DNA of 64,000 bases from Dehalococcoidia bacterium (GTDB taxonomy: Bacteria; Chloroflexota; Dehalococcoidia; GIF9; AB-539-J10), in contig DAOUMA010000020.1 in NCBI GenBank assembly GCA_034414555.1, positions 43,771-107,770 on the forward strand, in the 5' to 3' direction. The position numbers and the translations under genes were made by a program. Below, piece after piece: positions 1 through 64,000 of the stretch; the first letter of the stretch is position 1, and each line of letters begins with the position of its first letter. Below the pieces are notes generated by a model. The model ran no database searches. It worked only from the letters and a program-made list of their open reading frames with translations, and had not been told where the DNA came from.

Positions 1-97
1 TCAAAATTTGGAGAAGGGCGAAGGAGACCTCTTTCGAGTAGATTTCTGACTCCGTATTTTCAAAAATGCTATCCTCTTCAATCTGAACTTTTCTGTC

Positions 98-895
98 TCA
101 ATATTCCACTTTTTTCTTAGCAATTTGGAACTCTTTAATCTGTTCGCCAAACTTTCCTCTTCCAACGGAATTTTGCCTCTGGCAGTAAATTTCATTAAGC
201 CCTGTGATAGTTTCTTGCTTAACTTCATAAATGCCTCCTTCCCCTATAAGCCACGCATCTGTTGTCTCTCCGATACCACCTGCCGTTTCTGCTTTTTTCT
301 TTGCTTCAAATGCAATGTACAATGCTTCGGTTTCTGTTAAGAGTGGCGAGTAATCATACCACACGAAGGTAGATTCCGCCTGTTCCTGTCCCATCCCAGG
401 GCAGAGAAAGCCAATAGCATCAAAGCTAGCATATACTCCTGGATTGGTTATACGATATAAATGCGCTCTCTCATCTACTCCCCCCAGCAGAAGATATAAC
501 CCCAAGTCATATTGCTCTATCTTAGAATTGAGGTCTATAACCATGGAATCGTGTAGTATTTTCTGCTTGTCATAGTAGTCATTAAGAGATTCAAATCCCA
601 TTTGTCTTAAGACTTCGTCTTTTATCCTCTCAATCCTAATATCTTGATATTTCTTGCTAATCTTCTTCGCTATATCAACTATCCGAGGTTTGGATACATT
701 CTTAAGCTCCTTTTTGACTTCCTCCAGTAATTCAGGCTCATGAACTGTTCCGGCTGTGAGAGCCATGGCATTGTCTGATATTGGCTCTCCTTTAACTCCC
801 CGGTCAAATGCCAGTCCAGCTCTTTCCACCCTTCTATCTGCCAGGAATATTAACTTTCTTCCATTGTCGCACACTGCTCCTATTAATTGTGTCAT
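98..895 (-). CDS. Stand-alone proteasome beta-subunit-like Ntn hydrolase
   Basis: N-terminus M-TQLIGAV...LADRRV aligns with proteasome beta T1..(D/E)17-RRV. KGEPISDNAMALTAG matches the K33 strand, and PGMGQEQA matches the GSG loop with S->M. RBS GGAGGAGG upstream. Confidence 0.7.
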   Translation of the reverse strand: MTQLIGAVCDNGRKLIFLADRRVERAGLAFDRGVKGEPISDNAMALTAGTVHEPELLEEVKKELKNVSKPRIVDIAKKISKKYQDIRIERIKDEVLRQMGFESLNDYYDKQKILHDSMVIDLNSKIEQYDLGLYLLLGGVDERAHLYRITNPGVYASFDAIGFLCPGMGQEQAESTFVWYDYSPLLTETEALYIAFEAKKKAETAGGIGETTDAWLIGEGGIYEVKQETITGLNEIYCQRQNSVGRGKFGEQIKEFQIAKKKVEY

Positions 896-1008
896 GTTGC
901 CTCCTCCTTTTTCAGATTTAGAACGTCAAGTTTACACTGAATGTAGCATACCTTCTCTTTTAGTTCAATCTGCTTGTTAGATGGTTCTCCTCCAAGGTGG
1001 TTGACGTA

Positions 1009-1521
1009 CTATATTAAGGCATTTATAAAATAGCCTATGAGTCCAGCAACGATGAGACCAATTATCCACATAAGGATGCTTGTTAAAAATGGTCCTCTTG
1101 ATACAACCTCAATATCAGCCACCTTTACTGAGCATAATGTCCGTTTACTGTTTTCCATGTTTTGGAAATCCACATAGCATTCAATATTACAAGGTTGCCC
1201 AAAACTCGCTCCACCTTTCAGAAACAAAATGGTCGACCATCCTTGACTTACCTGTATTTTTTCGATCTCAAAAGCATAGTCCGATAGTGGAACTAACGGT
1301 CCATCTTCCCAGAAAGGCTCATCAGACATAATTGGCGGTTCTATCCGAAGGATGCCTTGTTGCCACCACTCTGCTTCAGTTTGTCTTTTCACAGAAAAGT
1401 AAAGAGGAATTTTATCCCCTGTTAAATATGGCAGTAGTGAAAATGGGAACATTCTGCGCCAGCCTACCGCCCGCGCCTTATAAGAAATTCCACACCTTCC
1501 GCCGGAATAGAATCTTGGCAT
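1009..1521 (-). CDS. Hypothetical protein with C-terminal transmembrane helix
   Basis: 170-aa ORF with AAGGAG RBS and a hydrophobic C-terminus (ILMWIIGLIVAGLIGYFINALI). No family recognised. Confidence 0.55.
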   Translation of the reverse strand: MPRFYSGGRCGISYKARAVGWRRMFPFSLLPYLTGDKIPLYFSVKRQTEAEWWQQGILRIEPPIMSDEPFWEDGPLVPLSDYAFEIEKIQVSQGWSTILFLKGGASFGQPCNIECYVDFQNMENSKRTLCSVKVADIEVVSRGPFLTSILMWIIGLIVAGLIGYFINALI

Positions 1522-1839
1522 TGCTCTCCTTATCCTACTCTAGTTCACCTGCCACTTTTGCTCCTTTTCAACTTTTCATTAAAGTTCATAATTTATAATG
1601 TAGTTTTGGAATAAGCCACATATCTTTTTCAGTTATAACTCTAATTCCGTTTCTTTTCAATAAGGCGGCGGTAACACCATCCCCGTCAATCAATTTTTTT
1701 TGGGAACGTGCCATCGTATATTTGCCCACAACCACATGAAGGGCTTATGGATTTTTCCATGGTTTTTACTACCGTTCCGCCATCCCAACCTGACGTTGGC
1801 TAAGCACTTGGCGAGAGGTTTTGATATCATAGCTTATAT

Positions 1840-2493
1840 ATGCCTGTTGAAAAAATTATCAAGCTGCTGGAGAGGGAATATGGCAAGCGAGGATGGCAGC
1901 CTGATGGGAAGCCGCTTGCTGGCTTGGTGCGCACCATACTTTCCCAGAATACCTCGGATACAAATTCAAGGCGTGCCTTCGATACGTTGATGTTTACCTT
2001 TGGTAGCTGGGAGGCTATCGCCTCTGCTCCTGTGGAACATATCGCTTATGCTATCAGGGTAGGAGGCTTATCTAAAATCAAGGCGATGAGGATAAAGGAA
2101 ATACTTAATCAAATTAAGAGGGAGCAAGATTGCATCAGCCTTGATTTCCTTAATTCAATGAATGCATCTGAAGCCAAGGATTATTTGATGAGGTTACCCG
2201 GGGTGGGTGAAAAGACCGCCAATTGTGTATTGCTTTTCTCGCTGGGCAAACCCTGTCTGCCGGTGGACACGCATGTTTTCCGGGTAGCCAAACGCTTGGG
2301 GTTGATTGACGCTAGAACATCTATAAAAGAGGCACCTCGCTTGTTACAACAGCAGGTCACGCCATCGGGGGTTTATCAGTTTCATATTCACATGATAGAG
2401 CATGGCAGGAAGATATGCCATGCTAGAAATCCCGAATGTGGTAGGTGTATATTGAGGAATGATTGCCCCAGTTCGTCCGCCCATCAAAGGTAA
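1840..2493 (+). CDS. nth: Endonuclease III (HhH-GPD, 4Fe-4S)
   Basis: LSQNTSD, HhH motif LPGVGEKTANCVL, VDTHV, C-terminal CHARNPECGRCILRNDC cluster motif. Confidence 0.95.
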   Translation: MPVEKIIKLLEREYGKRGWQPDGKPLAGLVRTILSQNTSDTNSRRAFDTLMFTFGSWEAIASAPVEHIAYAIRVGGLSKIKAMRIKEILNQIKREQDCISLDFLNSMNASEAKDYLMRLPGVGEKTANCVLLFSLGKPCLPVDTHVFRVAKRLGLIDARTSIKEAPRLLQQQVTPSGVYQFHIHMIEHGRKICHARNPECGRCILRNDCPSSSAHQR

Positions 2494-2510
2494 GTGGTAT
2501 AATTTTTACC

Positions 2511-3317
2511 ATGGCACAGATATTGCAGAGCAAGAATCTAGCTACCAAGTTCCAGATACTGCTGGAAATAGCGGCAAGTCAGCCGAATATACAGCAGAAG
2601 AACATTGCCGGAAAGTTGAATATCACTCCTCAAGCAGTCTCTGAGTATGTTAAGGATTTGATAAGCGATGGCTGGCTTGTCTCTCAAGGTCGCTCTAGAT
2701 ATCAGGTAACCAAAGAGGGTGTGGACTGGATTTTGAAAATGGCGCGGCAGTTGCAAAGCTACTGCTCATTTGTGAATAAAGTGGTGAGCGATATATCGGT
2801 TTCCACAGCAATAGCTGCTGATAATTTATCCAGTGGTCAATCAGTTTCACTATATATGAAGGGCGGCTTGTTATTTGCCTCGAACAAGTTAGCCCGGCGA
2901 GCAGCGAAGGGAATAGTGGTATTTGAGGCTAAGAAGGGTGAGGATGTTGGTGTCTCGCAGATAGAAGGGGTAATAGAGCTGAAGATGGGCGAGGTAATTA
3001 TTTGCAAGGTACCAAATGTGCGGGAGGGAGGGTCACGGAATGTTAACTTGGCTCGACTAAAGGAGGAGCTGGATAAAGGCAGGTTAGTTGGGGCGATTGG
3101 CAATGAGGCTCTGATTACCCTAAAAAGTATAGGTGTAAAGCCAGATTATCGCTATGGAGTCAAGGAGGCGATGGTGGAAGCAGCGTCCTGTGGGCAATCA
3201 TTCCTGGTAGTTTGTGCTGAAGATGTAGCTTCAGAAGCAGTTCGAGGACTGGAAGAGGAAAATCTGGAATATAAAATTGTTGATTTAATACGCAATAAGC
3301 AGTCTATGGAGACCTGA
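2511..3317 (+). CDS. Winged-helix transcriptional regulator (COG1497-like, MarR-type N-terminal HTH)
   Basis: N-terminal wHTH (QKNIAGKLNITPQAVSEYVKDL...GRSRYQVTKEG) plus a C-terminal domain. ATG 2511 lies 7 nt after TATAAT (2498-2503). Confidence 0.8.
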   Translation: MAQILQSKNLATKFQILLEIAASQPNIQQKNIAGKLNITPQAVSEYVKDLISDGWLVSQGRSRYQVTKEGVDWILKMARQLQSYCSFVNKVVSDISVSTAIAADNLSSGQSVSLYMKGGLLFASNKLARRAAKGIVVFEAKKGEDVGVSQIEGVIELKMGEVIICKVPNVREGGSRNVNLARLKEELDKGRLVGAIGNEALITLKSIGVKPDYRYGVKEAMVEAASCGQSFLVVCAEDVASEAVRGLEEENLEYKIVDLIRNKQSMET

Positions 3318-3363
3318 GCCATTCCACTTTAAGTTTGGGGCAATCCTTGGGCAAGACAATTAG

Positions 3364-3395
3364 GTTGCTTCGTTGCTGATGCTCCTCGCGATGAC
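3364..3395. repeat. REP-like palindromic unit (GTCATTGCGAG...GCAATC family)
   Basis: GTTGCTTCGTTGCTGATGCTCCTCGCGATGAC; related units at 6118-6140, 9209-9288, 10831-10920 and 51809-51828. Confidence 0.65.
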
Positions 3396-3407
3396 AAAAA
3401 GGGGGTA

Positions 3408-3469
3408 TTGACAGTTCATTAAAGGATTTTTATACTACAATCAAGTATGCTTGTCTATAATAAAGCAAG
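3408..3469 (+). promoter_or_regulatory. Sigma70 promoter plus palindromic operator (copy 1)
   Basis: TTGACA 3408-3413, 17-nt spacer, TATACT 3431-3436, then CAAG-TATG-CTTG 3442-3453 followed by TCTATAATAAAG; near-identical to the site at 6178. Confidence 0.85.
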
Positions 3470-3499
3470 CTTGTTTACGAAGTGAAAGGAGGGCTCGAA

Positions 3500-5464
3500 A
3501 TGGCTGATATCAAAAAGAGGATTGGTGCTTTTCTTGGTAGTTTATTGTTGATTCTTGCGTTTATGTTAACTATTTTGCCTATAACCATAGTTGCCTATTC
3601 TAATTACCCTTTATCATCCAGTGATACTGAAATAGCCAGTGCTTTAGATTACTTGCGTAACAACCAGACAATTCAAGGTGATATCGGGGGTTTTGCTACT
3701 TCAGCATGGGTGACTATGGCAATAGCTACTGCTGGGGAAGACCCGCATGATTGGAAGGCGGGAAACAATTCCTCCATCGTTGATTATCTCGCTACTAGTG
3801 CTGGGAACGCCACTTCAGTTACCGATTATGCCAGGATGACTCTAGCGATAGTTGCTGCCGATGAAGCCCCAACGAGCTTTGGGGGCAGAGATTTTGTAAA
3901 TCTGTTGAAGGGGCAATACAACAGCGGTCAGATTGGTGACACGTCCTTGCTCAACGATGATTTTTGGGGAGTGATGGCTCTTATTTCCGCTGGTGAAAGC
4001 TCAAGCTCAGAGATTGTTGCTAACTCAGTGGCTTTTATTAAGGATAATCAGAACGGTGATGGTGGCTGGAGTTGGGGAGTGGGGCAGGGTAGCGATGTCG
4101 ATGACACTGCCTGTGCTGTAATGGCTTTGATTGCTGCCGGGGAAAGTTCAAGCTCAAATGCTATCGCAAATGGCCTAATTTATATTAAATCCCAGCAGGC
4201 GGATAATGGTGGCTTCCTATCTTGGGGAACAACTAACCCGTCCACCAATTCTTGGGCAATTGACGCCATTGTAGCTGCGGGACAGAACCCGACGAGCAGT
4301 TACTGGACAAAGAATAATAATACCCCTATCGATGACTTACTTGGCTTTCAGGATACCACTAACGGCTCCTTCCCTGATTGGCAAGGCAACCCTTCTTCAT
4401 GGACTACTGCTTATGCCATACCAGCTCTTCTGGGCGAGCCGTATCCAGTCAAAATTCTGGAACCTGAAAAAAGGGTGCAGGTCTATGTAAGGATTGAAGG
4501 GCAATCCAGCACTATCTGGAGTGGGAATGTAACTGTTACCGAGTCTAATATTACGGCTGATAACAGCGGCAAAACTTATCATCTATCAGACCCAACTGCT
4601 CTGGGAGCTCTGGATGAGGCCTCCAACCATGAGGAGAGATTCTCGTATTATGTGACCGATAAATACGGAGGATTATATGTAAGTTCCATTGCTGGCGAAG
4701 AGCCGAGTGGAGCAAATGGCTGGATGTATCGGGTAGATTACTATAGCCCTAGCGTTGGCGCTGACCAATTTATACTTGGTGAGACAACGCCTCCGGCTCC
4801 TCCACATAGGGAAGTGCTTTTCTATTATGGAGCCTGGACTGCCTTTCCCTTGAAGATATCTGTAGATAAAACTGCAGTGGCTAAGGGTGAGGAATTCAGT
4901 GTCACCGTGAGCGTATATAATGATACTGCTCACGATTGGTCAGTTTGCGAAAATGCTACTGTCTATGCTGACCATGCTTACACAACTGGCAGTGATGGCG
5001 AGGTAAACATCACTATAGATAGGGATGGTGCCTTTAATGTCTTTGCTGAAAAGAGTGGCTGCATCCGAAGTGACAAGGTTTCAGTCACAGTAGGAACAGG
5101 GGTAGAAAGCTCTCACGGACAAGTCAACTTATCGGCCACAATTGCCCCGGCAATCTCTATTGAGGTAACTCCGGATAGTATCGATTTTGGCAATCTGGCA
5201 CTAGGATATACTGGCGATGCCCATACTATAACTATCGAGAATAAAGGTGGCCTGCCAGTTACAGTTACGGCTGAGGTAACTGACCAGGCGCAAGGCTTGT
5301 TTAGCAACGGGTTAAGACTGGATAATAACTCGTGGCATTCATTCAATGAGACAATAAATGTTAATGACAATTTGGAAACTCAAGCTAAACTGGCTGTTCC
5401 CCTAGATTACGCTGGCGTTGGCCCAAAGACCGGTACCTTAACTTTCTGGGCAGAGGGGGCTTGA
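3500..5464 (+). CDS. Secreted prenyltransferase/squalene-oxidase-repeat (alpha-barrel) + DUF4430 + Ig-like protein; candidate transcobalamin-like corrinoid-binding surface protein
   Basis: Signal peptide; repeats QNGDGGWSW/QQADNGGF/QDTTNGSF; DUF4430-like segment TALGALDEA...LYVSSIAG...GWMYRV...VGADQF; two beta-rich C-terminal domains; RBS AAGGAGGG. Confidence 0.8.
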   Translation: MADIKKRIGAFLGSLLLILAFMLTILPITIVAYSNYPLSSSDTEIASALDYLRNNQTIQGDIGGFATSAWVTMAIATAGEDPHDWKAGNNSSIVDYLATSAGNATSVTDYARMTLAIVAADEAPTSFGGRDFVNLLKGQYNSGQIGDTSLLNDDFWGVMALISAGESSSSEIVANSVAFIKDNQNGDGGWSWGVGQGSDVDDTACAVMALIAAGESSSSNAIANGLIYIKSQQADNGGFLSWGTTNPSTNSWAIDAIVAAGQNPTSSYWTKNNNTPIDDLLGFQDTTNGSFPDWQGNPSSWTTAYAIPALLGEPYPVKILEPEKRVQVYVRIEGQSSTIWSGNVTVTESNITADNSGKTYHLSDPTALGALDEASNHEERFSYYVTDKYGGLYVSSIAGEEPSGANGWMYRVDYYSPSVGADQFILGETTPPAPPHREVLFYYGAWTAFPLKISVDKTAVAKGEEFSVTVSVYNDTAHDWSVCENATVYADHAYTTGSDGEVNITIDRDGAFNVFAEKSGCIRSDKVSVTVGTGVESSHGQVNLSATIAPAISIEVTPDSIDFGNLALGYTGDAHTITIENKGGLPVTVTAEVTDQAQGLFSNGLRLDNNSWHSFNETINVNDNLETQAKLAVPLDYAGVGPKTGTLTFWAEGA

Positions 5465-5613
5465 ATCTCTGTCAGGAGTTTCTATTGGGGGTAGTCCTTA
5501 GCAAATTAGCCTTGGATCTTTGATGCTAGAAGTATATGGGAACCCAACTATGTAGGCCGGGAAGTAGCCTCTATAGCTACCCCTAAATTGGCATTCTATT
5601 AGTAGGTGAAATA

Positions 5614-6111
5614 TTGGCTAGAGCAGGTAAGCTTTTAATAGTTTCTTTGCTAGTGATTGTATTATCTTCTCTGTTTTCCCTTTCTTCAACGATGGCCGTA
5701 GGTGTGGGTGTTGCTCCTAAGGAGTTGGATTTCAATGTTTGTCCTGGAATGTCGGTTACCAAGGTATTATATGTGGTCAACACCGGAGACAACGAGACTA
5801 GTTATAAAGTGTATGTAGATGGGGAAAACCACAATCTGTTTGATATCTCTCCTGCAGGATTTTCTTTAGCTCCGCAAGCTAATAAGGCGGTGCAGATAAC
5901 TGTCTCTCCTCCCTTGCTTTCGGTTGGCGACCATGCTGCTTACATCTATGTAGCTGCCACAAATCCATCTGCACAGCTTGAGATGGGAGCGGGGATCAAG
6001 GTGACCGTTCACCTTCATATCGCTAGCTGGCCGTTGTATGTGGCGATTGGCATAATTGTTTTGCTTATAGCTCTAGCAGCATTTTTAGCCTGGAGAAGGA
6101 GAAGATATTGA
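5614..6111 (+). CDS. Exported Ig-like/PapD-like domain protein with C-terminal membrane anchor
   Basis: N-terminal signal sequence, beta domain (VGVGVAPKELDF...VVNTGD), C-terminal TM helix followed by WRRRRY; TTG start uncertain. Confidence 0.7.
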   Translation: MARAGKLLIVSLLVIVLSSLFSLSSTMAVGVGVAPKELDFNVCPGMSVTKVLYVVNTGDNETSYKVYVDGENHNLFDISPAGFSLAPQANKAVQITVSPPLLSVGDHAAYIYVAATNPSAQLEMGAGIKVTVHLHIASWPLYVAIGIIVLLIALAAFLAWRRRRY

Positions 6112-6177
6112 GACTGTGTCACTACGAGCAAGGCAATCTCGTAAATCCCAAATCCGAAATACTAAACAATGTCGGTA

Positions 6178-6240
6178 TTGACATTTCATTCTAGGTTATT
6201 TATACTAGCGTAGTCAAGCTTACTTGCTTATAGTAAAGTA
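6178..6240 (+). promoter_or_regulatory. Sigma70 promoter plus palindromic operator (copy 2)
   Basis: TTGACA 6178-6183, 17-nt spacer, TATACT 6201-6206, CAAG-CTTA-CTTG 6215-6226 followed by CTTATAGTAAAG. Confidence 0.85.
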
Positions 6241-6256
6241 GAATTGTTGTTATAAA

Positions 6257-6688
6257 ATGAAAAGGATTTGGCTCATACTGATAGTGCTACTTGCCGGGGT
6301 CGGAATAGTGGTAGGAGGAATAGGGCTTGCTAAAATTAATGAGTTAAATAATCGCCTTAATACCTTCGAAGAGGCATATGTTACTGAAAATGTAACCCTG
6401 TCTATAGATTATGGTGCTTTAAAGCCAACAGAATCACACGAGCTCTCACTACCAGGTAGTGCTACTGCCTGGGATGCGTTAAACAGAGTTGCTGAAGTTA
6501 ATGCAACCTGGTATGAAGAATATGGCTCTCACTTCATAAATGGTATTAATGGGGTGGGTACTGAGGAAACACTTCCGAGCCACTGGTGGCAGTATTATAT
6601 AAATGGAGAGATTGCGTCTGTGGGCGTTGATAAGCTCACCTTAGAAAATGGGGACCATATTGATTTCAAATATGAAGTTCCGTTATGA
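6257..6688 (+). CDS. Membrane-anchored DUF4430 (transcobalamin C-terminal-like) domain protein
   Basis: N-terminal TM helix; TAWDAL...FINGINGV...WWQYYINGEIASVGVDKLTLENGDHIDFKY is the DUF4430 pattern. Confidence 0.85.
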   Translation: MKRIWLILIVLLAGVGIVVGGIGLAKINELNNRLNTFEEAYVTENVTLSIDYGALKPTESHELSLPGSATAWDALNRVAEVNATWYEEYGSHFINGINGVGTEETLPSHWWQYYINGEIASVGVDKLTLENGDHIDFKYEVPL

Positions 6689-6706
6689 TATAAGGGAGGT
6701 GAGTAG

Positions 6707-7321
6707 ATGAAGATTTTGTCGGTATTTAAAAAAGAACTCAAAACGAAGAGGCCTCTTTTTGCGCTCATTCTACTAGGGATTGGGGGTCTGGGGCGACTCC
6801 TCCTGGCTGATGTGCCAAATATAGAAACCGTCCTCGTCGTCAGCATGCTTGCTGGGTGCATGCTCGGCGGTCTCTACACGCTCTTTATCCCTATTACAGT
6901 TATGGCGATTACTGATTTTCAGATATCAGGCAGTTTCCATCCCATTTTCTTAGCCACATGGTCAGGCTTTATTTTCCTTGGCTTCATTGGGTATTTACTA
7001 AGAAACAGGCGTCAAGCCTCCTTGGGATTCATTGGCATTCTCTTAGGCGCTGGTTTAGCTGGAACGGTTCTTTTTGATTTCTGGACTGATATTTGGTGGT
7101 GGTATTTGATGTATCCCGGGCATACGTTGAATAACTTCATCCAGGTGTTAATGCTTCAGATACCATTTACGCTGAGGCATCTCCTCTCTACGGCTATATT
7201 TGTGCCATTAGTCTCTGTTCCATTGCTCTATCTCTATGAGCATGGCTGGCAAGCAGCTTATAGCTTGATTAAAGGCATGCTTCGCCGGCCATCTGATGCT
7301 CGGTACGCTGCTTTTCGCTGA
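6707..7321 (+). CDS. ECF-type S-component (CbrT/DUF6580-like), candidate cobalamin uptake
   Basis: About 200 aa with about 6 TM helices, RLLLADVPNIETV motif resembling the CbrT PN-x-(Q/E) motif, co-transcribed with the DUF4430 gene. Confidence 0.7.
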   Translation: MKILSVFKKELKTKRPLFALILLGIGGLGRLLLADVPNIETVLVVSMLAGCMLGGLYTLFIPITVMAITDFQISGSFHPIFLATWSGFIFLGFIGYLLRNRRQASLGFIGILLGAGLAGTVLFDFWTDIWWWYLMYPGHTLNNFIQVLMLQIPFTLRHLLSTAIFVPLVSVPLLYLYEHGWQAAYSLIKGMLRRPSDARYAAFR

Positions 7322-7353
7322 ACTTGGCACCAAGACCATAGCCGTAATCCATA

Positions 7354-7535
7354 ATGGAAAGATATAAGAGGCGATTCACCTGGACCTATCAGGCTGAATA
7401 ATCCTCATCGGCATCGGAATTTTAATCCCGTTAAGTAGAAAATGGTTGGCAGGCTTTGGCGTTATCTCCGCCTTTATCTTCGGGCTTATACTGAATGTCT
7501 ATTTCTGGCGATACCTTGCCTGTGCTCGTAATTAG
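7354..7535 (+). pseudogene. Possible frameshifted small membrane protein remnant
   Basis: MERYKRRFTWTYQA (7354) joins IILIGIGILIPLSRKWLAGFGVISAFIFGLILNVYFWRYL if one base is restored near 7396. Confidence 0.25.
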
Positions 7536-7792
7536 CACCTTGCTCTTCGCTGAGCTTAACAGTTTCTGTTTCGGTGCTTCCTTGTTGGAATAATAGTATA
7601 TATAATAGTAAAATAGGGCTGAAGTGAAGATAATAAAATGGCTGGTAGCCAGAGTTTCGTGCCTTCAGCCAGGCAGAGAACTAAAATGTCAGTGGAGAAA
7701 CTATGTTTGGTTTACCGGGACGTTCTTACTACAGTTAGCGGAAGCAGTCCCGGAAGAGAATTGAGGGTTGTTACCGCTATGAAGGTACTAGC

Positions 7793-8845
7793 ATGCAAAT
7801 AGATGAGCTTCTTCGCCTAATGGTAGAAAAGGATGCCTCAGATTTACATTTGAGGGTTCCAAGCCCACCGGTGCTGCGTATCGATGGTGTGCTTATACCA
7901 CAGCAAGATTTGCCGCCAGTTACCCCCACAGATGTTGAAGAGGCTTTTGAGCATATTACTGTTGAAAGTCAACAGAAGGCTTTTCGCCAAAAACTGGAGT
8001 TAGATTTAGCCTACAGTGTTCCTGGGTTAGCTGGATTTCGAGTCAACGTGTTATACCAAAGAAGGACAATGAGCATCGCCTTCCGCCGGATACCACCTAC
8101 AGTTCCGACTATTGATGAACTCGAGTTACCCCAGATTTGCAAAAGTCTTATTCTTAGGCCCAGAGGGCTTATCTTGGTTACCGGGCCTACAGGAAGCGGC
8201 AAGAGCACCACTCTAGCCGCAATGATTGACTATCTTAATGAGAATGAAGAGCGGAACGTCATCACTATTGAGGACCCCATTGAATACTTGCATCAAAACA
8301 AAAAATGCATTATCGCCCAGCGAGAGCTGGGTGATGATGCTAAGTCATTCGCCAGTGCCTTGCTTCATGTTCTCCGTCACGACCCTGATGTGATTCTCGT
8401 GGGCGAGATGCGTGACCTGGAGACCATAAGCACAGCTATCACTGCAGCGGAAGCAGGACAGCTAGTGCTGACAACATTACACACCATTGATGCTGTCCAG
8501 ACTGTTGACCGCATAATTGATGTCTTTCCTCCCGACCAGCAACGCCAGATTAGATTACAGCTATCCCAGATAATAGAAGCGGTGCTGTCGCAGACCCTGT
8601 TGCCACGGATTGGAGGCAAAGGGAGAATAGCGGCTTTTGAGATTTTGGTTGCTACCCCTGCTGTTAGAAACTTAATTCGCACTAGCAAAACCTTTGAATT
8701 GCCCGGTATTATGCAGATTGGTGCTAAAGACGGTCTACAGACTTTGAACCAGTCATTAGCTTACCTGGTGAAAAACCACAAGGTCACTGCTAAAGAAGCT
8801 ATGAAGAGAAGCAGCGACCCAGAGCAACTTAAAAAGTTGATTTAG
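7793..8845 (+). CDS. pilT: PilT/PilU-family type IV pilus retraction ATPase
   Basis: ASDLHL, GPTGSGKST Walker A, TIEDPIE, LRHDPDVILVGEMRD, His boxes TTLHT. Confidence 0.92.
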   Translation: MQIDELLRLMVEKDASDLHLRVPSPPVLRIDGVLIPQQDLPPVTPTDVEEAFEHITVESQQKAFRQKLELDLAYSVPGLAGFRVNVLYQRRTMSIAFRRIPPTVPTIDELELPQICKSLILRPRGLILVTGPTGSGKSTTLAAMIDYLNENEERNVITIEDPIEYLHQNKKCIIAQRELGDDAKSFASALLHVLRHDPDVILVGEMRDLETISTAITAAEAGQLVLTTLHTIDAVQTVDRIIDVFPPDQQRQIRLQLSQIIEAVLSQTLLPRIGGKGRIAAFEILVATPAVRNLIRTSKTFELPGIMQIGAKDGLQTLNQSLAYLVKNHKVTAKEAMKRSSDPEQLKKLI

Positions 8846-8968
8846 GAGTACTGGCGCATCTGATTCTTCGGCGTCAGCTTCATCCTGGGTCTAGTTAGCC
8901 CAGCTACGAAACCTTGGTCTGCTAATGTACAGCTTATTCAGGGGGATAGGTGTCGCCTCAAAGAAAGG

Positions 8969-9113
8969 CAAAAAGTCAAAATGACAGAGCAAAAATGAGT
9001 CAAAAATCAAAGATCAAAATGAGGAAGGTTTTTACAGTTTAATTTGTGATTTTGACTTTTTATGTTTGATTTTTGATATTGTTTGGGATTTAGAGCTTGG
9101 GATTTAGGATTTC
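8969..9113. repeat. Degenerate heptamer tandem repeats forming a long imperfect hairpin
   Basis: TCAAAA(T/A)-type units 8969-9020 mirrored by TTTTGA/GATTT units 9040-9113; a related AAATCCC tract lies at about 6143-6170. Confidence 0.6.
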
Positions 9114-9145
9114 AACTCAGAAATTGCTCCGTCGCCTCCGGATTT

Positions 9146-9197
9146 TGTAGTTGCCCGATTCATCAGGCACAATTGCCCAATAAATTGGGCAACTACA
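9146..9197. repeat. GTAG-type REP doublet (inverted pair)
   Basis: TGTAGTTGCCCGATTCATCAGGCA (9146-9169) and TGCCCAATAAATTGGGCAACTACA (9174-9197) are imperfect inverted copies. Confidence 0.7.
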
Positions 9198-9386
9198 TTC
9201 TTAAACTATGCCTCGCAACGACAAAGAGGTGGTGTCATTGCGAGCGAAGTATAACAATCCCCCGGATTAACAATCCGAGGGATTGCTGAATGCTATAGCT
9301 TATCTCCTACCTGCCTCTAACCAAGGTAAGGCACATTCTTAACTGCCCTTGCAGTCAAGAGCTTTAAGCCAGGCTCTCCAGTCAGC

Positions 9387-10013
9387 TTATTTGCAAATTG
9401 GCTTACCAACCGGCAGAATCAACCTTCCAAAGCCATAGAGCAGTGTCAAGGCTATGCCAATGTAGAGCATTATCCAGCCACCTACTCCGATGCACCAACC
9501 AGCTATTACCCCCATCGTGTCCCATATTCCCATTGGCAAAGGACCATGCAAGGTATTGACAGCTAAAAAGAATATGCCAATCACAAATATGAGCAAGCCT
9601 ATAGAAATCACCCCACTCTGCCGTCCCAGGATCGGGACGAAAGTCGCCAGGATTATGCCAAGCACGAAATATACTATTCCATTAACAACGTTGGTGGGCG
9701 CAAGAATAAGACCAACAGTTGTTAGCGGCGATCCGCCCCACAGGAGGAACACGAAACTTAGCGCCGGAGCACCGAAGAACAGTACGCCGAAACATAGGTT
9801 CACTACTCCGGTAGTCGTATCCCCTCTTTTCAAGGCTATCAGCCCAACCATTGTTAGAAGCAGCGCTGCTGCGAAAAGCCAGGCAATGAAAACGGAGATA
9901 TCGGTTACCGGTATCCTGTGCGTCAGGATAGCCCAGACGGCGGTAGTGCCAGCAGCAGTGGCAAACAAACCCGCCGCTGTGGGGTCACCCCATGTTGACC
10001 CTTGCTGTGCCAT
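9387..10013 (-). CDS. GPR1/FUN34/YaaH (SatP-like) small-acid transporter, divergent
   Basis: 208 aa with about 6 TM helices; N-terminal WGDPTAAGLF resembles the SatP ANPAPLGL motif; GDTTTGVVNLCFG resembles the GNTFG..F..YG motif. Confidence 0.55.
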   Translation of the reverse strand: MAQQGSTWGDPTAAGLFATAAGTTAVWAILTHRIPVTDISVFIAWLFAAALLLTMVGLIALKRGDTTTGVVNLCFGVLFFGAPALSFVFLLWGGSPLTTVGLILAPTNVVNGIVYFVLGIILATFVPILGRQSGVISIGLLIFVIGIFFLAVNTLHGPLPMGIWDTMGVIAGWCIGVGGWIMLYIGIALTLLYGFGRLILPVGKPICK

Positions 10014-10273
10014 TTGTCACCTCCTCTTTTTGATATTCAGTCGGGTATTACTATACAATGGACTATAGTACTATTGTCAATACCCTATACTCATCTCCAA
10101 TTGTTTAGTAACACATTAGCCTCTTCTTTCTATCATTGCCGGGCACCTTATTCTTTTAAGCTATTGACAAAGTCAGCGTTTTCAGGGACGACGAATTGCT
10201 TAATATCAGGACATCCGAGGAAAACACAAACGATGTTGGTTCACTGTGAATCGTCAACAAAAATGAATCTGGT

Positions 10274-10332
10274 ATTCAGGGACACAATACTTGATTTGTG
10301 GTAGGCTTAGTTAGTATTGTGTCCTGGAATTC
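10274..10332. repeat. Palindromic mini-element (18-bp arms); right half repeated at 10963-10998
   Basis: ATTCAGGGACACAATACT (10274-10291) and AGTATTGTGTCCTGGAAT (10313-10330), 16/18 complementary. Confidence 0.7.
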
Positions 10333-10346
10333 ATAGGAGGTTAACG

Positions 10347-10799
10347 ATGAAAGCATGTGAAGGACAAATTGGACGGGTTTTCATGATACGGCTCGAGGAT
10401 GGGGATGTGGTGCCCGAATGTGTTGAGCATTTTGCCGAGGAGAACGGAGTATTTGTGGGACATGCTATTTTAGTGGGTGGAATTGGAGCTGGCGATATTG
10501 TTGTTGGCCCGCGGCTTTCAGAAGAAATGCCGCCAACGCCAATGCTCTTGCCCATTGACGGAGCACATGAGGTGCTGGGGGTAGGCGTACTCGCTCCCGG
10601 TGAAGATAGCAAACCGACTCTGCATATCCATGCTGCGCTGGGACGGGCAGGACAAACCATGACTGGATGCCTGCGGTATGGTGTCACGACATGGCTTGTA
10701 GGGGAGGTCGTCCTCTATGAAATCCTCGGTGCGGACATGGTGCGTATCACGGACGAGCGGAGTGGCTTCGAGCTTCTGGAGACTGGGATCAATCACTGA
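10347..10799 (+). CDS. PPC/DUF296 domain protein
   Basis: GRVFMIRLEDGD, LHIHAALGRAGQTMTGCL motif; RBS AGGAGG. Confidence 0.85.
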   Translation: MKACEGQIGRVFMIRLEDGDVVPECVEHFAEENGVFVGHAILVGGIGAGDIVVGPRLSEEMPPTPMLLPIDGAHEVLGVGVLAPGEDSKPTLHIHAALGRAGQTMTGCLRYGVTTWLVGEVVLYEILGADMVRITDERSGFELLETGINH

Positions 10800-10830
10800 G
10801 AGCTTTTTATTCGAGGGAATGATAACGCAT

Positions 10831-10920
10831 GTCATTGCAAGCCCCTTCGCTTCCTGTCATTCTGAGCCGAAGGCGAAGAATCTCACCTTCACTTAGGGCA
10901 GGCTCCAGCGTGGCAATCTC
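10831..10920. repeat. Nested REP composite
   Basis: GTCATTGCAAG...GGCAATCTC enclosing GTCATTCTGAGCCGAAGGCGAAGAATCTC. Confidence 0.7.
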
Positions 10921-11047
10921 GGTGAGGGGATATTCAGTGGCATTTGGGGAATAATATCTATCTTGTAGTAGGCTTAATTGGTATTGTGTCCCGAATTCCA
11001 ATCGTGGCCTTCTAAGAAAGCCCATTTCTTCCTTTCGTTTTGCAAAT

Positions 11048-11419
11048 TCAACCAAGGTCTCGTGCGTATAGTTCTGGCAGAAATTCAGGGAAATGCTGCA
11101 TCTCTTCTTTAATGTGCTTGCGCAAAGCGCTGCGGCACATTCGAGGCGTTTTTGCTGGTAGTCGGAATGTCGAGCGCATCCGCGTTCCGTAAGATTCCGA
11201 CTTATACTCGTGAACAAGCCAGGCGATGGGCATGTCGTCCTGACCGAAGATACTGGTTGCCAGGACATAGACGTAAATTGCGGGGATAGGCACCGAACTT
11301 GATTCCTCCCAGCGGATACGCAAGATATTGGAGATTCCGCCAATCTTCTCTCGAACGAGCTGGGTAGCACCGGCATGCCCGCTCTTGCCCGGTGATACTT
11401 CCCATTCAAACGAAATAGG
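11048..11419 (-). pseudogene. 5'-truncated DAPG-hydrolase (PhlG)-family remnant
   Basis: Open frame without a start: ISFEWEV..GHAGATQLVREKIGG...LVHEY...GTRMRSTF...KHIKEEMQHFPEFLPELY; in-frame TAA immediately upstream. Confidence 0.6.
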
Positions 11420-11536
11420 TTATTATAATAAGAAAACAAGTAGGGAGAATCTGGTGCGGAGGTGAGCGAGCTTTGCAAAACATAGTTCAGCCTCAGAGGA
11501 GGAGAGAAGCACTTCCTGTTTGCTACAATTAGTTAA

Positions 11537-12145
11537 ATGGAATCAAGTGACAGGAAAAAGACAATAAGGAGGATATCCAAGTATCTTCTGGTTGTGATGG
11601 TTGCTTTGGCCTTGGGAGTTGGTTCTGCCTTATTGGGAGTTGGCCTTGTGACTGAAAAGGACTTGATTAGAAATGGAGCATGGTATACCGGTCTTACCTA
11701 TGGCAGTGAGCAAGCTGGGATGTATACCAGGGCTGCAATTGCTATTGAGGCCCTTTTTGCACTTAACAAATCTGAGGTGATTTATTACATGGCAGATACT
11801 GACGATGCTGGACAGCTACTTCGATCCTGCTGTGACTACAAAATTGAAGGTAGTAGTCTTGATCCGTATGCTTCCTGGTGGAGCATCACGGTATATGGCG
11901 GTGATAATTTTTTGATCCCCAACGAGCAAAACCGTTATTCCTACACCAACAAAAACATTGAGTATAACGAGGACGGGAATTTTACCATTTTTTTGTCATC
12001 GACTCCTAAAACGGGCAACTGGCTCCCTACAGGTAATCAAAAGAAAATCACTCTTTTTCTGCGCATATATAATCCCGCACCATCTGTTTATGAGAACCTC
12101 GATACTATTGAACTGCCCCATATTATAACGGAGAAATGTAAGTGA
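11537..12145 (+). CDS. DUF1214 domain membrane-anchored protein
   Basis: N-terminal TM helix; WWSITVYGGDNFLIPNEQNRYS, NWLPT, LFLRIYNP. Confidence 0.85.
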   Translation: MESSDRKKTIRRISKYLLVVMVALALGVGSALLGVGLVTEKDLIRNGAWYTGLTYGSEQAGMYTRAAIAIEALFALNKSEVIYYMADTDDAGQLLRSCCDYKIEGSSLDPYASWWSITVYGGDNFLIPNEQNRYSYTNKNIEYNEDGNFTIFLSSTPKTGNWLPTGNQKKITLFLRIYNPAPSVYENLDTIELPHIITEKCK

Positions 12146-12678
12146 AAGACTGGATAAAACTGGTAGTGATAACGCTTTTATTAGCTGCTGTGATTCATGT
12201 AACTACAGTTGCAGTGTTACCGTATGGTATTACACTTTACACCTTGCTAGGTATGCAGCACAGGACACCTGGCGGCCAGATGAATATGATATATCAGGCG
12301 CCTCCGACAACAGCCGATAGCAGAGATGTGGTTAGACCCTGTCCTGACCTTTTATACTCTATTTGCGTTTATGAGGTAAGCGATAAGCCGCTTCATATCG
12401 TTGCTCCAATACCTGATGGCACCTATTGGTCAATGTCGTTTTACGCATTTAACACAGATAATTTCTTTGTGGTGAATGACCGAACCGCTAAATCAAACCC
12501 GGCGGATATACTTCTTGTTGGGGAAAACATGCCTTACTACGATACTGGAAATTCAGAGGTGGTCATTGCCCCAAGCAACATGGGTGTTATCCTCTTTCGC
12601 ATTCTCGTTACGGATGAAAGTAAATTAAATGACCTGATGCAAGTTCAGGAACAAGCATACTGCAGCCTGGTTGATTGA
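12142..12678 (+). CDS. DUF1254 domain membrane-anchored protein
   Basis: VVRPCPDLLYSICVY, YWSMSFYAFNTDNF; 4-nt overlap with the DUF1214 gene. Confidence 0.85.
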   Translation: MKDWIKLVVITLLLAAVIHVTTVAVLPYGITLYTLLGMQHRTPGGQMNMIYQAPPTTADSRDVVRPCPDLLYSICVYEVSDKPLHIVAPIPDGTYWSMSFYAFNTDNFFVVNDRTAKSNPADILLVGENMPYYDTGNSEVVIAPSNMGVILFRILVTDESKLNDLMQVQEQAYCSLVD

Positions 12679-12886
12679 AAAAGGGGGCAAACGTAAGGGA
12701 ACGATTTTATGGTATTACAAATTGGTTGTTGTGCATTTGGTGACTTTTTAACATAGTATCAGCCGCTTACATTGCTTATTTTACAGATTTGTGTAGGCTC
12801 TATGATTACGCTACACAGTTCGCTGCAGGAATTTTCGATCGCGCTTGAATTAACAATCCGATGAATTGCTACTCCTGCGAGCAATT

Positions 12887-14302
12887 TTAAGTTAATGGTG
12901 GTTTCTTATCAGCCCAGGGGTATGCCTTCTCAAAAGCCGCTGACGCCCGAATCACTGTAGCCTCATCGTATCGCCTCCCCACAATCTGCAATCCCACGGG
13001 TAATCCCTCTTTGGTGAATCCACAGGGCACACTAGCTGCCGGTTGCCCCGTAAAGTTAAACGGAATGGTGAAGCAAGGGACGGCAGTGGGGCTGACGTCT
13101 TGTCCGTCTATCTTGGTGGGACCCAGAGGGGTCTCTACATCAAAGGCGGTTATGGGCATGGTGGGGGTGAGGAGAAAGTCGTAGTTTTCAAATATTTGGT
13201 GAATTTTAGCCCAGAGGTCCTCTCGATGAAATTGGGCCATAGCCATGTCTCGCGATGTAAAAGTGTCAGCCATTGGGATAAAAGGTCTATAAACGGAATA
13301 CATCACCTTCTCCCATTCCTCCCTGCGCTGTTCCACAGCAGCAGCTGTTTCACAGATTTCCAAGACCAGCCAGTCAGACTCGACATTAAGGAAATCAATG
13401 GTAATTTCCTCCACCTTACACCCTAAATCTTCAAATTGCCGAGCAGCCCTCCGGGTAATATCTCTTACCTCGGGCTCCACCAGGGCATAGCCTAGATTAG
13501 GACTCCAGGCAACTTTACAACCTTTCACACCGCCCTTGGTAGCCTGTATAAGGTCCATTTTCTGGGTAGGGAGGGAGAAGTGGTCTCGCTCATCAGGCCC
13601 GGCCATGACAGATAGCATCAATGTGCCATCGGCCACAGTCCTGGTCAGGGACCCTTCCGCAGCCAGTGTCTCCCAACCATGAATGGCGGGTTGACGGGCT
13701 ACCCGACCAAACTGAGGTTTTAGCCCATAAACGCCGCAGAAACTTGAGGGAATACGGATAGAACCACCTCCATCGTTCCCGTGGTGCAGAGGACCTAACC
13801 CGGCGGCGGCTGCAGCCGCTGCACCGCCGCTGGAGCCTCCAGGGGTCTTGGTTAAATTCCAGGGATTTCTGGTTGGGCCGAAAACGGGATTGTCGGTATT
13901 AGCAATAAGGCCAAATTCCGGAGTGTTGGTCTTGCCCAAAATAATCGCTCCTGCGGCTTTCAATTTTTCCACGAAGGCACAGTCTTCATCGGGGATGAAA
14001 TGTTCATAGAGTTTCGAACCGAATGTAGTACGGATCCCTTTGGTAAAGACGAGGTCCTTGATAGAAACTGGCACCCCATGCAGAGGTCCAAGAGTCTTTC
14101 CCTTCATCACGGCGTCTTCGGCTGCCTTAGCTGCGCTGCATGCCTCCTCAGCCCTGAGAGTTACATAGGCATTAATCTTGGGATTTATTTTCTCAATACG
14201 GTTCAAGATGGCATCTATTACCTCTACGGGAGAAAGTTTTTTCTGTTTGATGGCTGCTGCCATCTTTGTGGCGGGCATGAAACAAAGTTCTTCGTTTTTC
14301 AT
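12887..14302 (-). CDS. Amidase-signature family hydrolase
   Basis: GVPVSIKD (Lys), GGSSGG (cis-Ser), DGGGSIRIPSSFCG (nucleophile Ser). Confidence 0.92.
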   Translation of the reverse strand: MKNEELCFMPATKMAAAIKQKKLSPVEVIDAILNRIEKINPKINAYVTLRAEEACSAAKAAEDAVMKGKTLGPLHGVPVSIKDLVFTKGIRTTFGSKLYEHFIPDEDCAFVEKLKAAGAIILGKTNTPEFGLIANTDNPVFGPTRNPWNLTKTPGGSSGGAAAAAAAGLGPLHHGNDGGGSIRIPSSFCGVYGLKPQFGRVARQPAIHGWETLAAEGSLTRTVADGTLMLSVMAGPDERDHFSLPTQKMDLIQATKGGVKGCKVAWSPNLGYALVEPEVRDITRRAARQFEDLGCKVEEITIDFLNVESDWLVLEICETAAAVEQRREEWEKVMYSVYRPFIPMADTFTSRDMAMAQFHREDLWAKIHQIFENYDFLLTPTMPITAFDVETPLGPTKIDGQDVSPTAVPCFTIPFNFTGQPAASVPCGFTKEGLPVGLQIVGRRYDEATVIRASAAFEKAYPWADKKPPLT

Positions 14303-14362
14303 AACAACCTCCTTGTTTTTATACTATATGTATATTTTTAAAAGTTTAGCATAGATTCACTT

Positions 14363-14395
14363 ATAGTATATACTATGACTTTGCAGCAAAGTCAT
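14363..14395. promoter_or_regulatory. Two adjacent perfect palindromes upstream of the amidase
   Basis: ATAGTATATACTAT (14363-14376) and ATGACTTTGC-A-GCAAAGTCAT (14375-14395). Confidence 0.45.
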
Positions 14396-14487
14396 CTTGA
14401 AACTCAGGACAAACTACAAATTTGCGTTCTAGCGTGTTCAATCTCATGCCGGACAAAGGTACCAATTCCGGATAAGTGCCATAATGA

Positions 14488-14634
14488 GAGATTGTTTAGC
14501 AACCCATCCCCTGCCCTCCTTCCCTTAGCAAGGGAGGGGGAGTGTAGATAGGGGAGGGTGAAACCCTCTATAAATCTCTTCCCCCTCTCCTCTGAAGGAG
14601 AGGGGGATAAAGGGGGTGAGGTTAGCAAATACTC
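14488..14634. mobile_element. About 150-bp MITE/REP-like element, copy A
   Basis: Ends GAGATTGTTTAGCAACC ... GGTTAGCAAATACTC; internal hairpins CCCTTAGCAAGGG and CCCCCTCTCC/GGAGAGGGGG; homologous to 45012-45164. Confidence 0.75.
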
Positions 14635-14706
14635 TTATAATAACTGTATGGCAGGATATTAAGGCCTGCATTATAATGGCAGTGTGTTCTTAATAAGAAT
14701 AGGAAA

Positions 14707-15396
14707 ATGGCGGAATCTGGTTATGTAGTTATCCTTATTACTACTGGAAGCTATGAAGAGTCGCATAAAATAGCTGAGGCACTGGTTTGCGGAGGAAAAG
14801 CCGCCTGTGTAAATATAGTACCTAAAGCAAATTCACTATTCCGGTGGCAGGGTAAGGTGGAGGAAGCTAAAGAAAACCTCCTGCTGGTCAAAACCAGAGC
14901 AGAACTCTTTTCTGAAGTTGTGCGTGTGGTTAAGGGGATTCATAGCTACGAGGTGCCTGAGATAATTGCTTTGCCTGTCGTTGAGGGGGACCCGGGCTAT
15001 CTAGCCTGGATAACTAAGGAGACGGAAATGAGAAGGCTGATAAAGATTACCGTAGGTGAGCTTGAGGTGGAGGCATGGCTCAACGAAACAGATACCGCTA
15101 ACAGGGTCCTAAAAATTCTTCCCATCACCTCTACCGTCAATCTTTGGGGGGACGAAATATACTTTTCTATCCCCTTAGAGACAGGTTTAGAGAATGCCAG
15201 GGAAGTTGTTAACATTGGAGATATCGCTTATTGGCCGCAAGGGAAAGCGATGTGTATCTTCCTTGGGATGACTCCGATAAGCAAAGGAAAAGAGATCAAG
15301 CCCATAAGCCCGGTTAACGTAATTGGTGGAATTGAGGTGGTTCAGGAATTGCTTGGGAAAGTAAAGCCAGGTGAAAAGGTTACCATAAGGAGGTAG
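14707..15396 (+). CDS. cutA: CutA1 fused in frame to a cyclophilin-like (DUF369/TM1367-type) domain
   Basis: aa 1-107 CutA (AACVNI, FRWQGKVE, HSYEVPEIIALP); remainder NLWGDEIYFSIP, GDIAYWPQGKAMCIF; internal AAGGAG-N6-ATG at 15016-15030. Confidence 0.85.
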   Translation: MAESGYVVILITTGSYEESHKIAEALVCGGKAACVNIVPKANSLFRWQGKVEEAKENLLLVKTRAELFSEVVRVVKGIHSYEVPEIIALPVVEGDPGYLAWITKETEMRRLIKITVGELEVEAWLNETDTANRVLKILPITSTVNLWGDEIYFSIPLETGLENAREVVNIGDIAYWPQGKAMCIFLGMTPISKGKEIKPISPVNVIGGIEVVQELLGKVKPGEKVTIRR

Positions 15397-15400
15397 CTAA

Positions 15401-15901
15401 ATGGATGCATTAGAAGCAATCAAGACTAGAAGAAGCATAAGGAAATATAAGAAAGCTCCTGTCCCAGAGGAAGAATTAGAGAAGGTTCTGGATGTGGGGA
15501 GATGGGCACCCTCTGCGAGTAATTTACAACCCTGGAAGTTCATAGTCTTAAGCGACTTTCAGGTAAGGGAAAGGGTAATGCAGTTGCTTACCTTTGGGAA
15601 TTTTCTAGCTGAGGCGCCGTTGGGGATTGCTGTAGCGGTAGACCCCATGGTATCAAACCACCCCGTAGAGGATGGCTCAATAGCAGCCTATAGCATGCTC
15701 CTTGCTGCCCACGCGGTTGGGCTTGGGGGATGTTGGCTCAATCCTTCGCATAATGAAGAAGGACTGAAGGAAATACTTGGCATTCCAAAAGAGGTGAGGT
15801 TAATTTCGGTAATATCACTTGGATATCCTGATGAAGCCCCATCGATGACCAGGAGGGAGCTGAGGGACGTCACTTTTACCAACAAGTATGGAAGCAAATA
15901 A
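15401..15901 (+). CDS. Nitroreductase family protein
   Basis: IKTRRSIRKY, WAPSASNLQPWKF, GLGGCW, LGYPDE. Confidence 0.92.
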   Translation: MDALEAIKTRRSIRKYKKAPVPEEELEKVLDVGRWAPSASNLQPWKFIVLSDFQVRERVMQLLTFGNFLAEAPLGIAVAVDPMVSNHPVEDGSIAAYSMLLAAHAVGLGGCWLNPSHNEEGLKEILGIPKEVRLISVISLGYPDEAPSMTRRELRDVTFTNKYGSK

Positions 15902-16018
15902 AAGCTCCTGTTCGGAAAGTAATTTCAAGGGCAAGAAGTAGAACCCCCTGAGTCAGGTAACCGGAGGAAGCACAACAACTTGATGACCAATTGTTTGCTT
16001 TATAGGAAGTCGATATTA

Positions 16019-16048
16019 GGGCGAGAGGGTTTGAACCTCCGGCCTCAG
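16019..16048 (-). repeat. Degenerate copy of the tRNA-Pro 3' half (att-like remnant)
   Basis: 27/30 identical to 20369-20398 in the same orientation; T-arm still pairs. Confidence 0.7.
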
Positions 16049-16051
16049 TAT

Positions 16052-17131
16052 CTAGGTGATATATCCGTCCCTGATAAGGAGTTCAGCGACAAGAACCGCG
16101 CCCTTAGCTGCTCCCATCTTGGTATTGTGGGACACCAGAAGATACTTGATTCCGTTTTTTAAAGCGGTGTCCTTCCTGATTCTACCGACTGTAGTAGCCA
16201 TGCCATCCTCCATATAACGATCAAGCCGTGGCTGAGGCCTGAATGGGTCTTCGTGCACTATTATCATGTGCTTGGGGGCTGAAGGTAGCTCGGTCTCGCC
16301 AGATGAGCCGACGAATTTCCTCATCGCCCTTGCGACGTCCTCCACCTCGCAGGCTTTTTGGGTAGCGGCAAAGACTGATTCTGTATGTCCTTCTCGCACG
16401 TTAACACGGGTACAGGTGCAGCTTATGTTGAATCTGGCTGGCCTGATTGAACCCTCTTCAAAATTGCCCAGGATTTTCTGCGTTTCACGCTGCACCTTTT
16501 CCTCTTCCCCTGGAATATAGGGAATGACATTGTCTAGAATATCGAGGCCTAACACTCCGGAGCTTCGGCCTGCGCCTGACATAGCTTGCATTGAAGTCAT
16601 TATGACCGCATTTAGACCAAAGGCTTCATAGATTGGTTTTAGTGTTATTGCCAGGCCAGCGGTGGTGCAGTTGGGAATAGGTGTGATGAAACCCTTCCAT
16701 CCTCGTGATTTTCGCTGAATTTGGAGCAGTTTGGCGTGTTCAGAGTTGATGCCCGGAATCAGGATGGGCACATCCCCATCGTAGCGGAAGGCTGAAGCCG
16801 TGCTTATAACCGGTTTAGCAACGGCAAACTTCGGTTCAAGAATCTTCGCCTGCTCGGATTCTATAGCGGAAAAGACGATGTCTATAGTGGAAATATCCAA
16901 TTCGATAGCATTCTGGACTGGCATTTCCATAACTTCTTCCACTGGAGGCTCCTCGCAGAACCAACGCAGGGCTCCGGATGAAACATCGGTTATTGCCTTT
17001 TTATAGTTGTGCCCTGCTGACCTCTCGGAGGCGGCAAGTGTTGCGATTTCAATCCAGGGGTGGTTTTTCAGGGCAACGATAAATTGCTGACCGACGATGC
17101 CCGTGGCTCCTACAATTGCAGCTTTCACCAT
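16052..17131 (-). CDS. asd: Aspartate-semialdehyde dehydrogenase, archaeal/eukaryotic-type (asd_EA-like)
   Basis: VGATGIVGQQF, LAASERSAG, catalytic PNCTT, QAMSGAG, CTRV, SHNTKMGAA. Confidence 0.9.
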   Translation of the reverse strand: MVKAAIVGATGIVGQQFIVALKNHPWIEIATLAASERSAGHNYKKAITDVSSGALRWFCEEPPVEEVMEMPVQNAIELDISTIDIVFSAIESEQAKILEPKFAVAKPVISTASAFRYDGDVPILIPGINSEHAKLLQIQRKSRGWKGFITPIPNCTTAGLAITLKPIYEAFGLNAVIMTSMQAMSGAGRSSGVLGLDILDNVIPYIPGEEEKVQRETQKILGNFEEGSIRPARFNISCTCTRVNVREGHTESVFAATQKACEVEDVARAMRKFVGSSGETELPSAPKHMIIVHEDPFRPQPRLDRYMEDGMATTVGRIRKDTALKNGIKYLLVSHNTKMGAAKGAVLVAELLIRDGYIT

Positions 17132-17257
17132 AGCTTTTCTCTCCTCATAAATTAAAGGGACGGTTGAGTATAGCAAATTTTAGCATTCAATTCACACATT
17201 GCAAGGTCAACTGCTGGCACAACTTGGAGCTTTGATGGATACGGTTTGTGGCTATGA

Positions 17258-18409
17258 CTACTCGACCCCCGATTTTCCCCCATACAGCCGTTTCTTCCAG
17301 CTGATGCGACCACCGAGCACGCGGCGCGAGGCACCATAGACAGAGGCCAGAAAAAGAAATGAGAACCCTAAGGGGTGTAGCAGGGCTGAAACAAGTGGCT
17401 CCTTGAAACGACTATCTGCGAGCCGGCGCATGGCTATTATCATTGCTACCTGGGACGTAATTAAAAGCTGCCACTCAGTGGAAGAAGCCGCCACAAATAG
17501 CGCTCTCCACAGCCAGTAGAACGGGGCCAGAAAGAAAATAAAGCCAGCTATCATCAGTCCGAGCAGTGCCAGTGAGGACAATGCTGCCACTGAGTACATC
17601 CACTTGATAAATCCCTCCCACATCGCTCCGATGCTCTGGTACATATGACATGAGACCACTGGCGACAGGTCAACTGCCATGTGTTGTCCACCATGCCGAT
17701 TTACTTCAACCCCCAGCCAGACATCCTCCAGTATTCTTGACTTGACAGCTCTGTGTCCCCCAATTCGCCAGTATTCCTCCTTGGGAAAGAGGAGGAACTG
17801 ACCGATAGCCAGTGATGGTCTTGGTTTCTTGGAGCGTTGCAGCCACCATAGCGGCAGCCAGCTCAGGATAATGAAGTACAATACCGGAACGGCTGCCTTC
17901 TGAGGTAAGGAAGTAGCAAGCTGACGAGGAAATCCTGAGAGCATTGCGCACCTGCGCTCGATAGCCAGAGAAAGTACAGCGCGCAGCATATGGGAAGCAT
18001 GTGTGGTATCAGCGTCAACAAAGAGTAGCCAGGAGCCATTCGCCTTTTTGGCAAGTTGATAGCAGGCAAAGGGCTTACCCGCCCAGCCTCGGGGCAGGCG
18101 TTTGCCTTTCACCAATTGGATACGCCCATCAGTGGCTGCCATCCACTCCACGAGACTGGCCGTATTGTCCGAGGAGTTATCGTCTAGTACTAAAATCTCC
18201 AGATTTGGGTAGTCCTGTTTCTGTAGAGATCTCAAGCAGCTCTCTATATTTGCTTTCTCGTTTCTTGCCGGAATAAGCACAGAGACAAGAGGAGCTGGCT
18301 CAGGTAGCTTCTTGCTATCTCTGCTTGGCCTCTTGAGAACTCTCAAATTGAGCACAAGATTTAGCGCGAAGACGAGCAAACCGACGGTTATAATTACCTG
18401 GTATGCCAT
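17258..18409 (-). CDS. GT2 glycosyltransferase, CrtQ/CruC-like
   Basis: VSVLIPARNE, VLDDNSSD, LPRGWAGKPFAC, LLFVDAD, ILEDV; N- and C-terminal TM helices. Confidence 0.88.
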   Translation of the reverse strand: MAYQVIITVGLLVFALNLVLNLRVLKRPSRDSKKLPEPAPLVSVLIPARNEKANIESCLRSLQKQDYPNLEILVLDDNSSDNTASLVEWMAATDGRIQLVKGKRLPRGWAGKPFACYQLAKKANGSWLLFVDADTTHASHMLRAVLSLAIERRCAMLSGFPRQLATSLPQKAAVPVLYFIILSWLPLWWLQRSKKPRPSLAIGQFLLFPKEEYWRIGGHRAVKSRILEDVWLGVEVNRHGGQHMAVDLSPVVSCHMYQSIGAMWEGFIKWMYSVAALSSLALLGLMIAGFIFFLAPFYWLWRALFVAASSTEWQLLITSQVAMIIAMRRLADSRFKEPLVSALLHPLGFSFLFLASVYGASRRVLGGRISWKKRLYGGKSGVE

Positions 18410-18442
18410 GTTCTTATTCCCATTATTGCTAACTTAGGTCCT

Positions 18443-19057
18443 CTATCTTCTTGACTGAAGCCAGCCGATAAGTCTCACTTTACATCTGGGAATAGCCTTC
18501 AGCTCGTTATGATGCTTTGCTGCTAATATTACAACCACGCTTAGCATGAATAACGATTCCCAGTAGCTTGCCCCGGTAATTGCCAAATAGACCAGTGAGC
18601 CTGTTGGGCCGAGCATTACCGTCCAGGCGTCAGTTTCTATAAAAAGAAAGCCTAACAACATAAAGGCAGCAAACGTAATAAGCATCTCGTGGTGAGGCAG
18701 CGCCAGCAGCACACCAAAGGTAATGGCTACCGACTTGCCACCTCTAAAGCGAAGCAGCGGCGAGAAGGCGCTCCCTAATATCGCACTCACTGCCACTATC
18801 ATAACTGTTACTTCAGGTAACCCGAAGAACGAGTATGCCAGGGCTACAAAAGGTATACCTTTCGCTACGTCCAGAATTAAGGCAAGGCACCCCGCTTTGC
18901 GTCCCCCAGCTCGGAAGACATTGACCGTCCCTGGATTGCCGTCTCCGTAATCCCTTATGTCTTTGCCCAGGAGCCAGCGCCCGATCCATAACGAAAAGGG
19001 ACAAGCACCCAGGCAAAAAGCGCACACAGCCAGCGATATCGAATAAAGCCCTTCCAT
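18443..19057 (-). CDS. PlsY-like acyltransferase (second paralog)
   Basis: DIRDYGDGNPGTVNVFR, LDVAKG, FRGGKSVA; the His usually found before FS/FP is Ser (LGSAFS). Confidence 0.8.
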   Translation of the reverse strand: MEGLYSISLAVCAFCLGACPFSLWIGRWLLGKDIRDYGDGNPGTVNVFRAGGRKAGCLALILDVAKGIPFVALAYSFFGLPEVTVMIVAVSAILGSAFSPLLRFRGGKSVAITFGVLLALPHHEMLITFAAFMLLGFLFIETDAWTVMLGPTGSLVYLAITGASYWESLFMLSVVVILAAKHHNELKAIPRCKVRLIGWLQSRR

Positions 19058-19084
19058 TGTACTGATGCTTAGAGCTACGTTAGC

Positions 19085-19115
19085 ATCTTATACCTCGCTC
19101 TGCGAGGTATAAGAT
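19085..19115. promoter_or_regulatory. Perfect 14-bp-arm inverted repeat upstream of the plsY-like/GT2 operon
   Basis: ATCTTATACCTCGC-TCT-GCGAGGTATAAGAT. Confidence 0.5.
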
Positions 19116-19155
19116 ACACCATAGCCTGGTTGAGGTCAAGACTACAAAGATATTA

Positions 19156-19258
19156 GAGAGTGTTTACTGACCTCACCCCCTTTATCCCCCTCTCCTTCAA
19201 AGGAGAGGGGGAAGAGATTTACAGAGAGGGGTTTCCCCCCTCTCTTACCTAAACCATC
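19156..19258. mobile_element. MITE/REP-like element, copy B (partial, inverted)
   Basis: GAGAGTGTTTACTGACCTCACCCCC... is the reverse complement of the right end of copies A and C. Confidence 0.7.
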
Positions 19259-19497
19259 TGCCTTGTCGGGCGAAGCAGGGAGAAAAACAAAAAATTTTTC
19301 TGCATGACAGTCCTAAACCGGTATCAAAAGCTGTCTTTCCAGAAGTTCCCATTCCCCTTACTTGTTTGCGGATAGAGGAAGTTCGCCAATAGGCGAATTT
19401 GGCGAAATCTTTGTTTTCCCTTTTGTCGGCTGTTAAGTGACCGGATGGCGCAAGGTAAAGCACGAAGTACCACAGAGTTGCCAGAAGCCCGCTCCCT

Positions 19498-20337
19498 CTA
19501 AAGCGTCTTACTGGGTTTTACCCCGTAGATTTTTATGCTTATGACCGAATCTGCAACCTCTTTTACTTTTTCAGGCGGTATTGTTAAATTCTTAATTACA
19601 GCCTTTGCAGTTGGATCATTAGCGATACACTCAATGGGGAAAGATGTCTCTTCTGCTATCCTGACTTCCTGAAAACCAGCCTCTCTTATCGCTTCTATGT
19701 AATCGTCCTTTAGTATCGCACCTGAAAGACAGCCGATATAGGCCTCGATAGAGTCTTTTATGAAATCGGGGAGTTCTTTCAGCAAGACAATGTCCGACAC
19801 CATTATCCGTCCATTAGGTTTTAGAACCCTGAATGCCTCTTTAAAGACCTTTCTCTTGTCAGGTGAGAGATTAATGACACAGTTAGAGATGACCACATCA
19901 ACAGAATTATCGGCAACTGGTAGATTTTCAATCTCTCCCAGTCTGAACTCTACATTTCCGTAGTTACCCTCCTTGGCGTTGTTTCTTGCCTTCTCAGTCA
20001 TCTCTGGTGTCATATCTACGCCGATAACTCTTCCATTCTTACCAACTTTATTACCAGCGAGAAAACAATCGAATCCTGCGCCTGAACCAAGATCCAGAAC
20101 GGTCTCACCTTCTCTCAAAGAAGCAAGAGCAACAGGGTTCCCACAACCAAGCCCCAGATTTGCGCCTTCAGGAACCGCTTTAAGTTCTTCTTCTGTGTAT
20201 CCTATGCTTTTACTAATATCCTGCGCTAAATCAGTACTTGCACAGCATGAATTTGTAGGAACACAGCAGGAACTATCCTGTTTAGCTATTCTGGCATAGC
20301 CTTCTCTAACGACTTTCTTTATTTCCTCTTTCCTCAT
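19498..20337 (-). CDS. arsM: Arsenite S-adenosylmethionine methyltransferase
   Basis: Cys-rich N-terminus SSCCVPTNSCC, GLGCGNP, LDLGSGAGFD, VISNCVINL, YIGCLSGA. Confidence 0.9.
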   Translation of the reverse strand: MRKEEIKKVVREGYARIAKQDSSCCVPTNSCCASTDLAQDISKSIGYTEEELKAVPEGANLGLGCGNPVALASLREGETVLDLGSGAGFDCFLAGNKVGKNGRVIGVDMTPEMTEKARNNAKEGNYGNVEFRLGEIENLPVADNSVDVVISNCVINLSPDKRKVFKEAFRVLKPNGRIMVSDIVLLKELPDFIKDSIEAYIGCLSGAILKDDYIEAIREAGFQEVRIAEETSFPIECIANDPTAKAVIKNLTIPPEKVKEVADSVISIKIYGVKPSKTL

Positions 20338-20365
20338 TTTCAATGACCTCCAAAATATTGGCTAA

Positions 20366-20439
20366 TCGGGGCGAGAGGACTTGAACCTCCGACCTCAGCG
20401 TCCCGAACGCTGCGCGCTACCACACTGCGCTACGCCCCG
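20366..20439 (-). tRNA. tRNA-Pro (anticodon CGG)
   Basis: Acceptor stem CGGGGCG/CGCCCCG, anticodon arm CAGCG-TTCGGGA-CGCTG, T-loop GTTCAAG; CCA not encoded. Confidence 0.97.
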
Positions 20440-20479
20440 TTGTCTGGTTTATTATAAGGTGGTTTAATTACCAGAGCAA

Positions 20480-21673
20480 ATGAAATATTGCGTTGTGATA
20501 ATCGATGGCGCAGCAGGTTGGTCTCTGCCCCAACGTGGCGAGAAGACTTGCCTGGAGCTAGCAAAAACTCCCAACCTGGATGCTATGGCTGAGGAAGCTA
20601 CCATTGGGCTTGTTCACACCGTCCCGCCGGGGATGGAGCCCAGCAGCGCCTGTGCCTGTATGTCGCTGCTTGGTTATGACCCCAAGGTGTATTATCGGGG
20701 CAGAAGCGGCATCGAAGCGAAAAGTATGGGCATTCCTATTGAAGAAGGCGAGGTTGTTTTTCGGTGCAATCTGGTTGCTGTGCGTGATGGGAAGATGTGG
20801 AGCTACAGCTCGGGGCATATCAGCACCGATGAAGCAAAACAGCTTATCGCCAGCTTAAATGAAAATCTTGGCAGCGATGAGGTTCATTTTTATCTCGGCG
20901 TCAGCTATCGGCATATATGTAAGATAAGAGGGCATAAGGATACTCTTTCGGCTGCCTGCACTCCTCCGCATGATATTCCTGATAAGCCTATTGCTGGATT
21001 TATTCCTAGCGGCGCTGGGAACGACTTCCTGCGAGACCTTATGGAGAAGTCAAAGTCCGTGCTCGAAGGGCATCCGGTAAATATAGCACGGAGGTCTCGG
21101 GGTGATATACCAGCTACGATGATATGGCTTTTCTGGGGCAGTAGAAGAATACCTGATATGCCTCCTTTCAAGAAAGTTTATGGTCTTGATGCCGCTCTCA
21201 CCTCGGGCGTTGACCTTCTACGGGGATTAGCTGGAATGGTGGAAATGGAGGTATTAAACATTCCTGGTGTGACCGATGGATTGAATAATGACTATGCTGC
21301 CCAGGCAAGAGGAGCTTTAGAAGCACTTAAAGAACACGACCTCGTGGTTATTCATGTTGAGGCGCCTGATGAAGCTGCTCATGGTGGCGCTATTGATGAT
21401 AAGATAGATGCTATCCGGAAGGTGGATGAAGAAATTGTCAGCCGAATTCGCAAATATGGCAAGGATGCTATTCGTGTTTTAATTATGCCTGACCATGCTA
21501 CGCCAATTAAGATTAAAACTCATACTGATGAGCCAGTTCCATTTATGCTCTGGGGCAAGGGATTTGAGGCTAACGGGGCAAAGAGATTCACCGAGGCTGA
21601 GGCTAAAGGCACAGGCTTTTTCATCGACGAAGGGTATAATATTATGGGCAGGCTTGTAAGCAAGGAAATATAA
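20480..21673 (+). CDS. apgM: Cofactor-independent phosphoglycerate mutase, archaeal-type (proposed alternative homoserine kinase subfamily)
   Basis: IIDGAA, PSSACACMSLLGYDP, HVEAPDEAAH, PDHATP, HTDEPVP; adjacent to lysC. Confidence 0.85.
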   Translation: MKYCVVIIDGAAGWSLPQRGEKTCLELAKTPNLDAMAEEATIGLVHTVPPGMEPSSACACMSLLGYDPKVYYRGRSGIEAKSMGIPIEEGEVVFRCNLVAVRDGKMWSYSSGHISTDEAKQLIASLNENLGSDEVHFYLGVSYRHICKIRGHKDTLSAACTPPHDIPDKPIAGFIPSGAGNDFLRDLMEKSKSVLEGHPVNIARRSRGDIPATMIWLFWGSRRIPDMPPFKKVYGLDAALTSGVDLLRGLAGMVEMEVLNIPGVTDGLNNDYAAQARGALEALKEHDLVVIHVEAPDEAAHGGAIDDKIDAIRKVDEEIVSRIRKYGKDAIRVLIMPDHATPIKIKTHTDEPVPFMLWGKGFEANGAKRFTEAEAKGTGFFIDEGYNIMGRLVSKEI

Positions 21674-21675
21674 AA

Positions 21676-22893
21676 ATGGCACTAATAGTTCAGAAGTATG
21701 GTGGTAGCTCGGTTGCCAATGGGGAGAGAATTAAGAACGTAGCGCGTCGGATAGCCAAAATTAAGGATGAGGGGAATGAGGTAGTAGTTGTTGTCTCGGC
21801 GATGGGGGATACCACTGACGAGTTGGTTAACTTGGCTCACCAGGTCAGCGAGCAGCCCAGCGATAGAGAGCTTGATTTGTTGCTTTCCACCGGTGAGGTA
21901 GTGTCCAGCACCCTTCTGGCAATGGCTCTGGATAGGTTGGGTTATAAAGCGGTCAGCCTTAGCGGTGTTCAAGCAGGCATTCAGACTGATTCTAGTTATA
22001 GCAGAGCTCGGATTCTTCGCGTCGACCCTAAGCGAATTGCTGATGAGTTGGGAAAAGGGAATGTCGTCATCGTGGCTGGCTTCCAGGGCATGACTCAAGA
22101 TATGGATATTACCACTCTGGGTCGAGGTGGTTCTGATACTACGGCGGTTGCCTTAGCTGCCAGCCTGGGGGCTGAGATATGTCAGATTTATACCGATGTT
22201 GAAGGGGTCTATACCGCTGACCCTCATCTTGTGCCTGAGGCAACTAAATTAAAGGAAGTCGGCTATGAGGAGATGCTGGAGCTAGCCAGCTATGGAGCAA
22301 AGGTAATACATCCCAGGGCAGTAGAACTGGGTGAGCTATACGATGTACCCATTTTGGTAGCTTCAAGCTTCAGTGATAGCATTGGTACATTTATTTGTAA
22401 GGAGGCTTCCATGGAAGTGAGAAATAAAGTAAGAGGTATTGCGCATGATACCAATGTGGCTAAGATAACTGTCATTGGCGTGCCTGACAAACCCGGTGTC
22501 GCCATGAGTATCTTTGAACCCCTAGCCAAAGCAAACATAAGTGTGGATACTATTGTGCAAAATGCCAGTGTCCAAAATATTACTGACCTTACCTTCACGG
22601 TGGCTCAAACTGATTTGAACAAGGCAATGTCTATTGTTGAACCAGTGGCGAAGTTTTTCGGTGCGAAGCAATGCATTGCTGACGCCACCTCGGCTAAGGT
22701 TAGTATTGTAGGTACCGGCATGCAAAACACGCCGGGCTATGCTGCCAGGATGTTCCGTACGCTTTATGCCGAAGGCATCAATATCCAGTTAATCACAACT
22801 TCGGAGATAAGAATAACCTGTATCATCTCCGAGGATAGAGTTAAGGATGCTGTCCAGGCTTTGCATAGAGCTTTTGAGCTTGAAAAAGAATAG
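21676..22893 (+). CDS. lysC: Aspartate kinase
   Basis: VQKYGGSSV, VVSAMG, TTLGRGGSDTTA, two ACT domains. Confidence 0.97.
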   Translation: MALIVQKYGGSSVANGERIKNVARRIAKIKDEGNEVVVVVSAMGDTTDELVNLAHQVSEQPSDRELDLLLSTGEVVSSTLLAMALDRLGYKAVSLSGVQAGIQTDSSYSRARILRVDPKRIADELGKGNVVIVAGFQGMTQDMDITTLGRGGSDTTAVALAASLGAEICQIYTDVEGVYTADPHLVPEATKLKEVGYEEMLELASYGAKVIHPRAVELGELYDVPILVASSFSDSIGTFICKEASMEVRNKVRGIAHDTNVAKITVIGVPDKPGVAMSIFEPLAKANISVDTIVQNASVQNITDLTFTVAQTDLNKAMSIVEPVAKFFGAKQCIADATSAKVSIVGTGMQNTPGYAARMFRTLYAEGINIQLITTSEIRITCIISEDRVKDAVQALHRAFELEKE

Positions 22894-22957
22894 CCTCGGA
22901 TTGTTTCATGAGGTATATTTACAAAGTTTTAGCTGTTCTTGGTCAGGAGGCTTGGCG

Positions 22958-23398
22958 ATGAAGAAGAATGTTAGGGACTTCATATCGAGTAAGTTTGTTA
23001 AAGTGGCAGAGGAAGACCAGCTATCGCAGGTAGTGGTTAAGACAGCCAAGGACAAGAAGACCATGCTGGCTTGCGTGTTGGACAAAGAAGGTAAACTCAA
23101 GGGGATAATAACGCCTAAAGAGCTTCTCAGGGCAGTAGAGATACGAGAATTTGGCACTATCAGACGTCCTTTTTTTGAAGGTCCAGAAATCTTACATATC
23201 TTAAGCTCAAAATATGCTAAAGATATAATGAGTCCCCCGGTAAGCGTAAAGCCAGAAGATAGCGTAGATAAGGCAATCGACGTAATGCTGGATAAAGGGT
23301 TCTACGAAGTTCCCGTGGTTGATGAACAAGAAAGAATGCTCGGGGTGATAAATTATTTCAGCATAATCACCAGTTCAGTGGAGTATTTCAAGCCATAA
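22958..23398 (+). CDS. CBS-domain protein
   Basis: CVLDKEGKLKGIIT, DIMSPPVSVKPED, VPVVDEQERMLGVI; RBS AGGAGG. Confidence 0.85.
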   Translation: MKKNVRDFISSKFVKVAEEDQLSQVVVKTAKDKKTMLACVLDKEGKLKGIITPKELLRAVEIREFGTIRRPFFEGPEILHILSSKYAKDIMSPPVSVKPEDSVDKAIDVMLDKGFYEVPVVDEQERMLGVINYFSIITSSVEYFKP

Positions 23399-24688
23399 GT
23401 GGAAGCTGTATATTTCAAGTTTATACTGAGTCTGGGCTTAGTTCTAATATTTGCCAGGATATTTGGAGAGCTTTTCGAGCGTTATTTCGACCAGCCAGCC
23501 GTTCTTGGAGAGCTAGTAGCTGGCATCATTATTTCGCCGTTCCTTTTAGGAGGGCTCATTTTCCATGACCCTATAATTCTGAACTTCGCCACAGTTCACA
23601 ACCCATTCGGGCTTCAAGGGGATTTTGACATAATGTACATCATAGCTACTATCGCTGTTGTTATCCTACTCTTCCAGGCTGGGGTGGAAACTGATATTCG
23701 CTCGTTTCTCAAACAAGCTCCCACTGGCTTCGCAGTTGCTTTTGGTGGTGTTATCTTGCCCTTTATTGGCGGTTATTTCGTCACCAAGGCACTCTATCCT
23801 GACCTTGGCAGTGGCGACTGGTTATTTATGGGAGCAGTGCTCACCGCCACCAGCATTGGAGTCACGGTAAGGATATTGATGGACATGGGCAGGTTAAATA
23901 CTCCGGAGGGGACCACCATCCTGGTGGCTGCTGTGGTTGACGATATAATCGGACTGATCATTTTATCCATAGTCATCGACCTGTTTAAAACAGGGGAGTT
24001 TAAGATTCTTGAGGCGGTAAGAATTGGTGCTATTGGATTTGCAGTATGGTTTGCGTTAATTGCGATTGGAATCAAGCTCAATAAGTATATCTCCAGGTTC
24101 CTGCTAAATCCGTTTAAAAGCTCGGGGACAGCGCCTATAGTTGCGCTCATTATTGGTTTTCTTGTGGCATATCTGGTCACACTGGTTGGTTTACACCCGG
24201 TAGTGGGAGCTTATGTGGCGGGATTAATGTTCAGCGCTTGTCAAGAAAAAGAAGAGATAGTGGAGAAGGGGAGACCAATAATGCTTTTTGCTGCGCCTTT
24301 CTTCTTTGCCTATCTGGGGATGATGGTTAATTTGAGGCTCTTTGGTGCTCCGGGGGCAGCAATACTAGCTGTTCTATTAATAGTAGTAGCTATAGTAGGG
24401 AAATTGATAGGTTGCTATATACCAGCGCGGTTCGCGGGCAAGCTTTCTCACAATAGTGGCATGATAGTAGGAGTGGGCATGGTACCTAGAGCTGAGGTAG
24501 GTCTTATTGTTGCTGCCGCGGGATATATAGCTGGAGCGATAAGCTTGGGGTCGTATGGGGCAGCGGTAGCTGTGAGCGTAGTAACTACACTGGTAACACC
24601 GGCAATGCTCAAGCCTTTCTTTAAGAGGCAGTTAGCGCAAGTATCCGAGCCAGTGTCTGGTGATTCTAACTCTAGTAATAGTGCTTAA
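23399..24688 (+). CDS. Cation:proton antiporter (CPA2 family)
   Basis: VLGELVAGII, LTATSIGVT, AAVVDDIIGL, GMVPRAEVGL. Confidence 0.9.
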   Translation: MEAVYFKFILSLGLVLIFARIFGELFERYFDQPAVLGELVAGIIISPFLLGGLIFHDPIILNFATVHNPFGLQGDFDIMYIIATIAVVILLFQAGVETDIRSFLKQAPTGFAVAFGGVILPFIGGYFVTKALYPDLGSGDWLFMGAVLTATSIGVTVRILMDMGRLNTPEGTTILVAAVVDDIIGLIILSIVIDLFKTGEFKILEAVRIGAIGFAVWFALIAIGIKLNKYISRFLLNPFKSSGTAPIVALIIGFLVAYLVTLVGLHPVVGAYVAGLMFSACQEKEEIVEKGRPIMLFAAPFFFAYLGMMVNLRLFGAPGAAILAVLLIVVAIVGKLIGCYIPARFAGKLSHNSGMIVGVGMVPRAEVGLIVAAAGYIAGAISLGSYGAAVAVSVVTTLVTPAMLKPFFKRQLAQVSEPVSGDSNSSNSA

Positions 24689-24693
24689 TCTGG

Positions 24694-24954
24694 TTACTCG
24701 TCTTTTATTCCGTGGTCGCGGAGATAGTCAATAGCGTCCTGAACAGTCTTTATATTTTCGGCATCTTCATCGGGTATTTCCAGCCTCATTTCAGTAGTGC
24801 TGAATTCCTCCTCTATAGCGGTAATAAGCTCGATTAAATCCAAGGAGTCGGCATTCAAATCCTCTGCGAAAGAAACTTCCGGGGTTACTTCACTTTCTTC
24901 AACCCCTAATTGCTCTACAATGATTTCCTTTAATTTTTCAAAGATAGTTGCCAT
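24694..24954 (-). CDS. acpP: Acyl carrier protein
   Basis: [12 protein letters not shown] phosphopantetheine site; RBS AAAGGAGG. Confidence 0.95.
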
Positions 24955-25390
24955 TTTCCCTCCTTTGGTCACTAGGATTTGTTTTGCCATATTTAGTGGC
25001 TATTGAGCCTAATACTCCGTTAATCAACCGTGGTGAGGAATCGCTGCCGAAAGTTTTGGCTAACTCTACTGCTTCGTTTATTGCCACCTTAACGGGAGTA
25101 TTATTATCCATTAAAAGTTCGAAGATGGCAATACGCAGAATATTTCTGTCGATGATAGACATTTGCGCCACGGGAAAAGATGGAGCAAAACGCCGAACAA
25201 CATTATCAATCTTTGGTTTATTTTTCAAAACATCTTGCACAAGTTCTCTAGCAAAGTTAATTGCTTCTGGAGGCAATGCCCGCTCTATTGCCAGGTGAGC
25301 CAACACCTCCTCAGCTTTATGTTCAGTACAATCAATTTCATAAAGCGTTTGGAGAGCAGCGATTCTTGCCCTGCGCCTCAAATTGGTCAT
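24938..25390 (-). CDS. nusB: Transcription antitermination factor NusB
   Basis: [41 protein letters not shown]. Confidence 0.96.
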
Positions 25391-25395
25391 GTCAT

Positions 25396-26328
25396 TCAGT
25401 CTGCCTTTAGCTGTGAAATTTCTTCGGTGGTCGATATGTTCCGCGTTCGTAGCTCGGGGTTAATCCGCCTGATTAATCCGCTTAGCACCTTTCCTGGTCC
25501 TATTTCGTAGAATGTGGTTACCTTTTCTTGAGCCATGTATTCCACGGAACGTTGCCATTGAATGCAATGGCAAAGCTGGTTCAGGAGCTCTTCCTTTATC
25601 GCGTCTACGTTATCCAGCGGCTGAGCGGTTACATTTGCTATTATGGGAGCTGTTGGAGGATGAAATGTGGTGTTGGAGACAATCTCCCTGAATTCACCGA
25701 CGGCTGGCTCCATTAGACTGGAGTGGAAAGCTCCGCTAACCCTTAGTGGGGTCTGACGTGCACCCTTCGTCCTGGCTAATTTATTAGCTTTATCCAAATT
25801 CTCTATGCCACCGCTGATTACAATTTGTCCGGGGCAGTTGATATTGGCGATGGTGCATCCACTAAGAAGACATAAATCTTCAACGTCTTCTTTGCTAGCC
25901 CCTAATATTGCTATCATTCCCCCCGGTTTCTTTTGTCCTGCTTGGTGCATCAATCTTCCTCTGTGGTGAACTAGGCGAACGGCATCAGTGATGCTGAGCA
26001 CATTGGCAGCTACTAGAGCGGTATATTCTCCTAGGCTATGTCCGGCAACAAAAATGGGGGAAGGAAGATGATCATTGGCTGTTTCCTGAGCTATCTTAAG
26101 GAAGGCAATACTGGTTATCAATATAGCTGGCTGGACATTGTCTGTTCTGGTTAGTGCATCATCTGGACCTTCAAAACATAACCGAGAAAGGGGGAAGCCT
26201 AAAGCATCGTCGGCTTCCTGAAAAACCTCCCTTGCCAGGGAATAGCTATGATACAAGTCTTGCCCCATACCCACTTTCTGAGAGCCTTGGCCGGGGAAGA
26301 TATAAGCTATCTTGGATAGTTCAGTCAC
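25396..26328 (-). CDS. fabD: Malonyl-CoA:ACP transacylase
   Basis: FPGQGSQ, GHSLGEY, VSGAFHS. Confidence 0.96.
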   Translation of the reverse strand: MTELSKIAYIFPGQGSQKVGMGQDLYHSYSLAREVFQEADDALGFPLSRLCFEGPDDALTRTDNVQPAILITSIAFLKIAQETANDHLPSPIFVAGHSLGEYTALVAANVLSITDAVRLVHHRGRLMHQAGQKKPGGMIAILGASKEDVEDLCLLSGCTIANINCPGQIVISGGIENLDKANKLARTKGARQTPLRVSGAFHSSLMEPAVGEFREIVSNTTFHPPTAPIIANVTAQPLDNVDAIKEELLNQLCHCIQWQRSVEYMAQEKVTTFYEIGPGKVLSGLIRRINPELRTRNISTTEEISQLKAD

Positions 26329-26335
26329 GGGTTAG

Positions 26336-26530
26336 TTACCCTTTTCCTTTAGGTGTTTTGACTTCAATGACTTGTATATCACCATAGCTACCGCAGGTGA
26401 GGCAAACGTGATGAGCTAGCTTTGGGCTGTGACATTGTGGACAAGTGTCCAAGGTTGGCAAAGCTAACTTAATGTGGCTTCGCCGTTTACCACGGCGTGC
26501 TTTGGCATATCTCCTCTTAGGTAGAGCCAT
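26336..26530 (-). CDS. rpmF: 50S ribosomal protein L32 (Zn-binding type)
   Basis: MALPKRR, CPQC...HHVCLTCGSY. Confidence 0.95.
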   Translation of the reverse strand: MALPKRRYAKARRGKRRSHIKLALPTLDTCPQCHSPKLAHHVCLTCGSYGDIQVIEVKTPKGKG

Positions 26531-26990
26531 ATGCTTTCATCTCCTTTATTCCAACACAATCAGGGCGACATAGTGGTTTCATAGGTAAATTTAGCAAGAT
26601 ATATTGTCGTATTAATTCTCCTAAGTCAAGTATATGATTTTTATCAATAGTGAAACCTTCTGATTCTTCGGGCAGGTGGAGTGGCAAACCACTGGATATA
26701 TCAATGGTGGGACGCAATTCCTCTTCAATGACAAAATTTATGGAGTAAGGAAAGCGTTTTAGGCAGCGGCTGCAAACAAGTTCCACCCGGACACTTAATT
26801 TACTACGAACTAAAATCCCTTGACCAGCGTGAATTAGCGTTATCTCACCCTCGATAAAGCCTTCAGGTTGCTTCTCAATTATGGTATTAACATCATAGTT
26901 GCGGCTAGAGCCGGTGGGGTCTTTCAGCAATTGAGCTACATTTATTGCCCCGCTTAACTGGCTTTTGTTGAGGTCTTCAACTTTCATCAT
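26517..26990 (-). CDS. YceD/DUF177 family protein
   Basis: CSRCL, LPMKPLCRPDC; upstream of rpmF. Confidence 0.9.
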   Translation of the reverse strand: MMKVEDLNKSQLSGAINVAQLLKDPTGSSRNYDVNTIIEKQPEGFIEGEITLIHAGQGILVRSKLSVRVELVCSRCLKRFPYSINFVIEEELRPTIDISSGLPLHLPEESEGFTIDKNHILDLGELIRQYILLNLPMKPLCRPDCVGIKEMKAYGST

Positions 26991-27057
26991 TGCTAATCAC
27001 ACCTTGTAGTATAAATTATGGGTAAAGTATAATGACTAACTTAAGGGGCTTCAAGCG

Positions 27058-28227
27058 TTGGAAGAGGAAAAACTAAAGGAAAAATTAAAGGCTGAGTTAG
27101 AAATACGCCGTAGTGAATTAGTGCGGCTAAGCTCAGATATCCATGATAATCCTGAGCTAGGCTTTCAGGAAGTGAAGGCAGTATCCTGGCTTAGCAATTA
27201 CTTAGGGAACAATGGATTTTGTGTTGAAAAGGGCATTGCTGGACTGGCTACGGCTTTTCGAGCAACATATGGTGAGGAGAAGCCAAAAATTGCTGTGCTT
27301 GCTGAATATGATGCCTTGCCGGGAATTGGTCATGGTTGTGGACATAATATCATAGCCGCGTCAGCAGTTGGTGCCGCCGTGACCAGTAAGATTGTTGTAG
27401 ATAATCTCGGAGGAAGCATCATAGTCTTAGGCACTCCTGGTGAGGAAACTTTTGGTAGCAAAATAGATATGATCAAGGCTGGCATTTTCGATGATGTGGA
27501 TGTGGCTATGATGATGCATCCCTCGGTGCTAAACATGGCAATTTATCGGACGCTCGCCTGCATTTCGCTTGAAGTGGAGTTTTTTGGCAAAGCAGCTCAT
27601 GCTGCTATTCATCCTGCCGAGGGTGTGAATGCTCTTGAGGCTGTTATTATCGCATTTAACTCCATAAATTCGCTGCGTCAGCATATAAAAGAACAGGCGC
27701 GCATCCACGGTATAATAACTAATGGTGGTGAGGCACCCAATGTGGTGCCTGCTTACAGCGCTGCTAAGTTCATGATTCGTGCCTCTGATTACGCTTACCT
27801 CGAGGGATTGCAAGGCAAAGTGCTAGACTGTTTTAAAGGTGCCTCTTTAGCCAGCGGCGCCAGATTGAAATATCGCTGGGGGGAGAAAGTTTATGCTCCC
27901 ATAAAGAATAATGTAGCTATGGCTCGGCTATTTAGCGATAATCTTGAATCACTGGGGCGTAAATTGGATATTTTTGATTCTCAAGGTTCTTTTGGTAGTT
28001 CGGATATGGGCAATGTTAGCGAGGTGGTTCCCAGCATACATCCCATGGTCGCTATCGCCTCTCCTCCTGTTTGCTTACATTCAACAGAATTCGCTTCCGC
28101 TGCCGCTTCTGAGGCAGGACACCAGGGATTGTTAGATGCTGCTAAAGCGATGGCGATGACTGTGGTTGATATTGTTGGGCGACCTGGGGTGCTGGAGAAG
28201 ATTAAGCAGGAATTTCGTAGTTTTTAG
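27058..28227 (+). CDS. M20 family amidohydrolase (ACY1L2-like)
   Basis: HDNPELGFQE, EYDALP, HGCGHN, GTPGEE, GSSDMGNVS. Confidence 0.92.
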   Translation: MEEEKLKEKLKAELEIRRSELVRLSSDIHDNPELGFQEVKAVSWLSNYLGNNGFCVEKGIAGLATAFRATYGEEKPKIAVLAEYDALPGIGHGCGHNIIAASAVGAAVTSKIVVDNLGGSIIVLGTPGEETFGSKIDMIKAGIFDDVDVAMMMHPSVLNMAIYRTLACISLEVEFFGKAAHAAIHPAEGVNALEAVIIAFNSINSLRQHIKEQARIHGIITNGGEAPNVVPAYSAAKFMIRASDYAYLEGLQGKVLDCFKGASLASGARLKYRWGEKVYAPIKNNVAMARLFSDNLESLGRKLDIFDSQGSFGSSDMGNVSEVVPSIHPMVAIASPPVCLHSTEFASAAASEAGHQGLLDAAKAMAMTVVDIVGRPGVLEKIKQEFRSF

Positions 28228-28230
28228 GCA

Positions 28231-29187
28231 ATGGTTACAGTAGGGATTCCGCGGGCTTTGCTTTATTACCAGTATTATCCTGCATGGAAGGTCTTCTTAG
28301 AGAAGCTGGGTGCGAAAGTAGTGGTATCAGCACCAACCAACAAAAGTATATTAAACTCAGGCGTTGCACGGGGTGTTCAGGATACTTGCTTGCCGGTAAA
28401 GGTCTTTTTTGGACATATCGTTTCATTGGTTAATGAATGTGACGTAATGTTTGTCCCTGCTGTTACCAGTTTAGGCAAGAAGAGTTATAATTGCTCCAAG
28501 CTTATCGGTTTGCCCAATATGGCAAGGGCTCTAATTCCAGAAAGCCCTCCCATTCTTGCCCCAGAGATAAATTGTGAAAAAGGTCGTTACAATTTGTACC
28601 GAAGTATCTATGGGGTGGGACGCTACTTTACCTCTAATCCATTTAAGCTTAAGAGAGCGGTGGAGGAAGCTTGGGCAAGCAATTTAGATTACCAGCGCAA
28701 AATGTCGGATGAAGGAATTACTCCTCTCCAGGCTATTGATTGCCAGCTGTCTCCTGATGTTAATCCTTCTTCATTTACCATCGCAGTTATCGGGCATCCC
28801 TATATTAGCTATGATGAATATATTAGTCATCGGCTTATTTCACAACTACAAAAGAAGGGAGTCAAAGTTGTTACCCCGGAGATGGTATCTCCGGAAGAGC
28901 TTGATGCTGCTACAAGAAGACTGGTGGGAGTTCCTCATTGGTTATTTGAATCCGAAATAATCGGCGCCGGAGAATATTACATGGAAACAGGGGTGGATGG
29001 TATAATTATTGTAGTTGCTTTCGGATGTGGTCCTGATTCGATGATGTTAGGCATGGTGCAGCATCGAGCAAGGGAGTTAAGCGTTCCTATTTTACCACTT
29101 AGTTTGGATGAGCATAGTAGCGAAGGGGGTTTGCTTACTCGATTAGAGGCCTTTTTAGATATGGTCAAGCGGAGGGAAAGAATATGA
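28231..29187 (+). CDS. DUF2229/acyl-CoA dehydratase-activase-related subunit (PlsA C-terminal-like)
   Basis: VGIPRALLYY, DTCLPVKVFFGH, NCSKLIGLP, AFGCGPD, LDEHSSEGGLLTRLEAF. Confidence 0.8.
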   Translation: MVTVGIPRALLYYQYYPAWKVFLEKLGAKVVVSAPTNKSILNSGVARGVQDTCLPVKVFFGHIVSLVNECDVMFVPAVTSLGKKSYNCSKLIGLPNMARALIPESPPILAPEINCEKGRYNLYRSIYGVGRYFTSNPFKLKRAVEEAWASNLDYQRKMSDEGITPLQAIDCQLSPDVNPSSFTIAVIGHPYISYDEYISHRLISQLQKKGVKVVTPEMVSPEELDAATRRLVGVPHWLFESEIIGAGEYYMETGVDGIIIVVAFGCGPDSMMLGMVQHRARELSVPILPLSLDEHSSEGGLLTRLEAFLDMVKRRERI

Positions 29188-30287
29188 GTGTAGGCTTTCC
29201 TCATTTCGGCAATGTTTATATCCCGATAAAAGCTATGGCAAGGAGACTGGGGGCTCCTGATGGTAAGGTAATAATTCCACCGCCGATAACACAACGCACA
29301 TTGGACCTCGGTGTTAAGTACTCACCGCAGGAAGCTTGCTTGCCGTATAAGCTCACCTTGGGTAGCTTGATTGAGGCTTGTGAGCTAGGTGCCGATACTC
29401 TGATTCAGGCAAGAGGGACTGGAATTTGCCGCTTAGGTTATTATGCTAAGGGTCAAGAGCAAATGCTGCAAGATCTGGGTTATAATGCTCATTTCCTCAC
29501 TTTGGATGTCTCTCACAACAAGTTTATAAGCATTATTCGACTTATACAGGGTATGAGCGATAATACCCCTTGGCGTGAAATTATCTCGGCATTTTTTTTC
29601 AGCATCGGTAAATTATCTGCGTTGGATAGAGTAGAGAAGGTGGTTCAGAGAGTACAGGCAGTGGAGGTTGAAAAAGGAACAGCTAGCCGGATTTACCGGG
29701 AGGCTGTCAATGCCGTTGATGAAGCAACCGACAGTAAGGAAATCAAGAAAATAACTAAAGAGTATATCCATAAATTAACACAGGTGCCCAAAGACACTAC
29801 TGCTAAGCCACTCAAAGTAGGCATTGTCGGGGAGATTTACGTGGTTATCGAGCCTTTCGCTAATATGGATATAGAAGTGGAATTGGGCAAGTTAGGAATA
29901 GAGGTAGAGCGAACCCTGACTCTTTCCCGATGGGTTAAATATAGTCTGTTTCTTAACTATCTTGGGGTAGATGAATGGAAGGAGGTTCATAAATTGGCTG
30001 GTCCTTATGTCGACCATGATATTGGTGGTGATGGTTGGGAATCGGTAGGGGAGAAGGTGCTCTATGATCACGAAGGGTTTGATGGTGTAATCCATTTAGC
30101 CCCTTTTACCTGTATGCCAGAGATAGTAGCTGAGAATATTATGTCATCGACAAAGGAGGATATACCCGTACTGGCTATTACTTGCGATGAACAGCAGAGT
30201 AAGCAGGGGATGTTGACCCGACTTGAGGCTTTCGTAGACTTAATAGGCTTTAGAAGGCGGAGAAAGGAGCATGGGAGAAGAGTTTAA
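29184..30287 (+). CDS. 2-hydroxyacyl-CoA dehydratase D-like subunit (PlsR-like)
   Basis: SPQEACLPYK, GICRLGYY, GIVGEIY, PFTCMPEIV, DEQ...TRLEAFVD. Confidence 0.8.
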   Translation: MSVGFPHFGNVYIPIKAMARRLGAPDGKVIIPPPITQRTLDLGVKYSPQEACLPYKLTLGSLIEACELGADTLIQARGTGICRLGYYAKGQEQMLQDLGYNAHFLTLDVSHNKFISIIRLIQGMSDNTPWREIISAFFFSIGKLSALDRVEKVVQRVQAVEVEKGTASRIYREAVNAVDEATDSKEIKKITKEYIHKLTQVPKDTTAKPLKVGIVGEIYVVIEPFANMDIEVELGKLGIEVERTLTLSRWVKYSLFLNYLGVDEWKEVHKLAGPYVDHDIGGDGWESVGEKVLYDHEGFDGVIHLAPFTCMPEIVAENIMSSTKEDIPVLAITCDEQQSKQGMLTRLEAFVDLIGFRRRRKEHGRRV

Positions 30288-30480
30288 AAATCTGAACAAG
30301 CTTGTCAAAAGTAAGCAGATGATAGTATTCTTTATTGTTATGAGCATCGGTTCGATTTTGTTTTACCCTATTTTAAAATTAAAGCAAAGAAAAGCGCTGG
30401 AATTGCAGGAAGACATAAAAGCCTCTAATCGGGGCAAATTTAGGAAGTTTGGTGGGACTTCTCTTGGGAAGTTAGAGTAG
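30271..30480 (+). CDS. Small single-TM hypothetical protein inside the activase operon
   Basis: 69 aa, hydrophobic segment MIVFFIVMSIGSILFYPIL; overlaps the upstream gene by 17 nt and ends 2 nt before the next ATG. Confidence 0.4.
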   Translation: MGEEFKNLNKLVKSKQMIVFFIVMSIGSILFYPILKLKQRKALELQEDIKASNRGKFRKFGGTSLGKLE

Positions 30481-30482
30481 AT

Positions 30483-31454
30483 ATGAAGGCTTATCTTGGC
30501 ATTGATGTTGGCTCGGTCACTACGAAATTAGCTTTGCTTGGTGAGGATGACCAGCTTATAGCCTCTACTTATCTGCGAACTCGGGGTAACCCGGTAAACA
30601 TGGTGAAACAGGGGCTGAGGGAAATAAAGAAGCAAATGTCGCGTGAAGTCGAAATTAGTGGGGTAGCCACTACTGGAAGTGGTCGTTATCTGGCTAGTGT
30701 GCTTGTTGGTGCTGATTTGGTGAAGAATGAGATTACCACTCATGCTGTTGCTGCCATGCAACATATACCTGATGTGCAAACAATTTTTGAAATAGGTGGC
30801 CAGGATAGCAAAATTATTGTAATCCGTGATGGTGTGGTCATTGATTTTGGTATGAATTCAGTATGTGCTGCTGGAACGGGAAGCTTCTTGGAGCATCAAG
30901 CGGAGCGTTTGAATGTAAGGATTGAGGATTTTGGAGAGCATGCTTTAAGGAGTGAGAATCCAGCGCGTATCGCTGGGAGGTGTACTGTTTTTGCTGAATC
31001 AGATATGATTCATAAACAGCAACTAGGATATCCTCTCGATGACATTATTTACGGTTTATGTCAATCCTTAGTGCGCAATTATCTTAATAATGTTGCTCTG
31101 GGCAAGGAAATTCAGCCCAGATTAGTATTTCAGGGTGGTGTTGCTTTCAATAAAGGGATAATCAGGGCATTTAATGAGGCTTTCGACTCTGGAGTTTACG
31201 TCCCACCCCACAATGAACTTATGGGTGCTATAGGGGCTGCCATTCTGGTGCACGAGGAAATGGAAATTAAGCAGGATCATCATAAGAGTAATTTTAAGGG
31301 ATTTGGTATCAGTGACATAGAATTCAAGACCTCTTCTTTCATATGTAAAGCTTGCCCGAATTTATGTGAAATCTCTCAAATTTCTGCTGATAGTAAAGTT
31401 TTAGCCCGGTGGGGAGGGCGTTGTGATATGTGGGAGAGGGTTCCAGAGAGCTAG
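30483..31454 (+). CDS. Acyl-CoA dehydratase activase (BadF/BadG/BcrA/BcrD ATPase, 4Fe-4S)
   Basis: GIDVGSVTTK, TTGSGR, EIGGQDSK, MNSVCAAGTG, RCTVFAES, C-terminal CKACPNLC...GGRC. Confidence 0.92.
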   Translation: MKAYLGIDVGSVTTKLALLGEDDQLIASTYLRTRGNPVNMVKQGLREIKKQMSREVEISGVATTGSGRYLASVLVGADLVKNEITTHAVAAMQHIPDVQTIFEIGGQDSKIIVIRDGVVIDFGMNSVCAAGTGSFLEHQAERLNVRIEDFGEHALRSENPARIAGRCTVFAESDMIHKQQLGYPLDDIIYGLCQSLVRNYLNNVALGKEIQPRLVFQGGVAFNKGIIRAFNEAFDSGVYVPPHNELMGAIGAAILVHEEMEIKQDHHKSNFKGFGISDIEFKTSSFICKACPNLCEISQISADSKVLARWGGRCDMWERVPES

Positions 31455-31466
31455 TCTCCTTTGTGT

Positions 31467-32387
31467 ATGGCTAGAAAATATCAATTGATCATCGTTGGTG
31501 GTGGTCCTGCAGGGCTTACTGCGGGACTTTATAGTGCTAGAGGGGGACTCAAGGTATTGCTCATCGAAAAGGAGGTAATTGGTGGGCAAATTGCCAATGC
31601 TGACCGTGTAGAAAACTATCCTGGCTTCCCGGAAGGTATTTCTGGATTTGAGTTGGCGCGGCTTATCCATCAACAAGCTACGAATCATGGATTGGAAACT
31701 ATGTCTGGTGAAGTTACTGGATTAAAATCCCGTTATGGTAGCAACATAGTCAACACCGCTGAGGGTGATTTTATAGCTCAAGCGGTGATAATCGCTGGAG
31801 GGTTGCAATTTCGTAAATTAGAAGTGCCTGGTGAAGGTGAATTCCTAGGTAAAGGAGTTTCTTATTGTGCTACTTGTGACGGTCCATTATTTCGAGATAA
31901 AGCAGTGGCGGTAGTTGGAGGTGGAGATACTGCTGTTACTGATGCTCTTTCTCTGAGCAAGTTTGCTTCTTCGGTGAAGGTTATCCATCGCCGTAATCAG
32001 TTGCGAGCGAGCAGGGTATTACAGAGAAGAGCGCAAACTGAGCCCAAAATAGAATTTATATGGGATAGTGTGGTAACTGATGTGAAAGGAAAGGAAAAGC
32101 TCACTGATTTAGTGCTTAAAAATACCAAAAATGGTACAATATCATTGGTAGCTGTAGATGGTGTCTTTGTCGCCATCGGGTTAGTTCCTAATACTAAATA
32201 TCTGCGGGGAGTTTTGCCTCTCGATGAAGGGGGATACGTAATTACTACCGAGCTGATGGAGACAACAGTGCCTGGTATATTTGCGGCAGGTGATATTCGT
32301 CATAACTCAGTGAAGCAGGCAATAGTTGCTGCTGGAAATGGTGCTGTTGCGGCGTTATCAGCGGAGTGGTTCATCGATTCGCTATGA
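31467..32387 (+). CDS. trxB: Thioredoxin reductase
   Basis: [28 protein letters not shown]. Confidence 0.96.
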
Positions 32388-32836
32388 AAGTTATTTTTTT
32401 GGCGGACATTCCTTCGAAGGGGAAGGCAGGGGAGATAAAGTCGGTAAGTGATGGATATGCACGAAACTTCCTTTTCCCCAGGGGGTTGGCCCAGGTAGCA
32501 ACACCTGAGGTGGTAAAACAGGCTGAGATCAGTCTGCGGAAGAAAGTGACTGAAGAAAGCTTAGACAAGGAAAAGATGGTCAAGTTGGCTGAGCAAATTG
32601 AAGGAATTCAAATTTGCCTCAAGGCCCATGCCGGCGCTGAAGACCGTCTTTTCGGTTCTATCACTGAAGCTAATATTGCTGAAGAACTAAGCAAAGTTGT
32701 GGATGCTCCTATTGATAAGAGGCAAGTAGTTTTGGATAATCCATTGCGCCAGATAGGTGAATATGAGGTTACTATCAAACTGGCTAGAGATTTGGAGTCG
32801 CGAATCAAGGTAATTGTCGAGCCGGGGGAAGCTTAA
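32384..32836 (+). CDS. rplI: 50S ribosomal protein L9
   Basis: [23 protein letters not shown]. Confidence 0.96.
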
Positions 32837-32837
32837 A

Positions 32838-34223
32838 ATGATAGCAGAAAAATTACCACCTCATGATATTGAGGCAGAAGAAGCGGTAATCGGTTCCTTG
32901 ATTGTTGACCCTGATGCTATATTTAAGATAGTGACGTTCCTTGCTCCCGAAGACTTTTTTGACGAAACCCACAGGGTAATTTATCAAGCTTGTTTATCCC
33001 TTCACCAACGCAACGAAGTTATAAACCAGATTACAGTAGCGCATGAGTTAATGCGACAAAACAGGTTGGAACAGATTGGTGGAGCTGCTTATTTGAGCCA
33101 TTTGATATCCATTACACCTACACCGCTCTATGTTGAGCATTATGCTCGGATAATATCCAATGCCGCGGCAATGAGGCGATTAATTGTTGCTGCGGGACAG
33201 ATTGCTGCTATTGGATATGAAGCAGGGGCTGACGTTGAGTCCACTCTAAACAAAGCTGTGGACATTCTCTTTCAAGTAGGGAGTAAAGGGGTCCCAACAA
33301 ATTTGGTTCTGATTCGTGATCTCCTGAGCAAGTATTTTGAAGAAGTGGGGCAAACCTCATTAGGGGAAAAGCAAATACCTCGTATTTTAACTGGCTTTAT
33401 TGGGTTAGATGAGTTATTGGGTGGATTACAAAGGTCAGATTTAATCATTTTGGCAGCAAGACCAGCGGTGGGGAAAACGAGTTTAGCCCTGAATGTCGCT
33501 AGGAATGCTGCTATTGAGCAGAAAGCCTGTGTTGCCCTTTTTAGTCTAGAGATGTCTCGGGATACAATTGTTCAGCGTCTGTTGTCCTCCGAAGCGAAGG
33601 TGGATTCCAAGGATGTTCGTTTGGGACATTTTACTGAAAGGGAGGAGAGACGGATTATGGACGCCAGTGGAGTTTTATCAGAGGCGCCAATTTATATTGA
33701 TGATGCCCCTCAGCAGCGTGTTATGGATATAGGAAGTAAGGCGAAACGTCTTCATCGTGAGCATGGCATTGACCTGATTGTTATTGATTATCTGCAATTG
33801 ATACAGGGTGATGGCAGGAATGTGCCCCGAGTTCAGGAAATGAGCAATATAACTCGTTCAATAAAGGGGTTGGCTAGGGAATTGAATGTGCCGGTGCTTG
33901 CAGTATCTCAACTTAGCCGTGCTGTGGAATGGCGTGCCTCTCACAAACCTCAGCTCTCTGACCTGCGGGAGAGCGGTAGTATTGAGCAAGATGCTGATGT
34001 TGTATTCTTTATCCATAGAGAGTCTATGTATTGTGAGGAAGATGAATGGAACAGGACACACGATGTGGAGAAGGAGCCCTATCCTAGAAATGAGGCTGAT
34101 ATTATTGTTGAAAAGCATCGAAATGGTCCGCTGGGTATGGTGAAATTGCGTTTTCTTCCGTGGTTCTCTCGATTTGATAATGTAGAAGTAGTGCCAGCCC
34201 CTAGTTCTGAGGAGTTAATATAA
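32838..34223 (+). CDS. dnaB: Replicative DNA helicase
   Basis: PPHDIEAE, AARPAVGKT, FSLEM, IDYLQL, SQLSR, LRESGSIEQDAD; no intein. Confidence 0.97.
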   Translation: MIAEKLPPHDIEAEEAVIGSLIVDPDAIFKIVTFLAPEDFFDETHRVIYQACLSLHQRNEVINQITVAHELMRQNRLEQIGGAAYLSHLISITPTPLYVEHYARIISNAAAMRRLIVAAGQIAAIGYEAGADVESTLNKAVDILFQVGSKGVPTNLVLIRDLLSKYFEEVGQTSLGEKQIPRILTGFIGLDELLGGLQRSDLIILAARPAVGKTSLALNVARNAAIEQKACVALFSLEMSRDTIVQRLLSSEAKVDSKDVRLGHFTEREERRIMDASGVLSEAPIYIDDAPQQRVMDIGSKAKRLHREHGIDLIVIDYLQLIQGDGRNVPRVQEMSNITRSIKGLARELNVPVLAVSQLSRAVEWRASHKPQLSDLRESGSIEQDADVVFFIHRESMYCEEDEWNRTHDVEKEPYPRNEADIIVEKHRNGPLGMVKLRFLPWFSRFDNVEVVPAPSSEELI

Positions 34224-34224
34224 C

Positions 34225-34875
34225 GTGACAAATAAAAACTTGCCTGCTTTTCTGAGAGATGAGGATTTTGTCCTTTTACCTGAATCATTTTTTACTCAAG
34301 CAATACCTGAAATAGAGGATATAGCCGAGCTCAAGGTGGTTCTTTGCTTTTTCTATTTACTCCATCGTAAGCAGGGGTATCATGAGTTTATCACCCATGG
34401 GGAATTGCTATCCTATTGTGTTCCTGTTATCGGGGAACCGGGGTTCTACAGTGGTTTAAGAGCGGCTATAAAGGGGGAGGTTATTTTATCACTTAGTAAG
34501 GATATTAATGGAAGGCAGGAAGATGTTTACTTCGCTAACAAGGAGGCTCTAGATAGGGCGAGCCGCGGGATAATTCCTAAACAGGCAGCACAACCACTCA
34601 ATATCTTTACTCTTTATGAGCAGAATATAGGTTTGATAACGCCACTGGTGGCTGAAGAGCTTAAAGAAGCGGCGAAAGTTTATCCAGCACAGTGGATAGA
34701 GGAAGCTTTTAAAGAAGCGGTTAACATGAATAAGCGTAGTTGGAAATACATCTCTCGTATCCTTGAGAGATGGGCTAGCGAGGGTAAAGATAGTGGAGAG
34801 TATAGACAAGGTATTAAAAAGAGCGATGCCAATAAATACATTAAGGGCAGATACGGGCACCTCGTCAAAAGATAA
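34225..34875 (+). CDS. DnaD domain protein
   Basis: NIFTLYEQNIG, WIEEAFKEAV, WKYISRILERW. Confidence 0.88.
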   Translation: MTNKNLPAFLRDEDFVLLPESFFTQAIPEIEDIAELKVVLCFFYLLHRKQGYHEFITHGELLSYCVPVIGEPGFYSGLRAAIKGEVILSLSKDINGRQEDVYFANKEALDRASRGIIPKQAAQPLNIFTLYEQNIGLITPLVAEELKEAAKVYPAQWIEEAFKEAVNMNKRSWKYISRILERWASEGKDSGEYRQGIKKSDANKYIKGRYGHLVKR

Positions 34876-35629
34876 CCAAGATAGTAAGGAAGTTTGTCCT
34901 ATTTGCAAAGGGGCTGGGCTTGTTCATCCTCTTCTAGCCTCGGGGCAACCTGATTTCAGCAATGTGGTTCCCTGTCAGTGTAAGAAGGAGGAGCTGGAGG
35001 AGAAGAAACTGCAGTATCTCCAAAAATATAGTAATCTTGGCTCATTATTGCAGATGATGACCTTCGATAATTTTGACTATAAGCGGATGAACCTCTCTCT
35101 GGAGCAACGTCAAAATCTGCGAAAAGCCTTTGATGTAGCAAAGGACTTTGCACATTCTCCAGAGGGTTGGTTGGTATTTCAAGGTGTCAATGGCTGTGGC
35201 AAAACTCATTTAGCAGCAGCTATTGCTAATCATCGATTAAAACAAGGCAAGCCAGTCTTATTCATAGTGGTTCCTGACCTCCTTGACCATCTGCGCTCTA
35301 CCTTCAACCCGGAGAGCAAAATATCATATGATGATGTTTTTGAAACGATAAAGCAGTCTCCTTTGCTAATACTCGATGACTTTGGCGAGCAATCTGCTAC
35401 TCCTTGGGCTCAGGAAAAGCTATACCAATTAATTAATCACCGGTACAATGCCAGGTCACCGATGGTGGTTACCACTTGTCTTTCCCTGGATGAGATTGAG
35501 ACCAGAATCAGCTCACGAATGGGAGATCCCAAATTAAGTTTAGTGTTCAATATCACTGCCCCTGATTATCGTAGTGACATAAAACCTATTCAGTCCGCCG
35601 AACGCTCCTCGCGAAAACGCTATTCCTAA
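34826..35629 (+). CDS. DnaC/DnaI-like helicase loader ATPase (IstB-like AAA+); start uncertain
   Basis: CPICKG...PCQC Zn motif, GVNGCGKTHLA, LILDDFG; follows dnaB-dnaD. Confidence 0.85.
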   Translation: MPINTLRADTGTSSKDNQDSKEVCPICKGAGLVHPLLASGQPDFSNVVPCQCKKEELEEKKLQYLQKYSNLGSLLQMMTFDNFDYKRMNLSLEQRQNLRKAFDVAKDFAHSPEGWLVFQGVNGCGKTHLAAAIANHRLKQGKPVLFIVVPDLLDHLRSTFNPESKISYDDVFETIKQSPLLILDDFGEQSATPWAQEKLYQLINHRYNARSPMVVTTCLSLDEIETRISSRMGDPKLSLVFNITAPDYRSDIKPIQSAERSSRKRYS

Positions 35630-35682
35630 AAAACATTTTATTGCAATAAGCGCATATCGTTGTTAAAATAAGGCAACGTTAT

Positions 35683-36201
35683 ATGCCAGATTCAGAAGTA
35701 GTAAATTTGCCGGTTCTGGTTCTTAATCAGAGCTATGAGCCATTGAATTTATGTCGTGTACGCCGAGCTATAATCTTGACTGTTTATGGTAAAGCGGAAG
35801 TCTTGGAAAACAGCAGGGGAGAAATTCATTCCGCAAGGCAGGTTTTTCAGGTACCCTCGGTGATACGTCTTGCTTATTTCGTTAAACGCCCTTATCACGA
35901 AAGAAAATTAACCAAGGTCGAGGTATTCATCCGTGATGAATATACTTGCCAGTATTGTGGTAAACAAACCAGGGAGCTTACGTTAGACCATGTAATTCCA
36001 CGGCAGCATGGTGGAGGGCATATTTGGGAGAATGTGGTTAGTGCTTGTAAGGGCTGCAACCGCCGTAAAGGTGGGCGCACGCCTGAAGAGGCAGGGATGA
36101 AATTGCTACGCCCTCCACGCACCCCTCGCCACGACGGCTTCTATATTCCCTATCATTACCTTAATAGCCATAGTGAGTGGCAAAAGTATATTCCTGAATA
36201 A
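35683..36201 (+). CDS. HNH endonuclease (McrA-like, chromosomal type)
   Basis: VLVLNQSYEPL, RDEYTCQYCG, TLDHVIP, NVVSACKGCNRRKG; promoter TTGCAA-17-TAAAAT upstream. Confidence 0.92.
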   Translation: MPDSEVVNLPVLVLNQSYEPLNLCRVRRAIILTVYGKAEVLENSRGEIHSARQVFQVPSVIRLAYFVKRPYHERKLTKVEVFIRDEYTCQYCGKQTRELTLDHVIPRQHGGGHIWENVVSACKGCNRRKGGRTPEEAGMKLLRPPRTPRHDGFYIPYHYLNSHSEWQKYIPE

Positions 36202-36220
36202 ATATATGACTATGCCTTGT

Positions 36221-37003
36221 TCAAGTTAGCTGATCGAGGGATAGTTCTCTAACACTCTGGTCATCGAGCTTTATTGTTACTGTTTCTTTTAAGGGATTGG
36301 TGCTAATCACTTTAGCCTTTCCAAAAGGTGTTGAGATCTCCTGCTTTACTCGAGGCATTTTCTCCTTCATAGCCGCGTATTGTTTGCTTTCATAACTAAG
36401 GCAGCACAGGAGTCGCCCGCAAATTCCAGAGATTTTCATGGGACTCAAGGATAACTTTTGCTCTTTAGCCATTCTGATCGACACTGGTACAAATTCTTTG
36501 AGAAAGCTCTGGCAACATAGTGGACGGCCACATTTCCCGATACCCCCGATCAACCTAGCCTCATCTCTAGGGCTTACTTGTCTCAACTCCACTCTTGTTT
36601 TGAGGCGCTGGCTTAGTTTTCGAACTAGCTCTCTGAAGTCGATCCTTGTTTGAGCACTAAAGTATATAGTTAAGTGCTTACCATCGAGGTTATAATGAGC
36701 CACAAGAGGCTTCATTGCTAAGTCAAGCTCACTAACTAGTTTTTTACAGCTATTAAGGGCTTTACTTTCTTGGTGGTAATTCTGCTTAGCTTTTTCTAGA
36801 TCTTCTGGTTGTGCCTGGCGTACTAATTTTACTAATGGTTTTTGGGGATTGCTTGCCTGCTGAGCCTCAGCAATAACCACTTTACCCAGGTCTGTTCCAT
36901 GCTCTGTGTCCAATACCACGTAATCATTAAGTTCTACTTGGATTTCACCAGTATCACAATAAATTACCTTACTTTTAGGTTGAAGATAAACTCCGACTAT
37001 CAT
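36221..37003 (-). CDS. PSP1-domain protein (YaaT/RicT family)
   Basis: RIDFRELVRKL, GGIGKCGRPLCC, ISGICGRLLCCL. Confidence 0.93.
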   Translation of the reverse strand: MIVGVYLQPKSKVIYCDTGEIQVELNDYVVLDTEHGTDLGKVVIAEAQQASNPQKPLVKLVRQAQPEDLEKAKQNYHQESKALNSCKKLVSELDLAMKPLVAHYNLDGKHLTIYFSAQTRIDFRELVRKLSQRLKTRVELRQVSPRDEARLIGGIGKCGRPLCCQSFLKEFVPVSIRMAKEQKLSLSPMKISGICGRLLCCLSYESKQYAAMKEKMPRVKQEISTPFGKAKVISTNPLKETVTIKLDDQSVRELSLDQLT

Positions 37004-37006
37004 AAG

Positions 37007-37996
37007 CTAGTTCTCCACCTTTGGCATATTAAGCATTAGCCATTCCAATAGTAATCGCGGATTTATGTTTTTAATTATCTGGTCTCTTACCAAACATAAA
37101 TTAGCAATGAAATCATTAATCTCACGCATGGTTAAATTACTTGCCTGTCGTTCCAGTGTAGTTTTATAGTCTATATTGGTGATAGGTTCCTCGCAACTGC
37201 CCCGAATAAGCATCAAGTCACGCCACCAATCAATCCAGTTTTCTATAATTTCTATTACAGCCCTTCGCTGCTGATTAAATTGAGTAGCCCACTCTTGGGC
37301 ACAGGCAAAGCGCTGTTCTAAATTAGCAATAAGCAGCGAGACAAATTTATTAATATTTTGAGCTCGCTGAGAAAGTAAATTATTATCTTTCATGGCTGAT
37401 ATCGCCCAGCCGAGGCAGCCGTGACTCAGTCGAGCTAAAAGATTTGCTTCATCGGGATTGATGTTATAACGGGCTATAAGTATTCTTTGTATCTCCTTCG
37501 TGGGCAGACGCTTGAATTCGAGTCTTTGACATCGGGAGATGACCGTCAGCGGAAGGCGAGTTTCCTCGCTAGCTAGCAACAACCAGAGGACTTTGGATGG
37601 TGGTTCTTCCAAAATTTTGAGTAAACAGTTTGCCGCTTCAATGGATAGATATTCGGCATCGTTGATGATGAATACTTTATATTTGCCTTCGTATGGTGGC
37701 AGGTTAGCTAAATGCTGAAGCTCTCGAATACTATCGATGCTGATTTCGACATTTGAGTTCAAGTGTGTGAAGATGACATCGGCATGCTTTTCCTGGGCAA
37801 TTCTGCGACAGGAATGGCATTGACCACAGGGTGGTTCAGTGCCATCGCAATTCACTGCTTGCGCTATGTTAAGAGCTAAAGTTCTTTTTCCTATGTGGTG
37901 TGGACCTGCTAGGAGATAGGCGTGTGCGATGTTACCTTCTCTAAAATTTTGGGTTAATAAAGATAAAACTTTGTCTTGTCCAATTACTTGCCACAT
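37007..37996 (-). CDS. holB: DNA polymerase III delta-prime subunit
   Basis: HAYLLAGP, CGQCHSC, AANCLLKILEEP, TVISRC. Confidence 0.93.
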   Translation of the reverse strand: MWQVIGQDKVLSLLTQNFREGNIAHAYLLAGPHHIGKRTLALNIAQAVNCDGTEPPCGQCHSCRRIAQEKHADVIFTHLNSNVEISIDSIRELQHLANLPPYEGKYKVFIINDAEYLSIEAANCLLKILEEPPSKVLWLLLASEETRLPLTVISRCQRLEFKRLPTKEIQRILIARYNINPDEANLLARLSHGCLGWAISAMKDNNLLSQRAQNINKFVSLLIANLEQRFACAQEWATQFNQQRRAVIEIIENWIDWWRDLMLIRGSCEEPITNIDYKTTLERQASNLTMREINDFIANLCLVRDQIIKNINPRLLLEWLMLNMPKVEN

Positions 37997-38007
37997 GTTA
38001 AATTTTA

Positions 38008-38035
38008 CCCTAAAAAATTCGGAGAATTTTTAGGG
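38008..38035. terminator. Hairpin between lysA and holB
   Basis: CCCTAAAAAATTC-GGA-GAATTTTTAGGG. Confidence 0.5.
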
Positions 38036-38041
38036 GGCCCA

Positions 38042-39367
38042 TTAAATTGTGTCTAAGCCTATTAAATCCTGGTAAGTTTCTCGGCGACGGATAAGATTCG
38101 CTTTGCCTTCATTCACCATAATTATAGCTGGTCGGGGCAAGGCATTATAGTTGCTCCACATCGGGATAGAGTAAGCGCCGCAAACCGGTATCGCTATAAT
38201 ATCGCCTGGGGAAACCAAAGCCAAATTAGTGTCTCTTACTAAAATATCTCCTGATTCGCAAAGCTTGCCAGCGATGGTAACGATTTCACTCTCTTCCTGC
38301 AATGCTTTATTGGCTACCAGAGCTTCATGTTTAGTTCCGTAAAGGGCAGGGCGGATGTTATCATTCATGCCACCATCAATACATATGTATTTTCTTATGT
38401 TGGGTATCTCCTTTATCGCTCCAACTTTATATAATGCTACTCCAGCTTGGGCGATAATGCCTCTTCCTGGTTCAATGATGAGTCTGGGGTAGTCTAATTC
38501 AAGTTGATGAATAAGGTTATTCAGCTTCTCCCCTATGGCTTGAGCATATTCAACTACATCAGGTGCTTTAGAATCCAGGGAATATCGGACAGCAAAACCC
38601 CCGCCAACGCTAAACTCCTTGAATTCAAAGCTATCCTTTCGCTTCATTTGGTGAATGAAGTGGAGGACGAGCTCTATGGCTAGCTGGTAAGGCTCTAGCT
38701 CGAATATCGGGGAACCAAGGTGAAAATGGAATCCTACTAGATTAATATTGGAAGCTGCTGTAGCTTGCTCTGCAGCTTCTTCAGCTTGTCCTGTAGCCAG
38801 GGGAAAACCAAATTTGCTGTCTAATGTTCCTGTTGTGGTGTATTTGTGGGTGTGAGGGTCTACCCCAGGAGTAATGCGAAGCAAGATATCTTGATTGATG
38901 CCTTTGTCATAAGCTAGTTTATTTAGCAATTCAAGTTCGTAAAGATTATCTACGACAACTCGTCCAACATTCCAATTGAGAGCCAGTTTCAACTCTTCCA
39001 AGGTCTTGTTGTTGCCGTGGAAATAAACTTTGCTCAGTGGGAAGTCTACGGAGTGAGCAATAGCAAGCTCTCCACCGGAAACAACGTCAAGTCCCAGCCC
39101 CTCTTGGGCAATGAGGGCAGCTAAAGCTCTGTTAAGAAAAGCTTTGGAGGCGTAAATGACCAGTGTGTCTTTATAATATTTGGAGAATTCAGTGATAAAT
39201 TGCTGGCAATTATGGTGAATGGTGAACTCGTCGAAGATGTAGAGTGGTGTGCCGAGTTCCTCGGCTAAATCAACGGTATCGCAGCTGCCAATGCGAAGAT
39301 GCCCTTGATTATTTACTTCCGTGGTAAGCGGGAAAAGGGAAAGTTTAGCTGAAGACTTTATGTTCAC
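38042..39367 (-). CDS. lysA: Diaminopimelate decarboxylase
   Basis: YASKAF (PLP Lys), HFHLGS, EPGR, IDGGM, GKLCESGD. Confidence 0.96.
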   Translation of the reverse strand: MNIKSSAKLSLFPLTTEVNNQGHLRIGSCDTVDLAEELGTPLYIFDEFTIHHNCQQFITEFSKYYKDTLVIYASKAFLNRALAALIAQEGLGLDVVSGGELAIAHSVDFPLSKVYFHGNNKTLEELKLALNWNVGRVVVDNLYELELLNKLAYDKGINQDILLRITPGVDPHTHKYTTTGTLDSKFGFPLATGQAEEAAEQATAASNINLVGFHFHLGSPIFELEPYQLAIELVLHFIHQMKRKDSFEFKEFSVGGGFAVRYSLDSKAPDVVEYAQAIGEKLNNLIHQLELDYPRLIIEPGRGIIAQAGVALYKVGAIKEIPNIRKYICIDGGMNDNIRPALYGTKHEALVANKALQEESEIVTIAGKLCESGDILVRDTNLALVSPGDIIAIPVCGAYSIPMWSNYNALPRPAIIMVNEGKANLIRRRETYQDLIGLDTI

Positions 39368-39372
39368 TTTGA

Positions 39373-39687
39373 CTATGGAATGTTACCATAAATTTTTTTG
39401 TTCAGTCTAATCGCCAGTTCCATTATATCCTCCTTTCGGGCAATTTGCTCAACCCAGTCTTTTGGTATATTTTCATAGCCATAGTATATTCCTGCTAGTC
39501 CTCCAATAACTGCGCCCGTGGTATCAGTATTGCCTCCAAGGTTTACTGTGTTGAGCACTGCTTCAGCGTATGAGTTATTGGTGAGAAGACACCACAGACT
39601 AGCCTCAAGCGTATCGATGACATAGCCACTGGACTTTATTTCCTCTTCAGTAAGTTTTGAAATGTCAGCTTGTAGAATTCTGGAAAA
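39373..39687 (-). pseudogene. C-terminal remnant of an ADP-ribosylglycohydrolase (DraG-like)
   Basis: SSGYVIDTLEASLWC, VNLGGNTDTTGAVIGGLAGIYYG, IPKDW; the N-terminal two-thirds is missing, and homology starts at the stop codon of the upstream antiporter. Confidence 0.8.
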
Positions 39688-39688
39688 G

Positions 39689-41488
39689 TTATCCACCTTT
39701 TTTGTTGTTAACTTCCTCGTTTTTAGTAACGTGGTAACCAAACAAGGTGGTCCTGAAAGTTGTTTCTAGTTGACTGTGTATGTTTCTAACTGATGTTGAG
39801 AGAAAGTAGATTAAGATAGCAAGGAGTATGATGGGAGCAGCAATGGCAAAAGAACCAAGAGAAAGGAGACTGATAATCAGCGGGATAGACCATATGGCCA
39901 GAAGTATTGATAGTGGAACCATAATACTGCCTCTAATGATGGTATGCAGTGTCTCCTGATTCAACGCTCTGGCTGATGAGCGTCGCGAGAGCAAATATTT
40001 TATCGTTTCATCTATTAACAGTCGAAGATTGCGCCAAAAGGCTATTAGGGGAGGAACGCACAGAACCAAGATGAGGAAGCTAATTAGCAATCCCAGTATA
40101 TCGGGGCGCAAGTGAGTAAAAGTGGCGATATTACCCACGAATTGAACAGCACTTGTTCCGATACCAATGAGGACTGCTATAAGCAAGAAGTTGACCAGTA
40201 CATTTCTTCCTGAGTGCTGGATTTCCTGGGCTGTTTTGCTTCGGCTAGAGAAAGCGTTGCGGATACCATGCAGCCAATTTGAGAAGCTTGCCTCGTATCT
40301 TTTAATCGGTTCAGAGGCTCTACGGTTTAGCAAGTCTGCTATTGGGTCAGCCAAGCGTGTGATATATGGTGTGGTAAAAGACGTAATTGCCGTCGTTGCT
40401 ACTACCACGGGATAAAGTAGCGGTATCACAGCGCCGCTATCTACACCGGTTTTGGCTATGGCAAGTGAAAACTCACCCGCCTGTGGCATACCTGTTCCTA
40501 CTCGCAAGGATGTCCTACCAGTGAACCCACAAAGAAATGTTCCCAGGGTATTGCCAAGGATTTTACCTAAGATGAAGAAGGCAGAGGTAACCAACGCAAG
40601 AAAGATGAAGCTTTTAAATTGGAGGATATTGATAAGCATTCCTATCGATACGAAAAATAGGGCAGCAAACATGTCACGGACGGGAGTCACTACTTGGTCG
40701 ATCTCTTTAGAATGCTTTGTATCACCGATTAAGGCGCCTATCAAAAAAGCACCGGCAGCTACAGATAAGCCCAGGTACTTGCTAAGCAAAGCCATAATGA
40801 AACACAAACTTATGCTGGTGATTAGCAAAGCTTCTCTGGAATGGAAGCGGTGGGTGAATTCGATTATCCTGGGAACCAATAGGGCACCGAAACCTAGGGC
40901 GGCAGCAAAAAATATGATTAGCCTAAGCATCAGAGGACCGATGTCGCCAAAAGTAGCAGCCCCGGTGGTAGCTATACCGGAAAGCACAGCGATGATTACT
41001 ACAGCGGCGAAATCCTCGACCACCAGGATGCCCACTATGAGTTTTGAGGAAAGTAGGTTCTGCCTTCCCATGTCTCGAAGTATCTTGACGATTATTGCCG
41101 AACTGCTTATGTGCATAGCAGCCCCGAGGAAGATAGAGTCTAACGTTGACCACCCAAAAAGCTGTCCCAATCCATAGCCCAAGGCGAACATGGTAAATAT
41201 TTCGATGCCCCCAATTATTGGCGCTGCTAGCCCTACTGCCCTGATTTTGCTCCAGCTAAACTCAAGACCTATACCGAATAGAAGCAACACCAGTCCCAGA
41301 TCAGCTAGTAACCGTATGGTGTCAATATTTTCCACCAGTGGGATTGGGAGGGTATAAGGACTGATAATAAGCCCGGCTATTAAATATCCCAGTATGGGAG
41401 GCTGACGCAGCCGGCGGAATAGGAGCGTAACCCCACCAGCTACTGCCATTATAATGGCAAAATCTTTGACCAGAGTGAATTCTACCAT
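39689..41488 (-). CDS. Cation:proton antiporter (CPA2, KefB/YbaL-like) with extended C-terminal membrane region
   Basis: QPPILGYLIAG, LLFGIGLEFS, ISSSAIIVK, ILVVEDF, MPQAGEFSLAIA. Confidence 0.9.
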   Translation of the reverse strand: MVEFTLVKDFAIIMAVAGGVTLLFRRLRQPPILGYLIAGLIISPYTLPIPLVENIDTIRLLADLGLVLLLFGIGLEFSWSKIRAVGLAAPIIGGIEIFTMFALGYGLGQLFGWSTLDSIFLGAAMHISSSAIIVKILRDMGRQNLLSSKLIVGILVVEDFAAVVIIAVLSGIATTGAATFGDIGPLMLRLIIFFAAALGFGALLVPRIIEFTHRFHSREALLITSISLCFIMALLSKYLGLSVAAGAFLIGALIGDTKHSKEIDQVVTPVRDMFAALFFVSIGMLINILQFKSFIFLALVTSAFFILGKILGNTLGTFLCGFTGRTSLRVGTGMPQAGEFSLAIAKTGVDSGAVIPLLYPVVVATTAITSFTTPYITRLADPIADLLNRRASEPIKRYEASFSNWLHGIRNAFSSRSKTAQEIQHSGRNVLVNFLLIAVLIGIGTSAVQFVGNIATFTHLRPDILGLLISFLILVLCVPPLIAFWRNLRLLIDETIKYLLSRRSSARALNQETLHTIIRGSIMVPLSILLAIWSIPLIISLLSLGSFAIAAPIILLAILIYFLSTSVRNIHSQLETTFRTTLFGYHVTKNEEVNNKKGG

Positions 41489-41600
41489 CGTGTGTTAAAA
41501 GACAGCTTTCTACAGGGCAATGGTAATACAAAGCAGAACCTGTGGCAATTGTGCTCTTTTTGTTGACGAAGAGCATGGACCACAGTAGAATTTGAGGCAA

Positions 41601-42863
41601 GTGTATACTAAAACTGTTTTTGACAACGGATTAAGGGTTATTACCAGCGTTATGCCTTACACTCGTTCAGTATGCCTTGCTTTTCTTGTTGGTGCCGGCT
41701 CCTGTTATGAAAATGAGGAGGAAGTCGGCATTTCTCATTTTGCTGAGCATATGTATTTCAAAGGCACAAAACGGAGACCAACAGCTAAAGACATAAGTCA
41801 GGATGTTGAAGGCGTAGGTGGCATAATCAATGCTGGCACGGATAAGGAAATAACCGTCTTTTGGTGTAAAGTAGCGGCTACCCATTTTCCTGTAGCTCTG
41901 GATGTATTATCTGATTTGCTGTGTAATTCTCGTTTCGATTCCAATGATATAGAGCAAGAACGCCGAGTCATCATTGAAGAAATAAATATGCACATGGATA
42001 TTCCTCAAGAACGAGTAAATATGCTTATTGATGAGCTTTTATGGCCTGACCAGCCTTTGGGGCGTGAGGTCAGCGGGAGTAAAGAAACTGTAGCCGCGAT
42101 AACCAGGGAACGGATGTTAAGATATATCGCTCATCGATATTTGCCTAATAATACTGTGGTTAGTGTTGCTGGTAATGTACCGCCTGACGAAACATTAGCT
42201 CGTATCGAGGCATTGTTTCATGACTGGTCTGCAGGTAAACGATTGGCGGGTTATGTAACCAACAGTGGGCAAGATGCACCGAGATTACGTATGGAACACA
42301 AGGATAGTGAACAAGCACATCTTTGTTTAGGCGTCCATGGGTTCTCGCATTTCCATCCCCGACGTTTTGCTCTTGACTTACTGAATACAGTGTTTGGGGT
42401 GGGAATGAGCAGTCGCTTATTCACTGAGGTTCGAGAGAAGAAAGGGCTGGCATATGATATACATAGCTATGTGGAGCATTTCCTTAATTCCGGGTCATTT
42501 GTTGTCTACGCTGGCGTGGACACAAATAAGGCAGAAACTGCCATTGCCACTATAGTTGAGGAAATAGCTAAGCTGAAGCAGGGAATCGCTGCGGACGAGC
42601 TTCACAGAGCCAAGGAATTATCAAAGGGGAGGTTGCAACTTCGGCTTGAGGATAGTCAGAATATGGCTCTATGGTTGGGTGGCCAGGAATTGGTGAGGCG
42701 GAAGATTCTCGATGTAGATGAGGTTATCTCTATAATAGAGGCTATCACCGAGGATGAGTTAAAGGAGGTAGCCCGGGAAGTTCTGATTGACAATGAACTC
42801 AACTTAGCTGTGGTGGGGTCGGTAAAACGGGAAAAACCTCTGCTAAATTTACTCAAGCTATGA
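41601..42863 (+). CDS. M16 family zinc peptidase
   Basis: NGLRV, HFAEH (HxxEH), GGIINAGT, GMSSRLFTEVREKKGLAY. Confidence 0.93.
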   Translation: MYTKTVFDNGLRVITSVMPYTRSVCLAFLVGAGSCYENEEEVGISHFAEHMYFKGTKRRPTAKDISQDVEGVGGIINAGTDKEITVFWCKVAATHFPVALDVLSDLLCNSRFDSNDIEQERRVIIEEINMHMDIPQERVNMLIDELLWPDQPLGREVSGSKETVAAITRERMLRYIAHRYLPNNTVVSVAGNVPPDETLARIEALFHDWSAGKRLAGYVTNSGQDAPRLRMEHKDSEQAHLCLGVHGFSHFHPRRFALDLLNTVFGVGMSSRLFTEVREKKGLAYDIHSYVEHFLNSGSFVVYAGVDTNKAETAIATIVEEIAKLKQGIAADELHRAKELSKGRLQLRLEDSQNMALWLGGQELVRRKILDVDEVISIIEAITEDELKEVAREVLIDNELNLAVVGSVKREKPLLNLLKL

Positions 42864-42864
42864 A

Positions 42865-42895
42865 AAGAGGAGCTGCTTGGTAAGCAGCTCCTCTT
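42865..42895. terminator. Bidirectional terminator hairpin between the convergent M16 peptidase gene and groEL
   Basis: Perfect 14-bp stem AAGAGGAGCTGCTT-GGT-AAGCAGCTCCTCTT. Confidence 0.8.
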
Positions 42896-42912
42896 AATAG
42901 TGGTGCTTGTTA

Positions 42913-44532
42913 TCAATACTCAGGATACCCGCCACCGGGTGGCATTGGCATTTTTTCCTTTTCGGGAATATCGGTTACCAAGGATTCAGTGGTCAAAATC
43001 ATATTGGCGATGCTAGCGCCATTTTGCAGCGCAGACCTGGTGACCTTAAGCGGGTCAACAATACCTCTTTTCACCATGTCGACACCCAATTCATCCTTAA
43101 GGGCATCATAGCCTACACCTGCTGGGCTTTCCTTTACTTTGTTTACTATTACTGAACCCTCTCTTCCACTATTGGCAGCAATACAGCGAATAGGTGCTTC
43201 TAAGGCATGCCTTAGAACAGCAACGCCAGTAGCTTCATCTCCCTTGACCTTTAGCTTGTCCAGGACAGGTATTGCGTTGAGAAGGGCGACACCGCCTCCA
43301 GGTAAAATGCCTTCCTCTACCGCAGCCCGTGTAGCGGATAAGGCATCTTCCATGCGGTGTTTCCTCTCTTTTAAATCTACCTCGGTGGCAGCACCTACCT
43401 TTATTACCGCCACGCCACCAGCCAATTTAGCTAATCTCTCCTGGAGTTTTTCCTTATCATAGTCAGATGTAGTTATATCAATTTGAGACCTGATTTGCTT
43501 GATTCTCGCTTCAATATCTCCGGTTTTTCCTTTTCCTTCAACGATGGTGGTATTGTCTTTGTCAGCAACAACTTTTCGTGCGCGCCCGAGGTCTTCTATA
43601 GTTACTGAATCTAGCTTTCTACCAACTTCTTCAGATATGACCTTACCGCCAGTGAGGACAGCTATATCCTGAAGCATTTCCTTTCGTCTGTCCCCGAAGC
43701 CTGGTGCTTTAACTGCCAGAGGGCTTAAAGTCCCCCTCAGCTTATTGACTACCAAGGTAGCTAAGGGTTCACCTTCCACATCCTCCGCGATGATAACGAT
43801 GTTCTTGGAGGTCTGGACGATCTTTTCTAGGGCGGGAAGGATATCATTCAGGGCAGAGATTTTCTTATCGGTAATGAGGATGTATGGGTCTTCCAGCTCG
43901 CATCTCATCTGCTCAATATTAGTGGTGAAGTAAGGGCTGATATAACCTCGGTCAAATTTCATGCCCTCGACGTATTCAGTTTCGAATTCTAATCCTTTGC
44001 CTTCCTCAATGGTGATAACACCATCCTTACCTACCTTTTCCATCACATTGGCAATTAAATTGCCAATGTCCTCATCCGCTGCTGATATGGAAGCTACTTG
44101 AGCCACTTGCTCTTTGCCAGCTACAGGGATGGCTATTTTTTTAAGTTCTCCCACCACAGCCGACACTCCTTTCTCAATGCCACGCTTCAAAGCCATGGCA
44201 TCAGTGCCAGCGGCGATGTTCTTGAAGCCTTCAGCGATAATGCCTTGTGCCAGAATAACAGATGTGCTGGTTCCATCGCCGCACTGGTCATTAGTTTTGG
44301 TTGCTGCCTCTTTTACTAGTTGAACTCCCATATTTTCAAATGGGTCGGGCAATTCTATATCCTTGGCGATGGAAACGCCATCGTTGAGAACTGAGGGAGC
44401 GCCAAATTTCTTGTCCAGTGCTACTGGACGCCCGCGTGGTCCTAACGTTACTTTAATTGCATCGGTTAGAGTAGTTATGCCTGTTTTGAGTGCTTTTCTT
44501 GCTTCTTCACCGAAAAGAAGTTGTTTTGCCAT
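42913..44532 (-). CDS. groL: Chaperonin GroEL
   Basis: [37 protein letters not shown]. Confidence 0.98.
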
Positions 44533-44547
44533 TTAATTCCCCTCCTT

Positions 44548-44844
44548 TTATGAACTCCGCTTGGCTAAAATATCGCTCTCGCGAACAATAATCAATTCTT
44601 CGTCGTCGACCTTAATCTCTGTCCCGGCATATTTGGAATAGATCACCTTGTCTCCTACTTTCACTTCCATAGCGATACGCTTCCCATCTTCAGATAGCTT
44701 GCCTGGACCTGCAGCGATGATTTTGCCTTCTTGGGGCTTTTCCTTGACTGTATCTGGTAGAACAATTCCCCCTTTGCTTACTTCTTCCTTGGGAGTAGGT
44801 TTAATCACTACCCTGTCTCCCAAAGGCTTAATTTTAGTTGCCAT
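44548..44844 (-). CDS. groS: Co-chaperonin GroES
   Basis: [25 protein letters not shown]. Confidence 0.98.
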
Positions 44845-44871
44845 AACACCTCCTTTGTTAAAGCTTAATTT

Positions 44872-44928
44872 TTAGCACTCTATACGATAGAGTGCTAAGT
44901 ATTATAACACAAAAATTTTTAAATGCAA
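44872..44928 (-). promoter_or_regulatory. CIRCE (HrcA operator) and groESL promoter
   Basis: Perfect TTAGCACTC-N9-GAGTGCTAA at 44872-44898; minus-strand TTGCAT-16-TATAAT with extended TG. Confidence 0.95.
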
Positions 44929-45011
44929 TACCATGTGCTGGCTGACATTTACGGTTACTTTTTTATGATTTAACAAGGAACTTATCGGTTACATATTACA
45001 AATTTGAATCA

Positions 45012-45164
45012 GAGATTGTTTAGCAACCTATCCCACTCCCTTCCCTTAGCAAGGGAAGGGGAATGTAGGTAAGAGAGGGGTGAAACCCCTCTCTTTAAAC
45101 CTCTTCCCCCTCTCCTTTGTTTGAGGGAGAGAGGGATAAAGGGGTGAGGTTAGTAAACACTCTC
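45012..45164. mobile_element. MITE/REP-like element, copy C (complete)
   Basis: 17-bp terminal inverted repeats, 14/17 complementary (GAGATTGTTTAGCAACC / GGTTAGTAAACACTCTC), with internal hairpins. Confidence 0.78.
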
Positions 45165-45175
45165 AAATCGTGATC

Positions 45176-45226
45176 TTGACAAACAAAAAAGGGATATTTA
45201 TAATCAATTTGTTAGACTTAGCTAAC
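45176..45226 (+). promoter_or_regulatory. Consensus sigma70 promoter with DtxR-type operator at the start site
   Basis: TTGACA 45176-45181, 17 nt, TATAAT 45199-45204; GTTAGACTTAGCTAAC 45211-45226. Confidence 0.85.
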
Positions 45227-45239
45227 ATTTTAACTCATA

Positions 45240-45722
45240 ATGGTAAAACAAAAGATGGTGAAGAGATATAGCGCAAGTCTGGAAGATTATCTTGAGGCAA
45301 TAGCCAATTTGTATACAGATGGAAAAGTTGTGAAGGTAAGACAACTTAGCCGTATGTTGAATGTAAAAATGCCCAGTGTTACCGCAGCGCTGGAAAGGCT
45401 TTCTGAGGAGGGGCTTGTAGTTCATAAGAGGTACGGCGATATAAAGCTCACACCTGAGGGTGATAGAGCAGCCCAGGATGTGATTCACCGTCATAGAGCG
45501 TTAAGCCGCTTTTTTGCCGAAGGGTTGAATATCAGCAAGAAAACGGCGGAAGAAGATGCCTGTAAGATTGAACATGTCATTAGCCCGTTAAGTCTGGAGA
45601 GGATAGTTAAGTTCATAGAATTTATTGAAGCGTGTCCATTAGGGGAAGCTAATTTCCCGAAGAGGTATAGATATTATCTAGAGCATGGGAAGCCTCCTCC
45701 GGAGTGTCTGGAGGGAAGATAG
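45240..45722 (+). CDS. DtxR/MntR-family metal-dependent repressor
   Basis: SLEDYLEAI, VKMPSVTAAL, RHRALSRFF, EDACKIEHVIS. Confidence 0.93.
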   Translation: MVKQKMVKRYSASLEDYLEAIANLYTDGKVVKVRQLSRMLNVKMPSVTAALERLSEEGLVVHKRYGDIKLTPEGDRAAQDVIHRHRALSRFFAEGLNISKKTAEEDACKIEHVISPLSLERIVKFIEFIEACPLGEANFPKRYRYYLEHGKPPPECLEGR

Positions 45723-45750
45723 GGAGGAAGAAAAAAAATTACCGTATTAA

Positions 45751-45766
45751 GTTAGACATGTCTAAC
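45751..45766. promoter_or_regulatory. Second DtxR-type operator upstream of feoAB
   Basis: Perfect palindrome GTTAGACATGTCTAAC, 13/16 identical to 45211-45226. Confidence 0.8.
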
Positions 45767-45784
45767 AAAAATCGGGGTGAGCGA

Positions 45785-45910
45785 ATGACGATGATAGCAA
45801 GTCAAGTTGGAATTGGTGATATGACGAGGATCATAGCGATTAAGATGGGTGCAAGTGCTGGTGCTTTCGGGCGGAGAATGACACAAAAAATCATTATGGT
45901 GGGGTATTAA
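45785..45910 (+). pseudogene. Internally deleted FeoA-like mini-ORF (41 aa)
   Basis: MTMIASQVGIGDMTRIIAIKMG resembles a FeoA N-terminus; AFGRRMTQKIIMV resembles the FeoA C-terminal A(L/I)G.GMA.(K/R)I.V. Confidence 0.4.
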
Positions 45911-45954
45911 GGGTGGGAAAAAGTTTCCAAGATGGAAGGCGAAGAGGGAAAATT

Positions 45955-46224
45955 ATGAATAACATCGATCCGTCACAGCGACCAAATTGGGTAACTGTGA
46001 ATCAGATGCATGCAGGGCAGAGCGGTCGCGTGGTTCAAGTTTCAGGTGGGCGTGGGATGACCACCCATCTCCAGGCCCTGGGAATAATGCCTGGCAAAAT
46101 AGTAACCAAGGTAAGTTCAGCATTTATGAGGGGGCCGGTGGTTATCATGGTGGATCGTGTTCAAGTGGCTATTGGCTTTGGCATGGCCAGCCGGATAATA
46201 GTTGCCCTGGATTTAAAGAAGTAG
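45955..46224 (+). CDS. feoA: Ferrous iron transport protein A
   Basis: GQSGRVVQVSGG, LQALGIMPG, GPVVI, VAIGFGMASRIIV. Confidence 0.92.
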   Translation: MNNIDPSQRPNWVTVNQMHAGQSGRVVQVSGGRGMTTHLQALGIMPGKIVTKVSSAFMRGPVVIMVDRVQVAIGFGMASRIIVALDLKK

Positions 46225-47934
46225 ATGAAGATACTTCTGATGGGCAACCCCAATGTGGGGAAGAGTGCCCTCTTCTCCCGACTCACAGGTGTCAGGGTAG
46301 CTGTCTCTAACTATCCCGGGACCACCGTGGAGTTTACCCGAGGTTTTATGAAGCTGGGTGGTGAGGCAAACGAGGTGGTGGATGTCCCCGGCACCTATAC
46401 CCTCGAGCCCATGTCCAAGGCGGAAGAGGTAGCCGCTGAGATGTTGAAGGATGGTAGCGATGTTGTCATTGATGTAGTCAATGCTATCAATCTGGAGCGG
46501 AATCTCTATCTCACCCTGGAACTCCTCGAGAGGAAAACGCCGGTGATAGTAGCTCTCAACATGTGGGACGATACCAAACATCGTGGGATACACATAGATG
46601 TAAACAAGCTGGAGGAGTTACTGGGAGTGCCTGTTGTCCCTGTGGTGGCGATAACAGGGGAGGGGGTAAAGAATCTGGCCTACCGTATTTCGGAAGCTAC
46701 TTCACCCTCAATGCCTCCTCGCACCCGAGATGAGAGATGGGCAGCCGTGGGAAATATCGTAGGCCAGGTGCAGACCATCTCTCATCGTCACCACACTCCA
46801 CTTGAGCACCTGGAGGATGCCTCAGTTAAACCTTTCCCTGGCATCCTTATCGCGGCAGCTATCCTGTGTTTGGCTTTCGTTGTGATACGTTTTATCGGCG
46901 AGGGACTCATTAATTACATCTCGAATCCTCTTTTTGGTGACTTCTATGCTCCGCTACTACTTAAGCTGAGTCAAGTTATGGGAGGCGGGGGACTTTTACA
47001 TGAGATCGTTATCGGGAAGTTAATCGGGGGCGAGATAAATTTTGTCCAGTCCTTCGGGCTTTTGACCACTGGTCTCTATGTTCCCCTGGGGATGGTCCTG
47101 CCATATGTGTTTTCTTTCTATCTGGTGCTCGGGATTCTGGAGGATGTAGGCTATCTACCCCGATTAGCGGTACTGTTGGATAATATAATGCACCGCTTGG
47201 GTATGCATGGTTATGCTATCATTCCCACGTTTCTTGGCTTGGGATGTAATGTTCCTGGAATACTGGCCACCCGAATACTGGAGAGCAAGAGGGAGAGATT
47301 CATTGCCGCCACCCTGATATCTATCGGCGTTCCCTGTGCCGCCCTCCAGGCGATGATCATTGGGTTGGTGGGGGAGTGGGGTTGGCAATATGTGGCTCTG
47401 GTTTACGGCAGCCTGCTATGCGTCTGGCTGGTGCTGGGGCTCATTTTAAACCTGACCGTTAAAGGCTTCAGCCCCGAGCTCCTCATGGAAATTCCTCCCT
47501 ACCGTTTTCCCCCGTGGCGGTTGGTGTGGCAGAAGCTGTGGATGAGGACAATGCACTTTCTGAGGGAGGCCTTGCCCATAATTCTGTTGGGGGTCTTGGT
47601 CATCAATGTCCTCTATTTTCTGGGGGTTTTTGATGCCATTGCGGCCTTCACCGCGCCCGTGGTGAGCAAGATGCTGGGGCTGCCACCGGAGGCTATTGGT
47701 GCTTTGGTTGTTGGCTTCTTACGCAAGGATATGGCCTTGGGAATGCTGGGTGCCCTCAGCCTGAGCGCCAAGCAACTCGTCGTCGGGAGTGTGGTATTAG
47801 CCATGTTCTTTCCCTGTATCGCTAGCTTTGTGGTGCTGACCCGGGAGTTAGGAGCTAAGGGCGTGCTTGCAGCTACCGGGATAATGATAGCTGCCTCCCT
47901 GGCTATGGGCAGTTTGCTAAATCTGATTCTGTAA
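46225..47934 (+). CDS. feoB: Ferrous iron transport protein B
   Basis: GNPNVGKS, NYPGTTVE, DVPG, NMWD, LGLGCNVP, ELLMEIPPY, FFPCIA. Confidence 0.95.
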   Translation: MKILLMGNPNVGKSALFSRLTGVRVAVSNYPGTTVEFTRGFMKLGGEANEVVDVPGTYTLEPMSKAEEVAAEMLKDGSDVVIDVVNAINLERNLYLTLELLERKTPVIVALNMWDDTKHRGIHIDVNKLEELLGVPVVPVVAITGEGVKNLAYRISEATSPSMPPRTRDERWAAVGNIVGQVQTISHRHHTPLEHLEDASVKPFPGILIAAAILCLAFVVIRFIGEGLINYISNPLFGDFYAPLLLKLSQVMGGGGLLHEIVIGKLIGGEINFVQSFGLLTTGLYVPLGMVLPYVFSFYLVLGILEDVGYLPRLAVLLDNIMHRLGMHGYAIIPTFLGLGCNVPGILATRILESKRERFIAATLISIGVPCAALQAMIIGLVGEWGWQYVALVYGSLLCVWLVLGLILNLTVKGFSPELLMEIPPYRFPPWRLVWQKLWMRTMHFLREALPIILLGVLVINVLYFLGVFDAIAAFTAPVVSKMLGLPPEAIGALVVGFLRKDMALGMLGALSLSAKQLVVGSVVLAMFFPCIASFVVLTRELGAKGVLAATGIMIAASLAMGSLLNLIL

Positions 47935-48114
47935 GCGAGGCATAGCTGATAAGATACTGCCACTGGCTCACCGATATGGCAAGATGCACCTCCTGGCTAT
48001 AAGTGTAGAATTGGCATGCTAGGCATGGCGGCTAGCTTGTTCTTGTTGCGCTAGCCTTTGCTGCCTGGTTCAGCAGCATCTTGAACGCCGCGCCAGGCCT
48101 TCTAGAAGCTCTGA

Positions 48115-48165
48115 CTCTGGGTGTGTCGGTGTGGTAGCGGCATAGTCAAGATATATCCTGTTCAT
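48115..48165 (-). pseudogene. 17-codon N-terminal remnant of a cysteine desulfurase (IscS/NifS)
   Basis: MNRIYLDYAATTPTHPE, followed by unrelated sequence and a stop. Confidence 0.65.
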
Positions 48166-48223
48166 CCAAGTAGTGTGTTATTAAAACAAATATAGGCGGA
48201 AAGAGGCAAATTTGACCAAGTTA

Positions 48224-48571
48224 TGCGGAGGCTGAGATACTTGGGTAACACTCATGGTATGGTTAGTAATGATACTAATTTACCGTGAGGAGTTACCAGG
48301 ATGAGAAAGCCAGCCAGCTTTTATTTCTTTAAAACCAAGCCTATTGCCTTAAAGAGCAAATTAGGCATTCAAAGGTACTTTTCCAGGGTCAGAACCCCTA
48401 AGGATGACCCTGAGATAGAAAGGTTTAACCAGACCCTGGAGTATGAATGGCTTGCTGAGTATGACTTCAACCGTCCGCATCAGTCTCTTGCCTATCTTGC
48501 CGCTGCAGTATATTGAAAGGGAACTTGCTAAAATCCGTAGTCCAGTGTTACCTATGTGGTCAGCCTGCACA
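48224..48571 (+). mobile_element. Internally deleted IS481-like element (348 bp) retaining both terminal inverted repeats
   Basis: Left TGCGGAGGCTGA...GGTAACACT; right end reverse-complements to TGTGCAGGCTGA...GGTAACACT; internal rve remnant LGIQRYFSRVRTPKDDPEIERFNQTLEYEWL..RPHQSL. Confidence 0.8.
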
Positions 48572-48576
48572 AGAGA

Positions 48577-48605
48577 TTGCATTAGTAAAATATTAGTATT
48601 ACAAT
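48577..48605 (+). promoter_or_regulatory. Sigma70 promoter of the PHA cluster
   Basis: TTGCAT-17-TACAAT, 5 nt from the IS right end. Confidence 0.7.
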
Positions 48606-48636
48606 CATATGAGTTACTTTGAGGAGGTACAAAGAG

Positions 48637-48933
48637 ATGGAACAATGGAGCAAATATTGGCAGCAAATGACAAAAATGTGGAAGCTTTCCTGGGATCCCT
48701 ATCTTAAGGCAGCGACAGCTATGCAAGAGCAGAGTGACAGAATGTTAGACCTCATGCTTCAACAGATTGATATCTCTTCAGAAGAAGCCAGAAAGCAGGT
48801 CAGAGAATGGCTTCAGGGTGCTAGAGAGGTTAGTAAAGTCTATAGGGCACAGCTAGAAGCAATACAAGAAAACATTAAGAAGCTTGAAGAGATGCTGGAG
48901 CAGCCAGCAAAACCAAAGCAAGCTAAACAGTAG
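48637..48933 (+). CDS. Phasin-like helical protein
   Basis: 98 aa, amphipathic Gln/Glu-rich helices, first gene of the phaEC cluster; RBS GAGGAGG. Confidence 0.55.
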   Translation: MEQWSKYWQQMTKMWKLSWDPYLKAATAMQEQSDRMLDLMLQQIDISSEEARKQVREWLQGAREVSKVYRAQLEAIQENIKKLEEMLEQPAKPKQAKQ

Positions 48934-48951
48934 TAAAAAGGAATATACCCC

Positions 48952-49401
48952 ATGGATCCTCGCTTTCTAAAATGGTGGGGGGAGGCTTTAACCCTCATGG
49001 CATCAAATCTGGAATTCCTTGAGAAGACGATGCCAAAAACTGGCGCAGAAACTTCAGAATGGTTCAAGGCGTGGGAATCCCTTCCTGGGCTTTCTAAACC
49101 ACCATTTTCAACAGAAACTATGGAAAAGTCCTACCGTGAGTGGCTTTCCTTCTTAGGAGCTGTACCACGGAGTGATTACGAAGCTCTTAAGAACCAGGCA
49201 GATGCTTTAGAAACAGAATGCGAAAAATTGAAGCAGACTATAGAGACATTGGTAGAGGATGCGAGCAACTATCCAGGAGTTTCCGGTATTGTAACTCCAT
49301 GGCTGGAACTCGCCCGAAAGACAATGGATGCTCATATGGAATGGCTGAAGCAGTTCCAGAAAGGCTGGGGAGATGAGCACAGGAGCTCAGAAAAGCCATA
49401 A
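48952..49401 (+). CDS. PHA-cluster-associated coiled-coil protein
   Basis: Trp-rich amphipathic segments, FLGAVPRSDYEALK followed by a coiled coil; located between the phasin-like gene and phaE. Confidence 0.55.
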   Translation: MDPRFLKWWGEALTLMASNLEFLEKTMPKTGAETSEWFKAWESLPGLSKPPFSTETMEKSYREWLSFLGAVPRSDYEALKNQADALETECEKLKQTIETLVEDASNYPGVSGIVTPWLELARKTMDAHMEWLKQFQKGWGDEHRSSEKP

Positions 49402-49505
49402 AATGTCATTCCAAATTTGTTTCGGAATCTGAAAAGGGGATGTTGAAACAATCCTGACATTTATCAGGACAGAGTTCAGCATGATAGGTGAGGGGGTGAA
49501 CAAAA

Positions 49506-50666
49506 ATGGCTGAAGCAGAAAAACCAAAAGATATTACCTCACAGTGGATTGAAGGGCAACAGAATTTACTAAAAATGTGGCTGGATATGACTTCGCAAAG
49601 CATGGAACAAGCCATGTCTTTCTGGCAAAGCCCGGCTATCATGACTTCCCTTGGAGACTGGTATCAGAAATGGCTCAAGTCATTCCCCGAGGCTTTTCCT
49701 GTCCCGGAATCAACAAAGGGGCTCGGAGCTACAGTTCTTGAGCGGCTTTCCAGCGCTGCTAAAGTTTACCAAGACCTTCTAAGGTTCTGGGCTGATACCA
49801 TGATGGGGCTGGCTCAATTACAGCCTGGAACTACGCTCTCCGCAGAAAAAACTAAAGAGCTCTATGACCAGTGGGTGAAAAATTATCAAATCATGATGAG
49901 TTCCCTCTGGGGAGTAGTCCCTTCAACAGATGTTCAAGAGACAGTAAAAGCCCTGGAAAGTGCTACCGGTACTACTGCGGAATATTACTGGCGACAGATA
50001 GAGCCGGTACTCAAAAACTTAGAACAACTGCCCGAGACACTAAGCAAAATGGCTAAGGGTGAGAGTGGGGCTATGGTAGAGTTAACTGGAATATTCTGGA
50101 AGAATTACGAAGCTACCCTCGGCCAATCTCTGCGTGCCCCTACCTTCGGCTTTTTTCGGGGATTCACAGCTCTAATGAATAAGACAATCGATGCCTATAT
50201 CCGATTTAACACTGCTGTTGCTGAGTTTTATGCACTCTTTTACAACACCGGCCTGCATGCTGGTGAGAAGGTCTTCCAGCGACTATCAGAATTTCAGGGC
50301 AAGGAGCTCACGCCTGAGACCTTCCACGAGTTCTACCGAACCTGGTGGACAACTAATGAAGATGTCTACCACGACTTATTCTTGTCCCCACAGTTTATCA
50401 ATCTTCAAGGAGAAGTTGTTCGCCGGGGGCTTCTCTTCAGGAAGTGGCTTGACGATCTTTCCGACGAGGTCCTCAAGTTCACTAATCTCCCCACTAAGAA
50501 AGATATGGATGAGGTCTATCATTCAATTTATGAACTCAAGAATGAAGTTCGCTGGCAAAGACGCACTATCCACGACCTGGAGAATCACCTGAAGAGCTCA
50601 AGTGGTGGAGCCAAGACTACTCGGAGAACATCTAAAAGGGCTAGCCCAAAGGAGGGACAAATATGA
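49506..50666 (+). CDS. phaE: Class III PHA synthase subunit PhaE
   Basis: C-terminal NLPTKKDMDEVYHSIYELKNEVR PhaE box; overlaps phaC by 4 nt. Confidence 0.85.
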   Translation: MAEAEKPKDITSQWIEGQQNLLKMWLDMTSQSMEQAMSFWQSPAIMTSLGDWYQKWLKSFPEAFPVPESTKGLGATVLERLSSAAKVYQDLLRFWADTMMGLAQLQPGTTLSAEKTKELYDQWVKNYQIMMSSLWGVVPSTDVQETVKALESATGTTAEYYWRQIEPVLKNLEQLPETLSKMAKGESGAMVELTGIFWKNYEATLGQSLRAPTFGFFRGFTALMNKTIDAYIRFNTAVAEFYALFYNTGLHAGEKVFQRLSEFQGKELTPETFHEFYRTWWTTNEDVYHDLFLSPQFINLQGEVVRRGLLFRKWLDDLSDEVLKFTNLPTKKDMDEVYHSIYELKNEVRWQRRTIHDLENHLKSSSGGAKTTRRTSKRASPKEGQI

Positions 50667-51769
50667 CCACCGACATCTTCAATGCCATGGTCAAAGAATA
50701 TGCCAGAGTCCAGCAAAAGCTTTTGAAGGGCTTTGAGAATATGTTGCGGATTGAAGATGTGGAATCGGGGGTCACATCCTACGAAGTAGTTTACAAAGAG
50801 GACAAGGTTGAGCTCCACCATTACCAGCCCGAAACAAAGGTGGTCTACCCTATACCGCTTCTCGTTGTCTATGCCTTGGTTAACCGCCAGTATATGATGG
50901 ATATTCAGCGTGACCGCTCTCTCTTTAGAAAACTCCTGGATAACGGAATTGACCTCTATGTTATTAACTGGGGCTATCCTACCAAGATAGATAAATATCT
51001 CACCATTGAAGACTATATTTTAGGCTACATGGATAACATCGTGAATTTCCTGCGTGAGCAGAGTCGAAACGATAAGATTAATTTACTGGGTGTATGTCAG
51101 GGTGGAACTTTTTCTATTATCTACTCAGCTCTTTTCCCGGAGAAGATAAAAAATCTCGTAGCCATGGTAGCACCAGTAGATTTCCATACCAAGGATGGCC
51201 TCCTTAATGTCTGGGCGCTATCCTTAGACGCCGACCTTATGGTAGATGTATTAGGAAATATCCCTGGCGAGTTCATGAACCTGGGATTCCTCTGGCTTAA
51301 GCCCTTCCAGCTCATTTTAGACAAATATGTCGGACTCCTCGATAACATAGATGATCCAGAGGTAGTTCACAATTTCCTGTGTATGGAAAAATGGATTTTT
51401 GATTCCCCAGATCAAACCGGAGAAAGTTTTAGAAAGTTCATTAAGGACTTATACCAGGAAAACAAGTTAGTCAAGAATGAACTCATGCTCGGGAAACGGA
51501 GAGTTGACCTCAAAAAGATTACCATGCCTGTGCTCAACATCTATGGAGAGCAGGACCATCTTGTCCCCCCTTCTTCCTCTCGGCCTCTTGAAAAGTTAAT
51601 AGGCTCCAAAGATTTGACTACCAGAAGTTTTCCTATGGGACATATTGGCATGTATGTCAGTTCCAAGTCACAAAGCGAAGTTGCACCCTTGATGGCTCAA
51701 TGGCTCATCGAACGCTCAAAGCCAGAACCAGCCAGCCCCACAGCAAAACCGAAAGCAAGAAAGAGGTAA
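50663..51769 (+). CDS. phaC: Class III PHA synthase subunit PhaC
   Basis: LLVVYALVNRQYMMD, lipase box GVCQGG (Cys), EKWIFDSPDQ, QDHLVP (Asp), GHIG (His); about 370 aa. Confidence 0.96.
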   Translation: MTTDIFNAMVKEYARVQQKLLKGFENMLRIEDVESGVTSYEVVYKEDKVELHHYQPETKVVYPIPLLVVYALVNRQYMMDIQRDRSLFRKLLDNGIDLYVINWGYPTKIDKYLTIEDYILGYMDNIVNFLREQSRNDKINLLGVCQGGTFSIIYSALFPEKIKNLVAMVAPVDFHTKDGLLNVWALSLDADLMVDVLGNIPGEFMNLGFLWLKPFQLILDKYVGLLDNIDDPEVVHNFLCMEKWIFDSPDQTGESFRKFIKDLYQENKLVKNELMLGKRRVDLKKITMPVLNIYGEQDHLVPPSSSRPLEKLIGSKDLTTRSFPMGHIGMYVSSKSQSEVAPLMAQWLIERSKPEPASPTAKPKARKR

Positions 51770-51925
51770 CAAACGAGGTAAAGGTGAAACTTTCCCCTAT
51801 TCGAGGGAGCATTCATCCTCTCAATGACAAAAAAACGCCCTCGCAAACACCCAACATAAGTTATTGCTAGTTTTTTGGTTTTAATATAATATTATAAATT
51901 CGAAATTATTTGAGGAGGTTGGATA

Positions 51926-52726
51926 ATGCCAATTAACATGATTGTCTGTTGTAAACAAGTTCCTGACCCTGAGGCTCCCCCAGCTTCATTCAAGGTAGCT
52001 GGGGACAAGATGACTGTGCCGCCAGATGTAAAGCCAGTGGTTAGTCCTTATGACGAAAATGCTATGGAGGCTGCTTTAAGGATTAAAGACGCGATAGGCG
52101 GCAAAATCACGGTAATTAGCCTCGGTAACAATCTAACCCGTGATGTGATTAAGAAACCGCTGTCTGTGGGTGGTGATGAGCTTATCCTTCTTGAAGACGC
52201 GGCTTTTGAAGGGGGTGATAGTTGGGCAACAGCCAATGCACTGGCTGCCGCGATTAAGAAAATAGGGGAATACGACCTTATTCTCTGTGGGCGGCAATCC
52301 GCTGACTGGAATGCCGGTCAGGTTGGTTTGGGCATCGCGGGGATTTTAAGTATTCCTGCCGTGAGCGTGGTCAGGAAAATAGAGATTGTTGATGGAAAAG
52401 CGAAAGTAGAGCGAGCGGTTCGTGATGGCTATGAAGTTGTGGAAGTTGCGCTTCCTGCATTGCTTACCATAACCAGCGAGCTGGGTGATTTACGCTATGC
52501 TGCGCTAAAAGGGATTATGGCGGCGGCGAAGAAGCAACCCATCGTATGGAAACCAGCGGACATCGGACTTGAGCCCTCTCAAGTTGGCGCTGCTGGGAGA
52601 CGTGTTAAATTAGCTAAACTCTTTCAGCCAGTAAGGGAGACTAAGTGCGAGATAATCGGAGGAGATACTCCCGCAGAAGCTGGCGCTAACTTGGCTGTAA
52701 AGCTCAGAGAAGCAAAAAAACTCTAA
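51926..52726 (+). CDS. etfB: Electron transfer flavoprotein beta subunit
   Basis: CCKQVPD, PYDENAMEAAL, GRQSADWNAGQVG, LRYAALKGIMAA. Confidence 0.95.
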   Translation: MPINMIVCCKQVPDPEAPPASFKVAGDKMTVPPDVKPVVSPYDENAMEAALRIKDAIGGKITVISLGNNLTRDVIKKPLSVGGDELILLEDAAFEGGDSWATANALAAAIKKIGEYDLILCGRQSADWNAGQVGLGIAGILSIPAVSVVRKIEIVDGKAKVERAVRDGYEVVEVALPALLTITSELGDLRYAALKGIMAAAKKQPIVWKPADIGLEPSQVGAAGRRVKLAKLFQPVRETKCEIIGGDTPAEAGANLAVKLREAKKL

Positions 52727-52741
52727 CTTAAGGAGGAAATG

Positions 52742-53743
52742 ATGGCTGAAAATAAAGGTATATTAGTTTTCGGAGAAATAGCAGAGGGGAAATTTTCTTC
52801 CATTACCACTGAATTGCTGGGATGTGGTAGGAAGCTTGCTGACGAATTAAAGGAGAATTTATCCTGTTTATTAGCCAGTGATAAGGTTGGTGACCTTTCC
52901 AAAGAGGCAATTGCTTTTGGAGCAGACAAAGTCTATACCGTGGAAGGCTCAGCGTTAAAGCAATACGAAGCAGACTGTTATATGCAGGTCGCTGCCCAGG
53001 TTATCGGGCAGGTTTCACCTCGTGTCATCTTGCTGGGCAATACGCCCATGGGTGCCGACTTAGCTCCTCGCCTTGCTTTTAGACTTCATGTTGGGTTATC
53101 TACAGACTGCCTTGAGTTGAGCATAGACCCAGGGATAAAGCAGCTTATGCAGACGAGTTCGGTGTATGGAGGCAATGCTCAGGCGATATTCACAACCGAG
53201 GCTCTGCCCCAAATAGCTACTATCAGAGTGAAGGCAATGTCGCCCATAGAGCGCGATGGGTCAAGGAAGGGAGAAGTTATTCCTACTAAAGTTGCCATAG
53301 ATATGTCTAAGGTGAAGACAAAGATAGTGGGGACTATAAAAGAGGAAGTAACTGGCGTTAAGCTTGAGGATGCCTCGGCGATAGTTTGTGGAGGCAGAGG
53401 GTGTGGTGGACCTGACCCTTACAATACTACCTTGAAAGAGCTTGCCGCTGTGCTCAAGGGCGCCGTAGGTGCTTCCCGACCTCCATGTGATAATGGATGG
53501 GTGCCTGAGGCGATGCACATCGGTCTCACCGGTAAGATTGTCGCTCCCGATATTTATTTTGCTATCGCAATATCAGGAGCCAGCCAGCATATGTCTGGTT
53601 GCAGTGGCTCCAAGACCATCATTGCCATTAACAAGGACCCTGAGGCGAATATATTCAAGCAAGCTCACTATGGAGTGGTGGGTAAATTTGAAGATGTTGT
53701 ACCTGCTTTGACCAGTAAGCTGAAGGAATTGCTGGCGGGGTAA
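52742..53743 (+). CDS. etfA: Electron transfer flavoprotein alpha subunit
   Basis: [51 protein letters not shown]. Confidence 0.95.
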
Positions 53744-53761
53744 ATCAATTTAATACAGAAC

Positions 53762-55831
53762 TTATTCCTTTTCTTGCTTCCTTTGAGCAATGACTTTCTG
53801 GGTGAGATGAGGTGGCACCTCTTCGTAGTGGCTGAATTCCATGGTGAAGCTGCCCCGTCCCTGTGTTATTGACCTCAAGCTTATAGCATAATCCAGCAAT
53901 TCTGAGTAGGGGCACTGAGCTTGAATAGTATTATTTTTGCCTTCAGGTTCTATCCCGAGCACACGTCCTCTTTTTGAGTTAAGGTCACCAGTGAGGTCGC
54001 CAGTGAATTCTTCTGGAGCGGTTATCGTCAAGTTCATTATCGGCTCAAGTAGGATCGGTTGTCCCTGAGATAATCCCTTTTTCAAAGCTTGCGCCCCGGC
54101 GATTTTAAAGCAGATATCTGATGAATCCACCGGGTGGAAGCTACCGTCGTAAAGCGTGACCTTGGTGTCCATAATGGGATAGCCAGCCAGGATTCCTTCC
54201 TGCCTTGCTTCGTTGACTCCTTTCTCCACCGCCGGGATGTAATTTTTGGGTATCGCTCCGCCGACAATTCTCTGGGTAAACTCAAAACCGCTGCCTCGAG
54301 GCAAAGGCTCGAGCTCCAACAAGACATGTCCATATTGCCCATGTCCCCCTGTTTGCTTCTTGTGCTTGTATTCTGCCTTGGTTGCCGCAGTGATGGTTTC
54401 CTTGTAAGGAATCTTTGGTGGGCTCAAAATTAGCGTTACACCGAATTTGCGATGTGCTTTTTCCTTCACCATCTCTAAATGAGCATCGCCGATTCCTGAA
54501 ATTAGAACCTCATTGGTATCCTGCTCCCTGTGTATTTGAAGGGCAGGGTCCTCCTCACAAATCCGGGGTAAGATTGTGCTCATTTTATCCAGGTCAGCTT
54601 TAGTTTGGGGTTGGACTGCCATTGTCATATTTGCCTGAGGGAACTCGATGCCCTCCAGTATTAAGTGGCGTTCAGGAGAGCAGAGGGTATCTCCGGTGGT
54701 GGTCAAGCTCAATCTAGCCACTGCGCCAATGTCACCAGCGGCTAGTTCGGGGACTGGTTCCTGGCTCTTCCCCCTTAAAACGAAGAGCTGACCAATGCGC
54801 TCCATACCATTCTTGGTAGCATTCCAAACCTGAGAGTTGCTCAATAGCAAGCCAGAATAAACGCGGAAGTAATTGAGCTTACCTACATATGGGTCAGCGG
54901 TGGTTTTAAACACGAAGCTACTCAAAGGTTCCCCCACAGCTGGTTTAACTTCTTCTTTTTCCTTGGTTGTTGTGTTTACCGCTGTGATGGCACCGTGTTC
55001 TTCAGGCGAAGGGAGGAAATCGCAAATGGCGTCGAGAAGGGACTTTATGCCGATACCCTGTAATGCTGAACCAGCGAAAACAGGGACTAATTTCCTTGAA
55101 ACCGTTGCCTTCTTTATGGCTTGAAGAATTTCCTCATTGCTTATTTCCTCTCCCTCTAAATATTTGGTTAGAAGTTCGTCATCAACCTCAACAGCAGCCT
55201 CTACTAATTTCTCGCGATAAGAAGCGGCCTGTTCTGAAAGCGAGGAAGGTATATCTGTTTCCTTCAGTTCAGCTCCAGCATAACCTTTCATGCTGACCAG
55301 GTCTACGAAACCTTTGAAGTCACTTTGTGAGCCTATAGGGAGTATAGCAGGCAGACAATTTGCCCCTAATTTAGCCTGTATTTCTTTCAAAGTAGCAAAG
55401 AAGTTGGCATTCTCTTTGTCCATCCTGTTGATGAACAGCAAGCAAGGTAGATTTGCTTTTTCCACATATTCCCAGACCTGTTCGGTTCCCACTTCCACGC
55501 CTGAAGCAGCGCCGACCACGATTATTGCTCCTTCGCTAACACGCAAACCACATTTAATTTCACTGGTAAAATCGGCGTATCCTGGAGGATCAATGAGATT
55601 TATCTTCGTCTCCTTCCATACTTGGGGAAGCAGCGATAGGTTGATACTCATATGGCGCTCTATCTCGCTAGGGTCATAATCGGAGGTAGTAGTTCCATCC
55701 CCGATATTACCTAAACGTTTAATAGTCCCCGAAGCGAACAGCATTGATTCAGCAAGCGATGTCTTCCCAGTGCCATAATGGGATAACAAAATTACATTAC
55801 GGATTTCATCTGGGCCATATTGAATAGCCAT
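53762..55831 (-). CDS. fusA: Elongation factor G paralog (EF-G2 type)
   Basis: HYGTGKTS, DPPG, NRMD, KHKKQTGGHGQYG, GSFHPVDSS; not located in the str operon. Confidence 0.92.
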   Translation of the reverse strand: MAIQYGPDEIRNVILLSHYGTGKTSLAESMLFASGTIKRLGNIGDGTTTSDYDPSEIERHMSINLSLLPQVWKETKINLIDPPGYADFTSEIKCGLRVSEGAIIVVGAASGVEVGTEQVWEYVEKANLPCLLFINRMDKENANFFATLKEIQAKLGANCLPAILPIGSQSDFKGFVDLVSMKGYAGAELKETDIPSSLSEQAASYREKLVEAAVEVDDELLTKYLEGEEISNEEILQAIKKATVSRKLVPVFAGSALQGIGIKSLLDAICDFLPSPEEHGAITAVNTTTKEKEEVKPAVGEPLSSFVFKTTADPYVGKLNYFRVYSGLLLSNSQVWNATKNGMERIGQLFVLRGKSQEPVPELAAGDIGAVARLSLTTTGDTLCSPERHLILEGIEFPQANMTMAVQPQTKADLDKMSTILPRICEEDPALQIHREQDTNEVLISGIGDAHLEMVKEKAHRKFGVTLILSPPKIPYKETITAATKAEYKHKKQTGGHGQYGHVLLELEPLPRGSGFEFTQRIVGGAIPKNYIPAVEKGVNEARQEGILAGYPIMDTKVTLYDGSFHPVDSSDICFKIAGAQALKKGLSQGQPILLEPIMNLTITAPEEFTGDLTGDLNSKRGRVLGIEPEGKNNTIQAQCPYSELLDYAISLRSITQGRGSFTMEFSHYEEVPPHLTQKVIAQRKQEKE

Positions 55832-56055
55832 TATTCTATTTTGATATCCTTTCTCTTTGTTTCTTTCTTTCGGGGCTTTTCTGCCTGCTCAATGGCAGCA
55901 TCGATTAAGCTGCGCAGAGCTAACAACCTCTCTTTGCGAGCAGTTCGAAGGTGGCTCTGCACCTCTTCGGAGAATAGTGGGATCCCTGCTGTGTTAATCC
56001 TCACCACAAATCCCTTCCCAGGCTCGTGTTCAATCTCAAAAATCCTCTCTGCCAT
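55831..56055 (-). CDS. Small helical hypothetical protein downstream of the ArsA-like ATPase
   Basis: SHLRTARKERLLALRSLIDAAIE amphipathic helix; RBS AGGAGG; tightly packed between the arsA-like gene and fusA. Confidence 0.65.
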   Translation of the reverse strand: MAERIFEIEHEPGKGFVVRINTAGIPLFSEEVQSHLRTARKERLLALRSLIDAAIEQAEKPRKKETKRKDIKIE

Positions 56056-56069
56056 TCTGCCTCCTTTCT

Positions 56070-57248
56070 TCACTTGGATTTATCACTTGCTTGGAAGCTG
56101 ATTTTCAACCTCTCATCTTCAAACCTGGCCTTGTCTACCGCTAAACCTCTCAGGATATTGGGCAAAATTATGTTTCTTCGGAATGATGCTACCTGTATGG
56201 TAAGTTCATCACCGTTTCTGGCTAAGTTGATGTTCCCTTTGGCGATGAATGGCAAGGCCATGCTAAGTATATAGCTATTATCTTCACGCTTGATGCTTTG
56301 AATCTGGCCATGGAAGAATAACTTAGCAGGGTCATTATCCCGGTAAAGGGTCTTCCCTACAGCCTGGAGCATTGGTATTCCTACCACCTCTTGCTGAAAC
56401 AAGGGCAGGCTCAAAACAGGCAAGGGAGCAAAGCACTCCTCGATTAAAGTATAGTATTCTTTCTGGCTCTTCTTCCAGTAATCAAAATAAGGGTCTTTTA
56501 CTTCTTCAGAAATGAAGCGATTGCAAATAATGAGGTCCGTGGGGTAACCATAAAGGTTAAGGTAGGTGAATGTGCGCTGTGCTTCCTTAATCACCATTTT
56601 CTCAGGATTGACCACCAGGCGCATCGAGGATTTTTTGGGGTCGCTAAGCAAATTCTGTATCCTATCAAGCTCGCTGAACAGGTGTTCTGCGGAGTCGAAT
56701 ACCTCATCGCTTGGCATAGGTATATTGGAAGCGAATTTAACTAGAGGTCGTACCATGCCGACGATAGCTCGTCCTTTTGGGAATATCCTGTGCATCCACC
56801 ACCGCAATATTTCGGGGAAACTAAGCAAACGCAAAGTCTCCCCGGTTGGAGCACAATCTACAATGGCAACATCATATTTATTATCGTCGTGGTAATGGGA
56901 GATGTAAAGCAAATTAGCTAGTTCTTCCATGCCAGGCAGGACAGCTATGTCATCGGCAACAACCTCGTCTATGCCACGCCAGGCTAGCAAAGCTGTTATC
57001 CATTCCTGGACAGTATCCCAGTAAGTTCTCAAAGTTTGTGACATATTGGTTTCCTGCGCCCATAAATTGGAGGCGATAAGCTGTGGCTCATTACCAAGGG
57101 TGATGTCGAAGGAATCGGCGAGGCTATGGGCAGGGTCGGTGCTAAGAACTACAGTTTTGTAACCCAGCTCTGCGGCTCTTAGCGCCGTTGCTGCAGCTAC
57201 AGTGGTCTTGCCTACCCCTCCTTTGCCGGTATACAGGATAATTCTCAT
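56070..57248 (-). CDS. ArsA/Get3-family ATPase with C-terminal alpha-crystallin domain (Get3d-like)
   Basis: GKGGVGKTT, STDPAHSL, DCAPTGETLRLL, single ATPase domain, HSP20-like tail (GDELTIQVASFRRNIILP). Confidence 0.9.
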   Translation of the reverse strand: MRIILYTGKGGVGKTTVAAATALRAAELGYKTVVLSTDPAHSLADSFDITLGNEPQLIASNLWAQETNMSQTLRTYWDTVQEWITALLAWRGIDEVVADDIAVLPGMEELANLLYISHYHDDNKYDVAIVDCAPTGETLRLLSFPEILRWWMHRIFPKGRAIVGMVRPLVKFASNIPMPSDEVFDSAEHLFSELDRIQNLLSDPKKSSMRLVVNPEKMVIKEAQRTFTYLNLYGYPTDLIICNRFISEEVKDPYFDYWKKSQKEYYTLIEECFAPLPVLSLPLFQQEVVGIPMLQAVGKTLYRDNDPAKLFFHGQIQSIKREDNSYILSMALPFIAKGNINLARNGDELTIQVASFRRNIILPNILRGLAVDKARFEDERLKISFQASDKSK

Positions 57249-57340
57249 TTCGCTTATTATAAGCTTCTTCAAACAGAGTGAGCAACTATTGTCCGACGAT
57301 AAAGCGTGATGCTACAATTGCAGCGTTCGGGAATATCAAG

Positions 57341-57628
57341 ATGAAATTAAGTCGCAAGCAAGTAGAGCATGTAGCCTGGTTAGCACGTCTGGGTTTAAGC
57401 GAAGATGAAATCGAGAAATTTACAGTTGAGCTATCCAATATTCTGGAAAATTTTGAGATACTTAATCAGGTGGACACAGCTGATGTGCCACCGGCAACTC
57501 ATGCAGTTCCATTACAAAGCGTTTTCAGGGAAGACCAGAGTTTTCCTTCATATCCTCAAAGCGATGTCCTTGCTAATGCTCCCAAAAGGGAAGAGGGCTG
57601 CTTTAAGGTGAAGCCAGTTTTGGAGTAG
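57341..57628 (+). CDS. gatC: Asp/Glu-tRNA amidotransferase subunit C
   Basis: VEHVAWLARL, FREDQ, LANAP, FKVKPVLE. Confidence 0.95.
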   Translation: MKLSRKQVEHVAWLARLGLSEDEIEKFTVELSNILENFEILNQVDTADVPPATHAVPLQSVFREDQSFPSYPQSDVLANAPKREEGCFKVKPVLE

Positions 57629-57646
57629 GCATCTTAGTTAGGATAA

Positions 57647-58264
57647 ATGATTAATGCCGTTGCTGTAGTCTGTGGCTATCTGCTTGGTTCTATTCCTTCA
57701 GCTTACCTTGCTGCTCGCCTCAAAAAAGGGATAGACATTCGTAATGTCGGAGGCAGGACTGTGGGGGCGCTGAATGTCTACTATGAAGTAGGGCTTGCAG
57801 CCGGAATACTTGTTTTGCTGGTTGACATTGGCAAGGGGATAGCGGCGGTTCTCTTAGCTCGCTGGCTCGGCGTTGATTTAGTATTTCAACTTCTTGCCGG
57901 GCTGGCTGCTGTGTTAGGTCACATTTTCCCCGTTTTTCTCAAGTTCCATGGTGGCCGGGGAGGAGCCACTACCATAGGTGTCCTCCTTATTTTATTGCCC
58001 AAGGCAATTCCCTTCTGGCTTGGTACATGTGTCATAGTGTTGCTTATTACCCGCAATATAACTTTCTGCTACAGTATGGGGTTCATTTGTTTCCCCGTTG
58101 TGGCTGGGTTAATCTACGGCGATGTATCTTTAGTGGCTTTCTCTCTAGGGTTACCACTATTCCTGGGGATAAGGTATATTCCCAGGCTGAGCGAGATGCA
58201 TTCAAAAGCTGGCGGCAGTTGGCGGAAAGTCATCTCCCGCAGTAGCGTTATGGAGAGGCTTTAA
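57647..58264 (+). CDS. plsY: Glycerol-3-phosphate acyltransferase
   Basis: [17 protein letters not shown]...[26 protein letters not shown]. Confidence 0.88.
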
Positions 58265-58269
58265 GTTTT

Positions 58270-59730
58270 ATGAACAAGCTTTGTCAACTGACTATCCACG
58301 AAGCTCACGAACTTCTTAAACGAGGTGAGATTTCCTCGGTCGACCTTACCAAAGCTACACTGGAGCGTATCGCTGAGGTAGAGGACAAAATTCATGCCTG
58401 CGTCACTGTTACCGAAGACATTGCTTTAAGGCAAGCTGAGGAGGCGGATGGTTATATACGGAATGGCAATATTACGCCGTTAGCTGGTGTGCCTATGTTA
58501 ATCAAGGATGTTATCTGCACCGAGGGAATACGAACTACCTGTTCTTCAAAGATACTGGAAAACTTCGTTCCGCCTTACGATGCCACAGTGATAAAGAAAC
58601 TGAAGACGCAAAAAGCAGTGGTATTAGGCAAGGCGAATATGGATGAATTTGCCATGGGCTCTTCTACAGAGCATTCTGCCTTTTTCCCCACTCACAACCC
58701 CTGGAATCTAAACTATGTTCCCGGTGGTAGCAGTGGTGGCCCTGCCGCTGCTGTGGCTGCCGATGAAGCCGTCTACGCTCTTGGCTCTGATACCGGCGGC
58801 AGCATACGCCAGCCGGCAGGATTTTGTGGGGTAGTGGGTCTAAAGCCCACTTATGGGCGGGTGAGCCGTTTTGGTTTGGTTGCCTTCGCCAGCTCCCTCG
58901 ACCAGATTGGACCGATAACCAAGGATGTTACCGATTGCGCCCTGGTGATGAATGCTATTGCGGGATATGATTCTATGGACTCCACCTCAGTGGATTACCC
59001 GGTACCGAATTATGTTTCTTATTTAATGCGTGACCTTAAGGGGCTACGTATTGGCATTCCCCGGGAATACTTTGTGGAAGGGATGCAAGAAGGGGTAAAG
59101 TCAGCTTTGGAAATGGCGATAAAGAAGCTTGAGGAGCTAGGTGCCGAAATAGACTGGGAAGTCTCTTTACCACACACCAAATATGCCTTAGCAGTCTACT
59201 ATATAGTTGCCCCGTCTGAGGCTTCGGCGAACCTGGCTCGCTATGATGGAGTTAAATATGGCTTCTCGGAGCAAAATGCCAGCAGTGTGATAGAGGCGAC
59301 GGAAAAGACACGGCAATTTGGCTTTGGAACTGAGGTCAAGCGGAGAATAATGTTGGGTACCTACGCTCTGTCCGCTGGCTATTATGATGCTTATTACCTC
59401 AAGGCGCAGAAGGTGCGTACCTTGATAAAACAGGAATTTGAACAAGCTTTTGAGAAGTATGATGCCCTGGTTACCCCGACATCGCCCACGGTGGCATTCA
59501 AATTGGGTGAGAAGCTGGAAGACCCGATGCAAATGTATTTGAGCGATGTCTGCACCTTGCCCATAAATATCGCTGGCATTCCCGCCATCTCTATACCCGC
59601 TGGATTTGCCCATGGTTTACCTGTCGGTATGCAGGTCCTGGGCAAGCCGTTCAATGAGGAAACAATACTGCGTATTGCCTTTGCCTATGAGCAGGCAACT
59701 GATTGGCACAAAAAGAGACCGGAAATATAA
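58270..59730 (+). CDS. gatA: Asp/Glu-tRNA amidotransferase subunit A
   Basis: [56 protein letters not shown]. Confidence 0.97.
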
Positions 59731-59762
59731 ACAACAAATTTCAAATATCTGATTAAAAAGAC

Positions 59763-59791
59763 TTGACAGAATACACGGAAGCGTGTATGGT
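59763..59791 (+). promoter_or_regulatory. R-M cassette promoter with a palindrome in the spacer
   Basis: TTGACA 59763-59768, 17 nt, TATGGT 59786-59791; ATACAC-N6-GTGTAT at 59771-59788. Confidence 0.6.
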
Positions 59792-59838
59792 TAAATAAAA
59801 AGATAAGTAAGTCAGCAAAGAAGACGAGGCGGTTAATT

Positions 59839-60864
59839 ATGGAAGAAATTAAGCACATAAAGTTTTTGAACAGAATTATATGTGGCAATAATTTGGAACT
59901 GCTTGGGGATATTCCAGATAAAAGTATAAATTTGGTTATAACATCTCCACCCTATTACAAACAGCGGGATTATGGTGAGGGAATAGGGAATGAGAGAACC
60001 GTCGAAGAGTATATCGAAAATTTGTGCAAAGTCTTCCATGAATGTGTTAGAGTAGTCAAAGATGATGGCAGTATTGTATTCAACATCGGGGATAAATATG
60101 AAAACGCAAATCTTTTGTTAGCACCGTATAGATTTGCTATCGAAGTCTTAGAAAAAGAGCCCGTAAAGCTTGCAAATAACATCACTTGGGTTAAACTAAA
60201 CCCCACCCCTAGACAATTCAAAAGAAGACTTGTGAGTAGCACGGAGCCTTTTTTCCATTTTGTTAAGTCCGATAGTTACTATTACAACATAAATGAGTTT
60301 ATGAGCCGTTTAGCTATTATAGAGCGGAAAAACAATAAAAGTAGTAATAACATAGGTAAAACATATGTCGAACTGATAGAAAGCTCCTCACTATCAGAGG
60401 AACAAAAAAATATGGCAAAAGAAGAACTATTAGAGGTAATTCAAGAAGTTAAAACGGGTAAAATAGATAGTTTTCGTATGAAAATAAGAGGCATCCATTC
60501 CTCACCTTTTGGAGGACAAGACGGAGGCAGGAAAATTCAGTTAATGAAGAAGGGTTTTACTATAATAAGAATACACGGAGATGCCCTAAAGCGTGATGTG
60601 ATTGAGTGTCCAGTAGAGACAATAAAAGGCTGTAAGCATCCAGCGATATACCCTGAGTATATAATTCAGGAATTACTTAAACTACTTACGCGGAAAGGTG
60701 ATGTAGTTTTAGACCCCTTCATGGGCTCTGGAACTACGGCTGTAGCCTGTAAGAAGTTATGCCGGAACTACATAGGATTTGAAATCAACGCGGATTATTG
60801 TAAGTATGCCGAAGAAAGAATAAAAAACATTGAATATCAACCGTCTATAGAGGGACTTTCATGA
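59839..60864 (+). CDS. DNA methyltransferase, beta-class N4-cytosine type
   Basis: Catalytic TSPPY precedes the SAM motif LDPFMGSGTT; HPAIYP. Confidence 0.92.
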   Translation: MEEIKHIKFLNRIICGNNLELLGDIPDKSINLVITSPPYYKQRDYGEGIGNERTVEEYIENLCKVFHECVRVVKDDGSIVFNIGDKYENANLLLAPYRFAIEVLEKEPVKLANNITWVKLNPTPRQFKRRLVSSTEPFFHFVKSDSYYYNINEFMSRLAIIERKNNKSSNNIGKTYVELIESSSLSEEQKNMAKEELLEVIQEVKTGKIDSFRMKIRGIHSSPFGGQDGGRKIQLMKKGFTIIRIHGDALKRDVIECPVETIKGCKHPAIYPEYIIQELLKLLTRKGDVVLDPFMGSGTTAVACKKLCRNYIGFEINADYCKYAEERIKNIEYQPSIEGLS

Positions 60865-62036
60865 AAGAAACCAAAGATCCTACTCAAATACTTGAACATA
60901 CTTACAGACAAGCTACTGAGGAAATTACAAAAGACGATGGTAAATCTTTTCTGAATACACTCAACAGGGAACAAAAAGAATGGCTGATTACAATAGCAGA
61001 CAAATGCGAATCGCTTAAGGCGGTAGTTACAACACTCGCAACAAGTCTAACAAAGAAAATAGAAAGCCCTAAGCAAGATGTAAGATGCCACAAGATTGGA
61101 CTGGAAGGTGGTTATTCAGGAAGAACATTTGATACCAATTATATAACACCGTTTTTCAAAAGGAAATTTCGAAGATTATCTATGAAGGAAAGTGGCTGGC
61201 TAACTAGGTCTATTGAACAAGCACACGCCTTTACTCTTGACTTCCCAGGTAAGATTAGAGACAAAAATGTAAAACAATCTTTTTTACAAATTCTGAATGA
61301 TATTGAAGAAAATAAAGCCGACCCACAGAAATATCTGGTAGGTTTGCTCATACTTCTAATACAACAAACTGCTATAACTCAAACAAAATTTACCCATGCT
61401 ATTTCTAGAGAAACGGTAACTATTGAATCAATAATAAAATGCTTAAAATCACACTTTTTCGGAGGATACAGTGTTTGGGGTGCGTCCCGGCTACCAGTCG
61501 TAGCAATATACTCAATATACCAAATATTAATGAATGATGTTACACGATACCAAGGTAAGAAGCTTCAACCAATAAGAAGCCATTTAGCTCCAGATGTGCG
61601 TTCAAGAGCTATTGGAGATATAGAAGTAACTGGTGGCAACGGCGAATACTTTGAAGCTGTTGAAATCAAACATAACATACCTATCAATTCTGCAATAATC
61701 GAGGACGCATACCAGAAATTCAAGGACACCCCTATCACACGCTATTACTTGTTAACGACGGCAGAACCCGATACTGAAAGTGGAGAAGAGGAACAGGTTA
61801 GAGCTCTAATAGCGAAAATTAGAAAAGAACATGGGTGTGAGATAATAGTTAATGGAATAATACCATCGTTAAAGTATTATCTGAGGCTATTACCAAATCC
61901 TGTGAATTTTATAGAAAGATACACAGATAATTTAGGGGTAGAGTTCTCTAAAACTACAGAGATTAAAGAGCAACATCTAGCAGAGTGGGGAGGAATTATC
62001 AAAGAACTAACTAAAAACGCAATTTCAACGGAGTAA
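60861..62036 (+). CDS. Putative type II restriction endonuclease (PD-(D/E)xK)
   Basis: 4-nt overlap with the MTase gene, AT-rich, GDIEV...EAVEIKH motif. Confidence 0.75.
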   Translation: MKETKDPTQILEHTYRQATEEITKDDGKSFLNTLNREQKEWLITIADKCESLKAVVTTLATSLTKKIESPKQDVRCHKIGLEGGYSGRTFDTNYITPFFKRKFRRLSMKESGWLTRSIEQAHAFTLDFPGKIRDKNVKQSFLQILNDIEENKADPQKYLVGLLILLIQQTAITQTKFTHAISRETVTIESIIKCLKSHFFGGYSVWGASRLPVVAIYSIYQILMNDVTRYQGKKLQPIRSHLAPDVRSRAIGDIEVTGGNGEYFEAVEIKHNIPINSAIIEDAYQKFKDTPITRYYLLTTAEPDTESGEEEQVRALIAKIRKEHGCEIIVNGIIPSLKYYLRLLPNPVNFIERYTDNLGVEFSKTTEIKEQHLAEWGGIIKELTKNAISTE

Positions 62037-62112
62037 TGATAATACCACCTCCACAAGTAAAATAACTCCCAAGCAAACAGCCTAGCATTGCAAAGTCGAG
62101 ACAAGTCTTTTA

Positions 62113-62195
62113 TAAGAGGGGCGAAGCCTCTCTTAAATAAATTCTTCCCCTTCCCTTGTTAAGGGAGGGGGATATAAGGGGAGGGTTACCTGAAT
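62113..62195. mobile_element. MITE/REP-like element, copy D (partial)
   Basis: AAGAGGGGCGAAGCCTCTCTT and CCCCTTCCCTTGTTAAGGGAGGGG hairpins match the internal modules of copies A-C. Confidence 0.6.
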
Positions 62196-62203
62196 AAAAA
62201 GCT

Positions 62204-62425
62204 ATGAGTGATCTGAAAGTCACCTGCTATTCAGGCCATACCTATGCCGAACGACCACAATCTTTCCTGTGGCAGGGTAAAGAATATAAGGTTAAGGAGA
62301 TAGAAAAAGCATGGGAAGAGCCTGGTAAAAGGTTGTTTAAGGTTACTACGGATAGAGGTAAATTATTTGAGTTATGCTACAATGAAGCAGATGGCCAATG
62401 GTCAGCTATTGAGCTGGTAGCTTAG
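62204..62425 (+). CDS. Small beta-rich hypothetical protein (DUF6504-like)
   Basis: PQSFLWQGKEYKVKEIEKAW...FKVTTD...FELCY...WS pattern. Confidence 0.6.
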   Translation: MSDLKVTCYSGHTYAERPQSFLWQGKEYKVKEIEKAWEEPGKRLFKVTTDRGKLFELCYNEADGQWSAIELVA

Positions 62426-62433
62426 GAGGCGAT

Positions 62434-62913
62434 ATGAACGAAATCTTTGAGATTCTGGAGGATAACGCTCGGGCAACCCCGGAGCAAATTGCTGCTATGG
62501 TTGATATATCTGCCGGCAAGGTAAAAAGCATAATCAAGAAAGCTGAGGAAGATAAAACTATTCTGAAATATAAGACCATAATTAACTGGGCTAAATTAGG
62601 CCGGGAAGAGGTGTTGGCGTTAATTGAGGTTAAGGTGGCGCCGCAGCGAGATGTAGGCTTTGATGCTATTGCGGAGCGTATCTGCCGCTTCCAGGAGGTG
62701 TATTCTGCCTACCTGGTTTCGGGCACTTACGACCTGGCGATATTGGCGAAGGGCAAAAACATGCAGGAAATAGCTGGCTTTGTAACTGGAAAGCTGGCTC
62801 CATTGGAAAAAGTGCAAAGCACCACCACCCATTTTCTGCTCAAGCGGTATAAGGATGATGGTGAATTGCTTGAACCCACAGAGGAGAATAAACGGCTGCC
62901 GTTAAGCCTGTAA
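62434..62913 (+). CDS. Lrp/AsnC-family transcriptional regulator
   Basis: ILEDNARATPEQIA, LVSGTYDL, TTTHFLLKRYK. Confidence 0.92.
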   Translation: MNEIFEILEDNARATPEQIAAMVDISAGKVKSIIKKAEEDKTILKYKTIINWAKLGREEVLALIEVKVAPQRDVGFDAIAERICRFQEVYSAYLVSGTYDLAILAKGKNMQEIAGFVTGKLAPLEKVQSTTTHFLLKRYKDDGELLEPTEENKRLPLSL

Positions 62914-62922
62914 TCTACTAGC

Positions 62923-64000
62923 ATGGACACTATTCAGATTAAAACTATGGATAATTTTATTTCACAGAAGGTAAACAACATATCGCCCTCAGGCATCAGG
63001 AAGTTTTTTGACTTACTCTCCTCTCTAGAAGGTGTTATCTCCCTTGGTGTAGGTGAGCCGGACTTTGTTACCCCATGGCACATCAGGGAAGCTGCTACAT
63101 ATTCCCTGGAGAGGGGTTATACCATGTATACCTCAAACTACGGTATGCTCGAATTGCGTCAAGAGCTGGCAGGGTACCTGGAACGTCATTATGGGATTAG
63201 CTACCAGCATGAGCGAGAAATCCTCGTCACCGTTGGTGTCAGTGAAGGGCTTGACCTTGCGATGCGAGCTATTCTGAACCCCGGTGATGAAGTGATTATT
63301 CCCGAACCATGGTATGTCTCTTATCCGCCCTGTGTCATCCTCGCTGGTGGCATACCGGTATTTGTGCCTACAAGCAAACAAAATAATTTTGCCCTCAAGG
63401 CCGAAGATGTTGAACCCCTGATTAATAAACATACTAAGGCTATCCTCATCGGCTATCCCTCCAATCCCACTGGCGCAGTGATGCCGCGTGAGGAACTGAG
63501 CAAAATCGCCAGGTTAGCTCAAAAATACAACCTCCTGGTGGTTTCAGATGAGATTTATGCCAGGTTGGTCTATGGGGTGGAGCACACCTGTTTTGCCAGT
63601 CTTCCGGGGATGAAAGAGCAAACCATTTTGCTCGGTGGATTTTCCAAGGCATTTGCCATGACTGGCTGGCGGATAGGCTATATAGGTGCTAACCAGCAGC
63701 TTATCGAAGCTATGGTCAAGATTCACCAGTATACCATGCTTTGTGTGCCAACGATGTCGCAAATGGCTGCTATCGAGGCATTAAGGTCTGGTGACGATGA
63801 TGTTGACAAAATGGTTAAGGAATATGATAGGCGTCGAAAGTTCATAGTCAAGAGGCTAAATGAAATTGGCCTACCTTGTTTTGAACCTAAGGGAGCTTTT
63901 TATGCTTTTCCTTCGATAGAGGCTACCGGGATGAATTCCGAAGAGTTTGCCGAAAGGCTACTGATGGAGGAGCGGGTGGCTGCAGTGCCTGGCTCTGCCT
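62923..64000 (+). CDS. Class I/II PLP aminotransferase, truncated by the window end (absent from the ORF track)
   Basis: SPSGIRKFFDL, SLGVGEPDF, PSNPTG, SDEIY, PLP-Lys motif GFSKAFAMTGWRIG. Confidence 0.95.
   Translation, partial: MDTIQIKTMDNFISQKVNNISPSGIRKFFDLLSSLEGVISLGVGEPDFVTPWHIREAATYSLERGYTMYTSNYGMLELRQELAGYLERHYGISYQHEREILVTVGVSEGLDLAMRAILNPGDEVIIPEPWYVSYPPCVILAGGIPVFVPTSKQNNFALKAEDVEPLINKHTKAILIGYPSNPTGAVMPREELSKIARLAQKYNLLVVSDEIYARLVYGVEHTCFASLPGMKEQTILLGGFSKAFAMTGWRIGYIGANQQLIEAMVKIHQYTMLCVPTMSQMAAIEALRSGDDDVDKMVKEYDRRRKFIVKRLNEIGLPCFEPKGAFYAFPSIEATGMNSEEFAERLLMEERVAAVPGSA

Follow-up and report, generated by a model that had tools for sequence, protein, structure and literature searches.

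How a bacterium completes the import of a cofactor captured at its surface by a transcobalamin-like protein, when no ATP-driven transporter is encoded alongside, is the question raised by a four-gene cluster in a Dehalococcoidia genome. The stretch of DNA that was analysed (the window) spans 64,000 nucleotides. An earlier note on this DNA had described a corrinoid capture and uptake system of four genes, and the four + strand open reading frames, A, B, C, and D, are all confirmed at its coordinates and in the form it described. Position 3408, where the note begins the system, corresponds to the -35 hexamer of the region's best promoter-like site. This gene order recurs across dozens of independent metagenomic contigs, so the arrangement is not due to chance. 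It is fairly probable that the locus serves the capture and uptake of corrinoids (less likely heme), and that an ECF-CbrT transporter has been displaced here by an archaeal-type, possibly ECF-independent relative of the S components. The features of the locus are the following.

2508..3317, + strand: regulator, winged helix-turn-helix (wHTH; MarR/HTH_24-like) with a C-terminal DUF7839
3404..3480, + strand: promoter P1 and leader, TTGACA-17-TATACT at 3408-3436; palindrome CAAGTATGCTTG at 3442-3453, candidate operator
3500..5464, + strand: gene A, 654 aa from ATG, secreted or N-terminally anchored transcobalamin-like binder
5614..6111, + strand: gene B, 165 aa, type-I membrane protein with one Ig-like (HYDIN/VesB, choice-of-anchor) domain
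6174..6248, + strand: promoter P2, duplicate of P1 before C-D, TTGACA-17-TATACT at 6178-6206; palindrome CAAGCTTACTTG at 6215-6226
6257..6688, + strand: gene C, 143 aa, membrane-tethered DUF4430 (transcobalamin beta-domain-like) protein
6707..7321, + strand: gene D, 204 aa, DUF6580 membrane protein, S-component-like remote CbrT homolog
7322..7581, + strand: cbrT-type debris, non-coding remnant of the 3' end of an S-component gene, right-hand scar of the replacement

Gene A is preceded by AGGAGG, 7 nt upstream of its ATG. The protein has a single N-terminal hydrophobic segment (residues 6-36; signal or anchor), an alpha/alpha toroid (~40-320), a DUF4430/SLBB beta domain (~326-445), and two Ig-like domains (~449-531 and ~550-654). 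Pfam assigns the toroid to SQHop_cyclase_C/Prenyltrans repeats and residues 366-426 to DUF4430 (28.2 bits, cutoff 23.8), and NCBIfam recognizes a choice-of-anchor-D Ig-like domain at residues 543-649. When the AF2 model of A (mean pLDDT 90) is compared with the PDB using Foldseek, the 14 best folds are transcobalamin (TC), haptocorrin (HC), and intrinsic factor (IF), with E-values of 5.6e-12 to 1.2e-9 over ~450 aligned columns, and these outrank the squalene-hopene cyclases. This comparison of 3500-5464 with transcobalamin, proposed in the earlier note, bears out its claim of a transcobalamin-type protein of two-domain architecture. The animal proteins share with A an alpha6/alpha6 toroid followed by a beta domain, but identity is only 12-15% and A has in addition a membrane anchor or signal and the two Ig-like domains. 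The modelled domain arrangement of A does not superpose on holo-TC (rmsd ~24 Å, TM 0.29/0.45). Sequence matches of the A-family profile to the TC beta domain are sub-significant (E 0.15-2.2), and Pfam Cobalamin_bind has no match in A of the window, an archaeal homolog reaching 17.1 bits, below the cutoff of 25. Homologs of A number more than 600, and those with names are all from Dehalococcoidia or Chloroflexota; archaeal homologs of ~50% identity also exist.

Gene B follows A in every Dehalococcoidia locus. Its product has a signal-like segment at the N-terminus, an Ig domain of the HYDIN/VesB-like kind (29.2 bits against a cutoff of 25.5), and, towards the C-terminus, a hydrophobic stretch (132-163) with RRRRY after it, in agreement with its description as a membrane-anchored Ig-like partner. 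B evolves fast (55% amino acid identity to L001 and L028, two of the related loci; dN/dS 0.26-0.37), and no sequence similarity was detected between it and the C-terminal Ig domain of A. It is presumed to be a membrane tether or adaptor for A.

Gene C was rightly called a second membrane-anchored DUF4430 protein, with DUF4430 at a Pfam E-value of 3.6e-17 and a hydrophobic segment at residues 1-28. It matches most closely the DUF4430 protein paired with DUF6580 in locus L004 (35% full-length, 4e-28), not the DUF4430 protein of ECF-type loci, and it is 98% identical to the copy in L028. Gene D, the presumed transporter, had been taken for a CbrT-like S-component; the S-component fold and a remote homology to CbrT stand, but the family is DUF6580 (61.3 bits, cutoff 27) and not CbrT proper. 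Membership in the ECF S-component families PF12822/PF07155 was rejected on the same Pfam assignment. The sole PDB match of the D profile is CbrT (6fnp_A, E 0.0017), and hhalign relates D to the CbrT-type proteins of Dehalococcoidia with 93% probability (E 3e-7, 159 columns). D and CbrT have in common an E/Q position in the loop-1 motif and an F...H motif in the last helix. For the AF2 model of D (pLDDT 85.5), the best Foldseek match is BtuM with cyanocobalamin (probability 0.99, TM 0.58/0.64; E-values weak, 0.38), followed by FolT S components. D retains 65% identity in L029 despite saturated synonymous sites.

A small DUF4430 gene adjoins DUF6580 in 18 of 20 archaeal species genomes, and likewise in L004, L005, and L028-L030; no ECF genes were seen in the flanks of any of these loci. 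The wHTH-DUF7839 regulator recurs with the pair in Archaea, where a homolog lies within 3.5 kb of DUF6580 in 15 of 20 loci, and the closest relatives of the C-D cassette beyond Chloroflexota are archaeal. An archaeal connection is supported for D, the C-D pair, and the regulator. The earlier suggestion of transfer gains from this link and from the archaeal homologs of A, but the direction of transfer is unproven.

The origin of the present arrangement emerges from 110 related loci, including 47 informative metagenomic ones. The usual Dehalococcoidia cluster is regulator-A-B-DUF4430-EcfT-EcfAA'-CbrT (42 of the 47), and the T, AA', and S set is complete in 31 of those 42. That sister genomes place a complete EcfT-EcfAA'-CbrT after A, B, and a DUF4430 gene upholds the claim of an uptake system. 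The sister-locus S component has a single PDB match, CbrT, over its full length (E 5.2e-12 for a single sequence, 9.3e-17 for the profile). In the window, the C-D cassette replaced DUF4430-EcfT-EcfAA'-CbrT. Searches of the 64 kb with EcfT and EcfAA' from sister loci (tblastn) gave no match, and Pfam gave no significant domain-level match to an ABC ATPase or CbiQ among the 46 window ORFs. The debris after D yields, by tblastn and frame translations, the peptides GTKTIAVI/MERYKRRFTWTYQAE (ending at a stop), IPLSRKWLAGFGVISAFIFGLILNVYFW, and STLLFAELNSF in different frames and with stop codons, and has 82% nucleotide identity to L001 6619-6851 and 6425-6584. Since this cbrT debris remains in place, and since pilT and a gene for a 208-aa membrane protein border both versions of the cluster, the replacement occurred in situ. 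The reported lack of ecfA/ecfT holds for the cluster and for the 64 kb, but this absence is secondary rather than part of the system's original design.

The regulator ORF opens at TTG 2463, with ATG 2508 as the likely start, where the N-terminus aligns with that of the homolog L002_reg. Pfam identifies DUF7839 (2.7e-27) and HTH_24 (2e-8), and the nearest PDB matches, covering the HTH only, are DtxR/SloR-type metalloregulators. A regulator homolog stands upstream of the A homolog in 49 of the 60 loci with room for one. P1, the top site within 2300-8000, agrees with 11 of the 12 sigma-70 consensus positions; L001 and related loci conserve this region, and among 54 regulator-A intergenic regions, 21 have CAAG-N4-CTTG just past the -10. 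P2 is 87% identical to the region upstream of A in L001 (blastn), and a second promoter copy is also found in L028 and L031. The two transcription units, P1-A-B and P2-C-D, have identical promoters and each a CAAG-N4-CTTG palindrome, and both are probably repressed by the regulator rather than governed by a B12 riboswitch. Scans of the window and of 32 related loci turned up no cobalamin riboswitch, no corrinoid-dependent or corrinoid-salvage genes lie within 64 kb, and there is no sign of organohalide respiration in the 64-kb window.

The locus is proposed to import a tetrapyrrole cofactor captured at the cell surface, most probably corrinoids (cobamides or cobinamide). A would be displayed outside the membrane, through its own N-terminal anchor or through the Ig-like B, and would clamp the ligand between toroid and DUF4430 domain in the manner of transcobalamin. 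The ligand would then pass to C, whose lone DUF4430 domain sits on a short membrane tether, and from C to D, a six-helix S-component-type protein that would move it across the membrane. Delivery would thus be to a membrane transporter, whereas animal TC, IF, and HC deliver to an endocytic receptor. The ancestral last step, still the commonest in Dehalococcoidia, was a dedicated ATP-driven ECF transporter (EcfT, fused EcfAA', and a CbrT-type S component), whose place in this lineage the two-gene cassette has taken. With ECF-CbrT replaced by C-D, D may work alone like BtuM or borrow an ECF module encoded elsewhere. Corrinoids as the ligand are suggested by the ECF-CbrT homology in sister loci, the TC/HC/IF folds of A, and the match of D to BtuM with cyanocobalamin. 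The logic resembles that of the Bacteroides BtuG/BtuH lipoproteins, high-affinity surface binders that hand corrinoid to the membrane transporter BtuB. BtuG is a beta-propeller, and some archaeal DUF6580 loci fuse DUF4430 to a beta-propeller. The protein families of the two systems are unrelated, however, and the Bacteroides route is an outer membrane, TonB-dependent one.

Burroughs, Balaji, Iyer and Aravind predicted scavengers that combine a toroid with DUF4430 and are associated with ECF transporters (Burroughs et al., 2007; PMC1796856). Like A, those secreted or surface proteins fuse SLBB/DUF4430 to an alpha/alpha toroid and Ig-fold domains; they are encoded with ECF-type (CbiO/CbiQ-type) genes, were predicted to scavenge B12 or a precursor, and include archaeal members, some fused to beta-propellers. 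The 'prokaryotic analogue of the intrinsic-factor route' put forward for the window was already their idea, and the earlier interpretation as a whole is partly supported and mostly not new. The window departs from the 2007 proteins in lacking CbiQ/CbiO (EcfT/EcfA) and having a DUF6580 protein instead, and that work makes no mention of the Ig-like B, the tethered C, or the wHTH-DUF7839 regulator. The sole operon of such architecture to be studied experimentally, lsa1836-1840 of Lactobacillus sakei, was tied to heme uptake (bioRxiv 10.1101/864751). Dehalococcoidia sister loci have, by description, the same parts list (S component, fused EcfAA', EcfT, TC-beta-like and TC-alpha-like proteins) and the same logic of extracellular capture feeding an ECF transporter. 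In L. sakei, alpha and beta domains are separate proteins, whereas here they are fused in A and joined by the tethered beta protein C, and the window has no ECF part.

On a rival reading, heme, or another non-corrin tetrapyrrole or cofactor, would be captured by A and C and imported by D (or by the ECF-CbrT-like transporter of relatives). In L. sakei, cells deleted for lsa1836-1840 were impaired in accumulating heme, a defect that complementation reversed (bioRxiv 10.1101/864751). The absence of a B12 riboswitch or B12 gene near any scanned locus agrees with such a ligand, as does the proposal of Burroughs et al. that archaea with such proteins, which often make B12 themselves, may scavenge a different metabolite (PMC1796856). 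We nevertheless consider it unlikely. The L. sakei study tested no cobalamin, the best structural relatives of A are all corrinoid binders, and the top fold match of D is a B12 complex. The sister-locus S component is a clear full-length homolog of the B12-specific CbrT of Lactobacillus delbrueckii (PDB 6FNP), which carries cobalamin and cobinamide and for which hemin does not compete (PMC5997447). The B12-enzyme context of that cbrT, nrdJ-cbrS-cbrT-pduO, is absent from the window. Still less credible, and the least probable of the alternatives, is an extracytoplasmic class II terpene-cyclase-like enzyme or isoprenoid binder in place of a cofactor clamp. The strongest sequence matches of the toroid are indeed squalene-hopene cyclase and drimenyl-diphosphate synthase, with whose catalytic DxDD an invariant S-D-V-D-D-T-A of A aligns, but transcobalamins carry a seemingly similar S-x-D-T-A helix-cap motif. 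A is moreover secreted or surface-located and fused to DUF4430, its gene always shares an operon with those for a DUF4430 protein and a vitamin-type transporter, and its two-domain fold is closer to TC/HC/IF than to cyclases.

Corrinoid uptake through D could also be ATP-driven, D being an ordinary S component that docks onto a group II (shared) EcfAA'T module whose genes lie elsewhere in the genome. This is a tentative possibility: D is homologous to CbrT, a solitary CbrT is inactive and cannot support B12-dependent growth (PMC5997447), and the search for ECF genes spanned 64 kb of the genome. Yet none of ~30 DUF6580 or DUF6580-like loci has an ECF gene in its flanks, a dedicated module adjoins CbrT in 42 of 42 CbrT-type loci, and the replacement took out that module, while BtuM and solitary BioY exemplify S-component folds able to work alone. 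BtuM of Thiobacillus denitrificans (PDB 8C7P/6FFV), the closest structure to D, is an S-component-like, ECF-free transporter that binds B12 at its outer face and sets the precedent for independence (PMC6072759). It differs from D in having no DUF4430 partner and no detectable sequence relationship, and its essential ligand Cys80 is without a demonstrated counterpart in D. Cys51 of D is kept in only 9 of 15 aligned homologues (the window protein and its closest relatives, P0122-P0129; in the tree, P0129 falls together with a sequence from the archaeal Nezhaarchaeota). That the cluster is a decaying remnant, its uptake killed by the loss of ECF-CbrT and C-D an unrelated insertion, is very improbable despite the cbrT debris and the lost ATPase and T genes. 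All four genes are intact, A with a dN/dS of 0.22-0.24 (0.22 against L001), the same operon stands tightly packed in a different neighbourhood in L029 and L030, a separate copy of the A promoter/operator precedes C-D, and the DUF4430-DUF6580 pairing is kept across phyla.

What is new in this locus is that the usual ATP-driven transporter of a transcobalamin-like capture system has been swapped for an archaeal-type DUF6580 membrane protein. The unstudied DUF6580 family thereby gains its first testable function.

The four + strand genes of the cluster at 3408-7321 were confirmed as the earlier note had described them. They follow a gene for a wHTH-DUF7839 regulator (2508-3317, + strand), and a remnant of a further gene lies behind them:

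3500-5464, + strand: gene A, 654 aa, in which toroid repeats are followed by DUF4430 and, at the C-terminus, by an Ig-like domain of the choice-of-anchor-D kind
5614-6111, + strand: gene B, whose single HYDIN/VesB-type Ig domain lies between a signal-like N-terminus and a C-terminal membrane helix that ends in RRRRY
6257-6688, + strand: gene C, with an N-terminal membrane helix followed by DUF4430 (E 3.6e-17)
6707-7321, + strand: gene D, a polytopic membrane protein of the DUF6580 family (PF20221)
7322-7581, between D and pilT: debris of a cbrT 3' end, frameshifted and stop-containing

In syntenic contigs, the regulator gene, A and B are followed by genes for a DUF4430 protein, CbiQ/EcfT, a fused ABC-ABC protein (EcfAA') and a PF12822/PF07155 S component. 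A metagenome scan, with genes classed by HMMs built from the syntenic-contig sequences, yielded 80 loci. ECF genes lie downstream in 42 of the 47 loci with enough downstream sequence, with a complete T+AA'+S set in 31 of these 42, and the regulator gene is upstream of A wherever there is room for it in all but 11 cases (49 of 60). Searched against the PDB, the S component of these sister loci gives one significant match, covering the whole protein, to CbrT of L. delbrueckii (6FNP chain A; E 5.2e-12 with one sequence as query, 9.3e-17 with a 14-sequence profile). This match constitutes the strongest link obtained between the A system and corrinoids. Neither ecfT nor ecfA was detected in the cluster or the 64 kb by tblastn with sister EcfT and EcfAA' or by Pfam, so the absence reported earlier holds. 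It does not, however, represent a native Dehalococcoidia design, which was rejected because ECF genes accompany 42 of the 47 informative loci.

The non-coding stretch between D and pilT matches the sister CbrT-type S component in tblastn, and translation of 7300-7800 gives fragments of the CbrT C-terminus in different frames, broken by stops. The A gene of sister locus L001 is 82% identical to that of the window, and blastn aligns A plus its upstream region at 84% identity, B at 69% and pilT at 91%. Window positions 7324-7562 match L001 6619-6851, comprising the last 70 nt of cbrT and downstream sequence, while no window match exists for L001 2700-6618. The remnant and the unmatched segment together show that a segment bearing C and D took the place of DUF4430-ecfT-ecfAA'-cbrT, with the right breakpoint near 7322. 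The last six codons of D run into the cbrT debris in another frame. Sister loci in which cbrT is intact likewise have, just downstream of it, one or two further partial copies of its 3' end (L001 6730-6930, L033 9535-9735, L064 13505-13950), so the region was already prone to duplication before the replacement.

The replacement variant is common to two further loci, L028 and L031. Positions 5947-7957, which take in the last third of B, all of C and D and the first part of pilT, are 96% identical to L028 at the nucleotide level, and dS is only 0.075 (C) and 0.035 (D). Identity falls to 87% over A (dS 0.37), and the 5' part of B gives no blastn alignment (55% amino acid identity over B, dS 0.93). 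The similarity to L028 over 5455-7957 is a mosaic, and the low dS of C and D relative to A and B indicates that the C-D cassette is either much younger than its neighbours or was recently exchanged between lineages. With only 55% protein identity to close relatives, B looks like a fast-evolving surface protein. A decaying pseudolocus was considered and rejected: A to D are intact, A has a dN/dS of 0.22-0.24, C-D has its own promoter copy, and the DUF4430-DUF6580 pairing is conserved.

Gene D had been proposed to encode a CbrT-like S component. Its sole Pfam match is PF20221 (61.3 bits against a cutoff of 27, residues 15-169), a family with 887 representatives at 50% identity (E<=1e-3); it lies outside PF12822 and PF07155 and lacks clear similarity to CbrT. 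A single-sequence phmmer search of the PDB returned no match, and a profile of D and its homologs returned one, CbrT (6fnp_A, E 0.0017, residues 6-76). Alignment of DUF6580 with the Dehalococcoidia CbrT-type family by hhalign (probability 93%, E 3e-7, 159 of about 200 columns) pairs the invariant E40 of D with the CbrT-type invariant Q87 of the loop-1 motif, and F154...H158 with F195...H199. A DUF6580 HMM built here also scores several CbrT-type proteins. Besides E40, the invariant polar residues of D are N38, D124, T127, Q151, T155, H158 and S161.

The AlphaFold2 model of D (pLDDT 85.5, pTM 0.78) has the six-helix S-component fold. Its best Foldseek match is BtuM bound to cyanocobalamin (probability 0.99, TM 0.58/0.64), followed by FolT/folate and other S components (overall probability 0.99-0.66, TM 0.45-0.64), with weak E-values throughout (0.38 or worse). 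BtuM uses Cys80 in loop 3 as a ligand, whereas D has no sequence match to BtuM, and the only cysteine of D, Cys51, is replaced by Val or Ala in six distant members of the family (P0130-P0135); D thus shows neither a counterpart of the essential cysteine ligand nor a sequence relationship to BtuM. D is a divergent S-component relative of CbrT and not a member of the CbrT family. The earlier assignment is thereby retained as to remote CbrT homology and S-component fold, and corrected as to family, which is DUF6580.

A single-sequence PDB search with C gave no match. Its closest relatives are the DUF4430 partners of DUF6580 proteins and not the DUF4430 proteins of ECF-type loci, which indicates that C and D arrived together. 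Tightly packed A-B-C-D operons occur in another neighbourhood in other Chloroflexota contigs (L029, L030), and locus L004 carries a DUF4430(+dockerin)-DUF4430-DUF6580 set. A one-genome-per-species scan, which used two peptide patterns only and may miss divergent bacterial members, detected 20 relatives of D, every one of them archaeal (Thermoplasmata, Methanomassiliicoccales, Nezhaarchaeota, 'Methanobacteriota' MAGs and Altiarchaeota). DUF6580 is adjoined by a small membrane-tethered DUF4430 gene in 18 of these 20 loci and has a homolog of the window regulator within 3.5 kb in 15; no EcfT or EcfA was found in the flanks of any. Most of them also encode a secreted DUF4430 protein of 560-640 aa fused to a PQQ-type beta-propeller.

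A toroid+DUF4430 protein that shares about 50% identity with A is encoded at five archaeal metagenomic loci neighboured by aRF1 and Ftr. Flanking it are a DUF4430+PKD protein, a small DUF4430 protein and an S-component-like protein that falls between PF07155/PF12822 and DUF6580; no ECF genes were found at these five loci. At L005 5846-7531, L013 1303-2997 and L107 4234-5805, the secreted DUF4430 protein carries a PQQ-type beta-propeller or PKD domains instead of a toroid. Different 'scavenger heads' appear to be mounted on one base of tethered DUF4430 plus DUF6580 in the archaeal DUF6580 loci. In a neighbour-joining tree without support values, the Chloroflexota DUF6580 proteins form one clade, sister to Nezhaarchaeota and nested in archaeal diversity. 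The earlier suggestion of a transfer that links the cluster to Archaea gains from this nesting, from the pairing of C with DUF6580 and from the co-occurrence of the regulator.

Gene A has more than 600 homologs, every named one from Dehalococcoidia or Chloroflexota. The protein has one N-terminal hydrophobic segment (residues 6-36), a toroid of prenyltransferase/squalene-cyclase-type repeats matching Pfam toroid repeat families, and a DUF4430 domain at residues 366-426 (PF14478, 28.2 bits against a cutoff of 23.8). An AlphaFold2 model from 35 homologs (mean pLDDT 90) contains a 12-helix toroid at about 43-311 with pLDDT >90, a beta domain at about 326-445 and two beta-sandwich domains. This reproduces the architecture of transcobalamin, haptocorrin and intrinsic factor (TC/HC/IF): an N-terminal alpha6/alpha6 toroid, found by Pfam, AlphaFold2 and Foldseek, with a beta (SLBB/DUF4430) domain directly after it. 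In Foldseek against the PDB, TC/HC/IF occupy ranks 1-14 (E 5.6e-12 to 1.2e-9) with alignments of about 450 columns covering both domains, and squalene-hopene cyclases follow (E 1.7e-7). The model superposes on holo-TC with an rmsd of about 24 A and TM of 0.29/0.45, which means that the two domains are placed differently from those of holo-TC.

The A-family profile matches the TC beta domain (5no0) weakly at residues 363-417 (E 0.15). Pfam Cobalamin_bind (PF01122) gives no match to A even at E<=10, and the archaeal homolog at L107 reaches 17.1 bits, below the cutoff of 25. A is thus predicted to be transcobalamin-like in fold and two-domain architecture, as had been claimed, but stands outside the Pfam family and differs from holo-TC in domain placement. 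The C-terminal Ig domain of A and gene B were also compared as recognisable, possibly pairing paralogs; this was not supported, BLASTP giving E 0.099 over 13 residues.

By sequence, the closest relatives of the A toroid are terpene cyclases. Residues 198-204 (window 4091-4111) read SDVDDTA, an invariant motif identical to the DxDD(TA) signature that carries the general acid of class II terpene cyclases; D199 and D201 are kept in 35 of 35 sequences and D202 in 29, and the motif is retained in the archaeal homologs. D199-V-D201-D202 lines up with the region of the catalytic Asp in drimenyl-diphosphate synthase (7xq4/7xr7), so that the toroid could be class II terpene cyclase-like, a reading of low probability against which the gene context speaks. 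A similar S-V-D-T-A motif occurs in transcobalamin. We think that SDVDDTA is a structural or ligand-contact helix cap common to the toroid superfamily.

The strongest promoter-like site of the region has its -35 hexamer at 3408, the start coordinate of the cluster in the earlier note. A second copy of this promoter and leader (3404-3480) lies directly upstream of C at 6174-6248 and is 87% identical to the L001 copy. Both copies read TTGACA-17-TATACT, in agreement with the consensus at 11 of 12 positions, and have a CAAG-N4-CTTG palindrome behind it. Among 54 regulator-A intergenic regions, 21 have this palindrome just past the -10, its arms kept and its central four bases varying. The palindrome fits a candidate operator for the adjacent wHTH-DUF7839 regulator, which appears, from this arrangement, to control the locus at duplicated operators. 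Searched against solved structures, the regulator matched only through its HTH, to DtxR/SloR-type regulators, and no ligand-binding domain was matched. A cobalamin riboswitch was rejected as a direct B12 link: none (RF00174 clan) was detected in the whole window at the gathering threshold, over 2400-7900 at E<=10, or in 32 related loci (L001-L003, 20 DUF6580 loci and 9 ECF-CbrT-type loci).

In the mechanism proposed here, A would catch the ligand outside the cell and B, judging only from its topology and constant position after A, would keep A at the membrane. The single TC-beta-like domain of C, carried on a tether, would pass the ligand to D, which would move it across the membrane, with the wHTH-DUF7839 regulator acting at the duplicated operators. 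The in situ exchange of ECF-CbrT for C-D, together with the lack of ECF genes around DUF6580, suggests that D may transport without a dedicated ATPase module. The modelled fold of D matches that of the solitary transporter BtuM, and no ECF genes were found near about 30 DUF6580 or DUF6580-like loci; BtuM and solitary BioY are precedents for transport without an ECF module (PMC6072759). It is a serious alternative that D uses a shared ECF module encoded elsewhere, since CbrT is inactive without its ECF module (PMC5997447) and the search for ECF genes covered only 64 kb of the genome.

A corrinoid is the best-supported ligand, as predicted from the homology of the sister S component to CbrT, from the TC/HC/IF fold of A and from the match of D to the fold of BtuM. 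Heme is a rival: the lsa1836-1840 operon of L. sakei is made up of the components seen in the sister loci, and heme uptake was impaired when it was deleted (bioRxiv 10.1101/864751), whereas hemin does not compete for ECF-CbrT, which carries cobalamin and cobinamide (PMC5997447). A metabolite other than B12 is another, given the caution of Burroughs et al. that B12-making archaea may scavenge a different compound (PMC1796856). A corrinoid is also the ligand in a broader scheme, tentative and rather doubtful as a whole. There, DUF6580 proteins would be ECF-independent, S-component-derived corrinoid transporters, obligately paired with a tethered TC-beta protein under a cofactor-sensing wHTH-DUF7839 repressor; this archaeal three-part module would have been transferred to Dehalococcoidia, displacing ECF-CbrT beneath an existing TC-like scavenger.

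No reductive dehalogenase, cob/cbi, btu or any other B12 gene was found in the 64 kb, whose other genes are housekeeping only (DnaB, EF-G, GroEL, FeoB, PHA synthase, ETF, pilT); the organohalide-respiration framing given to the cluster earlier finds no footing here. Beside pilT, 9387-10013 (- strand) encodes a 208-aa multi-helix membrane protein of no Pfam or NCBIfam family, which has the same position in L001 (66% identity). A DUF1214/DUF1254 gene pair with overlapping start and stop lies at 11537-12678. At 28231-31454, two DUF2229 (CoA-enzyme activase-associated) proteins and, after them, a BcrAD/BadFG-type ATPase look like a 2-hydroxyacyl-CoA dehydratase/benzoyl-CoA reductase-type activator set. 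The class III PHA synthase subunits PhaE and PhaC (49506-51769) precede the ETF beta and alpha genes (51926-53743). Two PlsY-type glycerol-3-phosphate acyltransferase paralogs (18443-19057, - strand; 57647-58264, + strand) and two amidase-family genes (12887-14302, - strand; 58270-59730, + strand) are present, one PlsY-amidase pair adjoining at 57647-59730. An N6/N4 DNA methylase gene and an overlapping 391-aa ORF without a Pfam family (59839-62036) may form a restriction-modification pair.

Bacterial and archaeal transcobalamin-like SLBB/DUF4430 proteins with a predicted role in B12 scavenging were described by Burroughs et al. (2007), including fusions to alpha/alpha toroids, Ig domains and beta-propellers and operons with CbiO/CbiQ-type genes (PMC1796856). 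The L. sakei study proposed that extracellular TC-alpha/beta-like proteins supply an ECF transporter (bioRxiv 10.1101/864751). On both counts, the central capture-and-uptake idea of the earlier note was already in the literature. Searches on DUF6580, transcobalamin-like proteins and Dehalococcoidia ECF/corrinoid uptake returned no earlier account of the variant and no papers on DUF6580. In the literature searched, no prior description was found of the DUF4430-DUF6580-(wHTH-DUF7839) module, of its displacing ECF-CbrT at one fixed site in the chromosome that still shows the scars, or of the Dehalococcoidia A-B layout. We know of no literature on DUF7839.

Many anaerobes rely on corrinoids produced by other organisms, and cultured Dehalococcoidia are corrinoid auxotrophs. 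To our knowledge, how monoderm, wall-less or archaeal cells capture scarce corrinoids is poorly known. At a single chromosomal position, an ATP-driven ECF-CbrT has here been naturally exchanged for a DUF4430-DUF6580 pair, which is close to the strongest genomic evidence possible that the two share one job. The locus gives DUF6580 and DUF7839 a concrete, testable function, suggests that corrinoid uptake in these lineages is regulated by a protein and not by a riboswitch, and documents the exchange of a cassette between Archaea and Chloroflexota. Should D work alone, it would represent a second type of solitary B12 transporter, independent of BtuM.

Follow-up and report, generated by a model that had tools for sequence, protein, structure and literature searches.

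PlsA and PlsR make plasmalogens, and Ger makes alkyl ethers. The PlsA/PlsR system occurs as two genes in Clostridium perfringens and in single-gene forms in Listeria, Enterococcus, Lactococcus and Bifidobacterium; according to the literature, Ger and PlsA are indistinguishable by sequence. Ger (Thermotoga maritima Tmari_0479; Desulfatibacillum alkenivorans) has the fused, PlsA-type arrangement termed the BBD architecture (PMC13159169), as do the fused homologues of Dehalococcoidia. Where the non-isoprenoid ether lipids and plasmalogens of anoxic sediments come from is a question that organic geochemistry has yet to settle; at present, the producers are deduced from screens with full-length PlsA or Ger genes. 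Because published Ger screens require a query coverage of at least 30%, we infer that subunits of 318 to 367 aa are excluded from them by length alone.

The proteins described here are of this size and are members of an uncharacterised split family, which NCBI names 'acyl-CoA dehydratase activase-related protein' or 'CoA protein activase'. They are encoded within a 64,000-nucleotide stretch of Dehalococcoidia DNA (the window), whose source genome (1.51 Mb, 99.5% complete) has its sole DUF2229 locus, sole activase and sole HGD-D match here. A preliminary description of the window had proposed a three-way split homolog of the plasmalogen and ether-lipid synthase next to a fatty-acid operon.

Results

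Four partly overlapping genes on the plus strand occupy positions 28231 to 31454 of the window. Red1 (28231..29187), a putative catalytic subunit of 318 aa, matches DUF2229 (PF09989) over the full length of the profile (positions 1-218 of 218; E 4.7e-51, 173.9 bits), whereas its HGD-D match (PF06050, 29.9 bits) covers the C-terminal 60 aa only (residues 250-311). Red2 (29184..30287, 367 aa) is a paralogous, PlsR-like putative catalytic subunit, for which the DUF2229 match is weaker (8e-11) and that to HGD-D lies under the cut-off. After a 69-aa ORF (30271..30480) comes a single HgdC-type ATP-dependent activase of 323 aa (30483..31454), recognised by PF01869 at 2.3e-46 and by TIGR00241, where its 196.6 bits exceed the cut-off of 125.4. 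The string opens with an M20 amidohydrolase of the TIGR01891 subfamily (27058..28227, plus strand; Pfam and NCBIfam matches, TIGR01891 209 bits), separated from Red1 by 3 nt. Six nt past the activase starts the thioredoxin reductase gene trxB (31461..32387, plus strand; TIGR01292 364.9 bits), and the string continues without gaps through trxB into rplI and dnaB. The yceD-rpmF-fabD-nusB-acpP cluster, identified by Pfam matches, lies on the minus strand (24694..26990). Promoter and terminator scans of the locus gave counts not above those of shuffled sequence. The preliminary description had placed DUF2229-like and dehydratase-D-like subunits and a single activase in one string, with the M20 hydrolase first and the fatty-acid cluster divergent, and the profile matches and gene positions bear this out; it had overlooked the 69-aa membrane ORF and the gapless run-on into trxB-rplI-dnaB. 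The cassette is intact, and is predicted to encode a complete three-component enzyme belonging to the DUF2229 branch of the BCR/HAD-type superfamily of ATP-driven [4Fe-4S] radical enzymes.

The putative cluster-binding cysteines are strictly kept. The putative [4Fe-4S] ligands of Red1 (C53, C88 and C266) occur in every one of the 91 split and 15 fused sequences compared (100%), and those of Red2 (C52, C82 and C310) are 100% conserved across the split and fused families. The same holds for Cys128 and Cys167 of the activase, the putative ligands of a bridging cluster, over the activase domains compared (56 split, 30 fused), so that the conserved cysteine motifs claimed earlier are confirmed. Among the highly conserved positions of split Red1, 27 of 42 are common to the fused clade, including, besides the three cysteines, K57, H62, Y191, D195, W237, D293, E294 and R304; Red2 is similar. 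Red2 of the window departs from most relatives at Q158, where 97% of split and 91% of fused sequences have R. An HMM built on split Red2 recovers Listeria Pls in its Red2 region (3.5e-15), as well as Fusobacterium PlsR (5.4e-9). The tandem pair of activase domains fused N-terminally to Red1 was not found here, where one activase stands separately; this activase matches Act2 of the fused proteins better than Act1, including a C-terminal tail of four cysteines (C288, C291, C295 and C314). These tail cysteines are 100% conserved in split activases and 93% conserved in Act2, and are absent from Act1.

AF2 models of Red1 (pLDDT 86.4) and Red2 (pLDDT 81.6) were compared with solved structures using Foldseek. 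The best matches of Red1 were DCCP (7yzm/6eno), HadBC (3o3m) and BzdNO (8s02), at probability 1.0, and Red2 matched the HadBC/DCCP fold, also at probability 1.0; over both models the best matches were 7yzm, 6eno, 3o3m, 8s02 and 9g87. Both subunits are thus predicted to adopt the HadBC/DCCP/BzdNO fold. A PDB sequence search returned no significant match for the reductase subunits, and NCBIfam equivalogs gave no Bcr/Bzd subunit match for Red1 or Red2. The grouping with true 2-hydroxyacyl-CoA dehydratases or benzoyl-CoA reductases that the preliminary description had set against its own proposal was not seen in the profile matches, Red1 being DUF2229 over its full length and HGD-D in part; the profile evidence assigns Red1 and Red2 to the DUF2229 proteins and not to either of those enzyme classes.

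The 69-aa ORF has one strongly hydrophobic helix, MIVFFIVMSIGSILFYPIL, with a Kyte-Doolittle maximum of 2.41. It has no Pfam or NCBIfam match, yet it is present in frame between Red2 and the activase in 7 of 10 relatives' loci, at 48-72% identity, and is absent from the Bacillota cassettes examined. It is probably a small membrane subunit or anchor, as judged from its hydrophobicity and recurrence. Other neighbours recur as well: M20 lies directly upstream of Red1 in seven of the ten fetched relatives' loci (one more ends at a contig edge) and nearby in 6 further, more distant Dehalococcoidia loci. TrxB follows the cassette in 6/10 relatives' loci, and TrxB with thioredoxin follows plsX in 4-5 distant Dehalococcoidia loci. 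TrxB is a recurrent neighbour and at most a candidate member of the system; a role as ferredoxin reductase for the activase was rejected, since its CATC motif (at residue 136) marks a true thioredoxin reductase. For a conserved radical SAM/SPASM neighbour, a comparison against solved structures gave generic radical SAM matches; its sequence did not match the archaeal tetraether synthase significantly.

The split family is very large (2728 clusters at 50% identity), and its cassettes keep the order Red1-Red2-Act in Chloroflexota, Bacillota, Atribacterota and elsewhere. In our trees, whose fused anchors came from Listeria, Fusobacterium, Collinsella and others in place of C. perfringens PlsA/PlsR and T. 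maritima Ger, the fused Red1 sequences form a clade with 100/100 support, all split sequences fall outside it, and Red2 sequences form one clade against Red1 (support 100). Identity between the window's Red1 and fused Red1 is 23-34%. Of all split groups, the careful tree places the window's subgroup nearest to the fused clade (88/87); in that analysis neither monophyly of all split sequences (p-AU 0.418) nor a topology with the fused clade beside the window's subgroup is rejected. A strictly monophyletic split family had been favoured by a first AU test, an artefact of a poor quick search, and the careful tree nests the fused clade. The idea of a three-way split PlsA homolog thus stands in one sense, as the parts match Act2, Red1 and Red2 (PlsR) module for module and share cysteines, polar residues and tail, but not in another: the trees indicate that the cassette is not derived from a PlsA that came apart and is a member of a separate split family.

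In total, 33 of 301 Dehalococcoidia genomes sampled have the split form. In the window's own order, split and fused forms are nearly mutually exclusive, a pattern that looked good over 41 relatives; in one genome that has both (G030), the split copy is decayed. Both observations hint at redundancy of the two forms. We rejected this complementary distribution as proof of equivalence, because it failed class-wide, where 14 of the 33 split-bearing genomes also have the fused form, and in Bacillota, where 11 of 20 genomes have both and most of those have two split paralogues. Since the two forms coexist in many genomes, no simple transfer of function is warranted, and the frequent co-occurrence points to non-redundant, possibly different functions.

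The adjacency to fatty-acid genes proved to be a local feature. The yceD-rpmF-fabD-nusB-acpP cluster adjoins the cassette in 8/10 loci of order-level relatives, as had been noted for the window, but in 0/21 loci from other Dehalococcoidia families; gene order shared among related genomes is not independent evidence. A different lipid gene is linked to the cassette elsewhere in the class. At 9 loci, drawn from no fewer than 8 other Dehalococcoidia families, plsX (TIGR00182, 333.9 bits) is the next gene after that of the activase, on the same strand, and overlaps or abuts it, and this linkage is kept while the other neighbours vary. The source genome itself has plsX and fabF, and ester phospholipid substrates therefore exist. 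Bacillota cassettes lie after spoVAC-AD-AE(-AF) and before lysA, not beside lipid genes; a literature search returned nothing usable on spoVA-linked activases.

We know of no ether lipid so far shown for any split-type enzyme. Genomes of Moorella thermoacetica and N. carbonis each have two split cassettes, no fused gene and no double activase. The lipids of M. thermoacetica give dimethyl acetals (DMA) that derive from plasmalogens, and include a dialkyl glycerol ether (DGE) (PMC13274423, Table S1); this link concerns one species, and the strain of the genome differs from that used for lipid analysis. Caldanaerobacter subterraneus has split cassettes only, with one of its Red2 genes interrupted, and no DMA or glycerol ether is reported for it; 1-OH fatty alcohols, wax esters and N-glyceryl alkylamines are plentiful in Caldanaerobacter, and DMA is lacking (PMC13274423). 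The same paper, published in 2026, describes what such homologues do as unclear (PMC13274423). A literature search found nothing usable on DMA in other split-only species or on ether lipids of Dehalococcoidia. A connection of split cassettes with N-glyceroyl alkylamine lipids by way of Thermus was rejected: the Thermus DUF2229 control match, the one match under the family cut-off, was gone at E 1e-20, and the activase was absent.

Discussion

By analogy with PlsA/PlsR and Ger, the cassette may reduce ester lipids to ether or vinyl-ether lipids, a reading that we consider evenly poised. The plsX-after-activase loci and the Moorella genotype and lipid data lend it independent support. The modules, cysteines, polar residues and tail in common with the fused enzymes, the predicted fold, fabD-acpP next door in the window's own order and the conserved membrane ORF also speak for it. 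Against it stand the low identity to fused Red1, the fused clade that shuts out every split sequence, the frequent co-occurrence of the two forms, the spoVA setting in Bacillota, split-only Caldanaerobacter with no ethers reported, and Q158 in the window's Red2. The mechanism that we envisage takes its cofactors, complex, substrate and product alike from the chemistry of HadBC/HgdC and PlsA/Ger. In a homodimer of the single activase, Cys128 and Cys167 would ligate a bridging [4Fe-4S] cluster, which a ferredoxin or flavodoxin would reduce, and ATP hydrolysis would push one low-potential electron into a Red1/Red2 heterodimer. There, the three invariant cysteines of each subunit would bind a [4Fe-4S] cluster with one iron left free for the substrate carbonyl, most likely that of an acyl ester in a glycerolipid or in a close precursor of one. 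The four-cysteine tail of the activase would correspond to the element that joins Act2 to Red1 in the fused enzymes, and probably binds a metal or serves in docking, and the complex would be kept at the membrane by the 69-aa protein. As with PlsA/PlsR and Ger, formation of a ketyl radical and departure of water would give a 1-alk-1'-enyl (plasmalogen) lipid, and further reduction a 1-alkyl ether lipid.

It is possible, if doubtful, that the cassette is instead a non-lipid ATP-driven radical reductase or dehydratase whose lipid neighbours are inherited synteny without functional meaning. Its substrate could then be a peptide- or thiol-linked metabolite, given M20, thioredoxin and TrxB, or a spore-specific compound in Bacillota. 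The linkage of Bacillota cassettes to spoVA and lysA, the recurrence of M20 and Trx/TrxB beside Dehalococcoidia cassettes, the several paralogous cassettes per genome beside fused PlsA/Ger, the role described as unclear in the literature and the reduction of small molecules by DCCP, the best fold match, would all suit such an enzyme. However, all DUF2229 enzymes so far characterised have lipid substrates, plsX stays linked over at least eight families as its surroundings change, the cassette contains a membrane micro-ORF, and Moorella makes ether lipids with no fused enzyme.

We think it unlikely that the same machinery, in place of turning mature diacyl phospholipids into ethers, serves another lipid target or product, for instance with acyl-phosphate, acyl-ACP or lysophosphatidate as substrate alongside PlsX, or with fatty aldehydes, fatty alcohols or alkylamine-type lipids as products. 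The close contact of plsX with the activase gene in the nine loci and the DMA-free lipids of split-only Caldanaerobacter, rich in alcohols, wax esters and alkylamines, are consistent with it. Such chemistry is, however, without precedent in the family, ordinary acyl reductases are the usual source of fatty alcohols, Moorella has DMA and DGE although it is likewise split-only, and the alkylamine link through Thermus failed when tested. That the cassette encodes an ordinary 2-hydroxyacyl-CoA dehydratase or benzoyl-CoA reductase with soluble CoA thioesters as substrates would agree with the fold and activase that it shares with HadBC/HadI and BzdNO, but is extremely improbable given full-length DUF2229 against HGD-D over the last 60 residues of Red1, the lack of Bcr/Bzd equivalog matches and of significant PDB sequence matches, and the absence of fermentation or aromatic-degradation genes nearby.

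Returning to ester-to-ether reduction, a bolder version would have the split enzyme of Dehalococcoidia work with PlsX and form the ether or vinyl-ether bond while phospholipids are being made de novo, at the level of acyl-phosphate or lysophosphatidate and not on finished membrane lipids, which would make the split family, not PlsA/Ger, the older and more widespread bacterial ether-lipid machinery. We regard this as speculative and distinctly improbable; were it true, the abundant Dehalococcoidia of sediments would be a major unnoticed source of non-isoprenoid ether lipids. If the split form makes ether lipids by whichever route, many Dehalococcoidia, acetogens (Moorella), syntrophs and many spore-formers would be added to the producers, and coverage-based gene screens would need revision. 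If it has another function, the split family would rank with the largest branches of the ATP-driven radical enzyme superfamily that await characterisation. To our knowledge, the fused 1400-residue enzyme has not been solved structurally; the split family is attractive for biochemistry and cryo-EM because it offers a compact, separable version of it.

Comparison with known systems

Within the split family, the Dehalococcoidia subgroup is set apart by its neighbours, namely fabD/acpP or plsX, M20, Trx/TrxB and the 69-aa ORF, from the Bacillota copies with their spoVA context. DCCP with DCCP-R, and HadBC ((R)-2-hydroxyisocaproyl-CoA dehydratase) with HadI, are the best structural matches (TM about 0.5-0.6, probability 1.0) and show the same pairing with an ATP-dependent activase; in contrast to the DUF2229 cassette, they belong to the HGD-D family and act on soluble substrates, and identity to them is 12-17%. 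PlsA/PlsR and the cassette have in common an activase, a DUF2229 Red1, a paralogous Red2, three cysteines per Red subunit and the four-cysteine element that follows Act2, and both are expected to be oxygen-sensitive and dependent on ATP and electrons. Unlike PlsA/PlsR, the cassette has one free-standing activase in place of two fused ones, keeps all of its parts separate and includes the extra 69-aa membrane ORF; its Red1 is 23-27% identical to those of Listeria and Fusobacterium, and its proteins lie outside the fused clade.

Organization and conservation of the locus

Contig 20, which carries the window, belongs to a 1.51-Mb genome of 99.5% completeness; the nearest protein relatives come from metagenome bins of Dehalococcoidia/Chloroflexota. 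From 27058 to 34223 the window has a plus-strand string of genes that overlap slightly or are separated by 6 nt or less: an M20 amidohydrolase (27058-28227, +); Red1 (28231-29187, +; 318 aa), with a full-length DUF2229 match (173.9 bits) and a short C-terminal HGD-D match; Red2 (29184-30287, +; 367 aa), a diverged Red1 paralogue; a 69-aa ORF (30271-30480, +); an HgdC-type activase (30483-31454, +; 323 aa; TIGR00241, 196.6 bits); trxB (31461-32387, +); and then rplI and dnaB (+). The yceD-rpmF-fabD-nusB-acpP genes (26990-24694) are divergent from this string. The preliminary description had the reductase genes, the single activase, the upstream M20 gene and the divergent operon right, but lacked the 69-aa ORF and the run-on into trxB-rplI-dnaB. 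No second DUF2229, activase or HGD-D gene was found in the genome; therefore the activase has exactly one client. Past dnaB, the interval 34225-36201 holds genes for a protein with a DnaD domain (PF07261), for an IstB/DnaC-like AAA+ loader and for an HNH endonuclease. At 60001-62000 the G+C content falls to 0.37 from the roughly 0.45 seen elsewhere, and the AT skew is strongly positive.

Among the loci of 10 relatives of the same order, Red1, Red2 and the activase are kept at 55-91% identity in all ten. The 69-aa ORF is in frame in seven, with its hydrophobic helix and 'ELQESIK...FGGTSL' motif conserved; M20 is immediately 5′ of the cassette in seven and trxB is 3′ of it in six. The conserved Cys motifs of the preliminary description were borne out: each reductase subunit has three invariant cysteines (C53, C88 and C266 in Red1; C52, C82 and C310 in Red2), and the activase carries both bridging-cluster cysteines, 128 and 167, together with a four-Cys tail (C288-x2-C291-x3-C295...C314). 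Residue 158 of Red2 (codon CAG, 29655-29657) is Gln, at a position that is Arg in 97% of split and 91% of fused Red2 sequences. The Gln recurs in a 99%-identical variant, so it is not a sequencing error; a 95% relative has Arg. AlphaFold2 gave confident models of Red1 and Red2 (pLDDT 86.4 and 81.6), whose top PDB matches were the double-cubane cluster protein, HadBC, BzdNO and MbdON. The predicted enzyme class and general mechanism are well supported: ATP-driven electron injection would charge a Cys3-ligated cluster, which would bind a carbonyl.

Gene neighbourhoods and the substrate

We see roughly an even chance that the cassette performs ester-to-(vinyl)ether reduction of glycerolipids; a lipid precursor as the target of related chemistry, or another lipid product, is an unlikely alternative. 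Ester lipids would be available as substrate, since plsX and fabF each occur at two loci outside the cassette locus (plsX...fabF at G000:C2:13810-16590 and G000:C18:49037-54545, a duplication unusual for a 1.5-Mb genome). The adjacency to fabD-acpP held within the window's order but was absent from all 21 loci of other Dehalococcoidia families. In nine of those loci, spanning at least eight GTDB families, plsX (TIGR00182, 333.9 bits) is the next gene 3′ of the activase, in the same orientation; among three-gene loci with a visible downstream side, this holds for nine of 12. M20 recurs in six of these other-family loci, and thioredoxin and TrxB in four to five. The link to core fatty-acid and phospholipid genes outlasts other neighbours across families and, even though the genomes are related and so do not count as independent, gives the lipid-substrate reading its strongest new argument.

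That the substrate is not a lipid at all is somewhat unlikely. No plsX was found beside fused genes, the two-gene type or Bacillota cassettes, and lipid genes are not among the commonest neighbours of the latter. The Bacillota cassettes conserve the order Red1-Red2-Act, and their commonest neighbours, on the same strand, are spoIIAA/AB-sigF and spoVAC-AD-AE(-AF) upstream and lysA, trpS, scpAB and an M50 protease downstream. The cassette often sits between the spoVA operon (spoVAC-AD-AE and GerA-like SpoVAF) and lysA/trpS (loci L040-L119), and this same-strand position suggests expression in the forespore. A literature search found no paper connecting the split cassette with spoVA.

Immediately 5′ of Red1 in four other-family Dehalococcoidia loci (L137:6373-7938, +; L136; L138; L147) is a radical SAM/SPASM protein some 520 aa long, often with a 200-aa protein without family match and M20 further upstream. 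L140 instead has upstream a radical SAM protein of the B12-binding kind (top NCBIfam match HpnJ-like, also 'lipid biosynthesis B12/rSAM') and a methyltransferase. These radical SAM proteins and the methyltransferase are candidates for lipid-tail modification.

Genotype and reported lipids

For ester-to-(vinyl)ether reduction, the literature offers one supporting and one ambiguous split-only case, with genome and lipid strains differing. Moorella thermoacetica is listed with a C31 dialkyl glycerol ether and with several dimethyl acetals derived from plasmalogens (PMC13274423, Table S1); its genome and that of Neomoorella carbonis have two split cassettes each, and neither contains a fused gene or double activase. 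Caldanaerobacter subterraneus, also split-only, is listed with neither dimethyl acetals nor glycerol ether (PMC13274423, Table S1). In its second cassette (L121:7192-8289, -) an in-frame TGA cuts Red2 into 166-aa and 195-aa parts, with Red1 and the activase intact; the other (L087) has no adjoining activase. The same 2026 study describes extra PlsA homologues without activation domain in Bacillota genomes, whose role it calls unclear, and its looser screen scored Moorella 'Ger yes' (PMC13274423); since our genome scan found no fused gene, that score can only refer to the split components. Published Ger screens that demand 30% or more coverage of a roughly 1400-aa query (PMC13159169) would be expected, on length alone, to miss split subunits.

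Phylogeny and distribution

Trees in which Red1 and Red2 root each other were computed by quick searches, with one careful run. The fused Red1 sequences form one clade and the fused Red2 sequences another (support 100 and 99; 100/100 in another run), and neither clade contains a split sequence. The cassette is therefore not a broken-up PlsA; the subgroup of the window's Dehalococcoidia type stands beside the fused clade (three runs; support 81, 81 and 88/87) but outside it. Forcing all split sequences into monophyly costs just 3.6 log-likelihood units (p-AU 0.418). We therefore treat the split family as the probable sister of the PlsA/Ger clade or its paraphyletic stem. An earlier AU result in favour of split monophyly was an artefact of a poor quick search. 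Clustered at 50% identity (E≤1e-3), the split family yields 2728 clusters, of which the best 150 are without exception of split type or Red1-Red2 fusions. A classical CoA-ester dehydratase or reductase, the class of HadBC and BzdNO, is highly improbable.

Among 41 close relatives, split and fused forms are nearly mutually exclusive; one genome with both, G030, has a decayed split cassette (L020:3844-6818, -; Red1, Red2 and activase each broken by stops) beside an intact fused homologue of 1413 aa. Of 301 genomes of the class Dehalococcoidia, the split clade is present in 33, the fused form in about 81 and both in 14; the two coincide in 3 of the 21 genomes that have the three-gene type, versus 11 of the 12 with an activase plus Red1-Red2 type. 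Of 20 Bacillota genomes reached via named loci, nine have the split form alone and 11 both forms; two split cassettes are present in most of these 20 genomes. Given this frequent co-occurrence, the two forms are not simply redundant. In Alkaliphilus peptidifermentans (G330:C32:25183-25833) one in-frame TAG lies within a fused gene of PlsA/Ger type and could mark a pseudogene or a recoded codon.

Correspondence with PlsA, PlsR and Ger

Ger and PlsA consist of two activase domains, then DUF2229, then more reductase/dehydratase segments (PMC13159169), parts named Act1-Act2-Red1-Red2 elsewhere (PMC12838417). Our fused set comprised homologues from related Dehalococcoidia, the single-gene Pls from the reported plasmalogen producer Listeria monocytogenes (PMC9702350), a Fusobacterium PlsA+PlsR-type gene pair, and homologues from Collinsella, Haliovirga, Acetoanaerobium, Halonatronum, Thermoanaerobacterium and Pelotomaculum, without C. 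perfringens PlsA/PlsR and T. maritima Ger. HMMs of the split proteins map Red1 to the fused Red1 region, Red2 to the Red2/PlsR region, and the activase, tail included, to Act2 and not Act1. In Red1, 27 of 42 positions at least 90% conserved in the split form are also common to the fused clade. The four-Cys tail of the split activase is present in Act2 and absent from Act1. Together, the HMM mapping, the common positions and the Act2-only tail show the same catalytic architecture in both forms, which the Dehalococcoidia cassette encodes as separate proteins with one activase, in contrast to the fused Act1-Act2-Red1-Red2 of PlsA and Ger.
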